Part shown: one piece after another, positions 1 through 64,000 of the stretch
Layout of the letters: every line of letters begins with the position of its first letter
Numbering within the stretch: the stretch's first letter is position 1
Notes under the pieces: model-generated
Seen by the model: only the letters and a program-made list of their open reading frames with translations
What the model was told of the DNA's origin: nothing
The model's database searches: none
IMG/VR virus record: IMGVR_UViG_3300035703_000016
Location: 32,001 to 96,000 of that record
Reading direction: 5' to 3' (one strand)
Origin: a virus
Length of the DNA stretch: 64,000 nucleotides
Translations under genes and position numbers: made by a program

Positions 1-31
1 TGTTTTTTACTTATAAATATACGTAAAATAT

Positions 32-211
32 TTACAAATTATTTTCATTACATATATTTTTTGTCAATTCATTATTTTTAGATTCCTTTTCTTGTCTTTT
101 AAAAGCATCTACTATCGTGTCTCCATGCCATTTTAGCCACTGATCATATGTAAATTCAGACAGAGGATTTTTATCTAAGTAATTTTTATATTGAGTTTGT
201 AAAGTTGCCAT
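32..211 (-). CDS. small hypothetical protein (59 aa), absent from the ORF track
   Basis: Read by hand: ATG at 211 abuts the stop of the upstream gene; MATLQTQYKNY...NENNL*. Confidence 0.6.
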   Translation of the reverse strand: MATLQTQYKNYLDKNPLSEFTYDQWLKWHGDTIVDAFKRQEKESKNNELTKNICNENNL

Positions 212-688
212 TTATTTTTCTATTTTTATTCCTAGATTGCTTATTTCATTACAAAAGTATTCAGCTATTTCATAAGAATCTTTTGCTAACTTTTCAAATG
301 CCATAGCTTTTTCTTCTTCTTCTTGATATCCTTCAGGAGTATAATACTCAAATGTTGAATTTCTAAAATTAGATCCATCAACTAAATGACCCAATTCATG
401 AGCGCATGCTACTAGTATATCTTTGAATTTAACTTTATCAGAATTATAAAGAAGCACACATATTATTCCTTTTGATTGTTCACATGTATCCGCTTCCCAG
501 TAAAATTGTTCAGGTTTTGGAGTCTCGTCTGATAAGTGAGTTTTAGATAGTAAGACTAAATCTTCAAAATTATCTATATCAACTATCTCGTTATTAGCAT
601 CTTGAAAACAAAATTCTATATTTTCTTTATCTACATAATCTTGAAAACTAGAATAAAATCTTAATTTAAAATTATTATACTCCATCAA
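212..688 (-). CDS. putative zincin-type metallopeptidase (HExxH; ImmA/IrrE-like)
   Basis: CAHELGH motif followed by a downstream EEEKA acidic helix. Confidence 0.55.
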   Translation of the reverse strand: MMEYNNFKLRFYSSFQDYVDKENIEFCFQDANNEIVDIDNFEDLVLLSKTHLSDETPKPEQFYWEADTCEQSKGIICVLLYNSDKVKFKDILVACAHELGHLVDGSNFRNSTFEYYTPEGYQEEEEKAMAFEKLAKDSYEIAEYFCNEISNLGIKIEK

Positions 689-1590
689 TTATTTTTTTTA
701 TTACATAAATTAGGTTCTTTTGAAAATGGACAATATTTACAGCTATCTATATTTTTTGGATAATTTTTATCTATATACTCTCCATCCTTAGTAAAACCAT
801 CTTTTATAAAAGTCTTAAAATCTTCTACAGCCTGTTTCATTTTTATTTTGCCTTGAGTTGGCACTACATGCTGAACTCTTTTTATTTGAAATTCTGCATC
901 TTCATAAACTTTTCTTCTGACTATAAAAAATTCTACTTCTATCATTTCTGGATCAACACCTAATTTTTTTGAATAGAAATGCTTATAAAGTAAAACTTGA
1001 TTTAGTTTTGTTTGATCTTTTTTATCTTTGTCTTTCCATCCAGAAGTACTAGTCTTTATGTCATAGATTTTATACTTCTTTGTCTTTTTATTTCGCATTA
1101 TTAAATCTATGCTACCTATTAATAAGACATTAGGAACATCTTCATCTACAACTTCAGTAAGCGGAATTTCTATTCCAACCAATTCTTCATTTTTGATACT
1201 AAAGAATTCTGATCTTTTTTTCTTCACATATTCTAAAATTACTATTCCATCATTAATAAACTCGTTGAATTCTTCAAGTTTTGCAAAATGTTCATTATTA
1301 TTTTGTTCTTTCGCCTCTTTATAATTTTCTATCATTCTTGCTTTGAAGAATTCAACGAGATCCATTGTATCAGCAGCTTTTCCAGATACGGTATATACTA
1401 TGTTTATATACTCTTGAATTGCTTCGTGTATTGAAGTTCCAAAGGTTAAGTGAAGACTCTGTTGGAATTTTTTGTGCTTCTTTACATATTGAAGATACCA
1501 ACTATTGGGACATGATTTATACAGAGCATATTGAGAATATGACACTGATTTCTGGAATGAGTAGTCTACTGGATATGATTGTTTAGGCAT
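685..1590 (-). CDS. PD-(D/E)XK exonuclease, Cas4/AddB-like
   Basis: SYSQ..CP, GTSIH, GSIDL, YDIKTS, Q..LY and C-terminal CKYCPF...C (four Cys, Fe-S type). Confidence 0.8.
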   Translation of the reverse strand: MPKQSYPVDYSFQKSVSYSQYALYKSCPNSWYLQYVKKHKKFQQSLHLTFGTSIHEAIQEYINIVYTVSGKAADTMDLVEFFKARMIENYKEAKEQNNNEHFAKLEEFNEFINDGIVILEYVKKKRSEFFSIKNEELVGIEIPLTEVVDEDVPNVLLIGSIDLIMRNKKTKKYKIYDIKTSTSGWKDKDKKDQTKLNQVLLYKHFYSKKLGVDPEMIEVEFFIVRRKVYEDAEFQIKRVQHVVPTQGKIKMKQAVEDFKTFIKDGFTKDGEYIDKNYPKNIDSCKYCPFSKEPNLCNKKNN

Positions 1591-1843
1591 TTGGGGTTTG
1601 TAATTCTTTTGGAAGGAATTCTTGATTTACGTGTCCGCAATTTGAACAAACAAATGTTGGTATTGGGATAACTGCGTCTTTTTCAGTTCCAGTAAGAAAT
1701 TTTGAAGCTTTTCTTATTATTAGCCCCTCAGTGAAAGTATGTCCTCCACATTTTTCACATGTTACTCCAGTAGTTTTATCTAATGAAATATTTAATTTTG
1801 GAGCATGAGATTGATTCGCCCCTAGTAAAATTTCTTTTGCCAT
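1583..1843 (-). CDS. zinc-ribbon protein
   Basis: CEKC and CSNC pairs. Confidence 0.6.
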   Translation of the reverse strand: MAKEILLGANQSHAPKLNISLDKTTGVTCEKCGGHTFTEGLIIRKASKFLTGTEKDAVIPIPTFVCSNCGHVNQEFLPKELQTPNA

Positions 1844-1859
1844 AATTTATGTATTTTAA

Positions 1860-1890
1860 TAAAAGTAACTAAAACTGTTGATTTTCTAAA
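1860..1890 (-). promoter_or_regulatory. putative host-sigma70-like (Bacteroidota -33/-7 type) promoter
   Basis: TTTA-N19-TACTTTTA on the minus strand; resembles TTTG-N19-21-TAnnTTTG. Confidence 0.35.
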
Positions 1891-1897
1891 GTCTATC

Positions 1898-2155
1898 TTA
1901 CAAGTACTTTTTTATTTTGTCTATTAACAACTGTTTGGGCAATACTCCAGTAAATCTATCAATGACTTGTCCATTTGATAAAAATACCATAGTAGGCACA
2001 GATGTTACAGAGTACGCATTAGTCATTGATGGATTTGAAATAGCATCTATGTAATTTATGTTTATTCCAGTTTCTGCTGATACTTGTTGAACTACAGGCT
2101 TAAAAGATTTACACGGCATGCAAGTCGATGTTGAAAAATAAAGTGCGCTTATCAT
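1898..2155 (-). CDS. thioredoxin
   Basis: CMPC active site, SVPT cis-Pro motif, DRFTG. Confidence 0.9.
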   Translation of the reverse strand: MISALYFSTSTCMPCKSFKPVVQQVSAETGININYIDAISNPSMTNAYSVTSVPTMVFLSNGQVIDRFTGVLPKQLLIDKIKKYL

Positions 2156-2157
2156 TT

Positions 2158-2640
2158 TTAAAAATTTGAGGTTGAAAGATTTTTCATATACTTTATTGTA
2201 TTCTCATTAGTAATAGTGTGAATATGAGTCATAGCTTCTTGGTCTATTGGAATACACGTATTTCCATCAATCAAGTGTTCAATACAGCTTTTTTTAGTAA
2301 TCATAGTTTTTGGATCTAATTCATAAATCTTTCCTCCGTATCTATTATCTAATTTTGAAAGAGGAACAGCTATAAAATAAGTCCTATAGCTATTCATTAT
2401 TTTTTCAAGTTGATTATTTTTAACCATAAATGATTTATCTTTTATCATAGGAACGAGAGTTTTTACTTCTACGTCTTTTCCATCTACTAATAAATCTCTT
2501 TTTCTATCAAATAGATCTTCTGATAAAAGAACTACTTTTCCTTTTAGAGTGAAATAATTAGCTATTATTTTTTCTCCTAAATTTCCCAGCTCTTTATTTT
2601 TAAAATCCGAAGTATTCGAATATGAATTTAAGTATGACAT
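2158..2640 (-). CDS. PD-(D/E)XK restriction-endonuclease-like protein
   Basis: GNLGE helix, DLLVDG...VEVKT catalytic pattern. Confidence 0.55.
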   Translation of the reverse strand: MSYLNSYSNTSDFKNKELGNLGEKIIANYFTLKGKVVLLSEDLFDRKRDLLVDGKDVEVKTLVPMIKDKSFMVKNNQLEKIMNSYRTYFIAVPLSKLDNRYGGKIYELDPKTMITKKSCIEHLIDGNTCIPIDQEAMTHIHTITNENTIKYMKNLSTSNF

Positions 2641-2644
2641 GTTT

Positions 2645-4441
2645 CTATTTTGATTCTAATATAGATTTGAACTTGAAGTATGATTTATGTTTTTCAACGC
2701 CTGGAATATTCCAACCATTATCGAAATCTTTTATCGTATGTTCTTGTTTTATATAATATTGCCATATTGGATTTTTTATATACTTTAACCATACACACAA
2801 AAGATCTTCTAAGTCAACGGGTTTCATATTATACCTTGCACAAAGTTTGTCAAAATCTTTATACTTAAATCCAGGTCTGAGAATTTTCATAGAGGCAGTT
2901 GCAGTTGGACCTAATTTACACTCAGACCACTCATCTATATCAAATAAACCTTTTATTTTTGTATCTAGATTCACATAATTTGCTAAATCCCCTGCCATTA
3001 ATAAGTAATGAAAATTAAAAGCATGTAGATTATGTTTGCTATTATACTGATTCATTACATCTACTATACCGCATAGACTTGTTTTTGGTTTAATATTCTC
3101 TATTATATGGTCTGCCCATGGTCTAAAATGATTAATAACAAGATCTTTAAGAGGATATCTAGGAGGTTGATTCACGCAACAACTAACAAAATTTCCCTTA
3201 TCTTCTTTCATAAACTTATAAAAGTCTACATGAGAATTATAATTTTGAAAATTTAAAAGAATAGTGTTATTATATCCGTGATTAAATTGATTTGAAGTTC
3301 CAGATCCAAAAATCCTATGAGAATAGATTAAAAATAAATAATCATATATTTCCCAATTTGGATTTGCAATTGGTTTATAAATATCCCAAGTAAGTGATTC
3401 TTTACCCATAAAATAGTCTTCAAGCAAGAATATAAATCCTTCATATCTTCTATCAATATTATGGAATAGGTTTACATTGTCTATGTAATTATCTCCAGTA
3501 TTAAACTCTCTTTTTCTTGTGTCAATAAAGACTTTTTCTGTCTTTCGGTTGATATCGATATAGTAATCCAAACACTCTAAAGCTATCGGATTCCATCCAT
3601 TTTCATCTAGTGTAATATTTGCTTTTGACTTTTTTTCTTTATCTTTTATCAAATACACGCTAGAAGATCCAGAGTTTTTTTCTTCTTCGTTAATAGGAAC
3701 TGGTTCTGCAAAATCATAATAATCTTCAGTCTTACATTGATATTCTTCTTGAGGAACTGGGGGGCTAGATAGAATAAGATCTGATATTGACGTCTTTACG
3801 TCTGGTGTTAGCATATTAAAATGCTTTTCATAGATATGCAAATTTGTTATAAAAAAATGCATTGTGCCAATTTGAGTATTTGTTTCAAAACAAACCATAC
3901 TCATTAATTTTGCAAATGTGTATTGATCATTTGAGAATCCATAGACTAAATCAATACTTCTTGCAAATACTGTAAGATTTAGTCTTCCTTCTACTATGGT
4001 GAAGTTTAGCACAATGTTACAGGGAGTGTCTGAGGCATACCTGTCTAGCTCATTTATATCGTAATGAACAATTATAGCTCTTCTAGTATTAGGGTTGCTC
4101 TTGAGCTCCTGAATAGCTCGTTCTAGCTGACCTCCTTTTTGCCAAAAATATCCATAGTTTGAATTCACTTCATTTGTACCAGGAACTATCATGTTATTCC
4201 ACAGTTTGGCTCTTTTAGCAATTTCAGTCACATCTCTATTTCCTGACAAATACCAATGCCACTCATACTCTGCGTAAGATTGGTTAAATTTTCTCTCTGG
4301 TTCTGTGATAACCATTTGAAGTGGATTATCTAAAGTAAAAGAGACATTAAATTTAGTTTTTGTTTTTGAAAAGTCTACTCCATTTTGCATTATATCAAAA
4401 TATAGACCTCTAAAAGCCTCATTTGCATTTTTAAAATTCAT
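2645..4441 (-). CDS. thymidylate-synthase-family (dCMP hydroxymethylase-like) domain fused to an aGPT-PPlase/amino acid:DNA transferase-like helical domain
   Basis: N-terminal ~210 aa: NSNYG, TRRA, DTPC, RSIDLVYGFSND, NLHIY. C-terminal: FHNIDRR, HRIFGSG, F..LLMAGDL, LGPTA, LEDLLC...KY. Confidence 0.75.
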   Translation of the reverse strand: MNFKNANEAFRGLYFDIMQNGVDFSKTKTKFNVSFTLDNPLQMVITEPERKFNQSYAEYEWHWYLSGNRDVTEIAKRAKLWNNMIVPGTNEVNSNYGYFWQKGGQLERAIQELKSNPNTRRAIIVHYDINELDRYASDTPCNIVLNFTIVEGRLNLTVFARSIDLVYGFSNDQYTFAKLMSMVCFETNTQIGTMHFFITNLHIYEKHFNMLTPDVKTSISDLILSSPPVPQEEYQCKTEDYYDFAEPVPINEEEKNSGSSSVYLIKDKEKKSKANITLDENGWNPIALECLDYYIDINRKTEKVFIDTRKREFNTGDNYIDNVNLFHNIDRRYEGFIFLLEDYFMGKESLTWDIYKPIANPNWEIYDYLFLIYSHRIFGSGTSNQFNHGYNNTILLNFQNYNSHVDFYKFMKEDKGNFVSCCVNQPPRYPLKDLVINHFRPWADHIIENIKPKTSLCGIVDVMNQYNSKHNLHAFNFHYLLMAGDLANYVNLDTKIKGLFDIDEWSECKLGPTATASMKILRPGFKYKDFDKLCARYNMKPVDLEDLLCVWLKYIKNPIWQYYIKQEHTIKDFDNGWNIPGVEKHKSYFKFKSILESK

Positions 4442-4910
4442 GTTGTTGTATTTCTATAAATTGTTTAAGAAATTGTAGGCCATCAGTTTTTCTATATTCT
4501 TCTAAATAGACTACTTTTTTAATTCCAGATTGCAGTATTAATTTTGAACATTCAATACAAGGAGATAGAGTAATATATAAAGTCGCTCCATTTACAGAAT
4601 ATCCAACTTTTGCAGCTTTTAAAATAGCGTTCATCTCTGCATGTATAACTTCTAGAACTGTTACTCCGCCTCTTTCACAACAATTATCTACTCCAGTAGG
4701 AGTTCCATTATAACCGAAAGATACTACATTGTCATCTTTTACTATTATTGCTCCAACTTTAGATCTTTCGCAATGTGACAGTTTAGATATCTCTTTAGCT
4801 ATATTTATATAGACTGTATCTAATTTTTTTTGCTTATCCATAACCTGTATTTTATTTTCTGTATTTATAGTTATTTTTATTCCATAACCATATAGATCAA
4901 AACTATTCAT
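4431..4910 (-). CDS. dCMP deaminase (true start probably the internal Met of MDKQKK)
   Basis: KVGA, GYNG, HAEMNA and PCIEC zinc motifs. Confidence 0.92.
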   Translation of the reverse strand: MNSFDLYGYGIKITINTENKIQVMDKQKKLDTVYINIAKEISKLSHCERSKVGAIIVKDDNVVSFGYNGTPTGVDNCCERGGVTVLEVIHAEMNAILKAAKVGYSVNGATLYITLSPCIECSKLILQSGIKKVVYLEEYRKTDGLQFLKQFIEIQQHEF

Positions 4911-4915
4911 TTTTT

Positions 4916-5347
4916 TTAGTTTACTCCAGTACTACCAAATCCTCCATCTTTTCTTTGTGTCTCTATATCTTCAAGCTCATCTACAACTTCTATACTATCA
5001 TAATTCATAGGAATAAGAATAAATTGAATTATTTTTTGTCCTGGAGTTATTAATACTTGACTATTTCCAGAATTAAAAACATGAATGTGAATTTCTCCAG
5101 TATAGTCTTCATCAACAACTTCAGCTCCCTTTGTTAATTTATTTTTAGTTGCTACTCCAGATTTATTAAAAGCTATTAAAGCATAACCAGATGGGATTCT
5201 TACTTTTATTCCAGAAGGTATTAGAGCGTCTTCTCCTGGGGATAGTAGTATAGGTTCTAAGTCATTAGGTGTATAAAAGTCAATTCCCGCGCTTTTGGAT
5301 GTGCCTCTTGAAGGTGACTTAACGTCACGACATTTTTGAATTTTCAT
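4916..5347 (-). CDS. dut: trimeric dUTPase
   Basis: AGID, KSG, VVDEDYTGEI, IIQ, RKDGGFGSTG (motifs I-V). Confidence 0.93.
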   Translation of the reverse strand: MKIQKCRDVKSPSRGTSKSAGIDFYTPNDLEPILLSPGEDALIPSGIKVRIPSGYALIAFNKSGVATKNKLTKGAEVVDEDYTGEIHIHVFNSGNSQVLITPGQKIIQFILIPMNYDSIEVVDELEDIETQRKDGGFGSTGVN

Positions 5348-5349
5348 TT

Positions 5350-5628
5350 TTATTTAGTTTTATCGTAGTCTTCTTTATAATGTTCTACCATAGCTGTTAA
5401 ATACGCTATAGCATCAAGTATATTATCATATTTTTTAGCATAAGATTCTCTACTCATTTTAAGAGCAACCATGCATAGATACATGTCTTTCGCAGTTATT
5501 TGTTTTCCTGTCATAGTAGAAGCCAAAGTTGCTGCTTTTTCCATGCTCTCTTTCATTGGACCGTATTTTCTAGAGGATTCTTCTGCTCTACGATATACAA
5601 TATCTTGTGCGTGCTCAAGTACATTCAT
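5350..5628 (-). CDS. small helical nucleotide-modification-associated protein (DUF6378/MazG-like)
   Basis: R...YG...M..LK.SR...DNILDAIAY pattern; sits in a nucleotide-metabolism operon. Confidence 0.55.
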   Translation of the reverse strand: MNVLEHAQDIVYRRAEESSRKYGPMKESMEKAATLASTMTGKQITAKDMYLCMVALKMSRESYAKKYDNILDAIAYLTAMVEHYKEDYDKTK

Positions 5629-5655
5629 ATAATTAATTTATATATTATTTTCTAT

Positions 5656-6579
5656 TTAAGAAATTAATTCATGCAAGTACGGAAAATATTTAGGCTTTAG
5701 ATGTACTGACTGCTTAGATTCTAGAATATCCAGCATTTTAGTTCCGTCTGAATCAACCCAATCTTTTGGCCAACTAATATATTTCAATCCAGAATTTTCA
5801 ATCATTTCATTAGCTATGTCTCTTAATTCCATTCTCAATTGCCTACTTCCATAAAATGGTTTACCTTTATATAGTCCAGTTCCAGGTATTTTTCTAGATT
5901 CATGCTCTATAGGTATTAATTCTACTAAAGTTGGATTATTTAACTCTCTTGCAAAATTTATATACTTTGAAAACAGTTTTTCTGTTTCTTTATAGGGATC
6001 TTCCATTCTTCCTAAATGAAATCTTGTGTCTATATTTCCAAAATAAAGTACAACATTGCCAGGCCTCTGTTCATTAATAGCTTGAGCATTTGCATGTTTT
6101 AACCACCCAAATAAAGTCTTACCTGGATTATAACTAAGAGCGTATCCTGGTCTCCATACTGAAAGAGAATGAGAATCTCCTATAACTATATTTGGATTTG
6201 CTTTTGAAAAATAGTCAATAGCTCGACTTATTGGCCAATTATTGCTATCTACTTTTATTCTTTGATTAAATTTTCTAAAATCAAAAGTTTTATTTACAAA
6301 CTCAAATTGTCCATTGAATTTTGAGATAGCTTCCATTTTCTTAGCATGGATTGGACCAGGACCTCCAGGGATATTGAAACTTCCATCTACAAAATTAACT
6401 CCTTCGCAAATATAAAGTTTTTCATATTGATTCCAAGTTTCTGGACTTGGATTAACATCTATATCGTCTTGAGGATTAAAATCCTTAACCATCTTTGTTG
6501 ATATAAGGCCATAAGCACCTCCTTGAAAATTCAAGGAAGTACTCACATTTGCCATAATTGATACTAGAGCAGCTTTCAT
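5656..6579 (-). CDS. SGNH-hydrolase-fold protein
   Basis: IGDSH (block I), FGNID (block III-like), SVHL (catalytic His). Confidence 0.55.
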   Translation of the reverse strand: MKAALVSIMANVSTSLNFQGGAYGLISTKMVKDFNPQDDIDVNPSPETWNQYEKLYICEGVNFVDGSFNIPGGPGPIHAKKMEAISKFNGQFEFVNKTFDFRKFNQRIKVDSNNWPISRAIDYFSKANPNIVIGDSHSLSVWRPGYALSYNPGKTLFGWLKHANAQAINEQRPGNVVLYFGNIDTRFHLGRMEDPYKETEKLFSKYINFARELNNPTLVELIPIEHESRKIPGTGLYKGKPFYGSRQLRMELRDIANEMIENSGLKYISWPKDWVDSDGTKMLDILESKQSVHLKPKYFPYLHELIS

Positions 6580-6596
6580 TTATTTATTTTTATAAA

Positions 6597-8249
6597 TTAC
6601 ATTAATCCTGACATATTTGGAATATCAGAAGTATCGTTATCTTTTTCTGATTTTTTCTGTAAAACCACAGATTCAACAGTTATGATTGTTCCAGCTACTC
6701 CAGCAGCATTTCTAAGAGCAGATATAGCCACTTTAGTAGGATCTAAAAGCCCAAATTCGATCCCGTTTACTACTTTTTTATCTTTGGCATCATATGTTGT
6801 AAATGAATCATTTTGTGTAGAAATTTCATGTAATATCTCATACCAATTTTCTATTCCAGCATTTGATAATATTTTTTTAAATGGAGCCAAGCAAGCAGCA
6901 AGTACTATGTCAAATCCTATTTTTTCATTCTCTTTCCAATCTTTAGTAATGTCTTTTATTCTAGAAATTGCATTTATAAGAGCGATTCCGCCACCAGGAA
7001 GGATTCCTTCAGAGAGAGCTGCTTTTGTTGCTAGAAGCGCATCTTCTACTCTGTCTTTTTTCTCTTTCATTTCAATTTCAGAGTTTCCTCCAACATTGAT
7101 TATTGCAACTCCTCCAATAAGTTTTCCTAAACGTTCTTGTAGTTTTTCTTTTTCAAAAAATGACTGAGCATTATCAATTTGATCTTTTATATCTTTAGAC
7201 CTATCTATTATTGCTTGAGAATCACCTTTTCCATCTACTATAGTTGTTTGTTCTTTTCCTACAGTTACCATTCTAGCGCGACCAAGTAAAGAATCTATCG
7301 TAGCTGGATTTGTTTTTTCTAGCTTATGTCCTTTATTTTTTGACATTACTGTAGCGCCTGTAAGAATTGCTATGTCCTCTAGCATCAAAGTTCTGCGATC
7401 TCCAAAATCTGGAGCTTTAGTAGCACAAACCTTAACCACGCCTCTCATCTTATTTACTATGATAACAGCTAGGGCTTCATCTCCAAAGTCTTCTGCTATT
7501 ATTAATATTGACTTATTCTCAGAATTAGCCTTTTGCAAAAATGGAACTATCTCCTCATGGCTATTTATTCTACCATCATATATCATAATATATGCATCCT
7601 CTAACACAGCTTGCATTGTTGTATTATCTGTTACTAGATACGGACTTTTATATCCTCTGTCAAATTGCATACCTTCAACGACTTCTAAAGTAGTTTCTCC
7701 AGTCTTAGATTCTTCAATAGTTATTAAACCTTCTCTACCGACTTTATCAATAGCTGCTGATATAAGTTCTCCAACTTCAAAATCATTATTTCCAGATATT
7801 ACTGCAACTTGTTTAATTTGCTCTTCTGTGCTAACATCAATAGATAAATTCTTAAGCTCTTGTATAACTAGATTTACTGTTTTATCTATACCTGATTTAA
7901 CTTCAACTGCATTTGTTCCTTGACGTATAGATTTTATTCCCTCTTGAATCATTTTTGTGGCAAGTATAGTAGAAGTTGTTGTACCGTCACCAGCCTCATT
8001 TGCTGATTTTATAGCGACTTGTTTTACCATTTGAGCGCCAATGTCTTCAAAATCGTTTTCTAATCGAGTTATTGACTTTGAACAACTAACTCCATCTTTT
8101 GTGGCTTTTACTTCCCCATTTGGTTCTCTTATTAAAACCGTACGACCTCCAGGACCTAAAGTAGAAGACACTATATCGTTTAGTTTATTAATTCCTACTA
8201 ATAGCTTTTCTTTTAACTCAATTCCTGTTAAGTGTTGTGTTTGACTCAT
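6597..8249 (-). CDS. groEL: chaperonin GroEL
   Basis: TLGPGG, TKDGVS, AGDGTTT, EGMQFDRGY, PGGGIAL, DPTKV. Confidence 0.97.
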   Translation of the reverse strand: MSQTQHLTGIELKEKLLVGINKLNDIVSSTLGPGGRTVLIREPNGEVKATKDGVSCSKSITRLENDFEDIGAQMVKQVAIKSANEAGDGTTTSTILATKMIQEGIKSIRQGTNAVEVKSGIDKTVNLVIQELKNLSIDVSTEEQIKQVAVISGNNDFEVGELISAAIDKVGREGLITIEESKTGETTLEVVEGMQFDRGYKSPYLVTDNTTMQAVLEDAYIMIYDGRINSHEEIVPFLQKANSENKSILIIAEDFGDEALAVIIVNKMRGVVKVCATKAPDFGDRRTLMLEDIAILTGATVMSKNKGHKLEKTNPATIDSLLGRARMVTVGKEQTTIVDGKGDSQAIIDRSKDIKDQIDNAQSFFEKEKLQERLGKLIGGVAIINVGGNSEIEMKEKKDRVEDALLATKAALSEGILPGGGIALINAISRIKDITKDWKENEKIGFDIVLAACLAPFKKILSNAGIENWYEILHEISTQNDSFTTYDAKDKKVVNGIEFGLLDPTKVAISALRNAAGVAGTIITVESVVLQKKSEKDNDTSDIPNMSGLM

Positions 8250-8264
8250 AATTATTTTATATTT

Positions 8265-8624
8265 TTATTCAGTTATTTTTATAAATTTTTTCAGACTATG
8301 CACTACTTGTCTAAATAGATAATCTTTACTTCTTTGTTCTACAGGCAATTCTGAATATGGAATATAGCAAGGATGTTCTTTTGTTTCTACATTTTTAACT
8401 GGTCCGTATTTCCAACCTTCTTCTGTCTTCTGCTTCATCCAACTTTCATGAGAAGCTTCTGGTGTTGCATTTGGGTTATCGATATGAAATTTTACTCCAT
8501 TTTCTGCAGATGATTTTTGCCAGTCTGGCGCTAAGCTCCATGGTAATTGAGACGTATCGCCTATACTTTGACAATATGCCATATTAATTTCGTGTGCTAC
8601 TTGAGCTATATCTTGAATTGTCAT
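8265..8624 (-). CDS. RyR-domain protein
   Basis: HESWM..K..EGWKYGPVK...KEHPC..PYSELP..Q..KD. Confidence 0.8.
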   Translation of the reverse strand: MTIQDIAQVAHEINMAYCQSIGDTSQLPWSLAPDWQKSSAENGVKFHIDNPNATPEASHESWMKQKTEEGWKYGPVKNVETKEHPCYIPYSELPVEQRSKDYLFRQVVHSLKKFIKITE

Positions 8625-8625
8625 G

Positions 8626-8913
8626 TTATGCTAATACTCCCAGTATTTCTGTTTCTTTTGTTAAAAAATAATCTTCTCCAGACATGCTAATTTTAGTAGT
8701 TCCCATTTTAGGAATCATTACTATATCTCCAACATTTAAATTAGACAGGATAACTCTGTCACTATGATAATTAAATGTTCCAGAGACTGCAATAACTTCT
8801 CCAGTTTCTGGTCTTTCTTTTCCCATGTCAGGCAATATAATGTTGCCTACCATTTCTTCGGATGATTCTACGGGCCTTATCAAAATGTACCCATTCATTG
8901 GTTTTATATTCAT
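8626..8913 (-). CDS. groES: co-chaperonin GroES
   Basis: IKPM..YILI, GNIILP mobile loop, GEVIAV, VGDIV, EILGV. Confidence 0.9.
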   Translation of the reverse strand: MNIKPMNGYILIRPVESSEEMVGNIILPDMGKERPETGEVIAVSGTFNYHSDRVILSNLNVGDIVMIPKMGTTKISMSGEDYFLTKETEILGVLA

Positions 8914-8915
8914 AT

Positions 8916-9206
8916 CTACAATTTATTTGCTAAGTTTAAAATATACTGTTCATCTTCTAAATCTAGTCTCCATCTATTTACATTGATTATCTCGCATGCT
9001 TCTGCAAATTTAGAATCATCCCCAGATAAAGAGGGTTTTATTCTATTAGTTTTATCTGTATATTCTGAATTAGAATTTAAAACTGATAAAACATCTTCTG
9101 GATCTAATACTTCTAATAGTCCTTCTAATAATTCTAATCTATCGGATTTTTTCCACAAGCTGCTTAAAACTTCATCAATTTCAAAATCTACTGAAATGTA
9201 TGCCAT
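8916..9206 (-). CDS. hypothetical protein
   Basis: Tightly packed co-oriented ORF. Confidence 0.6.
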   Translation of the reverse strand: MAYISVDFEIDEVLSSLWKKSDRLELLEGLLEVLDPEDVLSVLNSNSEYTDKTNRIKPSLSGDDSKFAEACEIINVNRWRLDLEDEQYILNLANKL

Positions 9207-9218
9207 ATCTTTATTATA

Positions 9219-9473
9219 CTATTTATTTAATGAAAAATTAAACTTATCTTTATGGTTATTTACATAATTTCTATACTCAGCCAGTGTTCGTCTTTCTCTT
9301 ATTTTCCGTAGATTGTCTAATTCTAGACTTAGAGGCAAAGTAGAATGTATAAAATCTCTAATAGAGCCATATTTAAGAACTCTTTTAGTTTTATGGTCTA
9401 GTACTCGAAAAAAATCATCTTCCCAAAACCATGTATATCTTTTTCTTAGCTTCTTTAAATACTTTATTTTCAT
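9219..9473 (-). CDS. hypothetical basic protein
   Basis: Tightly packed co-oriented ORF. Confidence 0.55.
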   Translation of the reverse strand: MKIKYLKKLRKRYTWFWEDDFFRVLDHKTKRVLKYGSIRDFIHSTLPLSLELDNLRKIRERRTLAEYRNYVNNHKDKFNFSLNK

Positions 9474-9489
9474 AATCTTTTATTTTTAT

Positions 9490-11799
9490 TTAGTGAGCGT
9501 CTTTAAAGTTTCTTCCTATTTCAGCTGGCGCTTTTAGTTTTATACTTATTTTTGTAGTATTCTCCATTAGCTGTTGAACTAACTCTGCGCATTCTTTAGC
9601 TCGGTCTTCTGGAACTTCGGTTATTATTTGGTCATGTATTTGTCCGCACACTTGTCCGTCAATTCCTCTTTTCTTTAATTCTCTATTTATAGCTATAGCT
9701 GCTCTATTTACTATTGATGCTGATAAACCTTGAATTTGTACGTTAAGTGCGTTATTTAAACCATTGGAGTAATCCCTATAGATCTTTGTTACTTTGTCTT
9801 TTCCATATTGTTTAGACAGCATATTTCTAATCTGCCAATCCATTATACCCTCTCCAATGATGTCATGTATTTTTTTAACTTTATCTAAATGTCTTACTCG
9901 ACCTACTTGAGTTTTTACATATCCCAAAGTTTGAGCTTGAGTTCTAGAGTCATGCATCCATTGTTTCAAGGCAGGAAATCCATTTAAATATCCGTCTACT
10001 AATGTCTGTGCTTTTTTCTGAGATACTCCTAATGTTTTTCCAAGAGCGTATGCGCCCATTCCGTAAGGTATTCCTAGAGAATATGCTTTAGCATCATTTC
10101 TAACTTTTGGCGCATGTTTCCTAAGAAAATTTTCTGACTTTTTATCTGGAGAATATTGATGAAGTCCTTCGGTTTTTATTGCAATAGTAGAATAAAAATC
10201 CCAATTGTTTCTAAATATATCTCTTAACCCCTCATCACCAGACACGTGAGCAAATACGTGAGGCTCTAATGACTCATAATCACAATCTATAAATACATTT
10301 CCAGTATCAGATATAAAAAATGCCCTAATCAAATTTGTATATTCAACTACTATAGGATCATCATCGCCTTCTTCTTTAGGTCTTGGTAATTGTTGAGCAT
10401 CTGACCCATATCTTCCTGAGACTGTGCCATGCTGTTTATAATAAAAAAAATACCTGCCGTTTTCTTGACCATCTAAAAACCTATCCATATAGGTAGATTT
10501 TATCTTTAGTAACTTTCCATATATTCTTAATTTAGAAGCCCAAGAATGTTGATCAGCTATGCTTTGAATTAAGTCTTCGTCAAATTGAGACTTACCTTTT
10601 TTAGTCTGAGAAAGAGGTTTTATTCCAAGAGCATTAAATGCAATATCTCCCATTTGATCTTTGGATTGTATATTGAAAAAAGCTCCATCATTTTCTTTTT
10701 TCCAAAGACTTATACTTATTTTATCTAAATCTTCTTGATCTAAAACATACTCAAATCCTTCTAATAAAAATGTTTTAACTGGAGATGGTGGTAATTTTGA
10801 TACAGTAGACTTTGTAATTGAATATTTTCCAGAAGTTTCTGAAATCGGTAAATCTAAATTAAAATATTTTGCTGTTTCTTGAGCGTATGATCCTTTATTT
10901 TTTGGTGGAAACATCTCTGTTGCCTTGTTCTTAATCCACCTTTGAACTTCTTTACGTTCTAGTAAATCATCAACGACTAGTCTTTCATATTTTTCCATAT
11001 CAAGAGTGATTTTTTCTCTTGATGATTTTATTAATTCAAGATCAATTTTAACTCCTCTATCTTCCATAGGAATTGTGACTTCTCTGTAAAGAGGCATAAC
11101 TTCATCTTCAAAAAAGAATTCAAGTAGTCCTTGTTCTTCTAATTTTTTAAGATAATACTCATATACTCGTAAAGCTAAATCCGTGTCAGCGCATGCATAT
11201 TTAGATAATATATCGATATTTGCTTTAAAAATTTCATAATTATCTTTAGAAGTAGATCCACCATTTGCTTTTATAGATTCTTTTAAGTCTATTTGCTCTT
11301 GATTTGCTTCAGTTTCAACATCAATTCCAATTTCTGATTGTATGCTTCTTGCAACTTCTTTTAATGCAAACACTCCTTGGCCATATTCAGAATTTACACC
11401 CTCTTCTTGAATAGTGTGAACCATAAGCAAAGTATCTGCATAAATAGAATCTATTAAATTTACACCATAGAAATTTTTAATAAATCTAGAGTCAAAAGAT
11501 AAATTATGTCCTATTAGTTTTTTTCCTACTAAAAGAAGTAAAATTTTCTTTGCTATATCATGACAAGAAATACCATCAATCTTAGCGTCCAGGAGCTCGC
11601 CATTAGCATATATCATTGTTGGCAAGTAGTAGCCAAGGCCTTTAACTCCAGTAACAGAGAATCCTATTATTTGACCTTTTCTAGTATTTAAGGAATCTGT
11701 TTCTATATCGACTGAAATATACTCATGTTCTTTTATATGAGCTACCATTTCTTTGACTTTAGTCGAAGTATCTACTTTCAAATAGACTCTTTCTGTCAT
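9490..11799 (-). CDS. polA: family A DNA polymerase with 3'-5' exonuclease
   Basis: ExoI DIET, ExoII HNLSFD, ExoIII YACAD; motif A DYESLE, motif B RNDAKAYSLGIPYG, motif C QIHDQ. Confidence 0.95.
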   Translation of the reverse strand: MTERVYLKVDTSTKVKEMVAHIKEHEYISVDIETDSLNTRKGQIIGFSVTGVKGLGYYLPTMIYANGELLDAKIDGISCHDIAKKILLLLVGKKLIGHNLSFDSRFIKNFYGVNLIDSIYADTLLMVHTIQEEGVNSEYGQGVFALKEVARSIQSEIGIDVETEANQEQIDLKESIKANGGSTSKDNYEIFKANIDILSKYACADTDLALRVYEYYLKKLEEQGLLEFFFEDEVMPLYREVTIPMEDRGVKIDLELIKSSREKITLDMEKYERLVVDDLLERKEVQRWIKNKATEMFPPKNKGSYAQETAKYFNLDLPISETSGKYSITKSTVSKLPPSPVKTFLLEGFEYVLDQEDLDKISISLWKKENDGAFFNIQSKDQMGDIAFNALGIKPLSQTKKGKSQFDEDLIQSIADQHSWASKLRIYGKLLKIKSTYMDRFLDGQENGRYFFYYKQHGTVSGRYGSDAQQLPRPKEEGDDDPIVVEYTNLIRAFFISDTGNVFIDCDYESLEPHVFAHVSGDEGLRDIFRNNWDFYSTIAIKTEGLHQYSPDKKSENFLRKHAPKVRNDAKAYSLGIPYGMGAYALGKTLGVSQKKAQTLVDGYLNGFPALKQWMHDSRTQAQTLGYVKTQVGRVRHLDKVKKIHDIIGEGIMDWQIRNMLSKQYGKDKVTKIYRDYSNGLNNALNVQIQGLSASIVNRAAIAINRELKKRGIDGQVCGQIHDQIITEVPEDRAKECAELVQQLMENTTKISIKLKAPAEIGRNFKDAH

Positions 11800-11968
11800 A
11801 AACTTTATTTTTTTTGTAAGGAAATAACTTATTTAGTTTGTATTGTCTTCTATCACAACCACAGTCTTGTAAACCTAATACTTTTTTAGCAAACCATGAA
11901 GACAAAATATCAAGTTTAAAAAAGTGTGTAAATTTAAAGACTGTATCCCCAAGACCTCTACTTTTCAT
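11759..11968 (-). CDS. small Cys-containing phage protein
   Basis: GLGDTV...DCGCDRRQ.KLN motif. Confidence 0.6.
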   Translation of the reverse strand: MKSRGLGDTVFKFTHFFKLDILSSWFAKKVLGLQDCGCDRRQYKLNKLFPYKKNKVYDRKSLFESRYFD

Positions 11969-12152
11969 TTATTTTATTTTCTAAATTTGTTATTGCTGTA
12001 GATGCTCCTAATATTAAATTTTGAACTTGGATCCATAAATTATTATGATCTTGTCTAAGTCTGTATATCATTCTAAATTGATATATCTGCAAACTCATTA
12101 GTATGAAAATAATAACTAGATAAAAATCTTGAAGCGTAAGTGTAATTGTCAT
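11958..12152 (-). CDS. small membrane protein
   Basis: N-terminal hydrophobic stretch FYLVIIFILMSL followed by a coiled-coil-like segment. Confidence 0.55.
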   Translation of the reverse strand: MTITLTLQDFYLVIIFILMSLQIYQFRMIYRLRQDHNNLWIQVQNLILGASTAITNLENKINEK

Positions 12153-12155
12153 AAT

Positions 12156-12188
12156 TAAATGTACTACTATATCTTGAAGATTTATAAA
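12156..12188 (-). promoter_or_regulatory. putative host-sigma-type promoter for the polA operon
   Basis: TTTA-N21-TACATTTA on the minus strand, immediately after a terminator. Confidence 0.35.
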
Positions 12189-12200
12189 TTTTCTTCAAAG

Positions 12201-12225
12201 TAAAAGAGGCCTTAGGCCTCTTTTA
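12201..12225. terminator. intrinsic terminator (symmetric, potentially bidirectional)
   Basis: TAAAAGAGGCC-TTA-GGCCTCTTTTA perfect inverted repeat right after the stop codon. Confidence 0.85.
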
Positions 12226-13173
12226 TTATTTCTTTAAACTCTGCGATTGTGCTTTTGCTTCAGCCTCTGCTTTCCATTTTCTATCTCTTAACTTTAGATT
12301 TAGTGGTTGGACTTTTACTTGAGACATTGATCCTACGATTTTGCCTGTTGCTGGAAAGAATTTAGCATCAAAGTTAGGATCTATTTCATTTCCAAGTTTT
12401 AAGATCTTTTCTTGGTTTGCTGCGACGTCATTTCCAGATATTACAACTCTTGTAGTTTTCATACCCAAGGACATATGAGACAGCTTTGAACTTCCAGGTC
12501 CGTCTTCATTTTCGCTTATAGATTCTTGGAGATATTTTTTGATAAATTGATCGAAGATAATTTTTGCAATTTTTATATTACCTCTATACTTTTGTTGATA
12601 GAATAATGGCGCATTCCCAAAAGTTGAATCTCCTGCTACGCCGTATATCTTATGCATTATATTATCTCCTTGCTTATATGATTGAGCGTATAAATCCCAC
12701 GTATAACCCCCCGCTTTAATCTTATGTAACTCTTCTTTAGGTCTACCTTGATCATCAAAAAGATGTTTAACTTTTTCCCAAGATTGAGGTCCTAATTTAA
12801 GAATCATTGTAGGTCTACCACCTCCAGAATCTTTCTTATAAACATAATCTGAACTTCTAGGTCCGTCTTCATTTTCCTCTAAAAAATCATCATCTTTATC
12901 ATTGTATGAATTAAAAGCTGGTCTATTTTTAAAGATAGAAGTCTTACCCCACTGACGTATTTTATCTTCTATAGGTTTTAATACATCATTCTTATAATTT
13001 TCTCCAGATGTATAATATGCTTTCTTCCAATTATCGCTATCTGATAACCATGCTTCGATAATTTCTTTTATCTTTGGATACTTACCATATTTTTTTTGAA
13101 ATACTGAAATTAACTTATTCGCTATATTTTTATCAAGCGTAGATTCTTTTAGTAAAGGAATTAATTTTATCAT
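12226..13173 (-). CDS. putative internal head (ejected) polyprotein with MIKL leader
   Basis: Starts MIKLIPLLKE; two ENEDGPxSS repeats; has its own ATATTTAT motif and terminator. Confidence 0.55.
   Translation of the reverse strand: MIKLIPLLKESTLDKNIANKLISVFQKKYGKYPKIKEIIEAWLSDSDNWKKAYYTSGENYKNDVLKPIEDKIRQWGKTSIFKNRPAFNSYNDKDDDFLEENEDGPRSSDYVYKKDSGGGRPTMILKLGPQSWEKVKHLFDDQGRPKEELHKIKAGGYTWDLYAQSYKQGDNIMHKIYGVAGDSTFGNAPLFYQQKYRGNIKIAKIIFDQFIKKYLQESISENEDGPGSSKLSHMSLGMKTTRVVISGNDVAANQEKILKLGNEIDPNFDAKFFPATGKIVGSMSQVKVQPLNLKLRDRKWKAEAEAKAQSQSLKK
12487..12876. repeat. 27-bp direct repeat pair (12487-12513 and 12850-12876, one mismatch)
   Basis: tgaacttc(c/t)aggtccgtcttcattttc, encoding ENEDGP(G/R)SS. 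Confidence 0.85.
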
Positions 13174-13185
13174 TGAGTTTTTATT

Positions 13186-13193
13186 ATAAATAT
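13186..13193 (-). promoter_or_regulatory. late-promoter-like motif ATATTTAT
   Basis: 12 nt upstream of the ATG; recurrent intergenic motif. Confidence 0.65.
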
Positions 13194-13200
13194 GGCAAAA

Positions 13201-14823
13201 TTATGATTCGCAATTTACGCATTCTAAAATATTTCTAGAAAATGATTGAGCAGAAGACTGACTATATTGATAATATAATGTCTTAATTCCAGATTCATGA
13301 GCATATAAGTATAATTGATTTATATCTTTTGCTGGAACTGATGGATGTATCATTAGATTTAAAGATTGTGCTTGATCAATAAATACTTGACGTTGAGCAG
13401 CCTGTATCAATATTTCTTTAGGAGAAATTTCTATAAATGACTTAAAAACTTGTTTTGTGGGAAAATCTAAATGTTGCACTGAGCCATCTTTTTTCAATAT
13501 ACTTTCCCAAACTTCTGGAGTATTTAATCCATAATTATCTAGTTCTTTTTCTAAATAAGGATTTTTATAGATAGTTTTTGACTTTGCTAAATCTTTAATA
13601 AAATAGTTTGATTTAATTGGTTCTATTCCCATAGAAACTTGACCCAATATAAATGAACTTGATTTAGTTGGAGCTATTGCTACTAGAGTAGTATTCGCGT
13701 ATCCGTCTCTTAAACTTGTTACTCCTTTTTCAAAAAGCATTTTAGAAGCGGACTCTGTTCTTTCTTTTATTGTCTTAAATATCTCATGATTAATCTGCTT
13801 TGCTCTTAAAGATTCAAACTCTATTAAATTATATTGTAACAAAGAATGATATCCTAGGACTCCAACCCCAATAGCTCTATGTTGAGATGCAAATCTATGA
13901 GCTCTTTTCATACCAGGATACCAATAAGACTTAAATATAAATTCGTCTAATACTGCATTTAAAAACAAAGTATAAGTCTCTATAGCATCTGTATTTTTTA
14001 ATTCATCCCAGTGAAGAAGATTGATAGAGCCTATGCAACAAACAAATGAATTAAAAGAGTCTGTTGGCAACATTATCTCAGTACATAGATTAGAAGCTGT
14101 AATTTTTAAACCTAGTTCTTTATATGGAGTGTTGTTATTTGCATTATCATAGAATTTTATGTAAGGAAATCCAAATTCACTACGTCTTTGAATAACTTTT
14201 GCCCATATCTTCCTCTTGTCTGCATCTCCCTGTTTCATTTCATCTAACCACTTGTCTGTAACAGTTACTCCATATTGTAAATTTTGTATAGGATTTCCTT
14301 CAGTTCCTATATCTAAAAATTCCAAAATGTCTCCATGTTCTATTGGAAGATATACAGCGCATGCTCCTCTTCTAGCTTCAGATTGTTTTGATACATCTAC
14401 CGTAGTGTCATATAATCTAGCATAGTGTACAGGCCCATCAGCAGTTCCACCAGTTGATATTTTTGAACCTCTTGCTCTTATATTTCCCAAATAAGCAGAT
14501 GTGCCACCTCCATATTTAGACATCATGCCTATTTCTCTAGCAGCATTTAATATACTATCAAGAGTATCATCTATATTAGAACCATAGCAGCTTATAGGAA
14601 GTCCTTTCTCTTTTCCAAAATTAATCCAAACAGGAGTTGCTAAACTATAGTATCCTCTGGACATATAGTCTTCAAATTTCTTAGCAAATCCTTCTATTTT
14701 AAGATATTTTTCTGCCGTGTTTGATATGTCTTTAATTCTTTGTTCAGGAGTTTCTTCTATATAACCTCTAGATAAAAAAGTCCTACTATCTTCGTTTAAC
14801 CAATAATATTTTTCGTATGTCAT
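13201..14823 (-). CDS. nrdA: class I ribonucleotide reductase alpha subunit, short, no ATP cone
   Basis: PISC, GGGTS, SNLCTEI, AIAPT, DQAQS, KTLYY, C-terminal CVNC. Confidence 0.95.
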   Translation of the reverse strand: MTYEKYYWLNEDSRTFLSRGYIEETPEQRIKDISNTAEKYLKIEGFAKKFEDYMSRGYYSLATPVWINFGKEKGLPISCYGSNIDDTLDSILNAAREIGMMSKYGGGTSAYLGNIRARGSKISTGGTADGPVHYARLYDTTVDVSKQSEARRGACAVYLPIEHGDILEFLDIGTEGNPIQNLQYGVTVTDKWLDEMKQGDADKRKIWAKVIQRRSEFGFPYIKFYDNANNNTPYKELGLKITASNLCTEIMLPTDSFNSFVCCIGSINLLHWDELKNTDAIETYTLFLNAVLDEFIFKSYWYPGMKRAHRFASQHRAIGVGVLGYHSLLQYNLIEFESLRAKQINHEIFKTIKERTESASKMLFEKGVTSLRDGYANTTLVAIAPTKSSSFILGQVSMGIEPIKSNYFIKDLAKSKTIYKNPYLEKELDNYGLNTPEVWESILKKDGSVQHLDFPTKQVFKSFIEISPKEILIQAAQRQVFIDQAQSLNLMIHPSVPAKDINQLYLYAHESGIKTLYYQYSQSSAQSFSRNILECVNCES

Positions 14824-14831
14824 ATATATTT

Positions 14832-15812
14832 TTAGAATAGATCGTCTTCTGTAATTGATTTACTTTTTTTATTATAATCGACACTTTTTTTATGAAAAAA
14901 ATCCCCCTCCTTAGTTGAAGTTATCTCAACATCAAACCAAAGAGTCTTTTCTATTTTTAAAAAATCAACATCGAAAATAGATTCCATTCCAATCTTATTA
15001 AGAGAAGAATTAAATCTATTCTTTATAAAATTTTCAATCGTTGATTTTGGTAAAAATTCTAATTCCCCATTTTCAAATATCCAATCAAGTATTTTACACT
15101 CTGCTTTATATGCTTTTTTACAAGCAGAATTTATAAGTTGTTCAAATTCTTTATCAAACCACTCAGGATTTTCTCTTTTTATTATGTTTATTATTTCAGA
15201 TCCAAAGTTTCCGTGAATATCCTCTTCTTTAGACGTCGCCTCTACTACATTTGAAATTCCTTTAAAAATATTTCTTTCTTTATTAAAAGACATCATTATT
15301 AGGAACTGACTAAATAAACTTACATGTTCAATAAACAAAGAAAATAGTAATACTGATTTTGTGTACATTTTATTATCAGAACTTCTAGTTCCGTCTAGAT
15401 ACTTTTTTAAATAAGAAATTCTATCTTTTATTGCTGGTATTTCAACTACTGTCTGAAACTCCTCTTCCAGTCCTAAAATTCTCAATAGCCTAGCATATGC
15501 GTCTTTATGTCTAACTTCAGATTCAGCAAATGTCATTCCAACATCTCCTATTTCTGTAATAGGCATTCTTTTATACATATCTGCCCAAAAAGTTTTTACA
15601 TTAACTTCTATTTGAGCAATTGCAAGCATTGTTCTTTTTATCGCTTCTCTTTCTGATTCTGAAACTTTTGTTTTAAAATCATCAATGTCAGTTGTAAAAT
15701 TAAATTCTGTATCTATCCAATAAGAATGTCGGATAGCATCTTTATATGCAAGTAGAGACGGATACTCGTATGGAAGTATATTCACTCTTGGCATAAATAT
15801 ATTATTATTCAT
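14832..15812 (-). CDS. nrdB: class I ribonucleotide reductase beta subunit (class Id-like)
   Basis: AQIE69..K73, ESE99VRH102..AY106, FIEH, EEDIH, GDFF. Confidence 0.92.
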   Translation of the reverse strand: MNNNIFMPRVNILPYEYPSLLAYKDAIRHSYWIDTEFNFTTDIDDFKTKVSESEREAIKRTMLAIAQIEVNVKTFWADMYKRMPITEIGDVGMTFAESEVRHKDAYARLLRILGLEEEFQTVVEIPAIKDRISYLKKYLDGTRSSDNKMYTKSVLLFSLFIEHVSLFSQFLIMMSFNKERNIFKGISNVVEATSKEEDIHGNFGSEIINIIKRENPEWFDKEFEQLINSACKKAYKAECKILDWIFENGELEFLPKSTIENFIKNRFNSSLNKIGMESIFDVDFLKIEKTLWFDVEITSTKEGDFFHKKSVDYNKKSKSITEDDLF

Positions 15813-15901
15813 TTCTAAATACCTTTATTTTTTAGAATAGTTTATAATCTAGGTCTTGTACAATAAGCCTATTAGTTATTTTTATTAATTAACACTATTC
15901 C

Positions 15902-16102
15902 TTATTTTCCTGGAATAGTCGAGTTTCCTGGAGTAGTAGGAGAATTAGATTGAGCTCTTGCTAGAGTTGATGTAGTTGGAGCTGCTTGATTTGTAGAATT
16001 TAGAAAAGCGATACTGTCATTATACTTTGTTGGAGTATCAGTTGTTCTATATCCGTCTGATTTTTTTGATTTCTTAAATAGATCTATTAAAAAATTTCCC
16101 AT
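15902..16102 (-). CDS. small low-complexity protein with late-type motif
   Basis: ORF preceded by ATATTTAT at 16124-16131. Confidence 0.6.
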   Translation of the reverse strand: MGNFLIDLFKKSKKSDGYRTTDTPTKYNDSIAFLNSTNQAAPTTSTLARAQSNSPTTPGNSTIPGK

Positions 16103-16138
16103 GATTGTTTTGTTTTTATATCAATAAATATCGATAAA

Positions 16139-17524
16139 TTATTTTGAAAGTTCAAAGAACTTTTTACTTAGTATTGATTTTTCTTCAAATGTCAAACTTC
16201 CTGCAGAAGAAGATTTAAATTGTCCATTTGTTTGAGCCTGCATTGATTGAATTTCTTCTTCAGTCAATTCTTGTGTATCTATTTTTATAGAACCATTGTC
16301 TGTGTTTATTTGAGCGTTATATGTCATACCGTCTTGACCGTATCTATTTTTCATAATGTGCACTCTACCAGTTTTATTTAACTTATCGATTCTTTTTCTT
16401 GACAAAGACGCAATAAAATCTGCAATCATAATTTTATTATAAGATCCAGCAGCTTTATCGCCTTCTACAATGTCGTCTTTTGCTCCAGCCCTATTAACTT
16501 GAGAAACAGACCATATTGGTGTATTTAATTCTCTTGCCATTCCCTTTATAGCTGTATATACGTCGTCTATTTCATCCTTTATATCCACAGATTTTCTATT
16601 TGATTTTAATAAATCAATATAATCTATGATAATTAAGTCTGGTTTGTGTCCTAAATCTATACATTTTCTTATGTGAGATTCTATAGTATTAACAGTTGTT
16701 TTCCCCATAGGAAACTCTTTTACTATGAGTTTTCCTGGTATATTTTTTATAACCTTTTCTACAGTTTCTCTATGATTATAAATCTCTTTAAAGTCTATAC
16801 CGGTTAATACCGAATCGTATCTTTTTCCAGTATAAATATCTGAAAGTTCTAATGTATAATGAACAACAGTAAAACCGTTCTTGATAGCGTACGCCCCTAA
16901 ATTAACTAGGAACCAAGATTTTCCACTCCCCGGTCCACCAAATATTAATCCTAAATCTCCTCTTCCCAGTCCTCCCATTAAATGTTGATTAATAATGTCC
17001 CATGGTGTTGGAATTGCAGCTCTATCATCTTCTCTGTGTCTTTGTTCTATATCTTTGTCATACTCATGTCCTATATTTTTATCTGCTCCTGCTTTTAAAG
17101 CTCTATCAATAATAGAACGAATGTCTTCAAATTGACCTTTTCCTAATAAATCTACTGAATTAAGTAATGCCTTTTTTAATTGTTGATTTTTACAAAATCC
17201 AGAAAATTCTTGTTCTATATAATCCCTGTCTTCATTTGCGGCTTTTAATGATTCTTTGACTTGCTCTGCTACTGATATTTTTAATACCTCATTATCTATT
17301 TTTTTTACTTCTACTTGTAAAAATTCTAATGACGGTGTTGTGTGGTATTTATAGTAGTACCTTAATATCTCTTTTACTATCCACTGAGACGCTGGGGAAT
17401 CAAACATTTCAGGCTCTATAACATCATTGATTGTCTGTAGAAACTCTTTATGCTTTAAAAGTGAACTAAGCACTTTTATTTGAAAACCTGAACCGTACGC
17501 GTTAAGCGTATTTAATTGTGCCAT
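16139..17524 (-). CDS. dnaB: replicative helicase (DnaB/T4 gp41-like)
   Basis: GGPGSGKS Walker A, YTLE, IIIDYID, SQVNR, KNRYG. Confidence 0.93.
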   Translation of the reverse strand: MAQLNTLNAYGSGFQIKVLSSLLKHKEFLQTINDVIEPEMFDSPASQWIVKEILRYYYKYHTTPSLEFLQVEVKKIDNEVLKISVAEQVKESLKAANEDRDYIEQEFSGFCKNQQLKKALLNSVDLLGKGQFEDIRSIIDRALKAGADKNIGHEYDKDIEQRHREDDRAAIPTPWDIINQHLMGGLGRGDLGLIFGGPGSGKSWFLVNLGAYAIKNGFTVVHYTLELSDIYTGKRYDSVLTGIDFKEIYNHRETVEKVIKNIPGKLIVKEFPMGKTTVNTIESHIRKCIDLGHKPDLIIIDYIDLLKSNRKSVDIKDEIDDVYTAIKGMARELNTPIWSVSQVNRAGAKDDIVEGDKAAGSYNKIMIADFIASLSRKRIDKLNKTGRVHIMKNRYGQDGMTYNAQINTDNGSIKIDTQELTEEEIQSMQAQTNGQFKSSSAGSLTFEEKSILSKKFFELSK

Positions 17525-17541
17525 AACTATTTATATTATTT

Positions 17542-18552
17542 TTAATTTGTACTTAAATACCTAAAATTAGTAAACAACCAAGTTTGAGGATTTGTTATAC
17601 TTTTTCCTAATTCATCCTCATTATACATTTCTATAAACTCTGAAGGATAATAATCTTTTTTTGCGTCTTGCACCATTTGATCTATTTCTATCTTTGCATC
17701 TTCTGGAATATTAGTATCTTCTAAGTCCATTAATTGCTTATTTATATATAGCTGATTCTTAAAGTCATATATTTTATTTAGCAATGGAACTTTACTATCT
17801 TTACATTTATCTAAGATATTCTCTAGATTAATAGTAACTGATTCTCCCAATTCAGGAAAATGTTTTAATAGAGTCTTGATTCCTAATCCTTTTACTCCAG
17901 GTACATTATCGCCTTTATCTCCTAATAAAATCTTTTGAGTTAAGAAATTTTTAGATGTGACTTCATATTCTCTTAATACGTCGTGTGGTCCATAAAATTT
18001 CTTTTTAGTAGGAGAATATATAGTTACTCTATCAGACGCTAGTTGAAGATAATCTCTATCAGAGGACATTATTGTTACTTCTCCATCAATACGTTTTGTT
18101 ATATATCCTATAACATCATCTGCTTCTATTTTATCAATGCATAAAAGATCCACTGGCAGACATTTTAAATAATCTATTAGTCTCACTAGTTGATTTTTTA
18201 TTGCGTCTCCTTCTTCTTCTAATGAATCAAATGTATCCCAATTTGTAATTCTTTTTAGTCCTCTATGGGCTTTATATTCTGGATATAGATATCTTTTATT
18301 TGTAGAACTACCTTTTCCGTCAAATACCACTATGACTCTGCTTGGTCGAACTAGTCTCATTCCGTAAGCCATTGATTTTAAAAATCCAGTCAGCGCTCCA
18401 ATGTGCTGTCCTGAAGGATTCGTATGCTGAATCATTGCGAACGATCTCAAAAAATTATTCAACCCGTCTACTATGAAAGTTTTAGATTTTTCATTAGAAA
18501 CAGATTTTTCATCTTTTAATGAGTCTAATATATCTTGATAATTGCTATTCAT
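17542..18552 (-). CDS. 5'-3' exonuclease / T4 RNase H-like flap nuclease
   Basis: VDG, VFDG, YPEYKA, EADD, SSDRD, GDKGDNVPGVKGLG. Confidence 0.92.
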   Translation of the reverse strand: MNSNYQDILDSLKDEKSVSNEKSKTFIVDGLNNFLRSFAMIQHTNPSGQHIGALTGFLKSMAYGMRLVRPSRVIVVFDGKGSSTNKRYLYPEYKAHRGLKRITNWDTFDSLEEEGDAIKNQLVRLIDYLKCLPVDLLCIDKIEADDVIGYITKRIDGEVTIMSSDRDYLQLASDRVTIYSPTKKKFYGPHDVLREYEVTSKNFLTQKILLGDKGDNVPGVKGLGIKTLLKHFPELGESVTINLENILDKCKDSKVPLLNKIYDFKNQLYINKQLMDLEDTNIPEDAKIEIDQMVQDAKKDYYPSEFIEMYNEDELGKSITNPQTWLFTNFRYLSTN

Positions 18553-18564
18553 AATTTTTATTTT

Positions 18565-19644
18565 TTATTCTGAATCATCAAAAATATCTGATGAATTTTC
18601 TGGTTCTTCTATTAAGTCAAAATCTTCAGTTCCCAAAGTCTTTAACCATTCATGAGCATGAGTCTTTTTATAAGATTCGATTTCTTTTTTATCATCATTT
18701 ATAAATCCATGAACAGTCATTATAACTTTTCCAATAGCTGTTACTCCAGTAATGTGATTTTTATCACAACTTAATCTAGTTCTTTTTGCAAACTCTACTG
18801 TTTTTCCATTTTTACTAGCATTTATTTTATTAGTGCCTGCATTTGTTATATTTCCAAAAGTTAAAACTAAAGAAGCGTCAAACCACATAGTATTACCACC
18901 TTTATTTTGCATTTTTGGTTGACCTAGTCTTACTTCTGGTTTTGCTACCCAAACTTTATTAATAGCAACTAATGTGTTTGTATATTTTTGACTTTCTTTT
19001 CTAGACATTATGATCCTTTGGTTGATAAAATTACCAAATTGTTGACTCATAGCTCCAGCATTCCACTCGTTATTATTGGAATTTGATTCTATGCTTAATC
19101 TACATGGAATTGATCCAACAGAATCCCAGAAAAAACAAATATTATAAGGTAGATTTTCTTTTTTTTGTTCATCTAATATATCAGCAATAAATGCAGAGAC
19201 GTCTTCTACACAATTCATTTTTTCTCTATCTACATAAATAAAAAATCCGCTATAGTCTACTACTTCTCCAGTAGTTTCATCTACTACTTCATCAAATTTT
19301 AATCCCATTGACTTTGCATGCTCCCAAGACCACTTCATTTCTGTAATTATAAAAACTGGTAAAATCCCCATAGATTGAGCACTAACTGCTGCTTCCAATA
19401 GCGCTGTTGTTTTTCCAGTATCTGAGTGACCTCTCAAAAGAGTTATATGACCTAATGGTATTCCTGAAATTTGTAAAGTATCTTGAAATGCTTGAGATAG
19501 AGGAATCCACCTAGTCTCTTTAAATTTTACAGAAGTGCTCGATAAATTTTTAGATTTTTTAAATTTATCTAAACTAAAAGAGCCCTTTATAGCATCTGAT
19601 ACACTAGAAATAACCCCTTCTTTTTTTTCTTTGTCTTTTTTCAT
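18565..19644 (-). CDS. RecA/UvsX-like recombinase
   Basis: GHSDTGKT Walker A, WDSVGS Walker B, IN..W, KGG, KNH. Confidence 0.85.
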   Translation of the reverse strand: MKKDKEKKEGVISSVSDAIKGSFSLDKFKKSKNLSSTSVKFKETRWIPLSQAFQDTLQISGIPLGHITLLRGHSDTGKTTALLEAAVSAQSMGILPVFIITEMKWSWEHAKSMGLKFDEVVDETTGEVVDYSGFFIYVDREKMNCVEDVSAFIADILDEQKKENLPYNICFFWDSVGSIPCRLSIESNSNNNEWNAGAMSQQFGNFINQRIIMSRKESQKYTNTLVAINKVWVAKPEVRLGQPKMQNKGGNTMWFDASLVLTFGNITNAGTNKINASKNGKTVEFAKRTRLSCDKNHITGVTAIGKVIMTVHGFINDDKKEIESYKKTHAHEWLKTLGTEDFDLIEEPENSSDIFDDSE

Positions 19645-19659
19645 ATAATATATAACTAA

Positions 19660-19767
19660 TTTTTAAAAATAAAAATGGCCCTAACAATTCCGAGAACTAC
19701 TACCCTCTGCGGAAAATTAGGGCCATATAATTTAGAATATAGATTGTTTAGTAGTAGTAAACATCTA
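19660..19767 (-). ncRNA. putative structured RNA: two hairpins with complementary loops, ending in a terminator U-tract
   Basis: Hairpin 19740-19767 has loop CUACUAC; hairpin 19675-19726 has loop GGUAGUAG; followed by UUUUUAUUUUU. Confidence 0.6.
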
Positions 19768-19778
19768 ATACATATAGA

Positions 19779-20603
19779 CTACAGGTTAAATAGTTCGTCT
19801 ATTACTTTATCTGTATCTGATTTTTTTGTGCTAAGAGAAAAAGATTTTGGTTCAGCATCTTTTCCTTTTTGCCAAGGTAAATCTCCAGATGTTTCTGATT
19901 CTTCTATAACTGCTGCTGGTTTTTCAGTTTCTTCTTCAGGAGTCAAATGAGCCTGTAAAGCTGCTTTCATATCTTCATAAGAATGCTTTGTATACGCTTC
20001 TAGAGGATTTGGCTGCTCGGTTAACCACTTTTTAACTTCTGCTTCTTTTTCTGATAAAGGGGTTATTTTAGTTCTTACTCTTACTTTTGATTGAGTATAC
20101 TGTGTTCCATTCTGTTCTGGAGAAGTTGTTTCTATTGTGATATCACGTCCAGAAATAGGATCTGTATAATCGCCAACGTCTTCATCTTCCATAATAGCGA
20201 TCAGTTCCATATAAACTTGTTTGCTAAATTCCCAAAGCATTACACCTTTGTCTTCTTCTCCTCTTACTATTACAGGAACCATTACTCTCATTCTAGGTTC
20301 TAGCTTTTTAGCAAGCTGCCAATCTTCTTTATTTGAAGACTTTCTTAATTTTTGAGTAAATTCAGAAATAGGATCTTTTTCTCCATAATTAGAAGGAGAC
20401 ATCATCGTCTTATTGTTTATGCCATAATACACATAAACTTCTTTAAAAGGATTGGTTTTATCGAAAACTGATGGTAAGATTCTTACTGAATGTTTTCCTA
20501 CAGATGGTCTCCAAAGAGTTTTAGGTTTATTGTCTCCTTTTGCTGATTTTGGATTTTGTAATGCAGCTAATCGCTGCTTCAATGCTGAAATGTCAATTGC
20601 CAT
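19779..20603 (-). CDS. single-stranded DNA-binding protein (T4 gp32-like)
   Basis: LWRP...VRILP, DPI, GRDI, acidic tail ending DELFNL; position next to the recombinase. Confidence 0.85.
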   Translation of the reverse strand: MAIDISALKQRLAALQNPKSAKGDNKPKTLWRPSVGKHSVRILPSVFDKTNPFKEVYVYYGINNKTMMSPSNYGEKDPISEFTQKLRKSSNKEDWQLAKKLEPRMRVMVPVIVRGEEDKGVMLWEFSKQVYMELIAIMEDEDVGDYTDPISGRDITIETTSPEQNGTQYTQSKVRVRTKITPLSEKEAEVKKWLTEQPNPLEAYTKHSYEDMKAALQAHLTPEEETEKPAAVIEESETSGDLPWQKGKDAEPKSFSLSTKKSDTDKVIDELFNL

Positions 20604-20663
20604 AATATTTCGTAAATGTTTATAATTAAATGTATAAAAGTAGATTGATATAAAAAAACAAAT

Positions 20664-21086
20664 CTATGAAGTCGTAATTATCTTATGAACTAGTGTATTT
20701 AATTTTCTAAATTCATTTCCTTGAGTTAGTAATAAAGAATTTTTATACTCATTCCAGTCTACAGAAACTCTACTATCAGAAATTCCATTATTTAATCTTT
20801 GTATTAAATTATTTAAAGCATTTATAGTATATAGAGTATTTGTTTCTTTTTTTCTATGAAGTAGTATAGTATTACTTATAATGTATGTTTGTTGATCTTC
20901 TACTTCGATATTGTAAGTACACATATATTCTTCTGATTCTGGAGAAGCAAGAACAAATATCTTATTATATAGGATTTTATATTGACTATTTATCTCTGCT
21001 AGTCTTTGATCTAATCTGTCTTTTGGAGTAAAGCTACAAAACAGCCTATTCATGAGTGATTGTTGCGTTAATGTTATCGATGCCAT
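20664..21086 (-). CDS. conserved hypothetical phage protein
   Basis: HRKKETNTLYTINALN motif; ATATTTAT at 21099-21106. Confidence 0.65.
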   Translation of the reverse strand: MASITLTQQSLMNRLFCSFTPKDRLDQRLAEINSQYKILYNKIFVLASPESEEYMCTYNIEVEDQQTYIISNTILLHRKKETNTLYTINALNNLIQRLNNGISDSRVSVDWNEYKNSLLLTQGNEFRKLNTLVHKIITTS

Positions 21087-21112
21087 AACCTTTTATTTAT
21101 AAATATCGTCTT

Positions 21113-22417
21113 TTAGTTAAAAAAATAAGTTTTTGAATGTCTATGTTTTACTTTAAATTCTCCCTCTTCTAAAATTTGTTTTACTTTTATTAAAAACTCT
21201 TTTCCGTCTTCTATAGAATAATCGAATAAAAAAGAATCATACGTAATAAGTACTAATTTACTTTTATAATTTTGCATCATTTCCCTTAGTTTCTCTATTT
21301 TATAAGAATTTACTCTTGTTTCTAAATTCTGAATCCAATAATTAAATAATTTAAGAGCAGTTATTTCAGAATCTCTTTTTAACATTATCCCCGTTGGTAG
21401 CGTTATGGATCCTTGTTTTTTATACTTAGCCCATATTTTGTTTATAAAATTATCTAAAGATGAAAAAAATAAATGTTTTTTGTATTTATCTTCTATTCCT
21501 CCATATAACTGTCTAAAAGTTATCTCTTTAGATTTATTATACTCTTCTTCTGTTAAATTACTTTTATTAAAGTATATTTTTCCTAATTGAGCGTGTATAG
21601 ACTCTTGAGTATCTTCAAATTGATAATTAATTTGCTTAGCTATTAGTCTTAAATGATAACTGTCAAAATCGAATTCTATTAAATAATCATATCTTGGAAT
21701 AAAACAATCTCTAAACTCTTTATTTTTAGGAATTGCTACAAAATTAATTCCGTTGTATGAGTTTGTAGGTCTACCTGTTGTATTATACATATTATAGTAA
21801 GAATATGCTAATCTAGATTTTATAAAAACTCTACTATCTTCTATTCCATATACTTTTTCAAATAATTTTTGATTTATGCAAATACCAGATTTCTCAACCC
21901 ACTTATATAAAAGGGATATTTTATTTAAAATAGAATAATCATTTTCTAAATCAATTAAAGATTGTACTTTATTGTATAAATTTTCACATCTTTCATAATG
22001 TTTTGTTATAGGAATAATTTCATTTATGCTATCTAATTGTCGTAGTCTTGAGTTAAATTCTCTATGTAAAATTGTACTATATTCTAGTTTTGATGAGTCT
22101 ATCCCCTGTTCTACTCTAGTAAATTGTAAATCTATAACATTCTCTAAATTTAAAAAATAAGAATGAAATTTATAATCCAATAAATACACTTTTTTATGGC
22201 AGTTTATGAAACATTCAATTTGAGCTACTTCTAGGCTAAATCCTTCGCTATGATTCACTGAGAGTATATAACCTTTAGTTCCATCATTATAATAGACCAG
22301 AGAGCATCTGGATAGCTCAGGATGGCATTTATCTGAAGATGGTATTAATTGAATGAAACAAACATCGCTTTTTGGTAAATTATCTAATTGTTCTTTTGTT
22401 TCAATAATAAAATACAT
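21113..22417 (-). CDS. short, divergent family A polymerase paralogue
   Basis: TTGRP.N, motif A DFDSYHLR, motif B K..TF..LYGG, motif C TYDS; exonuclease motifs degenerate. Confidence 0.8.
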   Translation of the reverse strand: MYFIIETKEQLDNLPKSDVCFIQLIPSSDKCHPELSRCSLVYYNDGTKGYILSVNHSEGFSLEVAQIECFINCHKKVYLLDYKFHSYFLNLENVIDLQFTRVEQGIDSSKLEYSTILHREFNSRLRQLDSINEIIPITKHYERCENLYNKVQSLIDLENDYSILNKISLLYKWVEKSGICINQKLFEKVYGIEDSRVFIKSRLAYSYYNMYNTTGRPTNSYNGINFVAIPKNKEFRDCFIPRYDYLIEFDFDSYHLRLIAKQINYQFEDTQESIHAQLGKIYFNKSNLTEEEYNKSKEITFRQLYGGIEDKYKKHLFFSSLDNFINKIWAKYKKQGSITLPTGIMLKRDSEITALKLFNYWIQNLETRVNSYKIEKLREMMQNYKSKLVLITYDSFLFDYSIEDGKEFLIKVKQILEEGEFKVKHRHSKTYFFN

Positions 22418-22474
22418 GACATAACCTATTTTTATTAAAGTATTTTATTTTTTGAATTTTTTTTAACTTTTGTT

Positions 22475-23149
22475 CTAAGTGTTAGGTCTTGCCCATTTTG
22501 AGTAGTCTCCTCCTATAAAATCAATTATTCCAAGTAAAGTTCTATTTAAATTTTCTGTGAGTCTCTTATTCACATCTATTATTCCAGATCTAGTATCATA
22601 TTGATTTATTCTAATAGAATTTAGAGGACCAGTTAATTTCCAAAGAATTTGACCTGTTTGATACATAGATATATCATAAGAAGCTGATCCGTCTTGAATG
22701 CTATTGTATTCTTGTTCTGAAATCTCGATTATAAATCCGATATTATTTTTCTTTTTCACAAAATACCTAATAATGTATCCTCTATCGTAATCACTTGGAA
22801 GAGGGAGCGGATAAAACGATAAAGGACCTGTTGTTGAATTTCCTATTCCATATACCGATTGTTGAGTTGTTGGAGAGGTTATGTTTTTATTATTAGGTGT
22901 AGAATTAGAAAGAGCATCTATCAGTATAGGAGACAAACTTTTATTTGTCAATACTGGAGATTGTTTATATTGTTGCACTGGAGTTAATAACTCGTTTGGT
23001 CCTGAAATAGGATCAGTTCCTGAAAATGCTTTACCGTCATACGTTGTATAAAATTTACCAACATATGGTTTTCCATTTACAGTAAAATCTCCACCAGCTG
23101 TGTTTTGATTAGTCTGTACTCTAAATGAAGGATAATATTTTAATGACAT
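22475..23149 (-). CDS. putative virion/baseplate-associated protein
   Basis: Last gene of the tail operon; PYVGKFY and DYDRGYIIRYF motifs. Confidence 0.5.
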   Translation of the reverse strand: MSLKYYPSFRVQTNQNTAGGDFTVNGKPYVGKFYTTYDGKAFSGTDPISGPNELLTPVQQYKQSPVLTNKSLSPILIDALSNSTPNNKNITSPTTQQSVYGIGNSTTGPLSFYPLPLPSDYDRGYIIRYFVKKKNNIGFIIEISEQEYNSIQDGSASYDISMYQTGQILWKLTGPLNSIRINQYDTRSGIIDVNKRLTENLNRTLLGIIDFIGGDYSKWARPNT

Positions 23150-23150
23150 A

Positions 23151-26100
23151 TTACGTTAATGTTGAAGTATTATCTTTAAATATAGTATTTGCTGCGGCAA
23201 GTCTACCATTAAAATTAGCTGATTCTGCTTTTGGCCTTTCATACTTATTCATTATAATTTTTGTAGCTTGTTCTACAGTAGATGAAGTTTTTATTTCAGA
23301 TAATACATTTGGATAATCTTTTTGTAATTCTTCTACTACAAATTCTAATTGAGTATATAAGTCTGATACGCTTTTATTTTTTTTATATGCAAACATTCTT
23401 AGCTTATCTTGTCTACTTTTTATAGTCCACTGCGCTAGTCCATATCCTACATTTGGAGTTAGCGGAGCAGCTGTTGAGACTTGAGTTGCATTTGGATTTA
23501 ATCTACTTTCTTGCCAAAAATTTCCAACAAATGCAGATGCTTGTTCTGAAGTAAAAATTTCTTTACTTTTTGGAGTAGATTTTCCCGTAAAAAACTGATA
23601 AATTAAATTTGCATTTCTTGGTAAACTTATATTTATTTGTTCTGGGATTATATCTTGATTTTGGATTTCTACTTGAGTTGGAATAATGTCTCTAACTTCT
23701 GACTGACCTTTACTTGGATTTCTTATAAGAGTCATAAATCCATCAATACTAGTTGTCCATTGATTATCTGAAATTGTATGAGATATTTTTGATATTGAAA
23801 AAGCCGTCTTTCTTAAATTTCCTGCTCCATCACTAAGATTTATAGAACTATATCTATACGGTAATAATCTTTCATCTATTGTATATAATTGAAATGGAAA
23901 TAATCCAGACATCCCATCCATTACGACATTAGATTTAACAGGTATTATCATAGCATGTAAACTTTCAGGCTGTTCATTTTTTACTTTTGCCATTTTATCA
24001 ATATAATATGACATAGCTTTATTAATAGAGTCTCTTGATATAAAAAGAGTATCTTGATTTTCACTACCGTCTTCTCTAGAAATACTATAAATACTCTTTA
24101 CTACGTTGTTAAAATTTATAGCAAGTTGAGCAGCTGGAAGATTAGAAGATTCATCCTCAGAATTAGAAGGATCACTAAATTTATATGGAAGATATCTATC
24201 AAAAGATCCAGAATTATAAATTCCAAAATCAGAAGTATTTTTAGAATTTGATACTTGATCTTGAATTCCTGGATTTGAAGATATTGCTATTAAACTAGCT
24301 AGTCTTGAACTTAAATCCGTGCTAATGTTAAATGATCTAGCTATAGATTTTTTGCCATAAATAGGTATTTCGTATTCGTCTGATTGTGAATTAACTATAG
24401 AACTATGAACGCTTTGTAAAGATTCATCTGGTCTTATTTGTATCTGATCATCAGTTATAACATAACAATTAGCTGTATCACTATAGGATAATCTAAATGA
24501 ATTATATAAACCCATACTTTTATTCAAATCAGTTAATATTTTTTCTATGACTGTTTGAAAATAGGCTTCGTTGGTACTACTACTGTTTTTTATAGTCTGA
24601 ATCACATCTTGTAATAGATAATTTATGTCAACCATTACATTCATCAGTCTTCCTATATATCCGTCAGGTTTACCTCCAAATTTTGGAATTTTTTGTTGAG
24701 GAAGAGCGCCACTTAATTTATCATTTGAAAAATCAAATAAAGGTGTTGGTGCTTGAATTGGAATTTGTTGATTTGTATCTTGCAGTTTTGGTAGAACAGC
24801 TTTTATTGAATCATTTTCTATTAATGTTTTATTAAATAACTTTTTATAGTCTTGATTTTTTCCTATGTATGGCACTATAAATTTGTAAGGATCTATAGAT
24901 ATTTGATTTATGCTACTTAAATAAAAATTCGTTTCTGGGTTAAAATCTAAATAAGTCACTGGAGTGAGTGTATCTCCGGTTTTTAATTTTCCAACTGTCT
25001 CTTTGTTATAAAGTAAACTGGTGTGATTTAGCATCAAAAAGAATAATCCTAAATTAATATAGACAGATAGCTTTGGTTTAGAACTTACTTCTAAATCACA
25101 AGATTCTCCGTAAGGAACGGGAACTATTTTAAATAACTCTTTAAAGTTTACTTGAGGAATTACGCCTTTAGCCATTTGATTTTTTAAAATCATCGTGCTA
25201 TTTGAATCATTTTTATAGGCATTTTCCCCAGACATTAAATAAAAATTATTTCCATATCTTAGATTTGCTTCTAATCTATCTAAAGAGTTTAATGTTCCAC
25301 TTATATACTTCTTAAAAAACTCATCATCATATTTTGAATAATCTTCTTCCCACGGAATTCCTTTATTAAATATAGGAGCGTATACTCCTTCAGAAAATAA
25401 ATTTTTTATAAAGTCTTTGTATTCAGGTCTAGATAATAATTGTCTATTAGTCGCATTATTTACTCCGTATAAAAGTATTGATCTTAACATGAGTTCAATA
25501 GTAGACTCAGAATCTACTGTGCCTCTTAAAGCTTCAGCGTTATATTCATTCTGCAAGTCCCTTTCTTTTTGAGATAATTGAGCTAATGCGTCATTTTCGG
25601 CTTTTTGAATAGCAGCATTTCTCTCTTGAAGAAATTTGTTTTCTCTTAAATTTTGAGGACCAATTATGCTGGTTATTATTCCAAAATCTGAATAATCAGA
25701 TATTTTATTTCCAAGTATAATTTTATATTCAGAATTATTTTTTACTGATAATACTATCTTAGAGTGGCTAGAAATATCTGTTTCTATACTATCTATATAA
25801 TACTCTGTATTTGGATTTGAAAATAAAGACTTTGCTGTATCAATAGATCCTCCAGAAATATCAAGTGTTATAGAAAATTTAATATTATTTTTTTGATAAG
25901 ACATATTATCACCAGACTCTTGAAATAATATGTCTACATAGTTTGTAGATGATTTTCTGTCTCCTATTTTTATGTCTAAATTTAATAAAGTTACTCCATC
26001 TATTTTATTATTAACCAATCTATATAAGTAGTCTGTATCTAATTTAACTGATATATTCCCAAAAGATTTTTGTTGGGGTTGACTAGTAATTGCAATATAT

Positions 26101-27524
26101 TTTTCTTTTAGATTATCTTGTGAAGTTTCTCCAAAAAATACAATACCGTCTTTTATATAATAAATCTCTAACCCCTCTACAGTAGATGACTTACTTAAAT
26201 TTTGTTTAATCTTGAAGTTATCTAGTAATGTCTTCGATCTTTTCTTATAATATTCAACGTCTAAATTTGATATTTCTTCTGGTATGACTAATCCAGGAAC
26301 TGCTATAAACTCTCCTGTTCTTGTGTAAATTTTTCTTACTGGAAGAACTTCGGCTGTTTCAGAAACTATAGTCTTTCCGTCTCCGCTGTCTTGTAGATTT
26401 TGATTATTTTTATATTCAGTAAATACTTGAAAATCTCCAGCATTTTTTGAATTTGTGTTAAATAGAACATTACTTAACTTATCAGAAATATCCAATTTTG
26501 CCCAAAGACTTTCGCTTGATTGAATTTTATTTTGAGCCTCTTCAATTGCTTTTTGTTTATCTAATTCTATTTGTTTTAGTATAGCGCTTTTTTCTTTAGA
26601 TTTTTCATTACTCAAATATAACTTTAATTGTTCAAAATAAACATTAGCAAGAGAAGATTTATGAGTAATGGCATAATTTCCTAATACAGATCCAAGCGCT
26701 GTAACTTTTATAATACAATCATACCCACCGTCTTGAGTCAATGTAAAATTAAAAGAAGTAACTAATCCTAACATTCCTCCATAGTTTCCGTAAGATTGTC
26801 TTATATTTGTTGATATTTTTAATCCTATATCTTCTTTTGTAAGTCCAGCTTCAAACGGATTTATCATAAACTGCTCAGACGATTGGATTTTACCAGCATT
26901 ATCATAATACTTTGCATGACCCCACTCCAAAAGAATAGTAAATCCTAAACGAAAATATAATGCATCCATTATGTCAAGCTGATACTTATCCCATACTTTA
27001 AAATTGATGGTAGCTTGTCTAAGAGATCCCATTCTACCTGTTGATTCTACAGTTACAGATGATATTCCAGGCATTGGTTTATACCCAAAGTCTTTTATCT
27101 CTTGCTGACCTAGTAAATTATAAGAATCTAATCCTGATCTTAAATTCATGCCTCTAGTCGTAGATCCGTTAAGATCTCCGATTTCTATATTATTTATACC
27201 TAAAGTGGGTAAATTTAATTGTTGACTTTCAAAAGCATAAGTAGAAGTGCCTCCGTATAAAATAAAATTCTCAGCTAGACTTCTATCATTTGGTAATCCT
27301 AATTGATATGTGCTTTTTAGATAATTTCTAAAATTTTCTTCAAAATTAGCAGAAGATACAACTCTCACCCAAGCTGTTTTATTCGCTAAATAAATTAAAT
27401 CGTCATTTTGTCTCAATTCTCCAGACCCAAGCTCACTTCTTTTTTTTAGTTGACTTGCGGCCCATTCATATATTGGGTAACCAGCTACATTACAAATTCT
27501 TTCTAATTCTTGATTGTTTGGCAT
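23151..27524 (-). CDS. baseplate hub-like protein with C-terminal phage tail lysozyme domain
   Basis: PMPGI and LEWG hub-like N-terminus; C-terminal GNFWQES.LNP, GLAQWT, QLEF, YERP. Confidence 0.75.
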   Translation of the reverse strand: MPNNQELERICNVAGYPIYEWAASQLKKRSELGSGELRQNDDLIYLANKTAWVRVVSSANFEENFRNYLKSTYQLGLPNDRSLAENFILYGGTSTYAFESQQLNLPTLGINNIEIGDLNGSTTRGMNLRSGLDSYNLLGQQEIKDFGYKPMPGISSVTVESTGRMGSLRQATINFKVWDKYQLDIMDALYFRLGFTILLEWGHAKYYDNAGKIQSSEQFMINPFEAGLTKEDIGLKISTNIRQSYGNYGGMLGLVTSFNFTLTQDGGYDCIIKVTALGSVLGNYAITHKSSLANVYFEQLKLYLSNEKSKEKSAILKQIELDKQKAIEEAQNKIQSSESLWAKLDISDKLSNVLFNTNSKNAGDFQVFTEYKNNQNLQDSGDGKTIVSETAEVLPVRKIYTRTGEFIAVPGLVIPEEISNLDVEYYKKRSKTLLDNFKIKQNLSKSSTVEGLEIYYIKDGIVFFGETSQDNLKEKYIAITSQPQQKSFGNISVKLDTDYLYRLVNNKIDGVTLLNLDIKIGDRKSSTNYVDILFQESGDNMSYQKNNIKFSITLDISGGSIDTAKSLFSNPNTEYYIDSIETDISSHSKIVLSVKNNSEYKIILGNKISDYSDFGIITSIIGPQNLRENKFLQERNAAIQKAENDALAQLSQKERDLQNEYNAEALRGTVDSESTIELMLRSILLYGVNNATNRQLLSRPEYKDFIKNLFSEGVYAPIFNKGIPWEEDYSKYDDEFFKKYISGTLNSLDRLEANLRYGNNFYLMSGENAYKNDSNSTMILKNQMAKGVIPQVNFKELFKIVPVPYGESCDLEVSSKPKLSVYINLGLFFLMLNHTSLLYNKETVGKLKTGDTLTPVTYLDFNPETNFYLSSINQISIDPYKFIVPYIGKNQDYKKLFNKTLIENDSIKAVLPKLQDTNQQIPIQAPTPLFDFSNDKLSGALPQQKIPKFGGKPDGYIGRLMNVMVDINYLLQDVIQTIKNSSSTNEAYFQTVIEKILTDLNKSMGLYNSFRLSYSDTANCYVITDDQIQIRPDESLQSVHSSIVNSQSDEYEIPIYGKKSIARSFNISTDLSSRLASLIAISSNPGIQDQVSNSKNTSDFGIYNSGSFDRYLPYKFSDPSNSEDESSNLPAAQLAINFNNVVKSIYSISREDGSENQDTLFISRDSINKAMSYYIDKMAKVKNEQPESLHAMIIPVKSNVVMDGMSGLFPFQLYTIDERLLPYRYSSINLSDGAGNLRKTAFSISKISHTISDNQWTTSIDGFMTLIRNPSKGQSEVRDIIPTQVEIQNQDIIPEQINISLPRNANLIYQFFTGKSTPKSKEIFTSEQASAFVGNFWQESRLNPNATQVSTAAPLTPNVGYGLAQWTIKSRQDKLRMFAYKKNKSVSDLYTQLEFVVEELQKDYPNVLSEIKTSSTVEQATKIIMNKYERPKAESANFNGRLAAANTIFKDNTSTLT

Positions 27525-27527
27525 AAC

Positions 27528-27836
27528 CTATCTTACAGTATTAATTGATTTATATTTATTCAAAATTGTTTGTAAATCTGAAGGAAGTCTTAATTGCATT
27601 CCAACTGGTGGGAATAAACTATCTCCTGGAAGAGAATTTGCTGAGGCTATTACCCACCAATAACTAATATCTCCATAGAAATCTAAAGATAAAAGATCTA
27701 ATCTATCCCCAAGAGTAGTTATGACATAACTATCATTATTAGAAAGTGGAATATCTGGATAAATAGCATTTACATAAAACTGTACGCCTCTTGGGTTATT
27801 TTTCGTTGTTTGTATATTTTGATATCTATTTACCAT
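27528..27836 (-). CDS. LysM/tail-X-like baseplate protein
   Basis: GDRLDLLS..FYGD..YWWVIA.AN, G.QLRLP. Confidence 0.8.
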   Translation of the reverse strand: MVNRYQNIQTTKNNPRGVQFYVNAIYPDIPLSNNDSYVITTLGDRLDLLSLDFYGDISYWWVIASANSLPGDSLFPPVGMQLRLPSDLQTILNKYKSINTVR

Positions 27837-27837
27837 A

Positions 27838-29565
27838 TTATGATTCTATTATTCCAAAATTTGGTTGATTTGTTGTTTGAGCTCTATCAAAAGTCGTCTC
27901 TCTTATTGGATTTGGGTTTTGAGGTAGAGGTTGCAATCCAGATATAGGAACGCCTTCTAATGAACTTTGAGGAGAATCTATAAATCCATTTGTTATTAGA
28001 TTTATGCTGTCAGTTGTTTGTCTCTTAGGAAGTATATTATGTATTGGTTTAAATGAAACAGATATTTCTAAAACATGAGGTAACTCTTGTACATCAGAAG
28101 AAGATTCTAAATTTATTTCCCAAGGAGAACTATTATCTGCTGTTATATTTATACTTTCAATAAACCCAGGAACTCTATATAAATAATCTCCCAATGTTAA
28201 TCTAACTAGAGGAGCTCTCATTACATTAGTATTTGGAGAATAGTCAGGGTAGACTTGAGACATCAAATAATTCAACTTATTATAAAGAGGTTTTAATTCT
28301 ACTCTTGAAAATGCTGCAATTTTAAATGAAAACGATATTTGTCTAGAAAAGCCTTGATAAGTAAAAAATTCCTCTCCTCTTCCCATATATCTAAATGAAT
28401 TTAAAATAGCAGAATTACCGTCTGAAAATCCATTTGTCAATAATGCTCTAAATATAAGAGCTGTACTATAAGAAGTATTATCATTATTAATACATTCAAA
28501 TCCAAGTTTTATAGAATCTTTGTATCCTAATGCCGTCCAAGGATCTTGAGTTTCAAATGTTCTATAAACAGTTGGCATCATCATATTAATCTTATCAGTA
28601 CTTACTGTTATTCTATAGTCGACTGGCTTGCCTTGAGGTAGTCCAGATTGAATCTTTCCTGAATTAGATATACCGATTCTATTTTCCATATTTATCCCAG
28701 GATACCACGTCATTTGCGCACTTCTGTAGTCTTGAGTCGATAATCTAAAGTCTTTTATGTCATTTGTAATTACTGGATTATTTTGAAATGGTCTGGATTG
28801 AGCAATTTGAGCATAGTTCATTACTCCTGGTAATCTATTCATAGTTGTATCTACATATCTGCCTATTGTAGTATTTCCAACTCCATTTCCAGAATCAGGA
28901 CCTCCAGGATAATTAAAAAGAAGTAATTGATTAGTTGAAATTCCTAAACTTTTAGCGGTAAGAGTACTTTCTGCTGCTCCCAAAAATTCATCTAAATTAG
29001 AAAACATATTTGCATTTGACTTAGATATTTTTAATCTATGCAATATTGCTAATCTATTTAATGAAGAGGAATTAGTTATATTCTGAAGATTTACTGTATT
29101 TGCGTAAAAATCATCTTGAATTGCTAAATTAGAAGACCCAATTCTTGAAATATGTCCTCCACTTCCTTGTATTTTTATTTGGTTTAATAAATTTTCTTTA
29201 GAATAAACTCTAGTATTTTCTATTAATCCGGGAAGAGTATTTGTATTTGTTGATATTTTCATACTAGGAGCAGTCTCTATTCTTGGATTCATAAACTGTA
29301 ACATTCTTTGTTTTTCTAAAAATGTCGTACCAGCTTGAGTATCTAAAAATTTACTTATTCTTTGAAAATCAATATCATTAGACGGATAATTTCCACCTCT
29401 TTTTGGAAAATCTATTATAGAAGCGTTCTTTGTTTTTATGTTTCCAGGCTCTACTACTCCATTTGAAGTAAATGTAACAAAAGGCTGACCTGACCATCCC
29501 CCGCCTTTTTGATCATTTCCATATTTTAAAGAAGTTAGATTTGTTTTTAAATTTACTAAAGCCAT
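27838..29565 (-). CDS. baseplate / tail tube initiator-like protein
   Basis: FRA, YMGRGE.F.TY.GF.R.ISFSF, PLVRLTLG; position after the tape measure gene. Confidence 0.6.
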   Translation of the reverse strand: MALVNLKTNLTSLKYGNDQKGGGWSGQPFVTFTSNGVVEPGNIKTKNASIIDFPKRGGNYPSNDIDFQRISKFLDTQAGTTFLEKQRMLQFMNPRIETAPSMKISTNTNTLPGLIENTRVYSKENLLNQIKIQGSGGHISRIGSSNLAIQDDFYANTVNLQNITNSSSLNRLAILHRLKISKSNANMFSNLDEFLGAAESTLTAKSLGISTNQLLLFNYPGGPDSGNGVGNTTIGRYVDTTMNRLPGVMNYAQIAQSRPFQNNPVITNDIKDFRLSTQDYRSAQMTWYPGINMENRIGISNSGKIQSGLPQGKPVDYRITVSTDKINMMMPTVYRTFETQDPWTALGYKDSIKLGFECINNDNTSYSTALIFRALLTNGFSDGNSAILNSFRYMGRGEEFFTYQGFSRQISFSFKIAAFSRVELKPLYNKLNYLMSQVYPDYSPNTNVMRAPLVRLTLGDYLYRVPGFIESINITADNSSPWEINLESSSDVQELPHVLEISVSFKPIHNILPKRQTTDSINLITNGFIDSPQSSLEGVPISGLQPLPQNPNPIRETTFDRAQTTNQPNFGIIES

Positions 29566-29572
29566 TGTTTAT

Positions 29573-31918
29573 TTAATTTGATGATTGTCCTGGAAGAGAA
29601 TAACTAATATTGGACTGATATTGCCCAACGCTATTGTCTAATGGCGCGTTTGATTGAGCATTTTTAAAATTAGCAGCCGCTATAGCTTGAGAGTCGAGTA
29701 ATGTATAATTTTGTATATTAACAGATACTGGTTGATTATTTTTGTTTGATGGCTGATTCATTATTATTGGGGCGGGTTTATTTCCAACCGCATTTTGAAG
29801 TGCTGACTTTCCAACAGATATCGGCTCTATTCCTATAGCTTTTATAGAATTTGATGCTGTTTCAGAATTTGATCTAATAACACTAGCATAATTTTCCCAT
29901 TTTTTTGTGTCTGTTCCTGGAAGATAGCTAATTGCGTCTGCTACAAAAGCAAATAGATCTCCAAAAAAAGAAACGGCTCCCGCTATTATATTTTTTATCG
30001 TATTTAGAATACCACCTATTTTTTGTGGATTTGATAAATAGTCTATGAAACTCTGTATTTTATCAATTAGTCTAGACCCCTCTACAAAATCCACAATAGA
30101 CGTCTTTATTTTATCTATCATAGCAGCCATTTTTTCTTGAGTAGATGCGTTTACTAGATTATTATACACGTCTTCTCCAAGTGCTTGCGAAAGCTGCTTT
30201 TGAGATTGAAATCTTTGTAATCCAATTTTTAACTGTGTTCTTGCGTTATCTGTATCTTTTGCTCCAAGAATAGAAAGTAGTTCTTGTCTTTTTAACATCT
30301 CTCCAAGTTGATCTCTTGACATTCCAAAAGACTCAGCCATACTCGCAGCAGATATCCTATTCATTTTAAGAAAATCATCAGAAGTCCCCAATTGTTTATT
30401 TATTTCAATCGCAGCGCCAGATAAATCATTATTTAAAAACAATCTCCTTGCTTCTTGTAAATTAATATCTCTGCCAGTCAATAACTGAGCTTCAAATTGT
30501 TTACTAATGCTACTTTCAAAATCTAAAAAAGAATCTGCTAAAGAATCAATATCTTTTAAATTAGTACCAAGAGCTTTTGTAGTAACTACAGCTTTTGATA
30601 TTTTTTCTGGATACTTAGCAAATGATAATCCTAAATACCCTCCTAGTTTATTTGCCTCTTCAAGTATTTTTTGGAAATTTAAACTTATTCCAGTTGCATT
30701 TTTTAAACCTTTAACTTGTGCAGCTATAAATTTTATAGTCTGTTCTGATGTATTTTTAGATATTATAGAATTTTCAACTATATCCGCTCTTACTCCAGCT
30801 TCTATTCCAGCAATATCCTTTAGTTTTATATTTGTTGATAAGATACTGTTTGAGATTTGATTATTTACTCCAAGAGCTTGTCCAAGTTCAACTTGAGAAC
30901 TTAACATTTTCTTAGAAGTAATAAATATGTCATTACTCTGATAAGAAATATTTACATACTCTCTATATAGTCTAGTAGCTTCAGCGGTATTTAATGATAA
31001 ACTTCTTCCTGATTTTACTATTAAATCATTTGTAGACACTATTATATCAAATATATTTGAAAATACTCTAGTAAGACCTCCTAAAATTGGACCTAATAGG
31101 GGTATTTTTTCTAACATAGTGGAAATTCCAAATGTTAAATTTGAAGCAAACCCATCTCCAGCTGGAGTTATAGTTTTTATTCCTTGAGAAAGAGTTGTTC
31201 CTATTTTTTGAGCTAATTTATAAACGCCTATCATAGAGGCTGTTAATATTCCATATAATTGAATTTTTCTTAACTCAGTTTTATTACCGTCTCTTGCTTC
31301 TTCTACAATTTTTGCATATGTATCTTTAAATAATCCAAATTTATTATTTAAAAATCCAACTAATTGACCTGTTTTTCCTAGACTCTTTTCTAATTGTTTT
31401 TCAAATGATAATCTATCTCTAACTTCTTCTGTTAATTTATTTGCTATTGATTGTGTCTCTCTAGAGGCGATGAGTTCTAAACTTTTTGCGTCTAAATTTG
31501 ATTTTATATTATCTAACTGAGCGTCTAATGTTTGTAATATAGATTGTTCTATCTGATACTGTTGAGAGTTTCCAGTCGCTATAGCTCTTTGTAATTTTTT
31601 TGTTTGAGTTTCTATAGATTTTATAGTAGTTTCATATAAATCAGCATTCTGTACTTGCATAAAATTAGCATCAGCAAGCGCTTGATTATATTTTTGTTGA
31701 GCTAATTCCGCTTTTGCTGATGCTTTCTCTAATTCTGATTGTATTCTTTTTGTATTTATAGCCCCCTTATTCATATTATCTATCTTTGACAAGATAGTGT
31801 CATATGACTTAGCCATATTCTTAAGAGAATTAACAGTATCTTTTACAACGTCATTAAATTCTCTATTAACCTGAGCTATTTCTTTTAAATCTCTAGCATT
31901 TATGTTTTCATTCGTCAT
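29573..31918 (-). CDS. tail tape measure protein
   Basis: Long helical A/S/K/L-rich ORF after the tube and chaperone genes; ATATTTAT at 31939-31946. Confidence 0.75.
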   Translation of the reverse strand: MTNENINARDLKEIAQVNREFNDVVKDTVNSLKNMAKSYDTILSKIDNMNKGAINTKRIQSELEKASAKAELAQQKYNQALADANFMQVQNADLYETTIKSIETQTKKLQRAIATGNSQQYQIEQSILQTLDAQLDNIKSNLDAKSLELIASRETQSIANKLTEEVRDRLSFEKQLEKSLGKTGQLVGFLNNKFGLFKDTYAKIVEEARDGNKTELRKIQLYGILTASMIGVYKLAQKIGTTLSQGIKTITPAGDGFASNLTFGISTMLEKIPLLGPILGGLTRVFSNIFDIIVSTNDLIVKSGRSLSLNTAEATRLYREYVNISYQSNDIFITSKKMLSSQVELGQALGVNNQISNSILSTNIKLKDIAGIEAGVRADIVENSIISKNTSEQTIKFIAAQVKGLKNATGISLNFQKILEEANKLGGYLGLSFAKYPEKISKAVVTTKALGTNLKDIDSLADSFLDFESSISKQFEAQLLTGRDINLQEARRLFLNNDLSGAAIEINKQLGTSDDFLKMNRISAASMAESFGMSRDQLGEMLKRQELLSILGAKDTDNARTQLKIGLQRFQSQKQLSQALGEDVYNNLVNASTQEKMAAMIDKIKTSIVDFVEGSRLIDKIQSFIDYLSNPQKIGGILNTIKNIIAGAVSFFGDLFAFVADAISYLPGTDTKKWENYASVIRSNSETASNSIKAIGIEPISVGKSALQNAVGNKPAPIIMNQPSNKNNQPVSVNIQNYTLLDSQAIAAANFKNAQSNAPLDNSVGQYQSNISYSLPGQSSN

Positions 31919-31954
31919 GTATACTCGTGTCTATATGAATAAATATCTATTAAT

Positions 31955-32254
31955 TTATTTTTTAGACTTAGATACAAAATCAGGAGTCTTTGTTATTGCT
32001 TTTTGCACTTCTGGCGGCATTTTAAATTTTGACATATCAGTGGATTCAGTAATAATATTCCGCTCTTCGTTTTTTTCAGCTTTAATTTTTTCTAAAAACT
32101 CATTAATTTTTTTTAAGCTGTACTGTCTATAAGGAATTGGCATATTCCATACATCTTGCCAAGAAAATCCTCCATTTCCGTGATATACAAGTTCAAAAAC
32201 CTCTTGCATGTAAACCGGTCTATATTCTACTCCCGGGAAAAAAGAAAGAGGCAT
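31955..32254 (-). CDS. tail assembly chaperone C-terminal extension (gpGT-like), probably reached by frameshift
   Basis: Overlaps the 3' end of the upstream ORF in the +1 frame across TTTTTTC; W.DVWNMP motif. Confidence 0.65.
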   Translation of the reverse strand: MPLSFFPGVEYRPVYMQEVFELVYHGNGGFSWQDVWNMPIPYRQYSLKKINEFLEKIKAEKNEERNIITESTDMSKFKMPPEVQKAITKTPDFVSKSKK

Positions 32255-32984
32255 TCATTGGCATATCTACCTCGGCCTCCTGTCCGTCTTTAAATACTAT
32301 TTTAACTTTTGCTGTTATATCTGGAGAAATTTCGTATATGTAGTTTCTTAATTCTGATGCGTCTTTTGCCATAAAAGCTGTGTCTATGAAATTTCTCACA
32401 GACTTTATATTATAGTCTCCATTTATTGACAATATTTGATGCTTCATTCTCAAACTCATCATCCCTGGATCGCTTCCTAGCGCTTTCTTGAGCCCCTTTG
32501 CTTCTTCATCGATTTTCTTATCGTCTCCTACAGTAAGTAGCTTAAATGTAATCTTATTTTTTGAAAAAGGTAACTCAAATACAAATTCATTATCTCCAGT
32601 AAAAATAGACTCATTTATTTCTTTATGACTCATTGTTTGAAGATCAGCTGTTACTACTTCCTCTTCTCCTGTTTCTGGATTTGGGTACTTAAACTGATAA
32701 TCTTTTCCATAAGCAAGAATTCTAGCTGCTATTAAAAGACCATTTCTATCTCCAAGCAAAAGATCATCGTATTTTATTCCGCTTGGCAACAGAGATTTTA
32801 ATGTTTTTTCTATAGCAGTTCCGTTCTTTAGATAATTGATATTAGTCAAAATGTCCTCTTCTTTTGCCGTCATATATTTCATCTCGACTTCTCCAGATGA
32901 TAAAGGACTTTCTTTTGGATAAACTAAGCCTTTACTTGGCAATGTAACCATTTCTGTCGGTATTGTAAACTTTTGTTCTGTCAT
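32220..32984 (-). CDS. tail assembly chaperone / T4 gp26-like protein
   Basis: LPSKG..YP, MTAKEEDIL, GDR, C-terminal FFFP; lies between tube and tape measure. Confidence 0.75.
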   Translation of the reverse strand: MTEQKFTIPTEMVTLPSKGLVYPKESPLSSGEVEMKYMTAKEEDILTNINYLKNGTAIEKTLKSLLPSGIKYDDLLLGDRNGLLIAARILAYGKDYQFKYPNPETGEEEVVTADLQTMSHKEINESIFTGDNEFVFELPFSKNKITFKLLTVGDDKKIDEEAKGLKKALGSDPGMMSLRMKHQILSINGDYNIKSVRNFIDTAFMAKDASELRNYIYEISPDITAKVKIVFKDGQEAEVDMPMNASFFFPGSRI

Positions 32985-32999
32985 TTTATTATTTTTTTA

Positions 33000-33389
33000 T
33001 TATGCAACATATCCGTAAATATACTCTTCTCCACCATTATATAAAGTTGAAATTCTTGAATATCCATCCATAACTTGTCCTTTGTATACGACTATCGGGT
33101 TATATAAATCTTTTGAATTTGGTTGATATTCACTATCAGACTCTTCTCCATATCTTTCATCTCCTGACTCAATATACTCTGCTAGGGATTCATCTGAGTC
33201 TATTAAATCTTGTATTTTTAATTTCTGTCTAGTAAAATTCTTATTTGAATCTTTTATTTTAGAAATAAAATAATCTGGTATATCTGATTCATCTGGAGTT
33301 ATTGATTCTATATAGTCTGCCACCTCTTCTCCGGTTAGAGAATATTCATTTTCTTTTATAAGTTGTTTATAAATCTCTATAAGTTTCAT
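33000..33389 (-). CDS. ParB/Srx-like domain protein with MKL leader
   Basis: PIVV...VMDGYSR motif; leader MKLIEIYKQLIKE; ATATTTAT at 33404-33411. Confidence 0.55.
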   Translation of the reverse strand: MKLIEIYKQLIKENEYSLTGEEVADYIESITPDESDIPDYFISKIKDSNKNFTRQKLKIQDLIDSDESLAEYIESGDERYGEESDSEYQPNSKDLYNPIVVYKGQVMDGYSRISTLYNGGEEYIYGYVA

Positions 33390-33419
33390 TTTTATAATTT
33401 AATATAAATATTCGAAATA

Positions 33420-33454
33420 GAAAAAAGCTCGAACAAAGTCGAGCTTCTTTTTTT
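33420..33454 (-). terminator. intrinsic terminator after the tail tube gene
   Basis: AAGCTCGA-CTTTGT-TCGAGCTT followed by a T-tract on the minus strand. Confidence 0.85.
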
Positions 33455-33480
33455 AAAATAATTACTTTAGTAATTAAATA

Positions 33481-33969
33481 CTAGTAGTTAAGTATACAAT
33501 AATTCATTCCAAGCGTAAGAGACAATTCTGTAGGATCTGATGTAGACCAGTCATAATTTCCGGCTGAAAATGATTTTATAAAAGCTCCTTTAATTATCCA
33601 TTCACTTACTATATCTCCAACAGGACCTATTACGGCTAAAGTAACGTCTTTTTGATAAAAATCTGAATAACCATCTCTACCTGTAACAGATTCGTGATGT
33701 AGACGGACCCACTCCATACATGCTTGTTGACCTGATGGTGAAATAGGGTTGTATAAAGAGAGTTCCATATCTTTCCACTCAGCTTTACCTTTTATTTTAA
33801 AGTAAGTATTTATGTGGTCTAATTTGATTTCTCCCATTTCTATACTAGGGGCTGATGCCTTTTTAATCATGTATGAGGGGATTCCGTCTATATACATTAT
33901 AAACCTATTACTAACGGTAGGTTCAAATGCTGTATAAAATATTTCATTAGGCGATAGTATTCCTGCCAT
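33481..33969 (-). CDS. tail tube protein (T4 gp19-like)
   Basis: NRF, W..M.L.LY, EW, Y.KD, EWIIKGAF; directly after the sheath gene. Confidence 0.88.
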   Translation of the reverse strand: MAGILSPNEIFYTAFEPTVSNRFIMYIDGIPSYMIKKASAPSIEMGEIKLDHINTYFKIKGKAEWKDMELSLYNPISPSGQQACMEWVRLHHESVTGRDGYSDFYQKDVTLAVIGPVGDIVSEWIIKGAFIKSFSAGNYDWSTSDPTELSLTLGMNYCILNY

Positions 33970-33989
33970 TGTATTATAAGTTTATGTTG

Positions 33990-34133
33990 TTATTTAATTT
34001 TCTTTTGATCTTTTTTGTCTGTAGACTTTTTATTATCAGTCGTTGACTTTTTAGATTCATTTAAAACTTTGCTTTTTACAGACTCGTATAAAGCTATTGG
34101 AATTTCTATTCTTATTACTGTATCTCTATTCAT
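33990..34133 (-). CDS. small basic protein (47 aa), absent from the ORF track
   Basis: Read by hand: MNRDTVIRIEIPIALYESVKSKVLNESKK...KIK*; ATATTTAT at 34138-34145. Confidence 0.55.
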   Translation of the reverse strand: MNRDTVIRIEIPIALYESVKSKVLNESKKSTTDNKKSTDKKDQKKIK

Positions 34134-34158
34134 GATTATAAATATCTATTTATTTGGA

Positions 34159-35904
34159 TTAAGAAAATGTAGCTCCAGTTTGAGTAATATTATAAGATAG
34201 ATATATAAATTCACTAGTTCTAGTTGGCTGTAGATATATGCTTCCTACTAATTCATTTCTATCTATTACAGATGGAGTATTATTTGTATCATCCATTACA
34301 ACAGAAAAACTATATAATCCTTGTCTTTGTTGAACACTTGCTAAGTATGGATTTACTTGATTTAAAAATTTGTTTCTGGTAACTTGAGTATTTGGATCGA
34401 ATACTATAGTTTCTGCTATTTGACCAATATAATCTTTAAGTGCTATTAGTAATCTTCTTACACTAACTCTATCTAAAGCAGACGCTTTTTGTTGTAATGT
34501 TTTTTGTCCATATATAACTGTTCCAACTCCAGGAAAAGTAGCTATTGGGTTTACTTTAGCTTGATACAATGTATTTCTATCAGTAACAGATAATTTTCTT
34601 TCTGGTTGTAGAACAGTACTCATTCCACCTCTTGTAAAACCAGCTGGCGCATACCACTCTGCACTAATTTTATCATTATACTCATATACAGCTGGAACCA
34701 TTGTAGAAGCTGGAACAAAGTTTAATTTTCCTGTTTCTGCTGATTTAACTTGAACCCAAGGCCAATATGCTGCGCCGTAAGAATTATCGTAAGATTGGGC
34801 TGCAGTAACTACTGTTCCTATATTTTGTCCGTATCCAACTAAATCTATTACAGCTATATTATCGCCTCTTGTTTGAGATAAATTTAAAAGAGCTGTTATT
34901 TGAGAACTAGCGTTTTGAGAATTTATTCCAGGAGCATATATTGTATTGAAATTATATGCGTCTTTATTTCCTAAAAGGTTGATAGCTATATCATAATTTC
35001 CTGGTACAAGTCCTTGAATATTATTAGTTTGATCTCCTGATACTGTCGGTATATTTTCAAACATTTTCAAAGCAGCTACTCCAAATCCTCCATAGATAGC
35101 GCCAGTTGCTCCAGAAAAAGCTCCATTTATGGACCCAGATCCAACTAAAGGAATTGAGCTAGTATATTGAGATTGAGGTTGTCCGTAAGAATTTAAGTAA
35201 TTAGGAGTCGTAAGAGAAACAGATTTAACTCTTACATAATTACTATTATTTGAATAAGAACCTGTAGTTTGTAAATAGTAATCTCCAGTAGTTGGATCAG
35301 CTACAGCATTTTGAGTTTGATTTCCTATAACATACTCTATATAGTTATTTTGATTTGGATCTAAAGACAAATTAGTCCACGTCTCTAATATAGTTTTATT
35401 ATTTTCATAGTCATCTCCTCTACGAATAATCAAGCTAAAATAACCAGATCCAGTATCAGCAGAAGTAATCTCCCATCTTATATTTGCAGATGATCCTGAT
35501 GACAATGCTCCACTAACTGCGCTTCCAGAATTATTCATTATTACTCCAGATGAAAGAGTCTCTAAAGTAAATGCAGTAGTGCTTCCTGATGCTACAATAT
35601 TTGCAGTCGCTCCTGTATAAGAACCTGAGGCCACTCTTGTAACTAACAATGATTCTCCTCCTTGTTGAAAATATCCCAAAGCTGCAGTGCTTGTTAAATA
35701 TTCATAAGAAGTCCCTCCAGATATGAAAGTAGCTCCAAATATAGCCTTATATTGAGAATACGATGTAATTACTGTAGGGATATTTACTGGTCCTACTACA
35801 GTCGGTCCTATGATAGCAGCTCCAGCAGCAATTGGTCCCTGTGTTATTTGACTCTGGTCGTTCTCTATTGAAAATACGCCAGGACTTAAAAGTGTTTCAG
35901 CCAT
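34159..35904 (-). CDS. tail sheath protein (T4 gp18-like)
   Basis: SPGV, GP, YWPW, WYAPAG..RG, GQKT, VRRL, NT..VIDRN; ATATTTAT at 35927-35934. Confidence 0.95.
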   Translation of the reverse strand: MAETLLSPGVFSIENDQSQITQGPIAAGAAIIGPTVVGPVNIPTVITSYSQYKAIFGATFISGGTSYEYLTSTAALGYFQQGGESLLVTRVASGSYTGATANIVASGSTTAFTLETLSSGVIMNNSGSAVSGALSSGSSANIRWEITSADTGSGYFSLIIRRGDDYENNKTILETWTNLSLDPNQNNYIEYVIGNQTQNAVADPTTGDYYLQTTGSYSNNSNYVRVKSVSLTTPNYLNSYGQPQSQYTSSIPLVGSGSINGAFSGATGAIYGGFGVAALKMFENIPTVSGDQTNNIQGLVPGNYDIAINLLGNKDAYNFNTIYAPGINSQNASSQITALLNLSQTRGDNIAVIDLVGYGQNIGTVVTAAQSYDNSYGAAYWPWVQVKSAETGKLNFVPASTMVPAVYEYNDKISAEWYAPAGFTRGGMSTVLQPERKLSVTDRNTLYQAKVNPIATFPGVGTVIYGQKTLQQKASALDRVSVRRLLIALKDYIGQIAETIVFDPNTQVTRNKFLNQVNPYLASVQQRQGLYSFSVVMDDTNNTPSVIDRNELVGSIYLQPTRTSEFIYLSYNITQTGATFS

Positions 35905-35944
35905 TTATGTTTTTATTTTTCTACTAATAAATATCATTAATTTG

Positions 35945-36181
35945 TTATGAAATTTCTCCTGTTTCTATATTTATCGTAACATTTCCATATTTTGAAGTTA
36001 TTTCTTCAAAAAGAGACTCTTCTCTTAATTTTAAAGAAACTATTTCTTTTTTTTGTTGTTCTATTTTTAATTCCAAAGATATCTTTTGAAATTCTAATTC
36101 TCCTAATTTAGATGCTATTTCTAAAGCGTCTTGTTTTATTAAATTTACTTTACTTAGCTCCTCTTGCGTTAATTTTGTCAT
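35945..36181 (-). CDS. small coiled-coil protein
   Basis: Heptad pattern, KYG..INIETGE end; ATATTTAT at 36196-36203. Confidence 0.6.
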   Translation of the reverse strand: MTKLTQEELSKVNLIKQDALEIASKLGELEFQKISLELKIEQQKKEIVSLKLREESLFEEITSKYGNVTINIETGEIS

Positions 36182-36204
36182 AACGTTTATTTACTATAAA
36201 TATC

Positions 36205-36360
36205 TTAATTATTTTCTAAGTCATTTTCTTCATTAATTATTTCTAATGGTAAATTACAAACTTCATAACAAATAAATTCCATAATTTCATTTCCTAATTC
36301 ATCTAAAATAGGAAGCCCAGTGTTATTATCTATTTTTTTTCTATATATTGGAATTTCCAT
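36205..36360 (-). CDS. small acidic protein (51 aa) after the fibre genes, absent from the ORF track
   Basis: Read by hand: MEIPIYRKKIDNNTGLPILDELGNE...ENN*; fills the gap between its neighbours. Confidence 0.55.
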   Translation of the reverse strand: MEIPIYRKKIDNNTGLPILDELGNEIMEFICYEVCNLPLEIINEENDLENN

Positions 36361-36364
36361 TATC

Positions 36365-37276
36365 TTAATATTGTATTTTTAAAGAAGGCATTTGAATATT
36401 ATATACAGACACAGGAACACTTGAGAAAACACTACCAGTGTTATACTGAGATAAATTCTGAGAACACGTTAATGGTAAGTCATAATTAGCTGTATTTAAA
36501 TTTGTAGAACCAGATCTTATTATTTGAAAACTTGCGCCATTAAACGATGATATCGTTAATCCCAAAGATGAAAAAAATCTCGAACCTAATACGGAATTAA
36601 ATCCATAATTTAAAGTCCCTTCTCCTCCACTATATGGAATAGTAGTTACAGTTCCTGATAATGACATAGCGACCCAATATACTTGATCTTTATATAAAGT
36701 TACTGCTGTAGATTGACTCATAAAATAATTATTATAAACTGTTGCGCTGGTACTTTTAGAAGTCTCTCCATGCATTATTCTATATTCTGGTAAGTTACTG
36801 CTTGTTCCATTTGTATATAATCCTATAAAACAACTAGAAGAATTAACTGTTCCTAAAAACATTACTGACATCGATGCGCATGTACATGTTTTCATTATTC
36901 TTATTGGAGAAAATAGAGCACCTCCAGTTAATACTCCAGTTCCAGTTGTCTTATTGGCTCCTGCTGTATATTGACCTAGATATATATTTGGATTTATTAA
37001 TCCAGTAGTCGAATTTATACCAACTCCTATATTTTGTAATACAGATGTTGAAATAGCTACACTAGAACTTATACTATTTATAGAATAAGAACTAGATATT
37101 GTCTGAGAAGTTGTAGTATATGAACTAGTTAAAGAATAATCTGAATATGATGATGTTAATGAAAAAGATGCAGTTCCTATTACAGTACTCTCTATTAAAC
37201 TCTCAGTCTGCAGAGACCCAGATATAGTAGAATTATCTTTTGATATAAATATAGTTTGTATAATTAATTTTTCCAT
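36365..37276 (-). CDS. putative fibre/receptor-binding protein, paralogue 3
   Basis: S/T-rich stalk plus a beta-rich head shared with the two upstream ORFs. Confidence 0.55.
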   Translation of the reverse strand: MEKLIIQTIFISKDNSTISGSLQTESLIESTVIGTASFSLTSSYSDYSLTSSYTTTSQTISSSYSINSISSSVAISTSVLQNIGVGINSTTGLINPNIYLGQYTAGANKTTGTGVLTGGALFSPIRIMKTCTCASMSVMFLGTVNSSSCFIGLYTNGTSSNLPEYRIMHGETSKSTSATVYNNYFMSQSTAVTLYKDQVYWVAMSLSGTVTTIPYSGGEGTLNYGFNSVLGSRFFSSLGLTISSFNGASFQIIRSGSTNLNTANYDLPLTCSQNLSQYNTGSVFSSVPVSVYNIQMPSLKIQY

Positions 37277-37279
37277 AGT

Positions 37280-38143
37280 CTAGTTTACTATTAAATATGG
37301 TAAAACTGGAGTAGCTGTGCTTCTAGCTAAGAAAGAATAGTCTCCTGTATTTTGAGATAAAGTTTCAGGAGCGCTAGAATCGATATTTCCCGGGATAGGA
37401 TATACGTAATGAGTTATATTTTGTATATAAGAAGACGTATTTGGAACAGCAACTCCTAATATTGGATTATAAATTCTACCAGATGTATTAGCGACAACAT
37501 TACTAAAATATTTTGCGTAGATAGAACTTGCATTTTGTGAAGCAACTCCTATCCAATAAACCTCTCCTGCTTCTAATTGTATAGATGACGTAGGAGAAAA
37601 TGATCCAGTTACTGCTCCAAAAGTAGATCCGCTAATTGAAGTCTGATATATTTTATTTTCAGGAAGTAATTTTTCTGAATTTGTATAAACAAAAAAACTA
37701 GACGTGGCGTTTGCATTTGTATGTGAATATATAGAAATTAATCTATTTATAGTACAATTTTTATATATCTGAATAGGAGATAAAATAATACTCTGAGTTA
37801 TAACTCCAGCAGCAACTATCATTGAATTTCCATTTATAGGATACCAAACATTTGGATTAATTCCTATTGATCCTAAATCTGGATTTACCCATCCGTCATA
37901 ATTTGGATTTAGGACATAATCTGCTTCATAAGAATATGAACTTGTTTCAGATCTAAAAGAATAAGATGAGGAATCTATTAGAAATGTCAATGATGCCGTA
38001 GCTGAATTAATAGAATATGAAGATGTAACTGAAAAAGAAGCTGTTGTAGAACTTCCAGTTATTCCTGACGTAACTATTAATGATCCAGTTACTTCTAACA
38101 CGGATTTTGCAGTAAACCCTCTTTTTAATATGAAATCATTCAT
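37280..38143 (-). CDS. putative fibre/receptor-binding protein, paralogue 2
   Basis: Same architecture (SPIQI.K.C, YWIG, SQN..Y). Confidence 0.55.
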   Translation of the reverse strand: MNDFILKRGFTAKSVLEVTGSLIVTSGITGSSTTASFSVTSSYSINSATASLTFLIDSSSYSFRSETSSYSYEADYVLNPNYDGWVNPDLGSIGINPNVWYPINGNSMIVAAGVITQSIILSPIQIYKNCTINRLISIYSHTNANATSSFFVYTNSEKLLPENKIYQTSISGSTFGAVTGSFSPTSSIQLEAGEVYWIGVASQNASSIYAKYFSNVVANTSGRIYNPILGVAVPNTSSYIQNITHYVYPIPGNIDSSAPETLSQNTGDYSFLARSTATPVLPYLIVN

Positions 38144-38986
38144 TTAATAACTTATTTGAACTAGTGGACCTAAATAGAGATTATCTATACTCCCGGTTTG
38201 TAAAGTGTATGTACTTATATTTTGAGAACATGTTAATGGAAGAGATAGATTACTTCCATTTGAAGCTGATGTTAATCCTGAAATATTATAAAAACCAGTT
38301 TGTGTAATTGTTCCAGCAACAGGAGTTACACCTAAAAACTGATTATAAAGTCCATTAGATAACCCACATATATTTAGTGTTAAATTATTATTTCCTACTA
38401 CAGCTGTCCAATATAATTTTCTTTTTTCTAAAATTATACTAGTAGAAGGTGTTATTCCAGAATATGCTAATGGAATAGTAGATGACGACATAAATCCAAG
38501 ATCTTGAATTAAAAATTGAGGACATGTTTGACCAGAATCTGAATATATCCCTAATCTGACTGTCGCCTCTACCCCAGTACTACCAAACATTATTCCCATT
38601 GTAGAGACTGCACATGTTTTTTCTACTGTAAATGGAGTAAAAAGTATTCTATCTAATCCTAAAGATCTGCTTATTGCTAGAGATCCAGTTGTTATAATTA
38701 TATTTGGAAATATATATCCTATTCCAACGGTCGGAGCATACGATGGATTTTTTAATATTGATGAAGTAATACTAATAGATGAGCTATCTGAAAAATTAGA
38801 TATAGATGATGTTACGGCATTTAATACAACAGAAGCTGTTAAGCTCGTTTGAGAAAAAGAAGAAGACATTACATAAGATGATGTTGTAATGTTTCCTATA
38901 ATATTATCTGTAGTAAATAATGATCCACATACTATAGAATTTCCTATTGATATAAACCCCTCTCTAGTTATAAATGAATTTGACAT
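38144..38986 (-). CDS. putative fibre/receptor-binding protein, paralogue 1
   Basis: Same architecture (TPFTV.KTC, YWTA, LPLTCSQN). Confidence 0.55.
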   Translation of the reverse strand: MSNSFITREGFISIGNSIVCGSLFTTDNIIGNITTSSYVMSSSFSQTSLTASVVLNAVTSSISNFSDSSSISITSSILKNPSYAPTVGIGYIFPNIIITTGSLAISRSLGLDRILFTPFTVEKTCAVSTMGIMFGSTGVEATVRLGIYSDSGQTCPQFLIQDLGFMSSSTIPLAYSGITPSTSIILEKRKLYWTAVVGNNNLTLNICGLSNGLYNQFLGVTPVAGTITQTGFYNISGLTSASNGSNLSLPLTCSQNISTYTLQTGSIDNLYLGPLVQISY

Positions 38987-38997
38987 TGAAATCTATT

Positions 38998-41094
38998 TTA
39001 TATAAAAGTAGTTTGAGTTTTTATTATCCAACCAGACCCTGGGGATGTAGATAGTACTACGTTAGATGAACTTAAAGATCCAGTTAGGACTAGTGAATTT
39101 GTATTTCCTATATCAGAAGTAGAAAAGTCTGTAAATCTTATGTCTACTCCACTCCAAACAGTCATAAATTCGCCTGCTCTAGAATTACTTCCGCTTAAGA
39201 CTACATATTTTACAAACATTGATCCATATGATCCAGTTGATCGAGTGAGTATAGTCGTTGAACCTGCTCCAGTAGTTACCAAAGAAGATGTTGTTAATAT
39301 AGATCCTATTAATAAATTATCATTGAAATTTACAGATCCAGTAACAATTAAGCTCCCAGTAATTATAGCAGATCCAGTAAAAGGAAATCCGCTTCCTCCA
39401 CTTCCGCCTCCATTAAGAGCATATGAAGCTGTAAGTGCGTAAGAAGAAGATAAACTATAAGATGAGCTAAGAACTGACATGGATGAAGTTACCGAAGTTA
39501 ATACGTACGGATTTAGCATCGATGCTGTTACTGAATTTAATACATAATCTGGAGCTAATGACGCAGTACTAGCAAATGATGAACTCAATACTGTCATAGA
39601 ACTAGTTAAAGCACTAGTAACGTACGGCGCTAATAATGAAGATGTTGCAACTGCTCTAGGAATAGAACCAGAATCTCCAACCCATATTGATCCAGATACT
39701 ATATTCGGTAGATTATAAGGACCTGGATTTAAAACGTACCCGGCTCCGTTAACCCCTGTTCTACTTATTGTTCCTAAATATTGAACTGAAACGTCTGCGC
39801 CTGTTGGTCTTATAGAAGTCCATTGTCCGCTAGAACTCAAGAATACGTCTGTTCCGGCTGGAAGAGCTCCAACATTTATAGAGTCTATTAAACCTAGCAC
39901 TATCCCAAGTCCATTTCCATTTGGAGATATTTCAGAGGCGGCAACTAAAGTAGCTGGTCTTCTATTTGGATTATATGCATCCGCTAAATACGCATCTGCT
40001 CTGTTTCCAGTATTCCCTTCTACATAAAGTCCAGCGCCTTTAGGAATTGTTACTAATTCTCTATTTTTTACTTCTTCATAGATTGTTTTTACATACTGAA
40101 ATGTGAGAGATCCAGAACCATCTGTTTGAATAAATGACCCAATACCGTTATCAACAACTGGATAATGTAATCCGCTTGCTGTTAATTGATTTCTTACTAC
40201 AAAAGTGTCTGCTGAAGAAGCTGTTGCTGCATGAGAAGCACTTATTATTGAATTTATTCCATATGGACCATGTATATTAGATGCAGTTATATATGATGAA
40301 GTTACAGAATATTCTGACCATGATGATGTACCGTGTAAACTTCCAGTAAATCCATGAGTAGATATAGCAGATCCAGATATTACTAATTCCCCATTTATTA
40401 TTCCACCTGAAAGTGGAAGATATGAACTAGTAAAATCACTTAAAAAAGCCACTTCTCCAGATCCATCTTGAAAAATAATTTCATTATTTAGATTTGTAGA
40501 CTGGCTAAATATTAAAGTAGTTTTTGCTATTTCTATTGACTCAGAATTTACTAAACTAGACTCTATAGTAGAATATCCATATACTATGCTTGATGTAGTA
40601 TTAGAGTTTATTTCTTTTTTCGAGATAAATGCTCCTGGAGAGATTATTGATTTTTTATCTCCTACTGACATTACCCATTCATTAAATGACATGGATACGT
40701 TTTGAGAAAAATCTAAATCATTAACTATTACTTGAGTTCCAATAAAAGTGTTTGATCCAGTCGTAGCTAAACTAGCAGATTTTTCTACAAATATTGGATC
40801 TACTTCTTGATAATAAGATGCTGTTGAAGAATAAGAAGAAGAATTTATTAATCCGTAAAAAGAACCAGTAGCATAAAATACAGAAGCTGAATAAAATACA
40901 GTAGGAATTCCACCAAAAACTCCATTATTATTAAATTGAACTTGAGTATCTGATCCTCCAGGATTACTACCACCTCCTCCACTTCCATTAAGAGCATACG
41001 AAGCTGTTATAGCCCAAGATGAAGTTCCGTATAGACTTCCCGTAAATGATCCACTAATTGGGAATCTTAACTGTTTTCCTTTTATTTGAGCCAT
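38998..41094 (-). CDS. tail fibre-like protein with S/T/G-rich repeats
   Basis: Repeated TGS/SGS and TASYA units; GGSDTQVQFNNNG motif; TASYALNG occurs twice. Confidence 0.65.
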   Translation of the reverse strand: MAQIKGKQLRFPISGSFTGSLYGTSSWAITASYALNGSGGGGSNPGGSDTQVQFNNNGVFGGIPTVFYSASVFYATGSFYGLINSSSYSSTASYYQEVDPIFVEKSASLATTGSNTFIGTQVIVNDLDFSQNVSMSFNEWVMSVGDKKSIISPGAFISKKEINSNTTSSIVYGYSTIESSLVNSESIEIAKTTLIFSQSTNLNNEIIFQDGSGEVAFLSDFTSSYLPLSGGIINGELVISGSAISTHGFTGSLHGTSSWSEYSVTSSYITASNIHGPYGINSIISASHAATASSADTFVVRNQLTASGLHYPVVDNGIGSFIQTDGSGSLTFQYVKTIYEEVKNRELVTIPKGAGLYVEGNTGNRADAYLADAYNPNRRPATLVAASEISPNGNGLGIVLGLIDSINVGALPAGTDVFLSSSGQWTSIRPTGADVSVQYLGTISRTGVNGAGYVLNPGPYNLPNIVSGSIWVGDSGSIPRAVATSSLLAPYVTSALTSSMTVLSSSFASTASLAPDYVLNSVTASMLNPYVLTSVTSSMSVLSSSYSLSSSYALTASYALNGGGSGGSGFPFTGSAIITGSLIVTGSVNFNDNLLIGSILTTSSLVTTGAGSTTILTRSTGSYGSMFVKYVVLSGSNSRAGEFMTVWSGVDIRFTDFSTSDIGNTNSLVLTGSLSSSNVVLSTSPGSGWIIKTQTTFI

Positions 41095-41096
41095 AT

Positions 41097-42353
41097 TTAA
41101 TCTTTAAATTTTCCTATTCCTAATACTATATCGCTAGATTCTAATTCATATCCTAGTGTAGAAGTATCTAAAGTTAAAGTAGAAGTAGTTCCATTATCAA
41201 CAAATGAGACAATTGACGTACTTTCTACAAAATTTCCATTTACAAAAAAACTAAAATTAGTTAAACTAGTTGGAGGTAATCCACTTGGAGCAGTCATCCA
41301 CCCATTTGGAAAAGTCGCAGTATTTGTAGTTTTACTTGATGCAATTACTTGTTTATTAGCTACTAAGTAACTTAATGTAGTCGTGTCTACTCCAGATATA
41401 ACATTATATGTAACATTCATTGAATCACTTATTTGAAGTGTATTTTTTATATTGCCTTTTAGTGGATTTTTATTGCTTATGCTTCCGGATACAGAATCTG
41501 TTGTTTCTATTCCAAAAGTTAATTTTGATACTCCAAATGACTTTGTATTCCCAGCTGCTTTAGTCATTTCTGTATTTGGAATTAGATATCCATTTAAAGT
41601 AAGCGTAAAACTCGTTCTTACCAGCCTATCGTCTCCAAGATCGTACGATATTGTATCGGTGAATGATTCTATATTACTGTAGAAAAGAAAGCGACTGGGG
41701 TCGCCCCAATAGCTTCTGGATGCAAAGTTAAGAGATTCTACTAAAGAATCCATCTGCTCAACGAAATAAGTCCAAACTATACATGTATATTCTACTGTAA
41801 CATAATCAGGAGTTATTGCAACTATATACTCTTTCTCTGGAGCTCTATTATTTAATACTGCAAAATTACTATATTGATTTCTTGGAGTGTATTTTTTTTC
41901 AAAAAATTGAAAATTATTTGCTTTATTTCCATCTATTTTATTTCCAAGAGATCTATTTTGAGAAACTGAATTTCTTTTAAACATTATTAGTGGAGCTAAT
42001 CCTTTTCCTTTTTGATCTCTATGGTATCCGTCTGCCTGTATGCTGCTCCAATTTTCTGGAGTTCCATACATTACTGGCACATTTACTCTTGTATTATTTT
42101 GAACTACAGATAATTTTAAAACTTCATTAAAATAATACATTACAGCATCATCTATGTCTTTTATCCCTACTGTAAATATTTTATCTTTATCATCCTTTAA
42201 AGAATATTCTAATGCTCTATTAAACTCAGGCTGTCCTAATTTCTGAGGTTCTGTAAATACTTGATCTGCTGACTGTTGTACATAAGGAGCCTCTAGAGAT
42301 TTCATAAACTCTATTCTCGATTTTGGTCTACTTACTTGAATTCCTCCAGCCAT
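41097..42353 (-). CDS. tail completion/terminator protein (gp15-like) with C-terminal extension
   Basis: DID.AV..YF, VPV.Y..PE.W, PDYV..EY; position after the neck genes. Confidence 0.6.
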   Translation of the reverse strand: MAGGIQVSRPKSRIEFMKSLEAPYVQQSADQVFTEPQKLGQPEFNRALEYSLKDDKDKIFTVGIKDIDDAVMYYFNEVLKLSVVQNNTRVNVPVMYGTPENWSSIQADGYHRDQKGKGLAPLIMFKRNSVSQNRSLGNKIDGNKANNFQFFEKKYTPRNQYSNFAVLNNRAPEKEYIVAITPDYVTVEYTCIVWTYFVEQMDSLVESLNFASRSYWGDPSRFLFYSNIESFTDTISYDLGDDRLVRTSFTLTLNGYLIPNTEMTKAAGNTKSFGVSKLTFGIETTDSVSGSISNKNPLKGNIKNTLQISDSMNVTYNVISGVDTTTLSYLVANKQVIASSKTTNTATFPNGWMTAPSGLPPTSLTNFSFFVNGNFVESTSIVSFVDNGTTSTLTLDTSTLGYELESSDIVLGIGKFKD

Positions 42354-42844
42354 TATAATCTAATTTGTTTTATTCCTAAAGAATCAGGAGAAGTATAATG
42401 AGTTTTTAGTATAATTGAATATGAAGCTCCAAATCCTTCTAATCCAGTTTCATAAGCATAATCATTGTCTTTTCCTAAAATTAATTGATTTTCATTTACT
42501 GAATCAACAGAAAAATATAATTCATTATACATTATCACGTCTCCAACTTCTGGAAAGACATTTGCTTCTACTAAGTGATCTTTAAAAAATCTAAATTCAA
42601 CTTGTCTAGTGTTGTCTGGTCCAAAATCAGTCTGAGTAAATTCAAAATCACCTCTTGAAATTAGACAATTTATTAGCACAGGCCCAATATATGTTTTATT
42701 TAAAGCCTCTCCATAAGTATTAACACTAGTAGAATCTAGTACTATTTTATAGTATCCACAAGAAGTAGATATAATATTTTGTAAAAGTTCTCTAGTAATA
42801 TGCTTAAATACTGAAATATCTCTTTTAGAGCCAAATAATGCCAT
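42353..42844 (-). CDS. neck protein / head closure (gp14-like)
   Basis: YGEA, PEVGDVI..N..YF; gene order. Confidence 0.6.
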   Translation of the reverse strand: MALFGSKRDISVFKHITRELLQNIISTSCGYYKIVLDSTSVNTYGEALNKTYIGPVLINCLISRGDFEFTQTDFGPDNTRQVEFRFFKDHLVEANVFPEVGDVIMYNELYFSVDSVNENQLILGKDNDYAYETGLEGFGASYSIILKTHYTSPDSLGIKQIRL

Positions 42845-42856
42845 TTATTTTTTTAT

Positions 42857-44020
42857 TTATCCAGTGTATATGAGTAACGGCACTTTTGTTAAAGTATCGC
42901 TCTCAGATTGAGCCTCTGCAGCTTTTCTTTCTAATTGTGATTGTCTAGTCATTGACTCAAGCTCTTGTCTTAATCTTTCTTTTAACGCAATTTGCATATT
43001 CTGACCTTTAGAAATAAGATCCGTAGAATTTAAAGTTACTTGATCACCTGGCACTGGGACATTTGTATATTTTCCTCTTACAAGTCCTAATAGTTCAGAT
43101 GCTAGCGCCAATGTGTATTCATATATCCATTGTCTACCAGGTCTATTTATCTGAGAATAAATAATAGTTCCATACGGCACTTGAGAAGGATTAGCCACTA
43201 AGTTACTACTTCCAGAATACGGACTATTTATGCTTGGATCTCCCATTTCACTCTTCTTTGAATATTGAATCCAAAGATTTACTCCTTCTACTTCTGGTAT
43301 GGGGAATATCTTGAGCTTATTATTTATTAATTCAAAAGTAAATGCGCTTCTACGTACAGTATTAGACATTTCTATTTGTTGTATTCTTTGAATATCCCAA
43401 TAAACTGGAAATAGAGTAAAATTTAATCCTGGAGAATAAGATGACCAACCGAAATTTTCAGTAGCTCCTTGATAATTTATAGAACCTCCGATGTACGGAT
43501 CGTAATATTGATTTATTGCAGGAACTCCTTTATAATATACTTCTTGAACTACTATTCTATCTCCTGGTTGAATCCATCCACTAGAAGATCCAATCAATTG
43601 TAAATCATACGACTGTTGTCCTGGTATTAATGTTATTGAGCCTGAATACCAATTTACGTTTCCTCCTAAACCAGCAGGTGCTCCATAACTATCAGCTATT
43701 GTTATTATCGTATTAAGATTTGGAACTACTACTGTATTATTCAATAAAGACCCAGTTGGAGATCCTTCTAATCCTAAATAATTGTCTTTTATTTTAGATT
43801 GATATATTTCTAAAGCATATGTAGAGACAGCTTCCTCAAAGCATGCAAAAAATTGATCTTGTTGCAATTCAACCTCCATCATAGGATATCCTAGTTTTTT
43901 GGCACAATAATTTGCAACTTTTACAGACTCACTTACGAACTGAGAGTCATTATCATATAATCCAAAAGGAGTGTCTCCTGGAGAAAATGATGCGCTGCCT
44001 GGCCATGGAGAGTTATTCAT
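42857..44020 (-). CDS. neck protein (gp13-like adaptor)
   Basis: LGYP...VEL, W..EY.LAL..E.LG.VRGKY, VTLN; ATATTTAT at 44038-44045. Confidence 0.8.
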   Translation of the reverse strand: MNNSPWPGSASFSPGDTPFGLYDNDSQFVSESVKVANYCAKKLGYPMMEVELQQDQFFACFEEAVSTYALEIYQSKIKDNYLGLEGSPTGSLLNNTVVVPNLNTIITIADSYGAPAGLGGNVNWYSGSITLIPGQQSYDLQLIGSSSGWIQPGDRIVVQEVYYKGVPAINQYYDPYIGGSINYQGATENFGWSSYSPGLNFTLFPVYWDIQRIQQIEMSNTVRRSAFTFELINNKLKIFPIPEVEGVNLWIQYSKKSEMGDPSINSPYSGSSNLVANPSQVPYGTIIYSQINRPGRQWIYEYTLALASELLGLVRGKYTNVPVPGDQVTLNSTDLISKGQNMQIALKERLRQELESMTRQSQLERKAAEAQSESDTLTKVPLLIYTG

Positions 44021-44051
44021 AGTGATAGTAATTTATAATAAATATTTGAAA

Positions 44052-44720
44052 CTAATCTTCAAATTGTTTGTATACTTTTAAAATCTCTTCAACTATTGGG
44101 TCTCTATGATTTTGTTTAAGAGTAAATACAGAGAAATTTGGAACTTCAGTAAAGTTTTTACATATAAAGTCAAAACCAGAATCTTTTTTATTCTTTAAAT
44201 CTACTTGAGAAACATCTCCGCAAATAATCATCTTACTTCCATTACAAATACGACCAAGAAGTAATTCCATTTGTTTGTGAGTAATATTTTGACCTTCATC
44301 GACAACGATACAACATTTAGATAAGTTTCTGCCTCTCATAAAGCCCAAAGGGATAACTTCTATCTTGCCTTCTGATAATTCTTTATCTACTTTATCTTTA
44401 TTGTAAAGTCTATACATATTATCATATATAGCAGCAGTATAGGGCGCTAATTTTTCATCTTTATTTCCAGGAAGATAACCTATTTCTTCTCCAGAATTTA
44501 CAGCTGGTCTTGTTAAAATTATTTTTTCTACTTCTCTTCTAAATAACATATCTAATGCAACTTGAGCAGCTAACATTGATTTACCAGATCCAGCTTGACC
44601 TTTTAACACCGTTATAGTACTATCTAATATTACTTGTTTTGCATGTTTCTGTTCTTCATTTAATTGAATTTGAAACTTAATTGGATTTTTAAGTTTTTTT
44701 ACTTCTGGAGTTTGACTCAT
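44052..44720 (-). CDS. phoH: PhoH family ATPase
   Basis: GQAGSGKS, LTRP, GYLPG, FMRGR, DEGQN, GDVSQ, NHR. Confidence 0.93.
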   Translation of the reverse strand: MSQTPEVKKLKNPIKFQIQLNEEQKHAKQVILDSTITVLKGQAGSGKSMLAAQVALDMLFRREVEKIILTRPAVNSGEEIGYLPGNKDEKLAPYTAAIYDNMYRLYNKDKVDKELSEGKIEVIPLGFMRGRNLSKCCIVVDEGQNITHKQMELLLGRICNGSKMIICGDVSQVDLKNKKDSGFDFICKNFTEVPNFSVFTLKQNHRDPIVEEILKVYKQFED

Positions 44721-44747
44721 TTTTTATTATTTATGATGAAAAATCTA

Positions 44748-45017
44748 TTAATAACCTGGGAAGTAAGATCCGCTATATAGTATTGAAAGACCTGCGGATT
44801 GAGTTACAGAAGTAATATTTCCGTAGATGCTCTGTCCTGCTCCAAATGTCGCTGTTATTTGACTTCCACTTAAATTTGAAAATTTTATTGTGGCTATTGT
44901 TCCAGAAGTAACAGAATAAAACCAATAAGAATCGCAAGCAGTACTTATTGATCCACTTAAAATTGAACCTCCTCCTAAACCATATGGATCTTTTAATCCG
45001 TCTACTATTTGTGGCAT
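44748..45017 (-). CDS. small putative virion (decoration-like) protein
   Basis: Beta-rich, three SGS motifs; ATATTTAT at 45035-45042. Confidence 0.45.
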   Translation of the reverse strand: MPQIVDGLKDPYGLGGGSILSGSISTACDSYWFYSVTSGTIATIKFSNLSGSQITATFGAGQSIYGNITSVTQSAGLSILYSGSYFPGY

Positions 45018-45053
45018 ATTATTTTTATTTTAGTATAAATATCTTTAGTTTGT

Positions 45054-46598
45054 TTAAAAATTCATTTCATATTTTATATTTCCGCAATCCCATATTCTAT
45101 CATATCCGAGCTCACTCATTATTTTAATTTCTGGTTTATTTTTATCTATATCGAATTTTTTAAGTATGTTAGATTTAGTAAAATTGAATCTATGTACTTT
45201 TTTTCTATAGTCTTTTGTATACCAATATCCAGGTTTTGTTGTTCCAATTTTTTTAAATCCTAATACATCATATAAATTATTATCTATAGTAGAAGTCCAC
45301 TTTCTGTCTGCGTATGTAATAATTCTACTAGGAGAATATTTTTTTATAAAATAAGAAAGACATTTAGATGCTCCTCCTACAACCCTAGTCTTAGTTGCGT
45401 ATCTACATAATTCAAAACTTCCAATTTGACTATTTTGACCTAAAGATTTTCTTAGCTTACAAAATGTCATTACAGCGACTAAGTCGTCTTCTTGAAACAA
45501 TCCTATATTTATTGGAGATCTATCTACTCCTTGAATATGATAAGAATTTAAAAAATTAGTCTTATCTTTTGATGTTATTTCTCTTAGTTGACATTTTCTT
45601 GCATAGACAGAATTTTTATTAAATCCTATAGCAGATTTTATTTTCTCTATAACTATGTGCTTTTTATCATGCCAGTCATCTTCAAATATTTGAATTAATT
45701 TTACGCCGATAGCTTCACACTTTTCTACCTTATTTAAATGATAATCTTTTGCTTTCTTTCCTCTTATTTCACTATGCCAATATAATCCATTCATTTCAAT
45801 AGCGATTTTATAATCTGGAAGATATAAATCAATTTCTAGAGGACGGATTACACTTCTATTATTTTTATTTACTTTTACACCAAGAGTTATTAATATTGAA
45901 TATAACTCTTCTTGCATTTTACTAGTTTTTATATTAATGTTTATAAGATCATAGTTTTTACTATATGTATCTTTCATTTTATTAATTATAGATTTACTGG
46001 ATAGGTTTTCTATATTCCATTTTTTTCTATAGTCATCTACAGATAATCCGTGTAATTTTAAATGAGTTATTGTTAATCTTTTATATTTTTTAGAGCATTC
46101 TTTACATTCTATATAATTAGATTCATCTTTGGACAATAAATAATCTCTAATTTCTTTATTTGGAGCATATATCCATAATTTTTCGTCTTCTTTAAATTTT
46201 TCTATATGCTCTGAAGGATTTATATCATGATATTTTTTTAAATGATTAGTTATACATCCAGACTTATTAGATAAATCTATTGTTTTCCAATCACAATATT
46301 TACATTGATATTTTTCTACTTCTTTTATATTTTTAATAGTATAATAATCAAAGACATTATTTACTTCATATCCTAGTTTTTTTAAATGACGAGTTAATAC
46401 TCCAGAATAATTTTTTATATCTGAAAAAGATTTTCCGTCTATGTTGCAGATAATCTCTAAACCAGAATCTTGTTTTTCTTTTTTATTATTTCTTTTCTCA
46501 ATACCTTCTCTATGAGTTAATTTACATAAATTAGAACAATAATACTTCTGTCTATTACCTAATTCTTTTTTACATTTTAAACAAAAAATCTCTTTCAT
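45054..46598 (-). mobile_element. free-standing homing-endonuclease-like gene (Zn fingers + PD-(D/E)XK/Hef-like domains)
   Basis: CxxC/C2H2 repeats, EIDLY...AIEMNGLYWH, VGGASK, TYADR, RIWDCG. Start moved from 46619 to 46598 because ATATTTAT lies at 46606-46613. Confidence 0.7.
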
Positions 46599-46662
46599 CT
46601 CTAATATAAATATATTCATTATTAAGAACTACACGTCTTTTATTTTTTAAGTTTATAAAAAT

Positions 46663-46694
46663 AAAAAAGCCCCGTAAAAACAGGGCTATCTTTT
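46663..46694 (-). terminator. intrinsic terminator after the major capsid gene
   Basis: AGCCCTG-TTTTTA-CGGGGCT-TTTTT on the minus strand. Confidence 0.85.
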
Positions 46695-46716
46695 GGTTTA
46701 TATTAGTAAAGTAAAA

Positions 46717-48360
46717 TTAGACTACGTTCAAATCTGATACGAACAAGTTCGCATAGTATTCAGGCCTAGTTAGTTTCATAGCGTACCTTGTCATTATCCC
46801 TTTTCTAGGAGTGAACGTATTTGGATCGTACACTAGAGGAGTCATAATCAATGGAACGTAAGGAGCGTATACGGCGCCAGTTTCAAGGAACTGATTTCCA
46901 CGGAAGCCCATTAATATTACATTCTGAGTCATGTATGGGTTTTTATACACCTTATAACGACTATTCAATGAACCAATTTTCTGTACACCAAATGCGTATT
47001 TCATTGTATCTGCTGCGCCATCAGTATCAGCTGCAAATCCAGGTATTGATTCTAGAATTGTTGCTACTGCAGGAGAAATTACCATAAAGTTTGCACCTCC
47101 ACGAAGTGTTCTTTGGTGTATGATATTAGACAATTTTTGTAGCTTAATACCTATAGTTTGGAACCATGTCATTTGGTTATAGAATACACCAGCAGTGTTT
47201 GAATTAAATCCATCAGCAGCTGCATTTATTTGATTACCAACTTTAGCAGACCAGTAGTCAACAGTTGGAGCTGCTTGTATCAACATATCAAGAACTTCAA
47301 GATCAATTTCAAGAGTTATATACTCAGATAGGATACCAGTCAATTCAGCTTCAGCATCTAGAGAGTGGTATGCGTTTAGATCTTGTGCAAATTCTGGAGT
47401 CCATTGCGCTTTCAATTTTCTAGTCTTAGCAGAGATAGTCTCACTTGACATTGCCACGTTTATCTCTGGTATAGATATAGATGATGGAGAATACGCATTT
47501 GGAACAGATACACCTTGAGTTGCTGTACGATCTTCAAAATCGCCCATTTTATTGAAGTCTGTAGCTTTGTTATATTCTATTACGTAAGTTCCACCTATAA
47601 TTGCAGCTGTAGAACCAGATACATAGAATACTATATTTCCACCACTTAAATTAGTAGCTTGCGCAATTGTATTTGAGACAGATACAGAAGATCCAGAAGT
47701 AACAGTAAATGACTTAATAGTCAATGGGTTAAAATTAGGAATAGATGATGTTGGAATAGCAACAGCTTTAATTTGTTGAGCTGCTATAGAAGCTGAATAA
47801 GTGCTATCAAATCCAAGAGCTGCCCAAGATCCAGATGTTACAGTACCTGTGTCTGATCCGCTAAATAGATTTAAAGAATATCCAAACTTACCAGTTCCAT
47901 AAAGACCACCAGCAGCAGCATTACCAAAATTAGCAGTTTGAGTACCATACAATGAAGCCCCTTGTGTAAAGTTATTGTTTCCTGAAGTACCATACTGGAA
48001 ATCGAGGAAGAATACTAGACCAGCTGGAAGATTCATCGGCTGAACGCTTACGAATTCTTTTGATGCTAATTGTCCGAATATCTTACGAACTAGAGGAAGT
48101 GCTACTCCTGCCCACTGTTCACCGCCACCTGGAGTAAATGTTGCTCCTGTAGAAGTTCCACCTGTAGAAGTAGATGATTCTACAACTAATTGTTTAGACT
48201 GATTTTCAAGCATTACTGCCATCGTCCTTGCGTCGTGCTCGTTAAGATTTTTAAGCAGGCCTGATTTACCCCACTTTTTAACGAGTCTTTGAGAAACTGA
48301 CAGCTGTGTATTATATGCATTCTGTGCAGATTCTTGTAAAAGGGAATTTACTAGATTCAT
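46717..48360 (-). CDS. major capsid protein (T4 gp23-like)
   Basis: VSVQPM..P.GL.F, KTRKLKAQWT.E.AQDL.A.H..DAE.EL, YAPY.PL, P.KG.MTRY. Confidence 0.97.
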   Translation of the reverse strand: MNLVNSLLQESAQNAYNTQLSVSQRLVKKWGKSGLLKNLNEHDARTMAVMLENQSKQLVVESSTSTGGTSTGATFTPGGGEQWAGVALPLVRKIFGQLASKEFVSVQPMNLPAGLVFFLDFQYGTSGNNNFTQGASLYGTQTANFGNAAAGGLYGTGKFGYSLNLFSGSDTGTVTSGSWAALGFDSTYSASIAAQQIKAVAIPTSSIPNFNPLTIKSFTVTSGSSVSVSNTIAQATNLSGGNIVFYVSGSTAAIIGGTYVIEYNKATDFNKMGDFEDRTATQGVSVPNAYSPSSISIPEINVAMSSETISAKTRKLKAQWTPEFAQDLNAYHSLDAEAELTGILSEYITLEIDLEVLDMLIQAAPTVDYWSAKVGNQINAAADGFNSNTAGVFYNQMTWFQTIGIKLQKLSNIIHQRTLRGGANFMVISPAVATILESIPGFAADTDGAADTMKYAFGVQKIGSLNSRYKVYKNPYMTQNVILMGFRGNQFLETGAVYAPYVPLIMTPLVYDPNTFTPRKGIMTRYAMKLTRPEYYANLFVSDLNVV

Positions 48361-48396
48361 CTTATTTGTTTTTATTTTTTTTAATTAATTTTTTTA

Positions 48397-49350
48397 TTAA
48401 AGTCCAGCTAATTTTTGCATTCTTGCTAGGAATGGATCTGATTCTACTGTATTGCCTTTAGGAGCTATTCCTGATGGTTTTGATGCAAATCCATAAGATT
48501 CTTTTATTACTTTTTTAGGAGCTGTTGAAATAGAGTCAATTAGGATGCTAAATGTATTTTTAGCTTCTTTAATTGATGTAGCTTTATCAAATGCATTTAG
48601 AACTTTTACTTTTTGAGCTTCAGTTAAAGATTTTGCTTTAAAGATTTTATTTACATAAAGCAATTTAGCATTCAATAGATTTATTTCATTTAATTCTGCT
48701 CTCATTGCTGCTATTGCTTTTTTAGCCTCTTTTAACTCTTTTGCATCTTCTTTTTTCTTAGCTTCGTCCATTGATTCAGATTCTTCACTATCGAGTTCTG
48801 CTAGTATTTCATCTAGAGATATATCATCTTCGGTAGTTTCAGTCTCAGTCTCTGTTGAAGCCGATGGAGTTTCTGAAGCCATTGCAGTTTTAATTGCATC
48901 TACTAAATCTCCCAATGTAATATCTACTACTTTTGTTTCCTCGGTTGATTCTTCTGTTTCTTCTTCAGTATCTTCTGATTCTTCATCATCCTCATCATCT
49001 TCTTTAGCTTCTTCTATTTCATAAGCTTCTTCTAATTCTTCTGTTGCTTCATCAACTTCGTCAAGTTCGCTTAATTCTGCTAAAATTTCATCTAGAGAAG
49101 TTTCATCGAGTTCATTAGGAGTAGCTTCTTCTGCAGGGCCTGCCATCTCAATTTCATCCATTTCTTCACTAGTTTCTTGCATTTCTTCGTATTCTTCATC
49201 TAATTCTTCTGATTCTACGATATGCTTTTTTAGCATTGCTTTGATTTTAGGCTCAAATGCCTCTTGGATTGATGCTTTTGCATTTGCCATTGCGCTTTCA
49301 CGAACTGCTTTTGCATCAGCAACAGCTTGCGTGTAAATGTTTTCTGTCAT
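48397..49350 (-). CDS. prohead core scaffold protein (gp22-like)
   Basis: Highly acidic; SLDEILAEL occurs twice; C-terminal RMQKLAGL; between protease and capsid genes. Confidence 0.85.
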   Translation of the reverse strand: MTENIYTQAVADAKAVRESAMANAKASIQEAFEPKIKAMLKKHIVESEELDEEYEEMQETSEEMDEIEMAGPAEEATPNELDETSLDEILAELSELDEVDEATEELEEAYEIEEAKEDDEDDEESEDTEEETEESTEETKVVDITLGDLVDAIKTAMASETPSASTETETETTEDDISLDEILAELDSEESESMDEAKKKEDAKELKEAKKAIAAMRAELNEINLLNAKLLYVNKIFKAKSLTEAQKVKVLNAFDKATSIKEAKNTFSILIDSISTAPKKVIKESYGFASKPSGIAPKGNTVESDPFLARMQKLAGL

Positions 49351-49376
49351 TTTTTGTTTTTTTTTGGAATCTTATA

Positions 49377-49461
49377 ATCGTTCATTAGAGGAGAAAGGGA
49401 ACGATATGCTTTTTTATTTCTTTAGCATCATATTTGGAGTGATGCATATATTCATAAATAT
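49377..49461 (-). promoter_or_regulatory. ATATTTAT motif plus structured ~100-nt leader of the scaffold/capsid operon
   Basis: Motif at 49454-49461; hairpins at 49425-49445 and 49377-49405. Confidence 0.5.
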
Positions 49462-49497
49462 ACTATTTTTTTCTAAAATTAGATTTTAGTAAAAATT

Positions 49498-51207
49498 TTA
49501 TTTTAAACAACAAACACCGCTCTGAAGACATATTATTTCAGAGATTAGTTTACTTGTTCTTGAATACTTATCGCTATATTCTATTGACTCTCTTAATCCA
49601 GGTTTTAATTCTGGTTTCATATAAGATCCAAAGTTACTTGGTGTACTTACAAAATCCCAACATATAATATCAAGATCATCTTCTACTTGTACAAGACCTT
49701 CACCTATTTGACTAACAGAGCCCATAGCTCTAGAAGATATGCCGATAGTTAATCCATTTTCAAATAATGTCTTTAATATATTTCCAGATGGAGTTGGAAG
49801 AATTTCTACTTTTCCATATAAATCTTTTCCATCCCACCAACATTCTACTATATTATGACTTACATTTTTTAAATTTATTGTTGAACAATTCCCAGATAAA
49901 AAAGATAATCCTTGATCTTTACAATAAAAGTTTCCGTTTTTGACTGTTACGCAATGAACAGTATCATCATAGTCGATTTCTTCTATTTTTAAAAATCTTT
50001 TATCTAAACATATTCCTTTTGTTTTTTTAGACCATAATCTATATAAAGTTTTTTTATTTTTTATTTCTATAGTATGTCCAGCATATTCATAATCTTTTTT
50101 GCTTATTTGTTCTTTTATATCCCCGAATTTTCCCGTTTTTATAAGAATTTCATTAAAATCTTCAATTAATTTATAGCTAACTGAAAATATAGAAGATCTT
50201 GTATTATTTGAAGTTGTAACATCTGACCCGTCTCCTAATTTAAACCAATCATACATTGCTAATAAAAGATCTGATGACGCATTCTTGTAATTATCTGGAA
50301 TATGTTTTGTATAAATATTTCCAAATTTTGATAAATATTGAGATAATCTTTTATCATTTGTTTGTACGACTGAGCATTTTTCAGTTTTTGAATATACTGC
50401 CCAATCTATGTCGTTACTCATTTTTCCTATCAGATCCATAAACTTATCTAGCTTATGTCCTTTATTTTGAGAAATTGTAACTACTCCAGTTTTACTAATT
50501 CCGCCTTCAGCTAAATAAAATCCTAAAAATGAAAACCAATCTATAGCTTTTATTACTAGAGGCTTACTATATTTTTCTCTATATATTTTAGGAACTCGAC
50601 TATTTTTTGAATATTCGAATGTTGGAATTGTTATAAAATCAAAATTTACTCCAGTCCACTTACCTATAGATTTTGGAATTTGATGATGAGAATAACTTTT
50701 TTTCTCATCATAAATATCTTGTATTGTTGCTTCTTCATACTTATCGTACCTATCTCTCAATATGAATCTATGATTAGGAGTTACTACTGTATCTATAGAT
50801 TTGCCTTTTAAAGAAAATGCTTTTCCTTTATATGGTTTATTTATTACTCTTTCTATAGGATTCCATTCATTTTGATTAGTCTCAGTATTTAAAGTCAATA
50901 CATTTTCTCCTACCGTAACGTCTTTGATATACTTCCATCCCGAATTTGTCAAAATCATAGCGCTCGGACGTAGGCACTCCGGATGATCTAGTTCTCCAAA
51001 TGCTCTTTTTTCACAAATTGGGCCATCTATATATTTTTGAACTTGAGATCTAAGTATATCAAATGGATATATTCTCCTATTAGCGTTAGGAACATCTGCA
51101 GATGACAATTTACCAATTACCATTAAATTGCCTCCACGAGATAATCCTTCTTTAAGATTACTAAGTGGTTTGAAAGTAGAATATTCTATTAATAATTGTT
51201 TACTCAT
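49498..51207 (-). CDS. prohead protease (T4 gp21-like) containing an intein
   Basis: NANRRIY, GELDHP, NVSH, TPSG, GISSRAMGS, WDFVS.PS. Confidence 0.93.
   Translation of the reverse strand: MSKQLLIEYSTFKPLSNLKEGLSRGGNLMVIGKLSSADVPNANRRIYPFDILRSQVQKYIDGPICEKRAFGELDHPECLRPSAMILTNSGWKYIKDVTVGENVLTLNTETNQNEWNPIERVINKPYKGKAFSLKGKSIDTVVTPNHRFILRDRYDKYEEATIQDIYDEKKSYSHHQIPKSIGKWTGVNFDFITIPTFEYSKNSRVPKIYREKYSKPLVIKAIDWFSFLGFYLAEGGISKTGVVTISQNKGHKLDKFMDLIGKMSNDIDWAVYSKTEKCSVVQTNDKRLSQYLSKFGNIYTKHIPDNYKNASSDLLLAMYDWFKLGDGSDVTTSNNTRSSIFSVSYKLIEDFNEILIKTGKFGDIKEQISKKDYEYAGHTIEIKNKKTLYRLWSKKTKGICLDKRFLKIEEIDYDDTVHCVTVKNGNFYCKDQGLSFLSGNCSTINLKNVSHNIVECWWDGKDLYGKVEILPTPSGNILKTLFENGLTIGISSRAMGSVSQIGEGLVQVEDDLDIICWDFVSTPSNFGSYMKPELKPGLRESIEYSDKYSRTSKLISEIICLQSGVCCLK
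49888..50976 (-). mobile_element. intein (363 aa) with LAGLIDADG endonuclease in the prohead protease
   Basis: HPE|CLRP...SGN|C junctions, VTPNH block B, FLGFYLAEG and KLGDG helices. Confidence 0.92.
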
Positions 51208-52232
51208 ATCTCTATTGTTTTCCCAGAATCATAAGCCTTTTTTATATCAGTTCTTGCTTGTCCAGGAATTTTATTTATTCGATTATAAATATCTTGATTA
51301 TGAGATGAATCGTTTGTTTTTGCTGTAACAGCTTCTTTTTTTATTTTTTTCTTTTTATTTAAAAGTCCGACAATCTTTTTGATTATTGCGTCTTTTTTCT
51401 CATCTAGATTGGATTCTGGCACTTTTGTTTCTGGAGCGGGTAAATTTGACTGTTCTTTAAAATAATTTAAAGCGTTTATTTGATAGTCTTTTTCTTTTCC
51501 ATCTTCATATTCTAAAGTTACTGTACTACCTACAATGCTTTTTACAATTCCATGTCCTTCAGGAGTATTTACTCCCTGTCCTCTTCCATACTGATGATGT
51601 GTGTCCTCATTTAGTTTTTTTTTAAACATAAATGATAAAAGAGATTCTATTACTTTTTCTCGTGTTTCTGGCTGCTTCATCTGATCAAGACCTTTATGAC
51701 CTTTCGCAGTTGATGACATCTCCTTGACACCTTTTGGTTTTCCTTTTTTATTTTCTGATTTAGATGATTTTACATTTGATTTAATTTTTTCTAAACCCTT
51801 AGGAGATTTCATTTGATGATTTGGATCTTTTAATTCCTTTTTTACAAGAATCATTTTTCTTTTATCATCTATTTTTTTAATTTCTTTTGAATTAGCTATT
51901 AATATATCATCGTAACATCTTGGATCTTTTTGTAATTTTTTAACTACTTTTTCTGTTACTTTTTGATATGTATCTGGATCTATAGAAGAAAGTTTTGATA
52001 ATTCAAAATTAACAGCTTTTTTTACTAATATTGGATTAAGTCTGTCTATTTGAAGATGTAATTCTTGCTGTTCTTTTACTATGCCCTTCTGCTTTAGCAT
52101 TTTTATTGCATCATCATAAGAAGTCAAGTTTGATATAAATGGAAGTTGAGAATCTTTACGAACTTCATATAAAAATTTCTCTTTTGATATGCTCCCCTCT
52201 CTATGCTTCGCAAATAAGTTTGCTGCTGTCAT
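51204..52232 (-). CDS. putative internal head protein (K/E-rich)
   Basis: In the head cluster; several (L/I/V)xE sites; ATATTTAT at 52250-52257. Confidence 0.5.
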   Translation of the reverse strand: MTAANLFAKHREGSISKEKFLYEVRKDSQLPFISNLTSYDDAIKMLKQKGIVKEQQELHLQIDRLNPILVKKAVNFELSKLSSIDPDTYQKVTEKVVKKLQKDPRCYDDILIANSKEIKKIDDKRKMILVKKELKDPNHQMKSPKGLEKIKSNVKSSKSENKKGKPKGVKEMSSTAKGHKGLDQMKQPETREKVIESLLSFMFKKKLNEDTHHQYGRGQGVNTPEGHGIVKSIVGSTVTLEYEDGKEKDYQINALNYFKEQSNLPAPETKVPESNLDEKKDAIIKKIVGLLNKKKKIKKEAVTAKTNDSSHNQDIYNRINKIPGQARTDIKKAYDSGKTIEI

Positions 52233-52264
52233 TTATTGTTATTTTGATAATAAATATTAGTGTT

Positions 52265-52789
52265 CTATCTTAATTTCTTTTGTTTGATGTAAATTTGTTT
52301 TATCATCTCTGTCATTTTATCCATTGACTTTTTTATATGAGATGTTTCATTTACCATTCCAGCAGTGGTTAGATCACTTTTTAAGGTAGCAAGATATTCC
52401 ATCATTTTATTTACTTCAGATAGTTTTTTTCTTACTATAGATACTCCAGCGTTTAATTGGCCAGCACTATTTCTTTCTCTAGCCGCTTTTTTAAATTTAG
52501 AGTAATTTTCTTTTAAATCTTCAAAATATCTTTCAGATTTATCTAATGCCTGAGCATATTGCATTCCGTGTCCAGAAGTAAAACTAGCGGGTCCTCCAGT
52601 AGTAGACATTTCTTCCATCGTATTAGGAGCATTTCTAATAATTTCTTTTGCTTGTTCTGCGGTTATTTGTCCTGATTCAACTGCAGATAGTAGCATATCA
52701 ATCAGCTTTTCTGCCATCTCTTGCTCTTCTGGAGTAGGTTGATTTTCATCTCCTCTCAGTCTATCTACCATTGATTGCATATCGCTCAT
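52265..52789 (-). CDS. putative prohead core protein
   Basis: In the head cluster; helical; LKE and VNE candidate cleavage sites. Confidence 0.45.
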   Translation of the reverse strand: MSDMQSMVDRLRGDENQPTPEEQEMAEKLIDMLLSAVESGQITAEQAKEIIRNAPNTMEEMSTTGGPASFTSGHGMQYAQALDKSERYFEDLKENYSKFKKAARERNSAGQLNAGVSIVRKKLSEVNKMMEYLATLKSDLTTAGMVNETSHIKKSMDKMTEMIKQIYIKQKKLR

Positions 52790-53634
52790 TTGTGTACTCT
52801 ATTTAGTTCTTCAATTAAATCAATATACTGTAAAAGTCCTGCGATTGTCTCGTCTTTTATTTTATTCACTGGTTGTACTAATTTTACTATCTCGTCTAAT
52901 TTTATCTTAACTACTTTATCTGTTACTTTTTTTGACAATAAAGTAATTTCAGATTTAATCTCATTTAATTGACTATTTACGTATTGATTTAATTTTGTAG
53001 TATCAGATATACTAACAATATAATTCTTTAGTACGTCTTTTTGTTTAGAAGATAGATTATCGTATTTTTGATTAAATTTTTCTACAAGTATTTTATACGT
53101 CAGTAATCTAATTTCTTTATCTTCTTGCATTAATTCTTCCATAATAGTCTTAGATACTGGCATATTGTCTAATTTTGTTTTAGTAACATGCTCCAATACT
53201 ACAACTTTATTTAAGAATACTTGTTTTATATCAACTTCTTTTGTATTTTGAGACTCTAAAGTATTATAAAGAGCAGCTATAGTCCTATAATTTTCTACTT
53301 TAGCTTTAAAAAATTCGTCTATGTCATAACTAGATTTAATCTCTTTTATAAGATTATACTTTAATTTTTGAATAGATTCCTTATTTAATTTTTTATATTG
53401 TTCTACTATAGTCTGTATCAGCATTTCAGCTTTTGATTCTGAAAGTTTAGGACTTGCTAATACACTATTATAAAGAGCATATTCTTTTCCAAGTTCTGTA
53501 TTTGTAAAATATTTTTTTAATATCTTTACAGCCTTAGATTCCTTATTCGCAATAAAATCCGCAGTAGTTTGTCTAACTAATAGTTCGAATAATATTCCAG
53601 GATTTCTATATTTTGAATGTCGCAATGATGCCAT
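52786..53634 (-). CDS. conserved head-cluster protein
   Basis: HSKYRN.GILFELL start; directly after the portal gene; ATATTTAT at 53655-53662. Confidence 0.55.
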   Translation of the reverse strand: MASLRHSKYRNPGILFELLVRQTTADFIANKESKAVKILKKYFTNTELGKEYALYNSVLASPKLSESKAEMLIQTIVEQYKKLNKESIQKLKYNLIKEIKSSYDIDEFFKAKVENYRTIAALYNTLESQNTKEVDIKQVFLNKVVVLEHVTKTKLDNMPVSKTIMEELMQEDKEIRLLTYKILVEKFNQKYDNLSSKQKDVLKNYIVSISDTTKLNQYVNSQLNEIKSEITLLSKKVTDKVVKIKLDEIVKLVQPVNKIKDETIAGLLQYIDLIEELNRVHK

Positions 53635-53674
53635 GAATTAATTCAGTTCTATCTATAAATATATTAATTTACTC

Positions 53675-56600
53675 TTAGACTATTTCTTCTTTAATATTTC
53701 TTTCGTCAAGTAAACCACCCTCTTGTGATTTTCCTTCAAATAAAGAAATTTTCTTTCCTTTAAACATTTTTTCAAGACCGTCTTTATTCTGCAAATACAC
53801 TGCCATAGTACTTTCAAAACTCAATGGTCCTCCTTTATACTCTACTTTATCTTCTCCTCTTTCAATACTTGATGACATTCCTTTTTTTCCAATAGGATCT
53901 CTTCCAAATATGCTTTTATCTGTTCCTATAATTGATTTATACTTCTCAGGTCTTCCTGGCATTTTGATTGGCTCATTTGGATTAGTTTCATTATATCCAG
54001 GCGGTACGTCTAAAGCAGGTTTTCCTCCATATAATCCAGCTATCTGAGATGGTGTTCCAAATGCAGTTCCAGACTCTAAAGGATCATTTCCTTCATTCTC
54101 TATTTGATCATATCTAAATTTAGTTTTCTTATCTTCTATTATCATATCTTCTAATTCTCCAAAAGAATCTGGAGATAGATGAAATACATTCTCCCACACA
54201 TACTCTTTTGGTAATATAGAAGCTTCCATTGCTTGAGCAGCTAAGTCAATTTTTTCTTTAAACATAGCTATTCTCTCTTGATCATATATTATAGAAGGAT
54301 TTGTTAGACTAAGACTAAAATTCGCCATTCCTTCATCTGTATATCCATTTGCATATAAATGTACTAAGGCTATTTTTTTTAATTCTGATACTACTATCCT
54401 CTGTAATCTTTCAACAGTTCTGGCGAACCTGATGTCTTCCGCAGCCAATGTCGAGTTTTTGATAACTATTTCATTATCAAGTAGATAGTTATGATTTTCA
54501 TTTTTATCATGAACTTCCATATTATAAGTATCAACTTTTTCAGAAAGCCACTCAACTTTAACCACTTTGTGATTATAACATACACCTATTTGTTTTTTAA
54601 AGTCTTCTATATCTAATCCATGCTTTTGTATTTGAGATTTTATAGATTTTCTTGTATATCCAGAAATACTAAAGAATTGATCTAAATCTTTACATCCATT
54701 AGCAATTTCTACTAATCTATTTATTCTTAGATTTTTAGGTCTTCCGTGTCTAAATCCTGTATACTGGTTTAAAAATTCTGTTACTGTATATCCGCAATGT
54801 TCTATAACTTCTTTTATAATTTGAATGCTATATCCAGATATTTTTCTAAAATCAACTATATTATCTATACTACCTTTTTCTCTTTGAGCAACCTCAATTA
54901 AATACTCTATAGTCGGTCTTTCAATCCACCTTACGCTATTTTCTTTATGCAAATCCGGTCTGCCATTTGGAAATTTATTTCTATATCCATCTAATAGAGC
55001 TTCATGAGAATTTCTCTGCCTATTGCTATTTATTATTTTTTGAGACCTTTCTTCACTATATCCAGATTTTATTATAGCTACTCTTTCATCATAAGTTTTA
55101 GATAGCCATGAATTTCTGAGTATATTTTTTAATTTTGGATTTTCATCCATTTGTTTTTTTCTTATTTCAGAATATTTTTTTCTATTTTCTGGTTTTCTTT
55201 TAGTATCTTTTGATTTTTGTATAGATTCAGGACTTTTGATAGTTTGTTCCATATTATTTGAATGTAATATAACATGGTCTCTCCAAGTCATTCTTTGAAG
55301 ATTGTCTGGATTATTGTTATATCTATTAAAGTCTTTATGATGAACAATTATTAATGAATTTCTATTAAATTTTCCATCTTCTGTTATTCCATTTGATGTT
55401 ATCTTTTCATTAAAATATTCGTCCACCATTTTGTGAGTATTTTGCCAAGTTTTTGAATATGGTTGATATATTCTCTCATACGTATTTGTATTTTTTCTTC
55501 CTATCTTGACAAAATCTTTTATTATGGTCCTTAAGCTATCTCCAGGTTTTAAATCTTGAGCTTCTACTCTAGTTCCATCTTCTAATAAAAATCCATGATC
55601 TGGTGTAGTAATGACGTAAGTGTCATTATCTATATATACTTTTACTAATTGAGCATTTAATCTTGTCTTTTGAGCCGTAACAATTTTTCCAGGAACTACA
55701 CTATTAGTTTTAAAATCAAAAGAATATGTCCATAGGTTTGATTGAGGATCTTTTTCGAAAATGTCAGATATTTCTTTTATTGTTTTTGTAGTTCCATTCA
55801 ACAAAGATATTTTTGTATCTGGATGGAGACATTTGCCCGTAAGGTCTTTTTCATATCCCATAAAAGCTTTAGGTATTTTTAAAGCCGCAAATAGTTTTTC
55901 TCTAAAATAAACTACGTCTTCTATGGCATTATACTCTAATCCCTTTGCTGTATCTATTCTAGTTGATGTATCGTTTCCTCTAACAGGCACAATAAAATCT
56001 TCTAGTAAATTTTGTTGATTATATTTTAAATTATATTGTCCAGTTTGAGGATCCATAAGAGGTGTTTTTTTCATCTTATTAATCATCCTCTGTACATAAT
56101 TTTCTACTTCATTTGGAGGTATTGCTCCAACGTTTGTATAAAAAATTCTTCTTTCTGGGGCTCTAGTTATTCTATGAATCAGCATAGCATCCTCTATCAA
56201 TGTATACTGCTTAAATAGCTTTCTTGCTGGTTCTAGATATGATCTACCATAGGGCAGATAATTAACGTCTCCAATTAGCCTAAAATGCGCCATTTCATAA
56301 TTATCAAACCATACTCCAGCATCTTGATTATTATAAGCTGATGTATAACCTGAAGTAGATGATAAAGCGGCATTTGGATCAAATTTAAATCTTACTTCAT
56401 TTGGGTTATTTGGATTAAATCCCTCTTGTCTAACTATATTGTATGCTGAAAATGGTATTACGTTATATACTCCAAATTTTTCTGAAATTTCAAGTTTAAG
56501 ATAAAAATCCCCGTACTTACACATATTTCTGATCCAAGACCATAGATTAAATTCTATATTTAAAACAGAATAAAATAGATTTTCAAGAATCTTTTGAATA

Positions 56601-56968
56601 TTTTCATCAGAAGATCTAATTGTTAAAACATGACCTTGATCATTTTTAAGTGTGGCCTCATCAGCTATAATATCCAAAGCTGACGCAATAATAGCGTCAG
56701 TATCCATTGCATCGTAATCTGCGTATATCTGAACTCTTGCTGATTGATAATTTTGAGCAAGATTCAAATTAACTCCGTATGCCGTAGATGTTGTATAAAC
56801 TTTATGAAATCTATCTATTAGACTATTCGTCTGAATTACTCCATTTCTTTGAGTTCCGTCAGTGTCCATAACCGACAATATATTCCCTCCGCCATTATTT
56901 CTTATTATAACATCAGTGCTAAATAGTCTACGTAGCGTAGAAAATATATTTTGTTGTATATCTGCCAT
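53675..56968 (-). CDS. portal protein (T4 gp20-like) containing an intein
   Basis: L.EDA.LIHRI.RAPERRIFY..VG, EDF..P.R, AL.IP, EDIRF. Confidence 0.95.
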   Translation of the reverse strand: MADIQQNIFSTLRRLFSTDVIIRNNGGGNILSVMDTDGTQRNGVIQTNSLIDRFHKVYTTSTAYGVNLNLAQNYQSARVQIYADYDAMDTDAIIASALDIIADEATLKNDQGHVLTIRSSDENIQKILENLFYSVLNIEFNLWSWIRNMCKYGDFYLKLEISEKFGVYNVIPFSAYNIVRQEGFNPNNPNEVRFKFDPNAALSSTSGYTSAYNNQDAGVWFDNYEMAHFRLIGDVNYLPYGRSYLEPARKLFKQYTLIEDAMLIHRITRAPERRIFYTNVGAIPPNEVENYVQRMINKMKKTPLMDPQTGQYNLKYNQQNLLEDFIVPVRGNDTSTRIDTAKGLEYNAIEDVVYFREKLFAALKIPKAFMGYEKDLTGKCLHPDTKISLLNGTTKTIKEISDIFEKDPQSNLWTYSFDFKTNSVVPGKIVTAQKTRLNAQLVKVYIDNDTYVITTPDHGFLLEDGTRVEAQDLKPGDSLRTIIKDFVKIGRKNTNTYERIYQPYSKTWQNTHKMVDEYFNEKITSNGITEDGKFNRNSLIIVHHKDFNRYNNNPDNLQRMTWRDHVILHSNNMEQTIKSPESIQKSKDTKRKPENRKKYSEIRKKQMDENPKLKNILRNSWLSKTYDERVAIIKSGYSEERSQKIINSNRQRNSHEALLDGYRNKFPNGRPDLHKENSVRWIERPTIEYLIEVAQREKGSIDNIVDFRKISGYSIQIIKEVIEHCGYTVTEFLNQYTGFRHGRPKNLRINRLVEIANGCKDLDQFFSISGYTRKSIKSQIQKHGLDIEDFKKQIGVCYNHKVVKVEWLSEKVDTYNMEVHDKNENHNYLLDNEIVIKNSTLAAEDIRFARTVERLQRIVVSELKKIALVHLYANGYTDEGMANFSLSLTNPSIIYDQERIAMFKEKIDLAAQAMEASILPKEYVWENVFHLSPDSFGELEDMIIEDKKTKFRYDQIENEGNDPLESGTAFGTPSQIAGLYGGKPALDVPPGYNETNPNEPIKMPGRPEKYKSIIGTDKSIFGRDPIGKKGMSSSIERGEDKVEYKGGPLSFESTMAVYLQNKDGLEKMFKGKKISLFEGKSQEGGLLDERNIKEEIV
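54455..55831 (-). mobile_element. intein (459 aa) with HNH endonuclease in the portal gene
   Basis: TGK|CLHP...IKN|STL junctions, TTPDH block B, HHKDFNRYNNNPDNL HNH motif. Confidence 0.92.
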
Positions 56969-56974
56969 ATTTTT

Positions 56975-58579
56975 TTATATTAACCAAGACAAATTTTCTA
57001 TAGAGCTTCCTCCTATAGTATTATTTATTTCCATTTGCCAAGGATTGCGATTCATAAAATTTGTTGTATTATAAACTTGAGTATCAGAAACTTTTTTCAT
57101 ACTGTCTAATGTTGCATATGTAAGACTTTCTGCTGTTCTTCTAAATCTAATTGAAGAATCTCTCATATACATTAGTATTGCAAATGACATTACTAAATCA
57201 TCATTGTATCCTTGTAGTGCTTGAGCTTTGCTATTTTTCCAAACAAAAACTCTTAATTCTTCTAATAGTCTAATTGATTTTATTTTAACTTGTTTTGTTT
57301 CTATAAAATCTCTCATTCTTTCAACTATTAGTGGTCTAGAAGCAGATGACATTGTAAATCCAGGAACTAAAGAATCTGTTGTTGCATATCTTTCTAATCT
57401 CTTTTCTTGATCTAGACTAAAATCTGTTCTATGCGAATAATGCAAATTTTGATATCCACTTTCTATTAAAGTCTGTAAAACGTCCCATCCTATATTCGCA
57501 TTTTCTACTGCCACAAGAGCATTATTATATTCGTAGGCAACTGCTAATATAGTTTTTGCATATTCTCTAGTATCGCATTGAGATTGATACTCTGCTACCT
57601 GAGTTAGTGTATCTACGTCTAAAACATGAAATGCTGAGTAATCTGCACCATCGCCTCTTGCCACGTCTGCGCATAGCAAATATGTTTTCATTGGACTTGG
57701 ATATTCCCATACCCATAAAGATTTATCTAATCCTCTTCTTTCTATTGGATCAGTAACTTGATTATCTTCATACCAAGTCAATACTTCTGGAATAATCACT
57801 GTATTACCAGAACTGGAAAAGTCTGTATCACACTCCTGTGCTGCCATTCTTATTCCTAAATCTTGATCTTGCTTGTCTCTCCAATTTTGATCTCTTTCAG
57901 GATGCACTGTCCATGGAAGAGAAACTGGAACGAAACTATTCTCTTTCTTTTGAGCTTTTACATATGTTTTATGGAACCAGTTACCGACACCATTTGGGGT
58001 TGATAGAGCAATACACTTTCCACCAGTAGCTAACGTTTGTTGAGCAGATCCAAATAATTCCTCTGCGTTATCGATAAACGCAGCTTCGTCCATTGCTAAT
58101 AAAGATACTGCTTCAGAACGAGCGGAATCACTTGCTCCAGAAACTGCTTTTATTTGAGATCCATTTGTTAATCTTAGACTTAATCTATTATCTTCTGTTG
58201 TTCCTATTTTTAACCAAGTGGGAAGATTATCATAAGCAAATCTAACTTTAGTAACCATGTTCTTAGCGGTCTCTTGCTTGGTAGCTATTACAAGTACATT
58301 TTTATCCTTATGAAATAACATTAGCCATAAAGCGTACGCTGATACTAGAGTTGATATTCCAAGTTGTCTCGATTTATTTATAATTACATTCTGATCTCCT
58401 GTAAATACTTTTAATACTAATTCCTGAAATGGGTATAAACTAAACAGCATTCTACCTTTTTGAGGATGCTGTATCATGTAATACTTCTTCATAAAATAAA
58501 TAGGATCAGTTGCACACTTCATGAACTCCTCTTTAATCTTATCTTTTATTGCTGTGCTCTTTAATACTACTTCAGACAT
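56975..58579 (-). CDS. terminase large subunit (T4 gp17-like)
   Basis: YPFQ, KSRQLGIS, MDEAAF, STPNG, ADVARG.G.D, VEN, DDLVM. Confidence 0.96.
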   Translation of the reverse strand: MSEVVLKSTAIKDKIKEEFMKCATDPIYFMKKYYMIQHPQKGRMLFSLYPFQELVLKVFTGDQNVIINKSRQLGISTLVSAYALWLMLFHKDKNVLVIATKQETAKNMVTKVRFAYDNLPTWLKIGTTEDNRLSLRLTNGSQIKAVSGASDSARSEAVSLLAMDEAAFIDNAEELFGSAQQTLATGGKCIALSTPNGVGNWFHKTYVKAQKKENSFVPVSLPWTVHPERDQNWRDKQDQDLGIRMAAQECDTDFSSSGNTVIIPEVLTWYEDNQVTDPIERRGLDKSLWVWEYPSPMKTYLLCADVARGDGADYSAFHVLDVDTLTQVAEYQSQCDTREYAKTILAVAYEYNNALVAVENANIGWDVLQTLIESGYQNLHYSHRTDFSLDQEKRLERYATTDSLVPGFTMSSASRPLIVERMRDFIETKQVKIKSIRLLEELRVFVWKNSKAQALQGYNDDLVMSFAILMYMRDSSIRFRRTAESLTYATLDSMKKVSDTQVYNTTNFMNRNPWQMEINNTIGGSSIENLSWLI

Positions 58580-58634
58580 ATTTACTCTTTTATTATAATC
58601 TATTTATTTGATCTTTTATAATTATTCTTTTTAG

Positions 58635-59090
58635 TTATGCTTCTTCTTGAGGAGTTTCTTCTTTTTCTGACTGTGACGGTATTTCTTCAGATCTAGATCC
58701 AGACTCTTCTTCTGGACCTTGAGATTGAGTTTTTTGTCCGTATCTCTGTAGTCTTGATATTGCCATCGTAGCCCTTTGAACTTCTCCTAAATTCATAAGA
58801 TAATATCTCTTACCCAATACAGTCGCTTCATATGCTTTTCCCATGAATGTCATGAAAAAATATTGACCATTTTTTAAAAGAATTTTGAATGTTGTTGGCT
58901 TTCCTGACATTATAAATATCCCAGAAATATACTCTTTAAAAGTATTTCCCATTATTATACTCAGATTATTATGAAGTCTTTTGTACTTCTTTAATATATA
59001 TTTCATAGGATCAGCTTCAAATTCTGGATTTGATGGAGCTTCATTTATTTCTCTTAATAAATTTTTTAGTATGTCTGTTAGCTTTATCAT
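58635..59090 (-). CDS. MIKL-leader protein, putative internal head protein
   Basis: Starts MIKLTDILKNLLRE. Confidence 0.55.
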   Translation of the reverse strand: MIKLTDILKNLLREINEAPSNPEFEADPMKYILKKYKRLHNNLSIIMGNTFKEYISGIFIMSGKPTTFKILLKNGQYFFMTFMGKAYEATVLGKRYYLMNLGEVQRATMAISRLQRYGQKTQSQGPEEESGSRSEEIPSQSEKEETPQEEA

Positions 59091-59446
59091 TAGCTCATCA
59101 TTTGATTGAAAGTCTTAAAATTGAATTTAGAGTGCATCATCAAATTGTCATTATCTTTGAATTGATATAAATTTGCTCCATCTTTAGTAAATTCAATTTC
59201 TATTTTTGTTCTATTTTTAGGATAATAAACCATTCCGCCAGTTGTTATTTTAGTTGGATATAGATTATAGTTGACTTTTGCATATTTCCAAATATCGTTA
59301 ATTATCTTAGGAAGTCCTTGATATTCAACAAATTGAGCTATTACTGAACCATCCATTAATTGATCTTTATCGACTATGTATGATTCTTGATACTCTGTAT
59401 TAGGCTTCCAACCAATCTCTTTTAATATGTCTGCTAATTTTATCAT
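59090..59446 (-). CDS. MIKL-leader protein, putative internal head protein
   Basis: Starts MIKLADILKE. Confidence 0.55.
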   Translation of the reverse strand: MIKLADILKEIGWKPNTEYQESYIVDKDQLMDGSVIAQFVEYQGLPKIINDIWKYAKVNYNLYPTKITTGGMVYYPKNRTKIEIEFTKDGANLYQFKDNDNLMMHSKFNFKTFNQMMS

Positions 59447-59462
59447 TACTTTTTTATAATTA

Positions 59463-62108
59463 TTATCTTATTAGAGTTACGTCTCCTTTTTCTATGTGTT
59501 GTTCTCCTTCGCATTCATATATTATTACCCAATAATATACTCCAACTTCTTGAATGATTCCTTTATAAGTTCCATCCCATCCTTTTGAAGCTAGTAATTT
59601 AGATGTGTAAACTTCTTGACCCCAACGATTAAATATACTAAATTGATGAATTTTAAATCTATCTCCAATTGGTCTGAACAAATCATTTAATCCGTCACCA
59701 TTAGGAGTAAAAGCAAGAGGTACATTAAATTTACAACACGATTTTGGGTCTATTTTAACTGAGTCCATACTAACGCATCCATGAGAAGACATAGCGTATA
59801 AAATTGCAGTTCTACTAGCGTCTATATATCCTTGAATATATGTCTGACTTGTTAAATCCTGATTATAAAAATAGTATATAGGTAACCATCTATAAACAAT
59901 ATTCTGTTTTGGATTTAGAGGAGAAAAGTTAATTTTATCTCCTATACACACTTCTTCATTAAATTCTGATATTCTAGCATCTGGATAATCTTGTACTTCA
60001 ATTAATTTAGAAAAAGTATCAGAATAGCAATACGTGTTTTTTACAACTAATTTAATATTATATTTTCCTGTATCTGGGTAGTGAAATGTATAAATGCCTT
60101 GAGCATATTCTGGAATATCTGCTAATAATGTGCTATCAAAATTCCAATAATACTCGATAACATTATTTTTTTGATTAGTCGCTAAAATACTAACAGTGTC
60201 TCCTTTACATATCTTACTTTTAGGATACTCGTCTATTTGCACTTCTGGTATTTTAATTACTTTTAAATTTAATGTAGATACTGAATCACATCCGTATTGA
60301 TTTATAAATTTTCTAGAGTAAACTCCTTCTTTATTATAGGAAATTCCTGCAAAATGAATAGTATCTCCAGAACATATAGAGTCATTTATAGTAGTTGACT
60401 GAGTTGGCAATATGGTGACTATTATTCTTATTGTAGAATCGCATCCATTAGTTGTATAAAATTTTACAGGATATATGCCCTCCGTATTATAAGCTATTCC
60501 ATCAAAAATATACTCCTCTCCTGGACATATCGATATTGGTTTGTTTATTGTATAAGTGGGGTTTACTATAACATTTATAGGAAGTCTAAATGATTCGCAT
60601 CCTGCAATAGTTTGAGTTACCCACCAAGTATATAACCCAGGAGTAGTCGTATTTGGAATAGGGGAGATTGTTGAGCCCACGCCTCCAGTTAAGCTAGTAT
60701 ACCACTTTAAAATGCCAATTCCTGCTACTCCAGAGCTCAATGGGGCAGCTATTTCATTTTGGCAATACATTGTATCGCTAACTACTGGATTTGCTGCTAA
60801 AATGGGAATTACAGTTAAAAGAAATTTTTTATTTAGTTTTCTACATCTTGTAGTATCTACTCCTGTAATTGTATAAGTTGTAATTGCTGAAATAGAAGAT
60901 AGTGTCAAAATAGTGCTCACTCCAGTAGTAGAAGAGAGACCTATACCAGGAGACCATGTCCATTTGCTCCAACTCCAATTTTTATCTGACGCGTTTTTAA
61001 TTTCTAAATTTACTAATCCTGATGATGATATGCATGTTGTTATCGTATCTACTGAATCAACTTCACTTCCATTTACTATCATTGTAGGTTCTGGAAATGC
61101 TGTATCTAAGGCGCCTTGCATAGAAGTAGATCCATTATAGATATATGCATAAGAAAATGTTGTACTATCTCCAGGAAGAATATTACATAGATTATATACA
61201 AGTCCTATTGCTATATCCGACGTTGCTCCAGTATTTACTCCATAATAAGATGTTCCTATTCCTGTTGCTGTTCCAGACCACATTGACACATATGTTACAG
61301 TCGTCGCTAATGGCCATGAATTGTAAACCATACATTTTGCTCTGTCATCTTTTGTCCCAAGTGATATTGAAGCAGCAGGAGATCCAGTAGAAGACGTTCC
61401 TCCAGTAGCTGTTGAAGACACCATTACTCTATGATAAAAATCATTTTGAAATCTTACTGTATTAATTGTAGAAAAAGATCCTCCCCAAGGTACGCTTTGA
61501 TCAGGATCGCATGATCTCATATAATATACATTATTCAACGTAGTAGTGCCAGTATTATATAATCTAACACTAATTACTAAAGCAGACGAAAGCGTGTCTA
61601 CTCTATACTCTTTTCTTATTTGTAACTGCCCTCCTAAAAAAGATCCAGACCAATCTCCTGTTATTTTTCCACTAGAATTTAAATAAGAAATCCAATTACC
61701 TGTAGCTGGAACTAATCCTCCTGATAAATTACAATTTGAAGAATACGCCCATTCTCTAATTCCACTAATTTCTATTCCCCATCCTTCCCAAGGAGATCCT
61801 GGAAGAGTATAGTCTCCCATATAATTAGGAGTACCTATAGTCCATCCATCTAATCCAAAATCATATACAGATGCTAATAGACTAGAAGATGAACCTCCAC
61901 ATAAAAAAACTGGACCACCGGTTCTCGGATGATATCCAGCCGGAGCAGCTACTCCTGATCCTAAAGACGCATTTGCTTGTGCTCCGATTTCTAAATATTT
62001 TCCTTGAAGAAATAGATTACCAGACACGATCTGTGAATTTGATTTTAAAACGCTAAATATAAGCGTTAGCACTACTAGAATTGCAAATTTTAAATTTTTC
62101 ATAATCAA
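59463..62108 (-). CDS. secreted Ig/PKD-repeat protein with T9SS type-B (gliding-motility-associated) C-terminal domain
   Basis: Signal peptide ending ...SNS|Q; GCDS repeats; C-terminal AFTPNGDGLND, IFNRWG, WDG, GVYY, KGDVTLIR. Confidence 0.88.
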   Translation of the reverse strand: MIMKNLKFAILVVLTLIFSVLKSNSQIVSGNLFLQGKYLEIGAQANASLGSGVAAPAGYHPRTGGPVFLCGGSSSSLLASVYDFGLDGWTIGTPNYMGDYTLPGSPWEGWGIEISGIREWAYSSNCNLSGGLVPATGNWISYLNSSGKITGDWSGSFLGGQLQIRKEYRVDTLSSALVISVRLYNTGTTTLNNVYYMRSCDPDQSVPWGGSFSTINTVRFQNDFYHRVMVSSTATGGTSSTGSPAASISLGTKDDRAKCMVYNSWPLATTVTYVSMWSGTATGIGTSYYGVNTGATSDIAIGLVYNLCNILPGDSTTFSYAYIYNGSTSMQGALDTAFPEPTMIVNGSEVDSVDTITTCISSSGLVNLEIKNASDKNWSWSKWTWSPGIGLSSTTGVSTILTLSSISAITTYTITGVDTTRCRKLNKKFLLTVIPILAANPVVSDTMYCQNEIAAPLSSGVAGIGILKWYTSLTGGVGSTISPIPNTTTPGLYTWWVTQTIAGCESFRLPINVIVNPTYTINKPISICPGEEYIFDGIAYNTEGIYPVKFYTTNGCDSTIRIIVTILPTQSTTINDSICSGDTIHFAGISYNKEGVYSRKFINQYGCDSVSTLNLKVIKIPEVQIDEYPKSKICKGDTVSILATNQKNNVIEYYWNFDSTLLADIPEYAQGIYTFHYPDTGKYNIKLVVKNTYCYSDTFSKLIEVQDYPDARISEFNEEVCIGDKINFSPLNPKQNIVYRWLPIYYFYNQDLTSQTYIQGYIDASRTAILYAMSSHGCVSMDSVKIDPKSCCKFNVPLAFTPNGDGLNDLFRPIGDRFKIHQFSIFNRWGQEVYTSKLLASKGWDGTYKGIIQEVGVYYWVIIYECEGEQHIEKGDVTLIR

Positions 62109-62113
62109 TTATT

Positions 62114-62446
62114 TTAATTAGATGATACTTCACTTACATACTGAGCGACACTGTTCATATAATCACTAGCTAATGTGATATAAGCAGATACCCATCCAGG
62201 TAACTCAGTTCCTTCTTCTATAATATTATAAATTTTTGAAGAATTAGATATTAAACTTTTGAGTTCTCCTTTTGCCATAGTGGCTTCATGATCTTGAGAA
62301 GGTTGTCCAAATACTTCTTCTGACACGTCCTGCATTTGTAAAGAAGGCAACATTGAAGTTATTCTTTTTTCATTTCCATAAGATATTTCTGGAGTTTCAT
62401 TTGAATTTGGAGTAAATTGCTCAACTAGAGACAGTAATTTTATCAT
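62114..62446 (-). CDS. MIKL-leader protein, putative internal head protein
   Basis: Starts MIKLLSLVE; DHE..MA and LPGWV..YIT.A.DY motifs. Confidence 0.55.
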   Translation of the reverse strand: MIKLLSLVEQFTPNSNETPEISYGNEKRITSMLPSLQMQDVSEEVFGQPSQDHEATMAKGELKSLISNSSKIYNIIEEGTELPGWVSAYITLASDYMNSVAQYVSEVSSN

Positions 62447-62447
62447 T

Positions 62448-63407
62448 TTAGATCATTTTTGCATAATTAAATAACTGTGTAGGATAAATTCCAAATCTTG
62501 CATCTTTTACTCCTTGTTGATTTACAGATTTCCTATATGATACTCCTAAAATTGGTTTGTATTTATCTGGAGGAACTTCTGGATATGTCCAAACTATTTG
62601 CTTATTTGATTGAGCTTTTATCTCATATAAAGTATTGCTTACTTTTACAAGAGTCATTGCTCCAACCACAACTAATTGAACTTTATTTAATCCAAAATTC
62701 TCATCTTTACCGTAAACAGCTTTTACCATTAATTCTTCATCAGATATTTCAGATTTATAAGCAGTCTTTGGTTGCATTTGTCCTTGAGTAAGTTTATTTA
62801 CTTTTTTTATAAATTTACTTACATCCGCATAATCCAATAAAGATGCAACTCCACTATATTGCTGATACTTATCATAATCTTTGTGAGATATAAAAATTAC
62901 GTCTTCTCCTTTATCATTTTTAAGAATAAAGTCAGCCTTTGGATTAGCTGTTGGTTTCCCTCCAGAAACTATGTTTTTATAAATTTTTCCAGCTATTCTA
63001 ATATTTACACTTCCTCCAGCTTCTTTGATTTGATTTAAAAATTCTGATAATGTTCTATCTTCTATCCCCATCCCCCTAGCAATCTCTTGACCGCCAAAAT
63101 CAGAAGTTTTCTCTAATTTTCCAAGTAAATAAGATTCTCCATTTTTATCAAAAAACGGAATTTTTAATAAACTTTTATAGTCTTTATCCGTTAATTTTTG
63201 AATAAAATCTTTACTTTTTATTTTATCGACTACTATGTCATCTCCGCTAGTCAGTCTTAATGACTTATTTGAATTTATTAAACTTAGTAGAACTTCTCCT
63301 CTATCAGATAAATTTTTTACTTTTGTATCTTTTGCTAATGTCCTTGGAGTTAAATTTCCCTTTTCATTAAGCTGAATACTATTATATATTTCAATTAGCT
63401 TTATCAT
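62448..63407 (-). CDS. MIKL-leader restriction-endonuclease-like protein
   Basis: Leader MIKLIEIYNSIQLNE; E...PKADF...ISHK...QQYSG nuclease-like pattern; ATATTTAT at 63420-63427. Confidence 0.55.
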   Translation of the reverse strand: MIKLIEIYNSIQLNEKGNLTPRTLAKDTKVKNLSDRGEVLLSLINSNKSLRLTSGDDIVVDKIKSKDFIQKLTDKDYKSLLKIPFFDKNGESYLLGKLEKTSDFGGQEIARGMGIEDRTLSEFLNQIKEAGGSVNIRIAGKIYKNIVSGGKPTANPKADFILKNDKGEDVIFISHKDYDKYQQYSGVASLLDYADVSKFIKKVNKLTQGQMQPKTAYKSEISDEELMVKAVYGKDENFGLNKVQLVVVGAMTLVKVSNTLYEIKAQSNKQIVWTYPEVPPDKYKPILGVSYRKSVNQQGVKDARFGIYPTQLFNYAKMI

Positions 63408-63428
63408 TTTTATTTTTATATAAATATT

Positions 63429-64000
63429 TTATTTTAAAATAGAGTAATACTGATTAAAATGTTTTATTCTATCATTAATTCCAATTATTCCACCATTAAC
63501 TCTTTTAGTAATTTTTGTTATAGTATCTGTAGTAGATCCTTCATCAGCAATCTTATGAAGTCCATTTATTGTAAAAAACCACGCAGCGGATGCAAGAGGG
63601 TACTTAGTAGAAACCAGATCTGGATTGGACACACAGTCTTCATTGATGGATTCAGAAAATGCTCTATAATTGTTTTTACCTGTTAATTGGATAAAGCCCC
63701 TTCCTCTATATTTATATCCGTCTCCAGAATTTTCAGGACCATTTCCCATTCTACCTCCATAAACCAAATTTGCTATTTTTTCTGGTTTTCTTTCATACTG
63801 AATTGCCTTTTCTACTGTAGGAAAATATTTTTTAAAAGTCGTAAGTAGTCCTTTTGTATTATAGTTCAGATTTTCATTTAAAGATTTAAATCCTCCAGAT
63901 TCATGACCAGCTTGGGCTAAAAAATGAGAGAGTCTTAAAGGAGTATTTATCTCGAATTTTTCAATCACGTTTGGAAGCATTTTAATTACAGAGTCTGGAA
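63429..64000 (-). CDS. glycoside hydrolase family 19 endolysin (5' end outside the window)
   Basis: HFLAQ..HESG, ENLNY, YRGRGFIQLTG, SAAWF, TKRVNGG; the frame stays open to the window edge. Confidence 0.9.
   Translation of the reverse strand, partial: PDSVIKMLPNVIEKFEINTPLRLSHFLAQAGHESGGFKSLNENLNYNTKGLLTTFKKYFPTVEKAIQYERKPEKIANLVYGGRMGNGPENSGDGYKYRGRGFIQLTGKNNYRAFSESINEDCVSNPDLVSTKYPLASAAWFFTINGLHKIADEGSTTDTITKITKRVNGGIIGINDRIKHFNQYYSILK

Follow-up and report, generated by a model that had tools for sequence, protein, structure and literature searches.

A candidate kinase-free pathway for cytosine hypermodification in phages: a predicted dCMP hydroxymethylase fused to an all-helical aGPT-PPlase-superfamily domain

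Thymidine hypermodification, as described for the phages M6, ViI, PaMx11, PhiW-14 and SP10, relies on a dUMP hydroxymethylase, a 5-hmdU DNA kinase, a clade 2 aGPT-PPlase/amino acid:DNA transferase and PLP or FAD tailoring (PMC8989533, PMC11472151). M6 gp51 acts through a Cys-C6 adduct and an exocyclic methylene with phosphate as the leaving group, and the Glu and Cys types of the catalytic pair are both essential in M6 gp51 and ViI gp247. PaMx11 gp46 is the one solved amino acid:DNA transferase; its nucleophile towards C6 is Cys247, and its metal ligands are Glu243 and Thr244. Known phage cytosine hypermodifications are mainly sugars, plus a carbamoyl group. Within the thymidylate synthase (TS) family, Asp177 (E. 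coli numbering) has been linked to dCMP as the substrate, an acidic residue 143 to hydroxymethylation and Asn169 to 5-hydroxylation (PMC13326640), markers which, Asp at L143 included, are correlations with activity; residue His147 also separates modified from unmodified genomes (PMC8670742). Here, we describe a phage locus that, with a probability of roughly one half, belongs to a three-enzyme, kinase-free pathway for cytosine hypermodification, two members of which are fused in a single gene.

The window analysed is a stretch of 64,000 nucleotides (positions 32,001 to 96,000 of IMG/VR record IMGVR_UViG_3300035703_000016); the source record comprises 158,434 bp, has direct terminal repeats and is rated 100% complete. 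The fusion ORF (2645-4441, minus strand) encodes a protein of 598 aa, and its domains and neighbouring genes are listed in Table 1. The same fusion is found in at least 10 other protein clusters, with 75-90% identity within the helical domain and alongside several unfused proteins, and this recurrence led us to reject an assembly chimera as the origin of the ORF. The genes upstream of the fusion on the same strand code for a family A polymerase, GroES-like and GroEL-like proteins, the 307-aa protein, a DUF6378 protein, a dUTPase and a dCMP deaminase; as a guess, the DUF6378 protein may sanitise the nucleotide pool. The 160-aa ORF following the fusion had no Pfam or PHROG match. GT1/GT2-type genes are located 3 to 13 kb downstream of the fusion. 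The source genome has a small AAA_33 kinase-like gene, and searches of it gave no PLP-enzyme, inositol-synthase or MazG gene and no second helical gene. In a search of sequencing runs, no RNA run was listed, and a full match came from one run, a subsurface metagenome that may be the source.

Table 1. Features of the fusion gene and its neighbours, in positions of the window.
Feature	Position	Strand	Basis and remarks
TS-family domain, aa 1-212, predicted dCMP hydroxymethylase	3806..4441	minus	Cys141 catalytic; Asp138 = L143D, Asp164 = D169, Asp172 = N177D, Asn142 replaces H147
Acidic variable linker, aa 213-274	3620..3805	minus	Alignment; split relatives retain it at the N terminus of their helical protein
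All-helical aGPT-PPlase/HhH-glycosylase-superfamily domain, aa 275-598 (as modelled)	2645..3619	minus	Glu545-Asp546-x2-Cys549; divergent Val550 sub-clade
307-aa two-domain protein, SGNH fold at aa 127-304, proposed 5hmC O-acyltransferase	5656..6579	minus	Model and conserved residues
DUF6378 protein, frequent module neighbour	5350..5628	minus	PF19905, E 1.5e-12; present in 27/28 large loci
dUTPase	4916..5347	minus	PF00692; MazG-like genes in its place in relatives
dCMP deaminase-family gene, accessory, not core	4431..4910	minus	PF00383; 11-base overlap with the fusion start
160-aa ORF after the fusion	2158..2640	minus	PD-(D/E)xK-like by eye; only in some close relatives

Residues 49-216 of the fusion match PF00303 (E 7.6e-27), and among the PDB sequences matched, T4 dCMP hydroxymethylase ranks second (E 1.5e-15). 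In the alignment with the T4 enzyme, Asp172 falls on T4 Asp179 and E. coli Asn177 and Cys141 aligns with T4 Cys148, in agreement with the preliminary description of this DNA, which had read the domain as dCMP-type. With Asp172, Asp138 and Asp164, it carries all three dCMP-hydroxymethylase markers (N177D, L143D and D169), and the His147 position is occupied by Asn142. The D/D/D markers were seen in each of the 60 TS genes scored (60/60; loci of at least 12 kb from three IMG/VR searches). The active-site residues strongly suggest that the TS domain is a dCMP hydroxymethylase and not a 5-hydroxylase. Of the "(hydroxy)methylation" proposed earlier, hydroxymethylation is favoured over methylation by Asp138, the L143D marker. 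The 5-hydroxy-dCMP synthases of RB69 and DLP3 (PMC13326640) share N177D and the acidic L143 with the TS domain, but such an activity was rejected here, as the diagnostic D169N is absent and Asp164 is found instead. A plain dTMP supply was likewise rejected: a separate canonical ThyA (Asn177, His147, Leu143) is encoded at genome positions 129,997-131,169, so that the TS domain is not needed for dTMP, and the domain has the dCMP-type set Asp172, Asn142 and Asp138 in place of the canonical residues.

The aGPT-PPlase clades were reportedly defined by Iyer et al. in 2013. Residues 275-598 of the fusion gave no Pfam or PHROG match, a PDB sequence search was also empty, and an exhaustive homologue search returned 37 representatives, most of them with 24-33% identity. 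The best PDB structure match to the AlphaFold model (pLDDT 94) was PaMx11 gp46 (Z 8.6, rmsd 3.8, 196 aligned residues), a Z score tied with those of the queuine-salvage enzymes and within the chance range for helical proteins; these enzymes and a run of HhH glycosylases follow in the list. Foldseek retrieved a protein named amino acid:DNA transferase domain (E 6.8e-8, TM 0.74), the Atlas structure match to a labelled family member reached TM 0.70, and ESM Atlas features place the domain beside PF18723 clusters (0.96). The Z score is modest, yet the coherent PDB list and the Foldseek and Atlas matches agree, and on the strength of the model we assign the domain to the aGPT-PPlase/HhH-glycosylase superfamily, as had been suspected from its motifs, below the cut-off of clades 1 and 2. 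PF18723 HMUDK_hel (clade 1) found no match in the source genome at E 10 and reached E 0.01 with the best of 50 homologues; PF18724 ADDT (clade 2) had no match in the genome and E 0.001 with the best homologue, the PaMx11 control giving E 3e-29. An hhalign comparison of the helical family with the PF18723-positive clade was weak (probability 4%). By motif, the domain resembles clade 1 (PF18723), and clade 1-like proteins are without demonstrated activity. M6 gp55, which is dispensable in reconstitution, probably belongs to clade 1 judging by its synteny with PaMx11 gp50. A tblastn search of cultured phages with a member of the helical family gave no match, and hence no cultured carrier was found for this helical clade.

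The acidic linker and the four C-terminal motifs pointed out earlier are all present, the motifs starting at residues 326, 477, 511 and 544. The spacing between Glu545 and Cys549 (Glu-x3-Cys) equals that of Glu243 and Cys247 in PUGT by motif, and the ends of the structural alignment agree in register. Among 50 homologues with a mean identity of about 25%, Glu545 is invariant and Cys549 near-invariant. The residue directly after Cys549 was confirmed as Val550 in the fusion ORF sequence. This valine marks a sub-clade, and Asp is found at the same position in 138 other loci-derived family members. All sub-clade members, from large and small phages alike, keep Glu545, Asp546 and Cys549; in the loci read the sub-clade never has a PLP neighbour, and it adds no inositol synthase either. 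The valine had been held against the assignment, a caveat that loses its force with PaMx11 gp46, which has a Lys after its catalytic Cys and a Glu four residues before it, as here; it is the clade 1 motif, as in PaMx11 gp50, that has an acidic residue in this place.

The 307-aa protein was modelled with a pLDDT of 90 and contains an SGNH fold at residues 127-304 (Z 12.2); its PDB fold rows (50/50) were dominated by SGNH/GDSL entries. With the SGNH/GDSL hydrolases and O-acetyltransferases (OatA-C, PatB, acetyl esterases) it shares the fold (Z 10-12), blocks I and III and the block-V His, and in the family alignment Ser136, His137 and His293 are invariant and Gly181-Asn182 near-invariant. It differs from these enzymes in an extra N-terminal domain of 120 aa and in the missing block-V Asp, the place of which is taken by the variable Gln290; the invariant Glu287 might act as a substitute. 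We know of no SGNH/GDSL member that acts on DNA bases, and none was found in the literature searched. The N-terminal domains of two distant helical homologues, P0035 and P0053, are homologous to the SGNH gene (E 1e-36 and 1e-48), and SGNH-helical fusions are thus seen in these two proteins and in ORF233c of Aeromonas phage 44RR2.8t. A complex prediction for the SGNH protein and the helical domain scored 0.00, which we count neither for nor against an interaction. We would give even odds to the prediction that the SGNH protein is an activator of 5hmC in DNA.

IMG/VR was scanned from both sides, via the helical gene and via the SGNH gene. The most constant partner was the SGNH gene, to which the preliminary description had not drawn attention. 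Of the loci found via the helical gene, 46 had flanks of 2.5 kb or more on each side, and the SGNH gene was present in every one of them (46/46); as many of these loci are near-copies, the fairer numbers are the cluster counts, 17/17 at 70% and 9/9 at 50% identity. A PLP-enzyme gene occurs in 44 of the 46 loci and a match to the PaMx11 kinase in none of them (0/46). In a second helical clade, which passes PF18723, 41 of 43 loci contain the SGNH gene and all of them (43/43) a gene for an inositol-phosphate synthase. The SGNH gene itself was seen in at least 554 IMG/VR stretches and 619 protein clusters, and it is kept with a PLP kit, with an inositol kit and with no partner kit at all. One complete genome has its helical gene 110 kb away and none locally, and in another the SGNH gene sits away from the helical gene, each being the only large genome tested for the gene missing locally. 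A group transfer with differing nucleophiles agrees with the PLP and inositol synthase neighbours. A PLP decarboxylase can act only on a free alpha-carboxyl, and an aminoacyl ester would leave none available. In 44RR2.8t, the SGNH-helical fusion adjoins a sodium:solute symporter gene. At the same locus of Aeromonas phage 25, the SGNH gene lies beside glycosyltransferase-like and UDP-galactopyranose-mutase-like genes (both by eye), and no helical gene was detected in this genome. Similarly, Tenacibaculum phage PTm1 combines an SGNH gene with a D169N-type TS, and no helical gene was detected in it. These two phages indicate that the SGNH protein can occur independently of the helical enzyme; it seems that the helical gene needs the SGNH gene and not the reverse, a one-way dependence that fits an activator with a stand-alone product and equally a finishing enzyme.

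The module has in common with the thymidine hypermodification pathway a TS-family hydroxymethylase, an HhH-like helical Glu-x3-Cys enzyme and, in most module relatives, a PLP enzyme, but it has dCMP markers, an SGNH partner and a TS fusion and no PF18748 kinase, and its single helical gene, below the PF18723 and PF18724 cut-offs, stands in place of a clade 1 and clade 2 pair. It would work like that pathway but is not a member of it, since neither the kinase nor dUMP specificity is found. The T4 gp42 system (td, cd, gp56, alpha/beta-glucosyltransferases) shares with the locus L143D/D169/N177D, a separate ThyA, the deaminase and the dUTPase, whereas the locus has a family A polymerase, no T4-type glucosyltransferase detected and a second step that is predicted not to use a sugar nucleotide. 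The 5hmC carbamoyltransferase clusters, which make 5-carbamoyloxymethylcytosine (PMC8670742), likewise have an N177D TS and deaminase and pyrophosphohydrolase neighbours, and we propose their type of reaction, O-acylation of 5hmC in DNA, for the SGNH protein; they differ in that the source genome has no carbamoyltransferase gene (PF02543), the SGNH fold is unrelated and there is an extra helical enzyme.

We propose that, in the first step, the TS domain would convert dCMP to 5-hydroxymethyl-dCMP, as strongly suggested by its active-site markers; the deaminase, the dUTPase and the separate ThyA would deplete dCMP and provide dTMP, and 5hmC would enter DNA through the phage polymerase. In the second step, the weakest of the scheme, the SGNH protein might use Ser136 and His293 to O-acylate the 5-hydroxymethyl group in DNA, which would create a leaving group instead of phosphate. 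In the third step, judging by fold and catalytic pair, the helical domain would flip the base, Cys549 would add to C6 and the acyl group would depart, after which a small nucleophile would add to the exocyclic methylene. That the helical domain carries out some further modification in DNA appears probable. In relatives, the nucleophile would probably be an amino acid where a PLP enzyme adjoins, or inositol where an inositol-phosphate synthase does. As the source locus contains no accessory gene, the product of the source phage would most likely carry, on the C5-methyl of cytosine, a host metabolite left untrimmed, for instance an amino acid or a polyamine. The modification would likely serve the protection from restriction and CRISPR nucleases. 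One might speculate, at a little under even odds, that hundreds of phages use an SGNH enzyme to acylate 5hmC in DNA and a divergent aGPT-PPlase to swap the acyl group for a nucleophile, yielding amino-acid-, amine- or inositol-linked methylcytosines; if this route is true, the source locus might, equally tentatively, be its minimal form.

The base that is modified is very probably cytosine. The preliminary description had offered deamination as an alternative, in which 5hmdCMP would be converted to 5hmdUMP, the DNA would contain 5hmU and the helical domain would perform ordinary thymidine hypermodification. We give this little probability, even if the fusion is directly adjoined by the deaminase gene, 5hmdCTP is a substrate for some phage deaminases (bioRxiv 10.1101/2024.12.05.627091) and every characterised aGPT-PPlase acts on 5hmU. 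No PF00383 gene was found in seven records with the module, of which five are at least 97% complete, with 12/14 control genomes positive, and these five complete module phages without a dCMP deaminase argue against a route through hmU. A canonical ThyA is encoded in the source genome, 44RR2.8t, phage 25 and others, 44RR2.8t and phage 25 each having it together with a D/D/D enzyme and with the T4 genes directed against DNA that contains unmodified cytosine; in 44RR2.8t, gene 42 is accompanied by alc, denA and denB, which with it make up the T4 set for a genome with modified cytosine (PMC2993671). At position 177, PaMx11 gp51 has Asn and all scored module loci have Asp. No 5hmU kinase was found either, in line with what had been noted for the window: the genome-wide PF18748 search was empty, as it was for 12 other genomes, nine of these 12 being complete or cultured (0/13 in all); the PaMx11 kinase control gave a weak signal (E 9e-5), so that a divergent kinase could be missed. 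A dCMP methylase is another reading of the TS domain, with 5mC in the DNA, an adjacent deaminase that channels some of the 5mdC pool into thymidine nucleotides, along the lines proposed for Xp12-like phages, and a glycosylase-like repair or proofreading role of the helical domain. It would agree with the HhH glycosylases that come close behind in the fold search, and 5/7 tested deaminase-linked N177D enzymes made 5mdCMP (bioRxiv 10.1101/2024.12.05.627091). We nevertheless regard it as very unlikely due to the Asp at L143, a reported hydroxymethylase marker by correlation only, the genome's own ThyA, the lack of the deaminase in five complete relatives and the PLP and inositol neighbours, which would make no sense for 5mC.

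Other readings accept 5hmC as the starting point and differ in the roles of the two later enzymes. The SGNH protein could serve as a finishing enzyme (acyltransferase or esterase) with 5hmC or the group already attached as its substrate, and the helical domain could use 5hmC unactivated or activated by an unrecognised kinase of phage or host. The replacement of the helical gene by a glycosyltransferase and a sugar mutase at the same locus in phage 25, which keeps the SGNH gene, speaks for this, as does the AAA_33 gene in the source genome, and the 5hmC carbamoyltransferase is a precedent for direct O-acylation (PMC8670742). However, characterised aGPT-PPlases require a leaving group, complete module-bearing phages of 32-39 kb have no PF18748 kinase, and the constancy of the SGNH gene across PLP, inositol or no kit suits a common first step, so that we consider a finishing role rather unlikely. 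The Val550 helical domain could also be a non-catalytic helper for DNA binding or base flipping, the base being 5hmC, acyl-5hmC or 5hmC glycosylated by the nearby glycosyltransferases. This is improbable given that Glu545, Asp546 and Cys549 are invariant across the sub-clade, that its small phages lack such a GT cluster beside the module and that neither a T4 beta-glucosyltransferase (a search without positive control) nor a carbamoyltransferase was matched in the genome; the loss of the PLP neighbour in the sub-clade, the Val in place of the Asp of the 138 other members, the clade 1 proteins without demonstrated activity and the downstream GT1/GT2-type genes would fit it. We thus favour activation of 5hmC by the SGNH protein followed by group transfer through the helical domain.

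If this reading is true, the locus would encode the first SGNH enzyme on a DNA base and the first aGPT-PPlase on cytosine. The new pyrimidine suspected earlier would probably be an undescribed modified cytosine, and from the module one would predict a transfer of groups other than sugars to cytosine and a new activation of the hydroxymethyl base. No description of SGNH or inositol in connection with phage cytosine modification was found in the literature covered, a coverage that left out the aGPT-PPlase clade paper (Iyer et al., 2013) and most subscription journals. Gene 42 occurs without a glucosyltransferase in the Aeromonas phages 44RR2.8t, 31 and 25, and what covers their hmC has been stated as an open question (PMC2993671). 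The module offers an answer, and because the SGNH-helical fusion ORF233c is encoded by both 44RR2.8t and 31, the idea is testable on these cultured phages. Epigenetic sequencing would also benefit from enzymes that label 5hmC in DNA.

The fusion of the TS and helical domains had been presented as the point of the system. This emphasis is not borne out, as the two halves are separate genes in most relatives. A tree built from the helical domain places the 12 fused and the 3 split forms in one group (93/89) and seven stand-alone proteins outside it. The fused forms are basal under a root that rests on long branches; a single fusion with later splits is likely. Substrate channelling as a reason for the fusion was rejected, because the halves act before and after replication, respectively, and are split in close relatives. 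The fusion is a local, lineage-specific arrangement and not part of the mechanism: a phage with split halves (L009) and one with the fused gene (L060) are more than 99% identical on either side of an inserted 1-kb segment with a GIY-YIG-like ORF.

The gene for the SGNH-fold protein, the candidate activator of 5hmC in DNA, is found with several sets of partners. In one conserved block it is joined by the inositol-phosphate synthase, HAD-like phosphatase and PF18723 helical genes, frequently with an FkbM-like or C5-methylase-like gene as well. Aeromonas phage 44RR2.8t has an SGNH-helical fusion preceded by a symporter, which may import the nucleophile; all remaining members of the fusion's clade have an inositol-phosphate synthase neighbour. 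In Aeromonas phage 25, the symporter and the helical domain are exchanged for mutase-like and glycosyltransferase-like genes; these lie beside the SGNH gene and suggest galactofuranosylated hmC. The closest cultured TS, that of Bacteroides phage BF503P4, shares 45% identity and the D/D/D markers and has another TS homologue nearby, and the search with the SGNH gene gave no match in any Bacteroides phage. The TS-helical fusion is apparently split by a GIY-YIG-like ORF in two relatives. At L013, a relative's locus, an HhH-GPD-like gene also adjoins the first helical gene.

Coordinates of module variants, partner genes and other genes (L001 to L003, stretches of the phage genome; other L-numbers, loci of relatives or cultured phages)
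Feature	Position	Strand	Remarks
Inositol-phosphate synthase, small HAD-like phosphatase, PF18723 helical and SGNH genes	L221-L299; examples L016:8905-12392, L027:5306-8981		
Sodium:solute symporter, then SGNH-helical fusion	L039:4408-8388		44RR2.8t ORF234c-233c
UDP-galactopyranose-mutase-like and glycosyltransferase-like genes	L042:1135-4406		Phage 25
Second TS homologue	L047, about 123,200-123,900		Tenacibaculum phage PTm1; D169N marker of 5-hydroxy-dCMP synthases
GIY-YIG-like ORF	L007:4653-5285; L009:9379-10008		By eye; between TS and helical halves
Second, more divergent helical gene	L013:6163-8991; L115		Adjoins the first
GroEL-like and GroES-like genes	Window 6597-8913	-	Phage-encoded; directly upstream of module
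Full polymerase	Window 9490-11799		Separate from 434-aa ORF
434-aa ORF	Window 21113-22417	-	Family A polymerase-like motifs by eye
Glycosyltransferase-like cluster	Genome 22,334-31,742 (L001:7335-16743)		Ends ~260 bases before window
Guanylate-kinase-family gene	Genome 127,581-128,105 (L003)		
Canonical ThyA	Genome 129,997-131,169 (L003)		
AAA_33 kinase-like gene	Genome 142,701-143,795 (L003)		Adjoins metallophosphoesterase-like gene

Elsewhere in the phage genome, the guanylate-kinase-family protein could act as the dNMP kinase for 5hmdCMP; its gene is separated from ThyA by a UV-damage-endonuclease-like gene (by eye). The AAA_33 kinase-like protein probably functions in nucleic-acid end repair, and is conceivably a base kinase instead. 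The glycosyltransferase-like cluster, with two PF00534 matches, several GT2-like genes (by eye) and a TylF methyltransferase gene, could function in capsid or DNA glycosylation.

Close relatives keep the GroEL-like and GroES-like genes upstream of the module. The 434-aa ORF had no Pfam match. A cytidylyltransferase-like domain is fused to DUF6267 in an 815-aa protein (genome 100,120-102,567; L002:6121-8568), and three short ORFs at one genome end (genome 1-339, 2265-2615 and 5150-5599) have near-identical starts.

Follow-up and report, generated by a model that had tools for sequence, protein, structure and literature searches.

A second DNA polymerase of family A has been described in 14 phages by Yutin, Tolstoy, Mutz, Wolf, Krupovic and Koonin (2024, Virol J 21:200) under the name divPolA1. 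It is characterized by a truncated thumb and a dead exonuclease domain, it is encoded alongside a further polymerase of type PolA, PolB or PolC, and it was judged likely to retain DNA polymerase activity (PMC11348598). The Immutovirus-like phages that carry it have genomes of 155-190 kb with the regular polymerase gene located near GroEL/GroES, features common to the phage analysed here, and Flavobacterium phage vB_FspM_immuto encodes a full-length homologue, gp001, followed by the same gene order as in our phage. In the literature searched, we found neither a later paper on divPolA1 nor a test of its activity.

Other enzymes with a family-A catalytic core provide the terms of comparison. In DNA polymerase I the residue at the steric gate, Glu710 of the Klenow fragment, is said to be universally conserved in family A, and the E710Q polymerase is slow (PMC3715850). 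Single-subunit RNA polymerases have a Gly that opens the gate and a His that contacts the 2'-OH (PMC11617373), as well as an Arg in motif B, a thumb and promoter-recognition elements, namely a promoter-binding N-terminal domain and a specificity loop (the three residues are G542, H784 and R627 in T7 RNAP, where H784 is taken here to stand at the Q849 position of Klenow). The PolA-SSB primases CcPol-MP (Bebel et al. 2020, PMC7581432) take the place of the primase; they retain Glu710 and prime with dNTPs, and their truncated exonuclease domain is bound by an OB-fold partner. Rice (2022) linked the short last helix of the shortened CcPol thumb, which would make space for an initiating triphosphate, to de novo initiation, and A-family polymerases can prime with an SSB partner (bioRxiv 2022.12.02.518924).

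The window analysed here, a stretch of 64,000 nucleotides, is part of a complete phage genome of 158,434 bp. It contains an open reading frame of 434 amino acids that heads a row of replication genes:

21113-22417, minus strand: divPolA1, 434 aa, family-A polymerase fold (homology profiles and model); dead exonuclease domain at about 1-160, remnant of the thumb at 175-205, then palm and short fingers
20664-21086, minus strand: conserved 140-aa protein, nearly always between divPolA1 and the SSB gene (locus comparison)
19779-20603, minus strand: gp32-type single-strand DNA-binding protein (SSB)
18565-19644, minus strand: RecA/UvsX-like recombinase
17542-18552, minus strand: stand-alone 5'-3' exonuclease (Pol I 5' nuclease / T4 RNase H type)
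16139-17524, minus strand: DnaB-like replicative helicase

Single-sequence searches of Pfam and PDB gave no match and barely registered this reading frame, and its recognition needed family profiles, which match the Klenow and Bst polymerases with E of about 1e-9 and, in profile comparison, a PolA profile with a probability of 99%. With Immutovirus gp001 it shares 35.2% identity over 99% coverage (E 3e-74). The gene is the divPolA1 of Yutin et al., so that it is not new in itself, its family having already been named (PMC11348598); the truncated thumb, the dead exonuclease domain and the intact palm Asp residues are shared, and nothing separates our gene from the family.

The family is considerably larger than the 14 phages listed in 2024. 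One search returned 1105 matches, and at E below 1e-30 we count 634 clusters at 50% identity, a number that rises to 1508 at E up to 0.001, where the tail may include ordinary PolAs. Microcystis phage Mel-JY01 (PP395634, locus L085; the deposited host is cyanobacterial) and a 484-kb jumbo phage (LR756508, L086), both with PolB as the main polymerase, carry the divPolA1 module beyond the previously described set of 155-190 kb genomes. A search for longer or fused forms, which is weak evidence of their absence, returned only a 1328-aa record without a contig (P0390), in which divPolA1 is joined to SecDF and which is probably an assembly chimera. At a single locus (L067:2298-3596) the gene is broken into reading frames of 148 and 221 aa, by a frameshift or a sequencing error.

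The order baseplate genes, divPolA1, 140-aa gene, SSB, RecA, 5' nuclease and DnaB is found in most of about 170 loci, and the marine clade shows the same order with an inserted gene. The position of divPolA1 ahead of the replication genes is fixed in freshwater, marine and cultured phages, and carriers with PolA and carriers with PolB as main polymerase both retain the module; divPolA1 is also reported to accompany PolC (PMC11348598). In the marine loci (L089-L168, e.g. L092:7309-11389), the immediate upstream neighbour of divPolA1 is often ThyX, and between divPolA1 and the 140-aa gene stands a variable gene (450-780 aa) with no known family. The 140-aa protein is more conserved than divPolA1 (6196 matches); in 54 diverse members, 25 positions never vary, an H-R-K-K run among them, and the two proteins occur in the same six phage records; in one relative, their genes are not adjacent. 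Sequence searches of the atlas and PDB were blank for the 140-aa protein, while fold searches with its model gave no clear match, only weak ferredoxin-like alpha/beta similarities in the N-terminal half (Z up to 5.4), with no OB fold among the matches listed. A complex prediction for the two proteins scored 0.00, a value that carries no weight for or against their interaction.

The residues of the divPolA1 active site were mapped by profile alignments to Klenow and other PolAs, which give the equivalences D250=D705, H255=E710, H275=H734, Y293=R754, K297=K758, F301=F762, Y305=Y766, Q363=Q849, Y393=H881, D394=D882 and S395=E883, together with R216=R668 and N359=N845 among the readers of the template and minor groove. 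The key positions lie in the window as follows:

21668-21670, minus strand: Asp250, catalytic Asp of motif A (D705), invariant in 146 representatives
21653-21655, minus strand: His255, at the position of the Klenow steric gate Glu710 (profile mapping), 144 of 146
21503-21541, minus strand: motif B, with Tyr293 (R754), Lys297, Phe301 and Tyr305 (profile alignment)
21320-21322, minus strand: Glu366, at Klenow Ala852, three residues past Q849, 146 of 146
21236-21238, minus strand: Asp394, catalytic Asp of motif C (D882), invariant in 146, preceded by Tyr393, which replaces His881

A preliminary description of this gene, made from the sequence, had read most of these features correctly: a reading frame with both catalytic Asp residues, the Lys, Phe and Tyr of motif B, the loss of the exonuclease motifs and the replacement of Glu710 by His. 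The last holds for all 120 close homologues and for 144 of 146 diverse divPolA1 representatives (26-62% identity), the remaining two, P0185 (L204:10001-11329) and P0191, having Gln at the gate and retaining Glu366. Conservation across so large a family indicates that the His gate is a family trait under selection and not a product of decay. D250, D394, K297, R216, P217 and E366 are invariant across the 146 representatives, and F301, Y305 and Q363 nearly so. The reported change of Arg754 to Tyr is true of our gene and of 107 of the 146, and it is not fixed, since 11 members have Arg, and in some the helix turn is absent. What the preliminary description had missed is the deletion of the thumb and the shortening of two finger helices.

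The AlphaFold model of divPolA1 (pLDDT 97) matches Klenow in a structure search over its full length with Z 22.5 (422 residues aligned, rmsd 3.5). For T7 RNAP, N4 RNAPII and mitochondrial RNAP the scores are 7.5, 8.1 and 8.9, with T7 and N4 entries listed at Z 6.7-8.1. The N-terminal domain is modelled as a DnaQ-type exonuclease, in which no carboxylate motif is conserved among the 146 representatives; a dead exonuclease domain is likewise kept as a scaffold in Taq and Bst. The thumb is almost wholly deleted: the interval from E175 to R216 comprises 23-43 residues, mostly about 41, as compared with well over 100 in Klenow, and the O1 and O2 helices of the fingers are shorter by roughly 15 residues. 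Klenow has ten listed contacts with the DNA backbone (PMC10520511); six of them belong to the thumb that is deleted here, N678 is replaced by Ala, and N675 alone is clearly kept. The equivalents of the strand-displacement residues S769, F771 and R841 (PMC10520511) lie where the sequence is shortened or not conserved. R668, Q849, N845 and Y766, which read the base pair, are all retained. In comparison with canonical Pol I, divPolA1 thus shares the overall fold, motifs A, B and C and the residues R668, Q849, N845, F762 and Y766, and differs in the near absence of the thumb, the shortened O1/O2 helices and the changes E710H, R754 mostly to Tyr, H881Y and A852E; the Klenow-type fold and the three motifs expected of family A are present, and Glu710 and Arg754 are not. 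Two features considered as marks of a special function were rejected. The last thumb helix is short in all 146 representatives (9-11 residues from N225 to R236, against 15 in Klenow), but this spacing is shared by an ordinary phage PolA, and that of Aquifex Pol I is shorter still, so that it is not diagnostic of a primase. The Ser after the motif C Asp, part of a Ser-Phe pair shared with T7 RNAP, is also carried by ordinary phage PolAs.

The invariant Glu366 sits one helical turn beyond the Q849 position, where ordinary PolAs that could be read carry Ala. In a motif alignment of T7 RNAP and N4 RNAPII, an Asp (D787 in T7 RNAP) follows at a distance of three residues from a His, which in T7 RNAP is His784 and which we take to be the equivalent of Klenow Q849. 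Provided that this equivalence holds, Glu366 would match these Asp residues, and an acid appears at the Ala852 spot in both lineages that lost Glu710. Glu366 may pair with His255, as a candidate contact, and may represent either compensation, in which a His-Glu pair remakes the floor of the pocket, or an RNAP-like feature. The His gate and its possible partner Glu366 are unreported in the literature searched; the text of Yutin et al. does not contain the word 'steric', nor does it discuss the gate, Arg754 or Glu366 (PMC11348598). Nor did that literature yield a paper on T7 D787 or on the mutants E710H, E615H and E658H. The use of rNTPs does not follow from E710H, since His is bulky and RNA polymerases use Gly (PMC11617373). 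Judging from the residues, His255 could either block or bind the 2'-OH, dNTPs appear to be the likelier substrate, and a relaxed exclusion of rNTPs is a real but minority possibility.

The rest of the genome supplies three proteins that bear on the role of divPolA1, the last two of which are encoded outside the window:

9490-11799, minus strand: full-length PolA, presumed replicative polymerase, with Glu512 at the gate and intact exonuclease motifs
genome positions 105985-106947 (L001:9985-10947), minus strand: DnaG primase (PHROG, E 4.8e-43)
genome positions 108692-109426 (L001:12692-13426), plus strand: 244-aa sigma-70-region-2-like protein (weak profile match)

The full-length PolA keeps the gate Glu, as had been stated, and both proteins are of PolA type; the term 'paralogue' used for divPolA1 is nevertheless loose, as BLASTP finds no similarity between the two. 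In this main PolA the F762 position is occupied by Leu575, and a long insertion separates the primer-grip motif from motif A. The preliminary description had also argued from the absence of a primase or sigma factor, which is true of the reading frames scanned in the window; the argument fails because the genome encodes DnaG and a probable sigma factor elsewhere. DnaG keeps the zinc-finger Cys/His and the TOPRIM acidic motifs, and its gene lies about 50 kb from the helicase gene and adjoins a fused SbcD-SbcC gene of 1042 aa. It is found in all four full-length divPolA1 genomes tested, so that ordinary priming is covered; two carrier genomes without DnaG and the sigma-like gene were rejected as true absences, being fragments that miss the surrounding region and its genes. 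In the family of the 244-aa protein, three of seven members match sigma-70 region 2 weakly, and its close neighbours in the atlas are named as sigma factors. As there is no sequence match in PDB, this region-2-only protein is termed only a probable phage sigma factor. DnaG and the sigma-like gene are also present together in Immutovirus, Mel-JY01 and the 484-kb phage.

Two elements near divPolA1 suggest how the module is expressed:

22435-22442, minus strand: degenerate early-type promoter box before divPolA1 (by eye, against the genome's early promoters)
21099-21106, minus strand: late-type element ATATTTAT before the 140-aa gene

The former is one mismatch away from the early box of this phage, with spacing one base short, and is weak here. 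Among freshwater relatives, 25 of 71 have a host-type -33/-7 pattern in front of divPolA1 (3.9 expected), and ATATTTAT precedes the 140-aa gene at 57 of 67 freshwater loci (1.0 expected), counts that are not independent tests because the loci are related and the control is a simple shuffle; before divPolA1, ATATTTAT was found at none of 71 freshwater loci. It occurs 12-30 bases ahead of many structural genes in the genome. The picture from marine loci, where the two patterns overlap, is less clear, and a generic sigma-70 scan gave nothing above chance. divPolA1 is likely to be the first gene of the replication module and of early or middle class, with the 140-aa gene regulated separately. The sigma-like protein is a candidate for the recognition of ATATTTAT, which reproduces most of the T4 late promoter as its reverse complement.

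As the best explanation we propose, tentatively and with somewhat less than even confidence, that divPolA1 is an accessory polymerase that works distributively and without proofreading on short primers or gaps. Expressed early or in mid-infection, it would bind the template and the incoming nucleotide in the usual way, His255 and Glu366 probably rebuilding the floor of the pocket that Glu710 forms in Pol I. Without a thumb it would be unable to grip a long primer-template duplex, it could not proofread, strand displacement would probably be lost too, and it would most likely lengthen short or unusual 3' ends by a few nucleotides. Working with the SSB, RecA, 5' nuclease and DnaB encoded beside it, it might extend RNA primers made by DnaG or RecA-invaded ends until the replicative polymerase takes over, or else fill gaps after the neighbouring 5' nuclease has removed primers, as a split, minimal Pol I. 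Short-patch synthesis is the most economical role because DnaG and a processive polymerase are already present. However, plain gap filling leaves the strict retention of divPolA1 unexplained, since carriers of PolA type own a Klenow-like enzyme and a 5' nuclease, and the loss of primer-side contacts with retention of template-side ones counts against this reading too, as it would equally be expected of a de novo initiator. The loss of Arg754 and Glu710 should moreover make ordinary dNTP incorporation slower, which also counts against it.

In the main rival reading, divPolA1 would be such an initiator, a further enzyme dedicated to priming and comparable to CcPol-MP, which would start RNA, DNA or mixed chains at the origin or at restarting forks, assisted by gp32 or some other protein that binds ssDNA, with the lagging strand left to DnaG. 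The A-family catalytic domain, the reduced thumb with its short last helix and the gene position upstream of a small protein, SSB and helicase are common to both enzymes, SSB and helicase genes adjoin the divPolA1 region, the gate Glu is lost, and the acid three residues after Q363 would, by motif alignment, match T7 RNAP D787 and N4 RNAPII. We nevertheless consider this idea doubtful. DnaG is intact in every full-length carrier tested, the short helix is found in ordinary polymerases, and CcPol-MP itself keeps the gate Glu. Besides, the exonuclease fold of divPolA1 is complete, the model of the small neighbour gives weak ferredoxin-like matches with no OB fold among those listed, its gene has another promoter type and in one relative stands apart, and the SSB encoded two genes away, gp32, differs in kind from the small partner of CcPol-MP. 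A related proposal, in which divPolA1 would be a natural intermediate between DNA and RNA polymerases of the A family, His255/Gln363/Glu366 would be a rearranged T7 Gly542/His784/Asp787, a contact of His with the 2'-OH would admit rNTPs, and RNA primers would be started or extended alongside DnaG for origin firing or fork restart, we regard, taken as a whole, as unlikely. The late single-subunit RNA polymerase reading ATATTTAT, which would agree with the lost gate Glu, the probably early expression of divPolA1 and the clear late-type element before structural genes, is hardly credible, in view of a fold that scores Z about 22 with DNA polymerase I and only Z 7-9 with the T7, N4 and mitochondrial RNAPs. 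There is also no profile match to N4 RNAPII, the gate His255, Gln363 and Tyr293 differ from the RNAP residues, a 3'-exonuclease fold stands in place of the promoter-recognition parts, a thumbless enzyme is poorly suited to operons of many kilobases, and the conserved sigma-like protein is a better candidate reader.

The loss or change of the thumb, O1/O2, Arg754 and His881 around an invariant metal-binding Asp pair and Lys758 would also suit a nucleotidyltransferase with little or no template dependence, engaged in tailing, capping or single-nucleotide addition at nicks or recombination ends; retention of R216 (R668), Q363 (Q849), N359 (N845) and Y305 (Y766) points to templated base pairing and makes this improbable. 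A polymerase for modified or damaged bases, active in lesion bypass or in copying hypermodified DNA, would benefit from the absence of proofreading and the remodelled pocket, and relatives do hold base-modification genes, such as the DpdA and Que genes of the 7-deazaguanine pathway in Immutovirus. This suggestion, made earlier for our gene, fits poorly and is quite improbable, as the active-site signature is constant while the nucleotide-metabolism genes of the carriers differ, and divPolA1 is tied to the core replisome cluster rather than to modification genes. The several changes in residues of Pol I chemistry, and the lack of an identified gp59-type loader among the neighbouring genes, could be accommodated by a catalytically dead scaffold or fork-binding factor, e.g. 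a helicase loader, but even representatives at 26% identity keep both catalytic Asp residues and the Lys of motif B, and we give this little credence. From the earlier proposals there remains a specialised polymerase with an altered sugar pocket, which the residues support and which is probably active; late transcripts are unlikely products of a Klenow-like fold.

The divPolA1 gene belongs to the core genes of an abundant phage group, and Immutovirus on Flavobacterium offers a cultured model. Its study would show whether a His gate admits ribonucleotides and how sugar selection in family A can shift, and why a phage that owns a replicative polymerase and DnaG retains a thumbless second polymerase. 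The gate-Gln members P0185 and P0191 are natural variants bearing on sugar selectivity, and a natural PolA tolerant of rNTPs or 2' substituents could serve as a reagent. If divPolA1 did make RNA primers, it would represent a new priming system in very widespread aquatic phages. Elsewhere in the window, the thymidylate synthase gene (2645-4441, minus strand) has a fused C-terminal part of about 380 aa, for which neither Pfam nor PHROG gave a match, and stands beside dCMP deaminase-like, dUTPase-like and unknown genes; this region is possibly a base-modification module.
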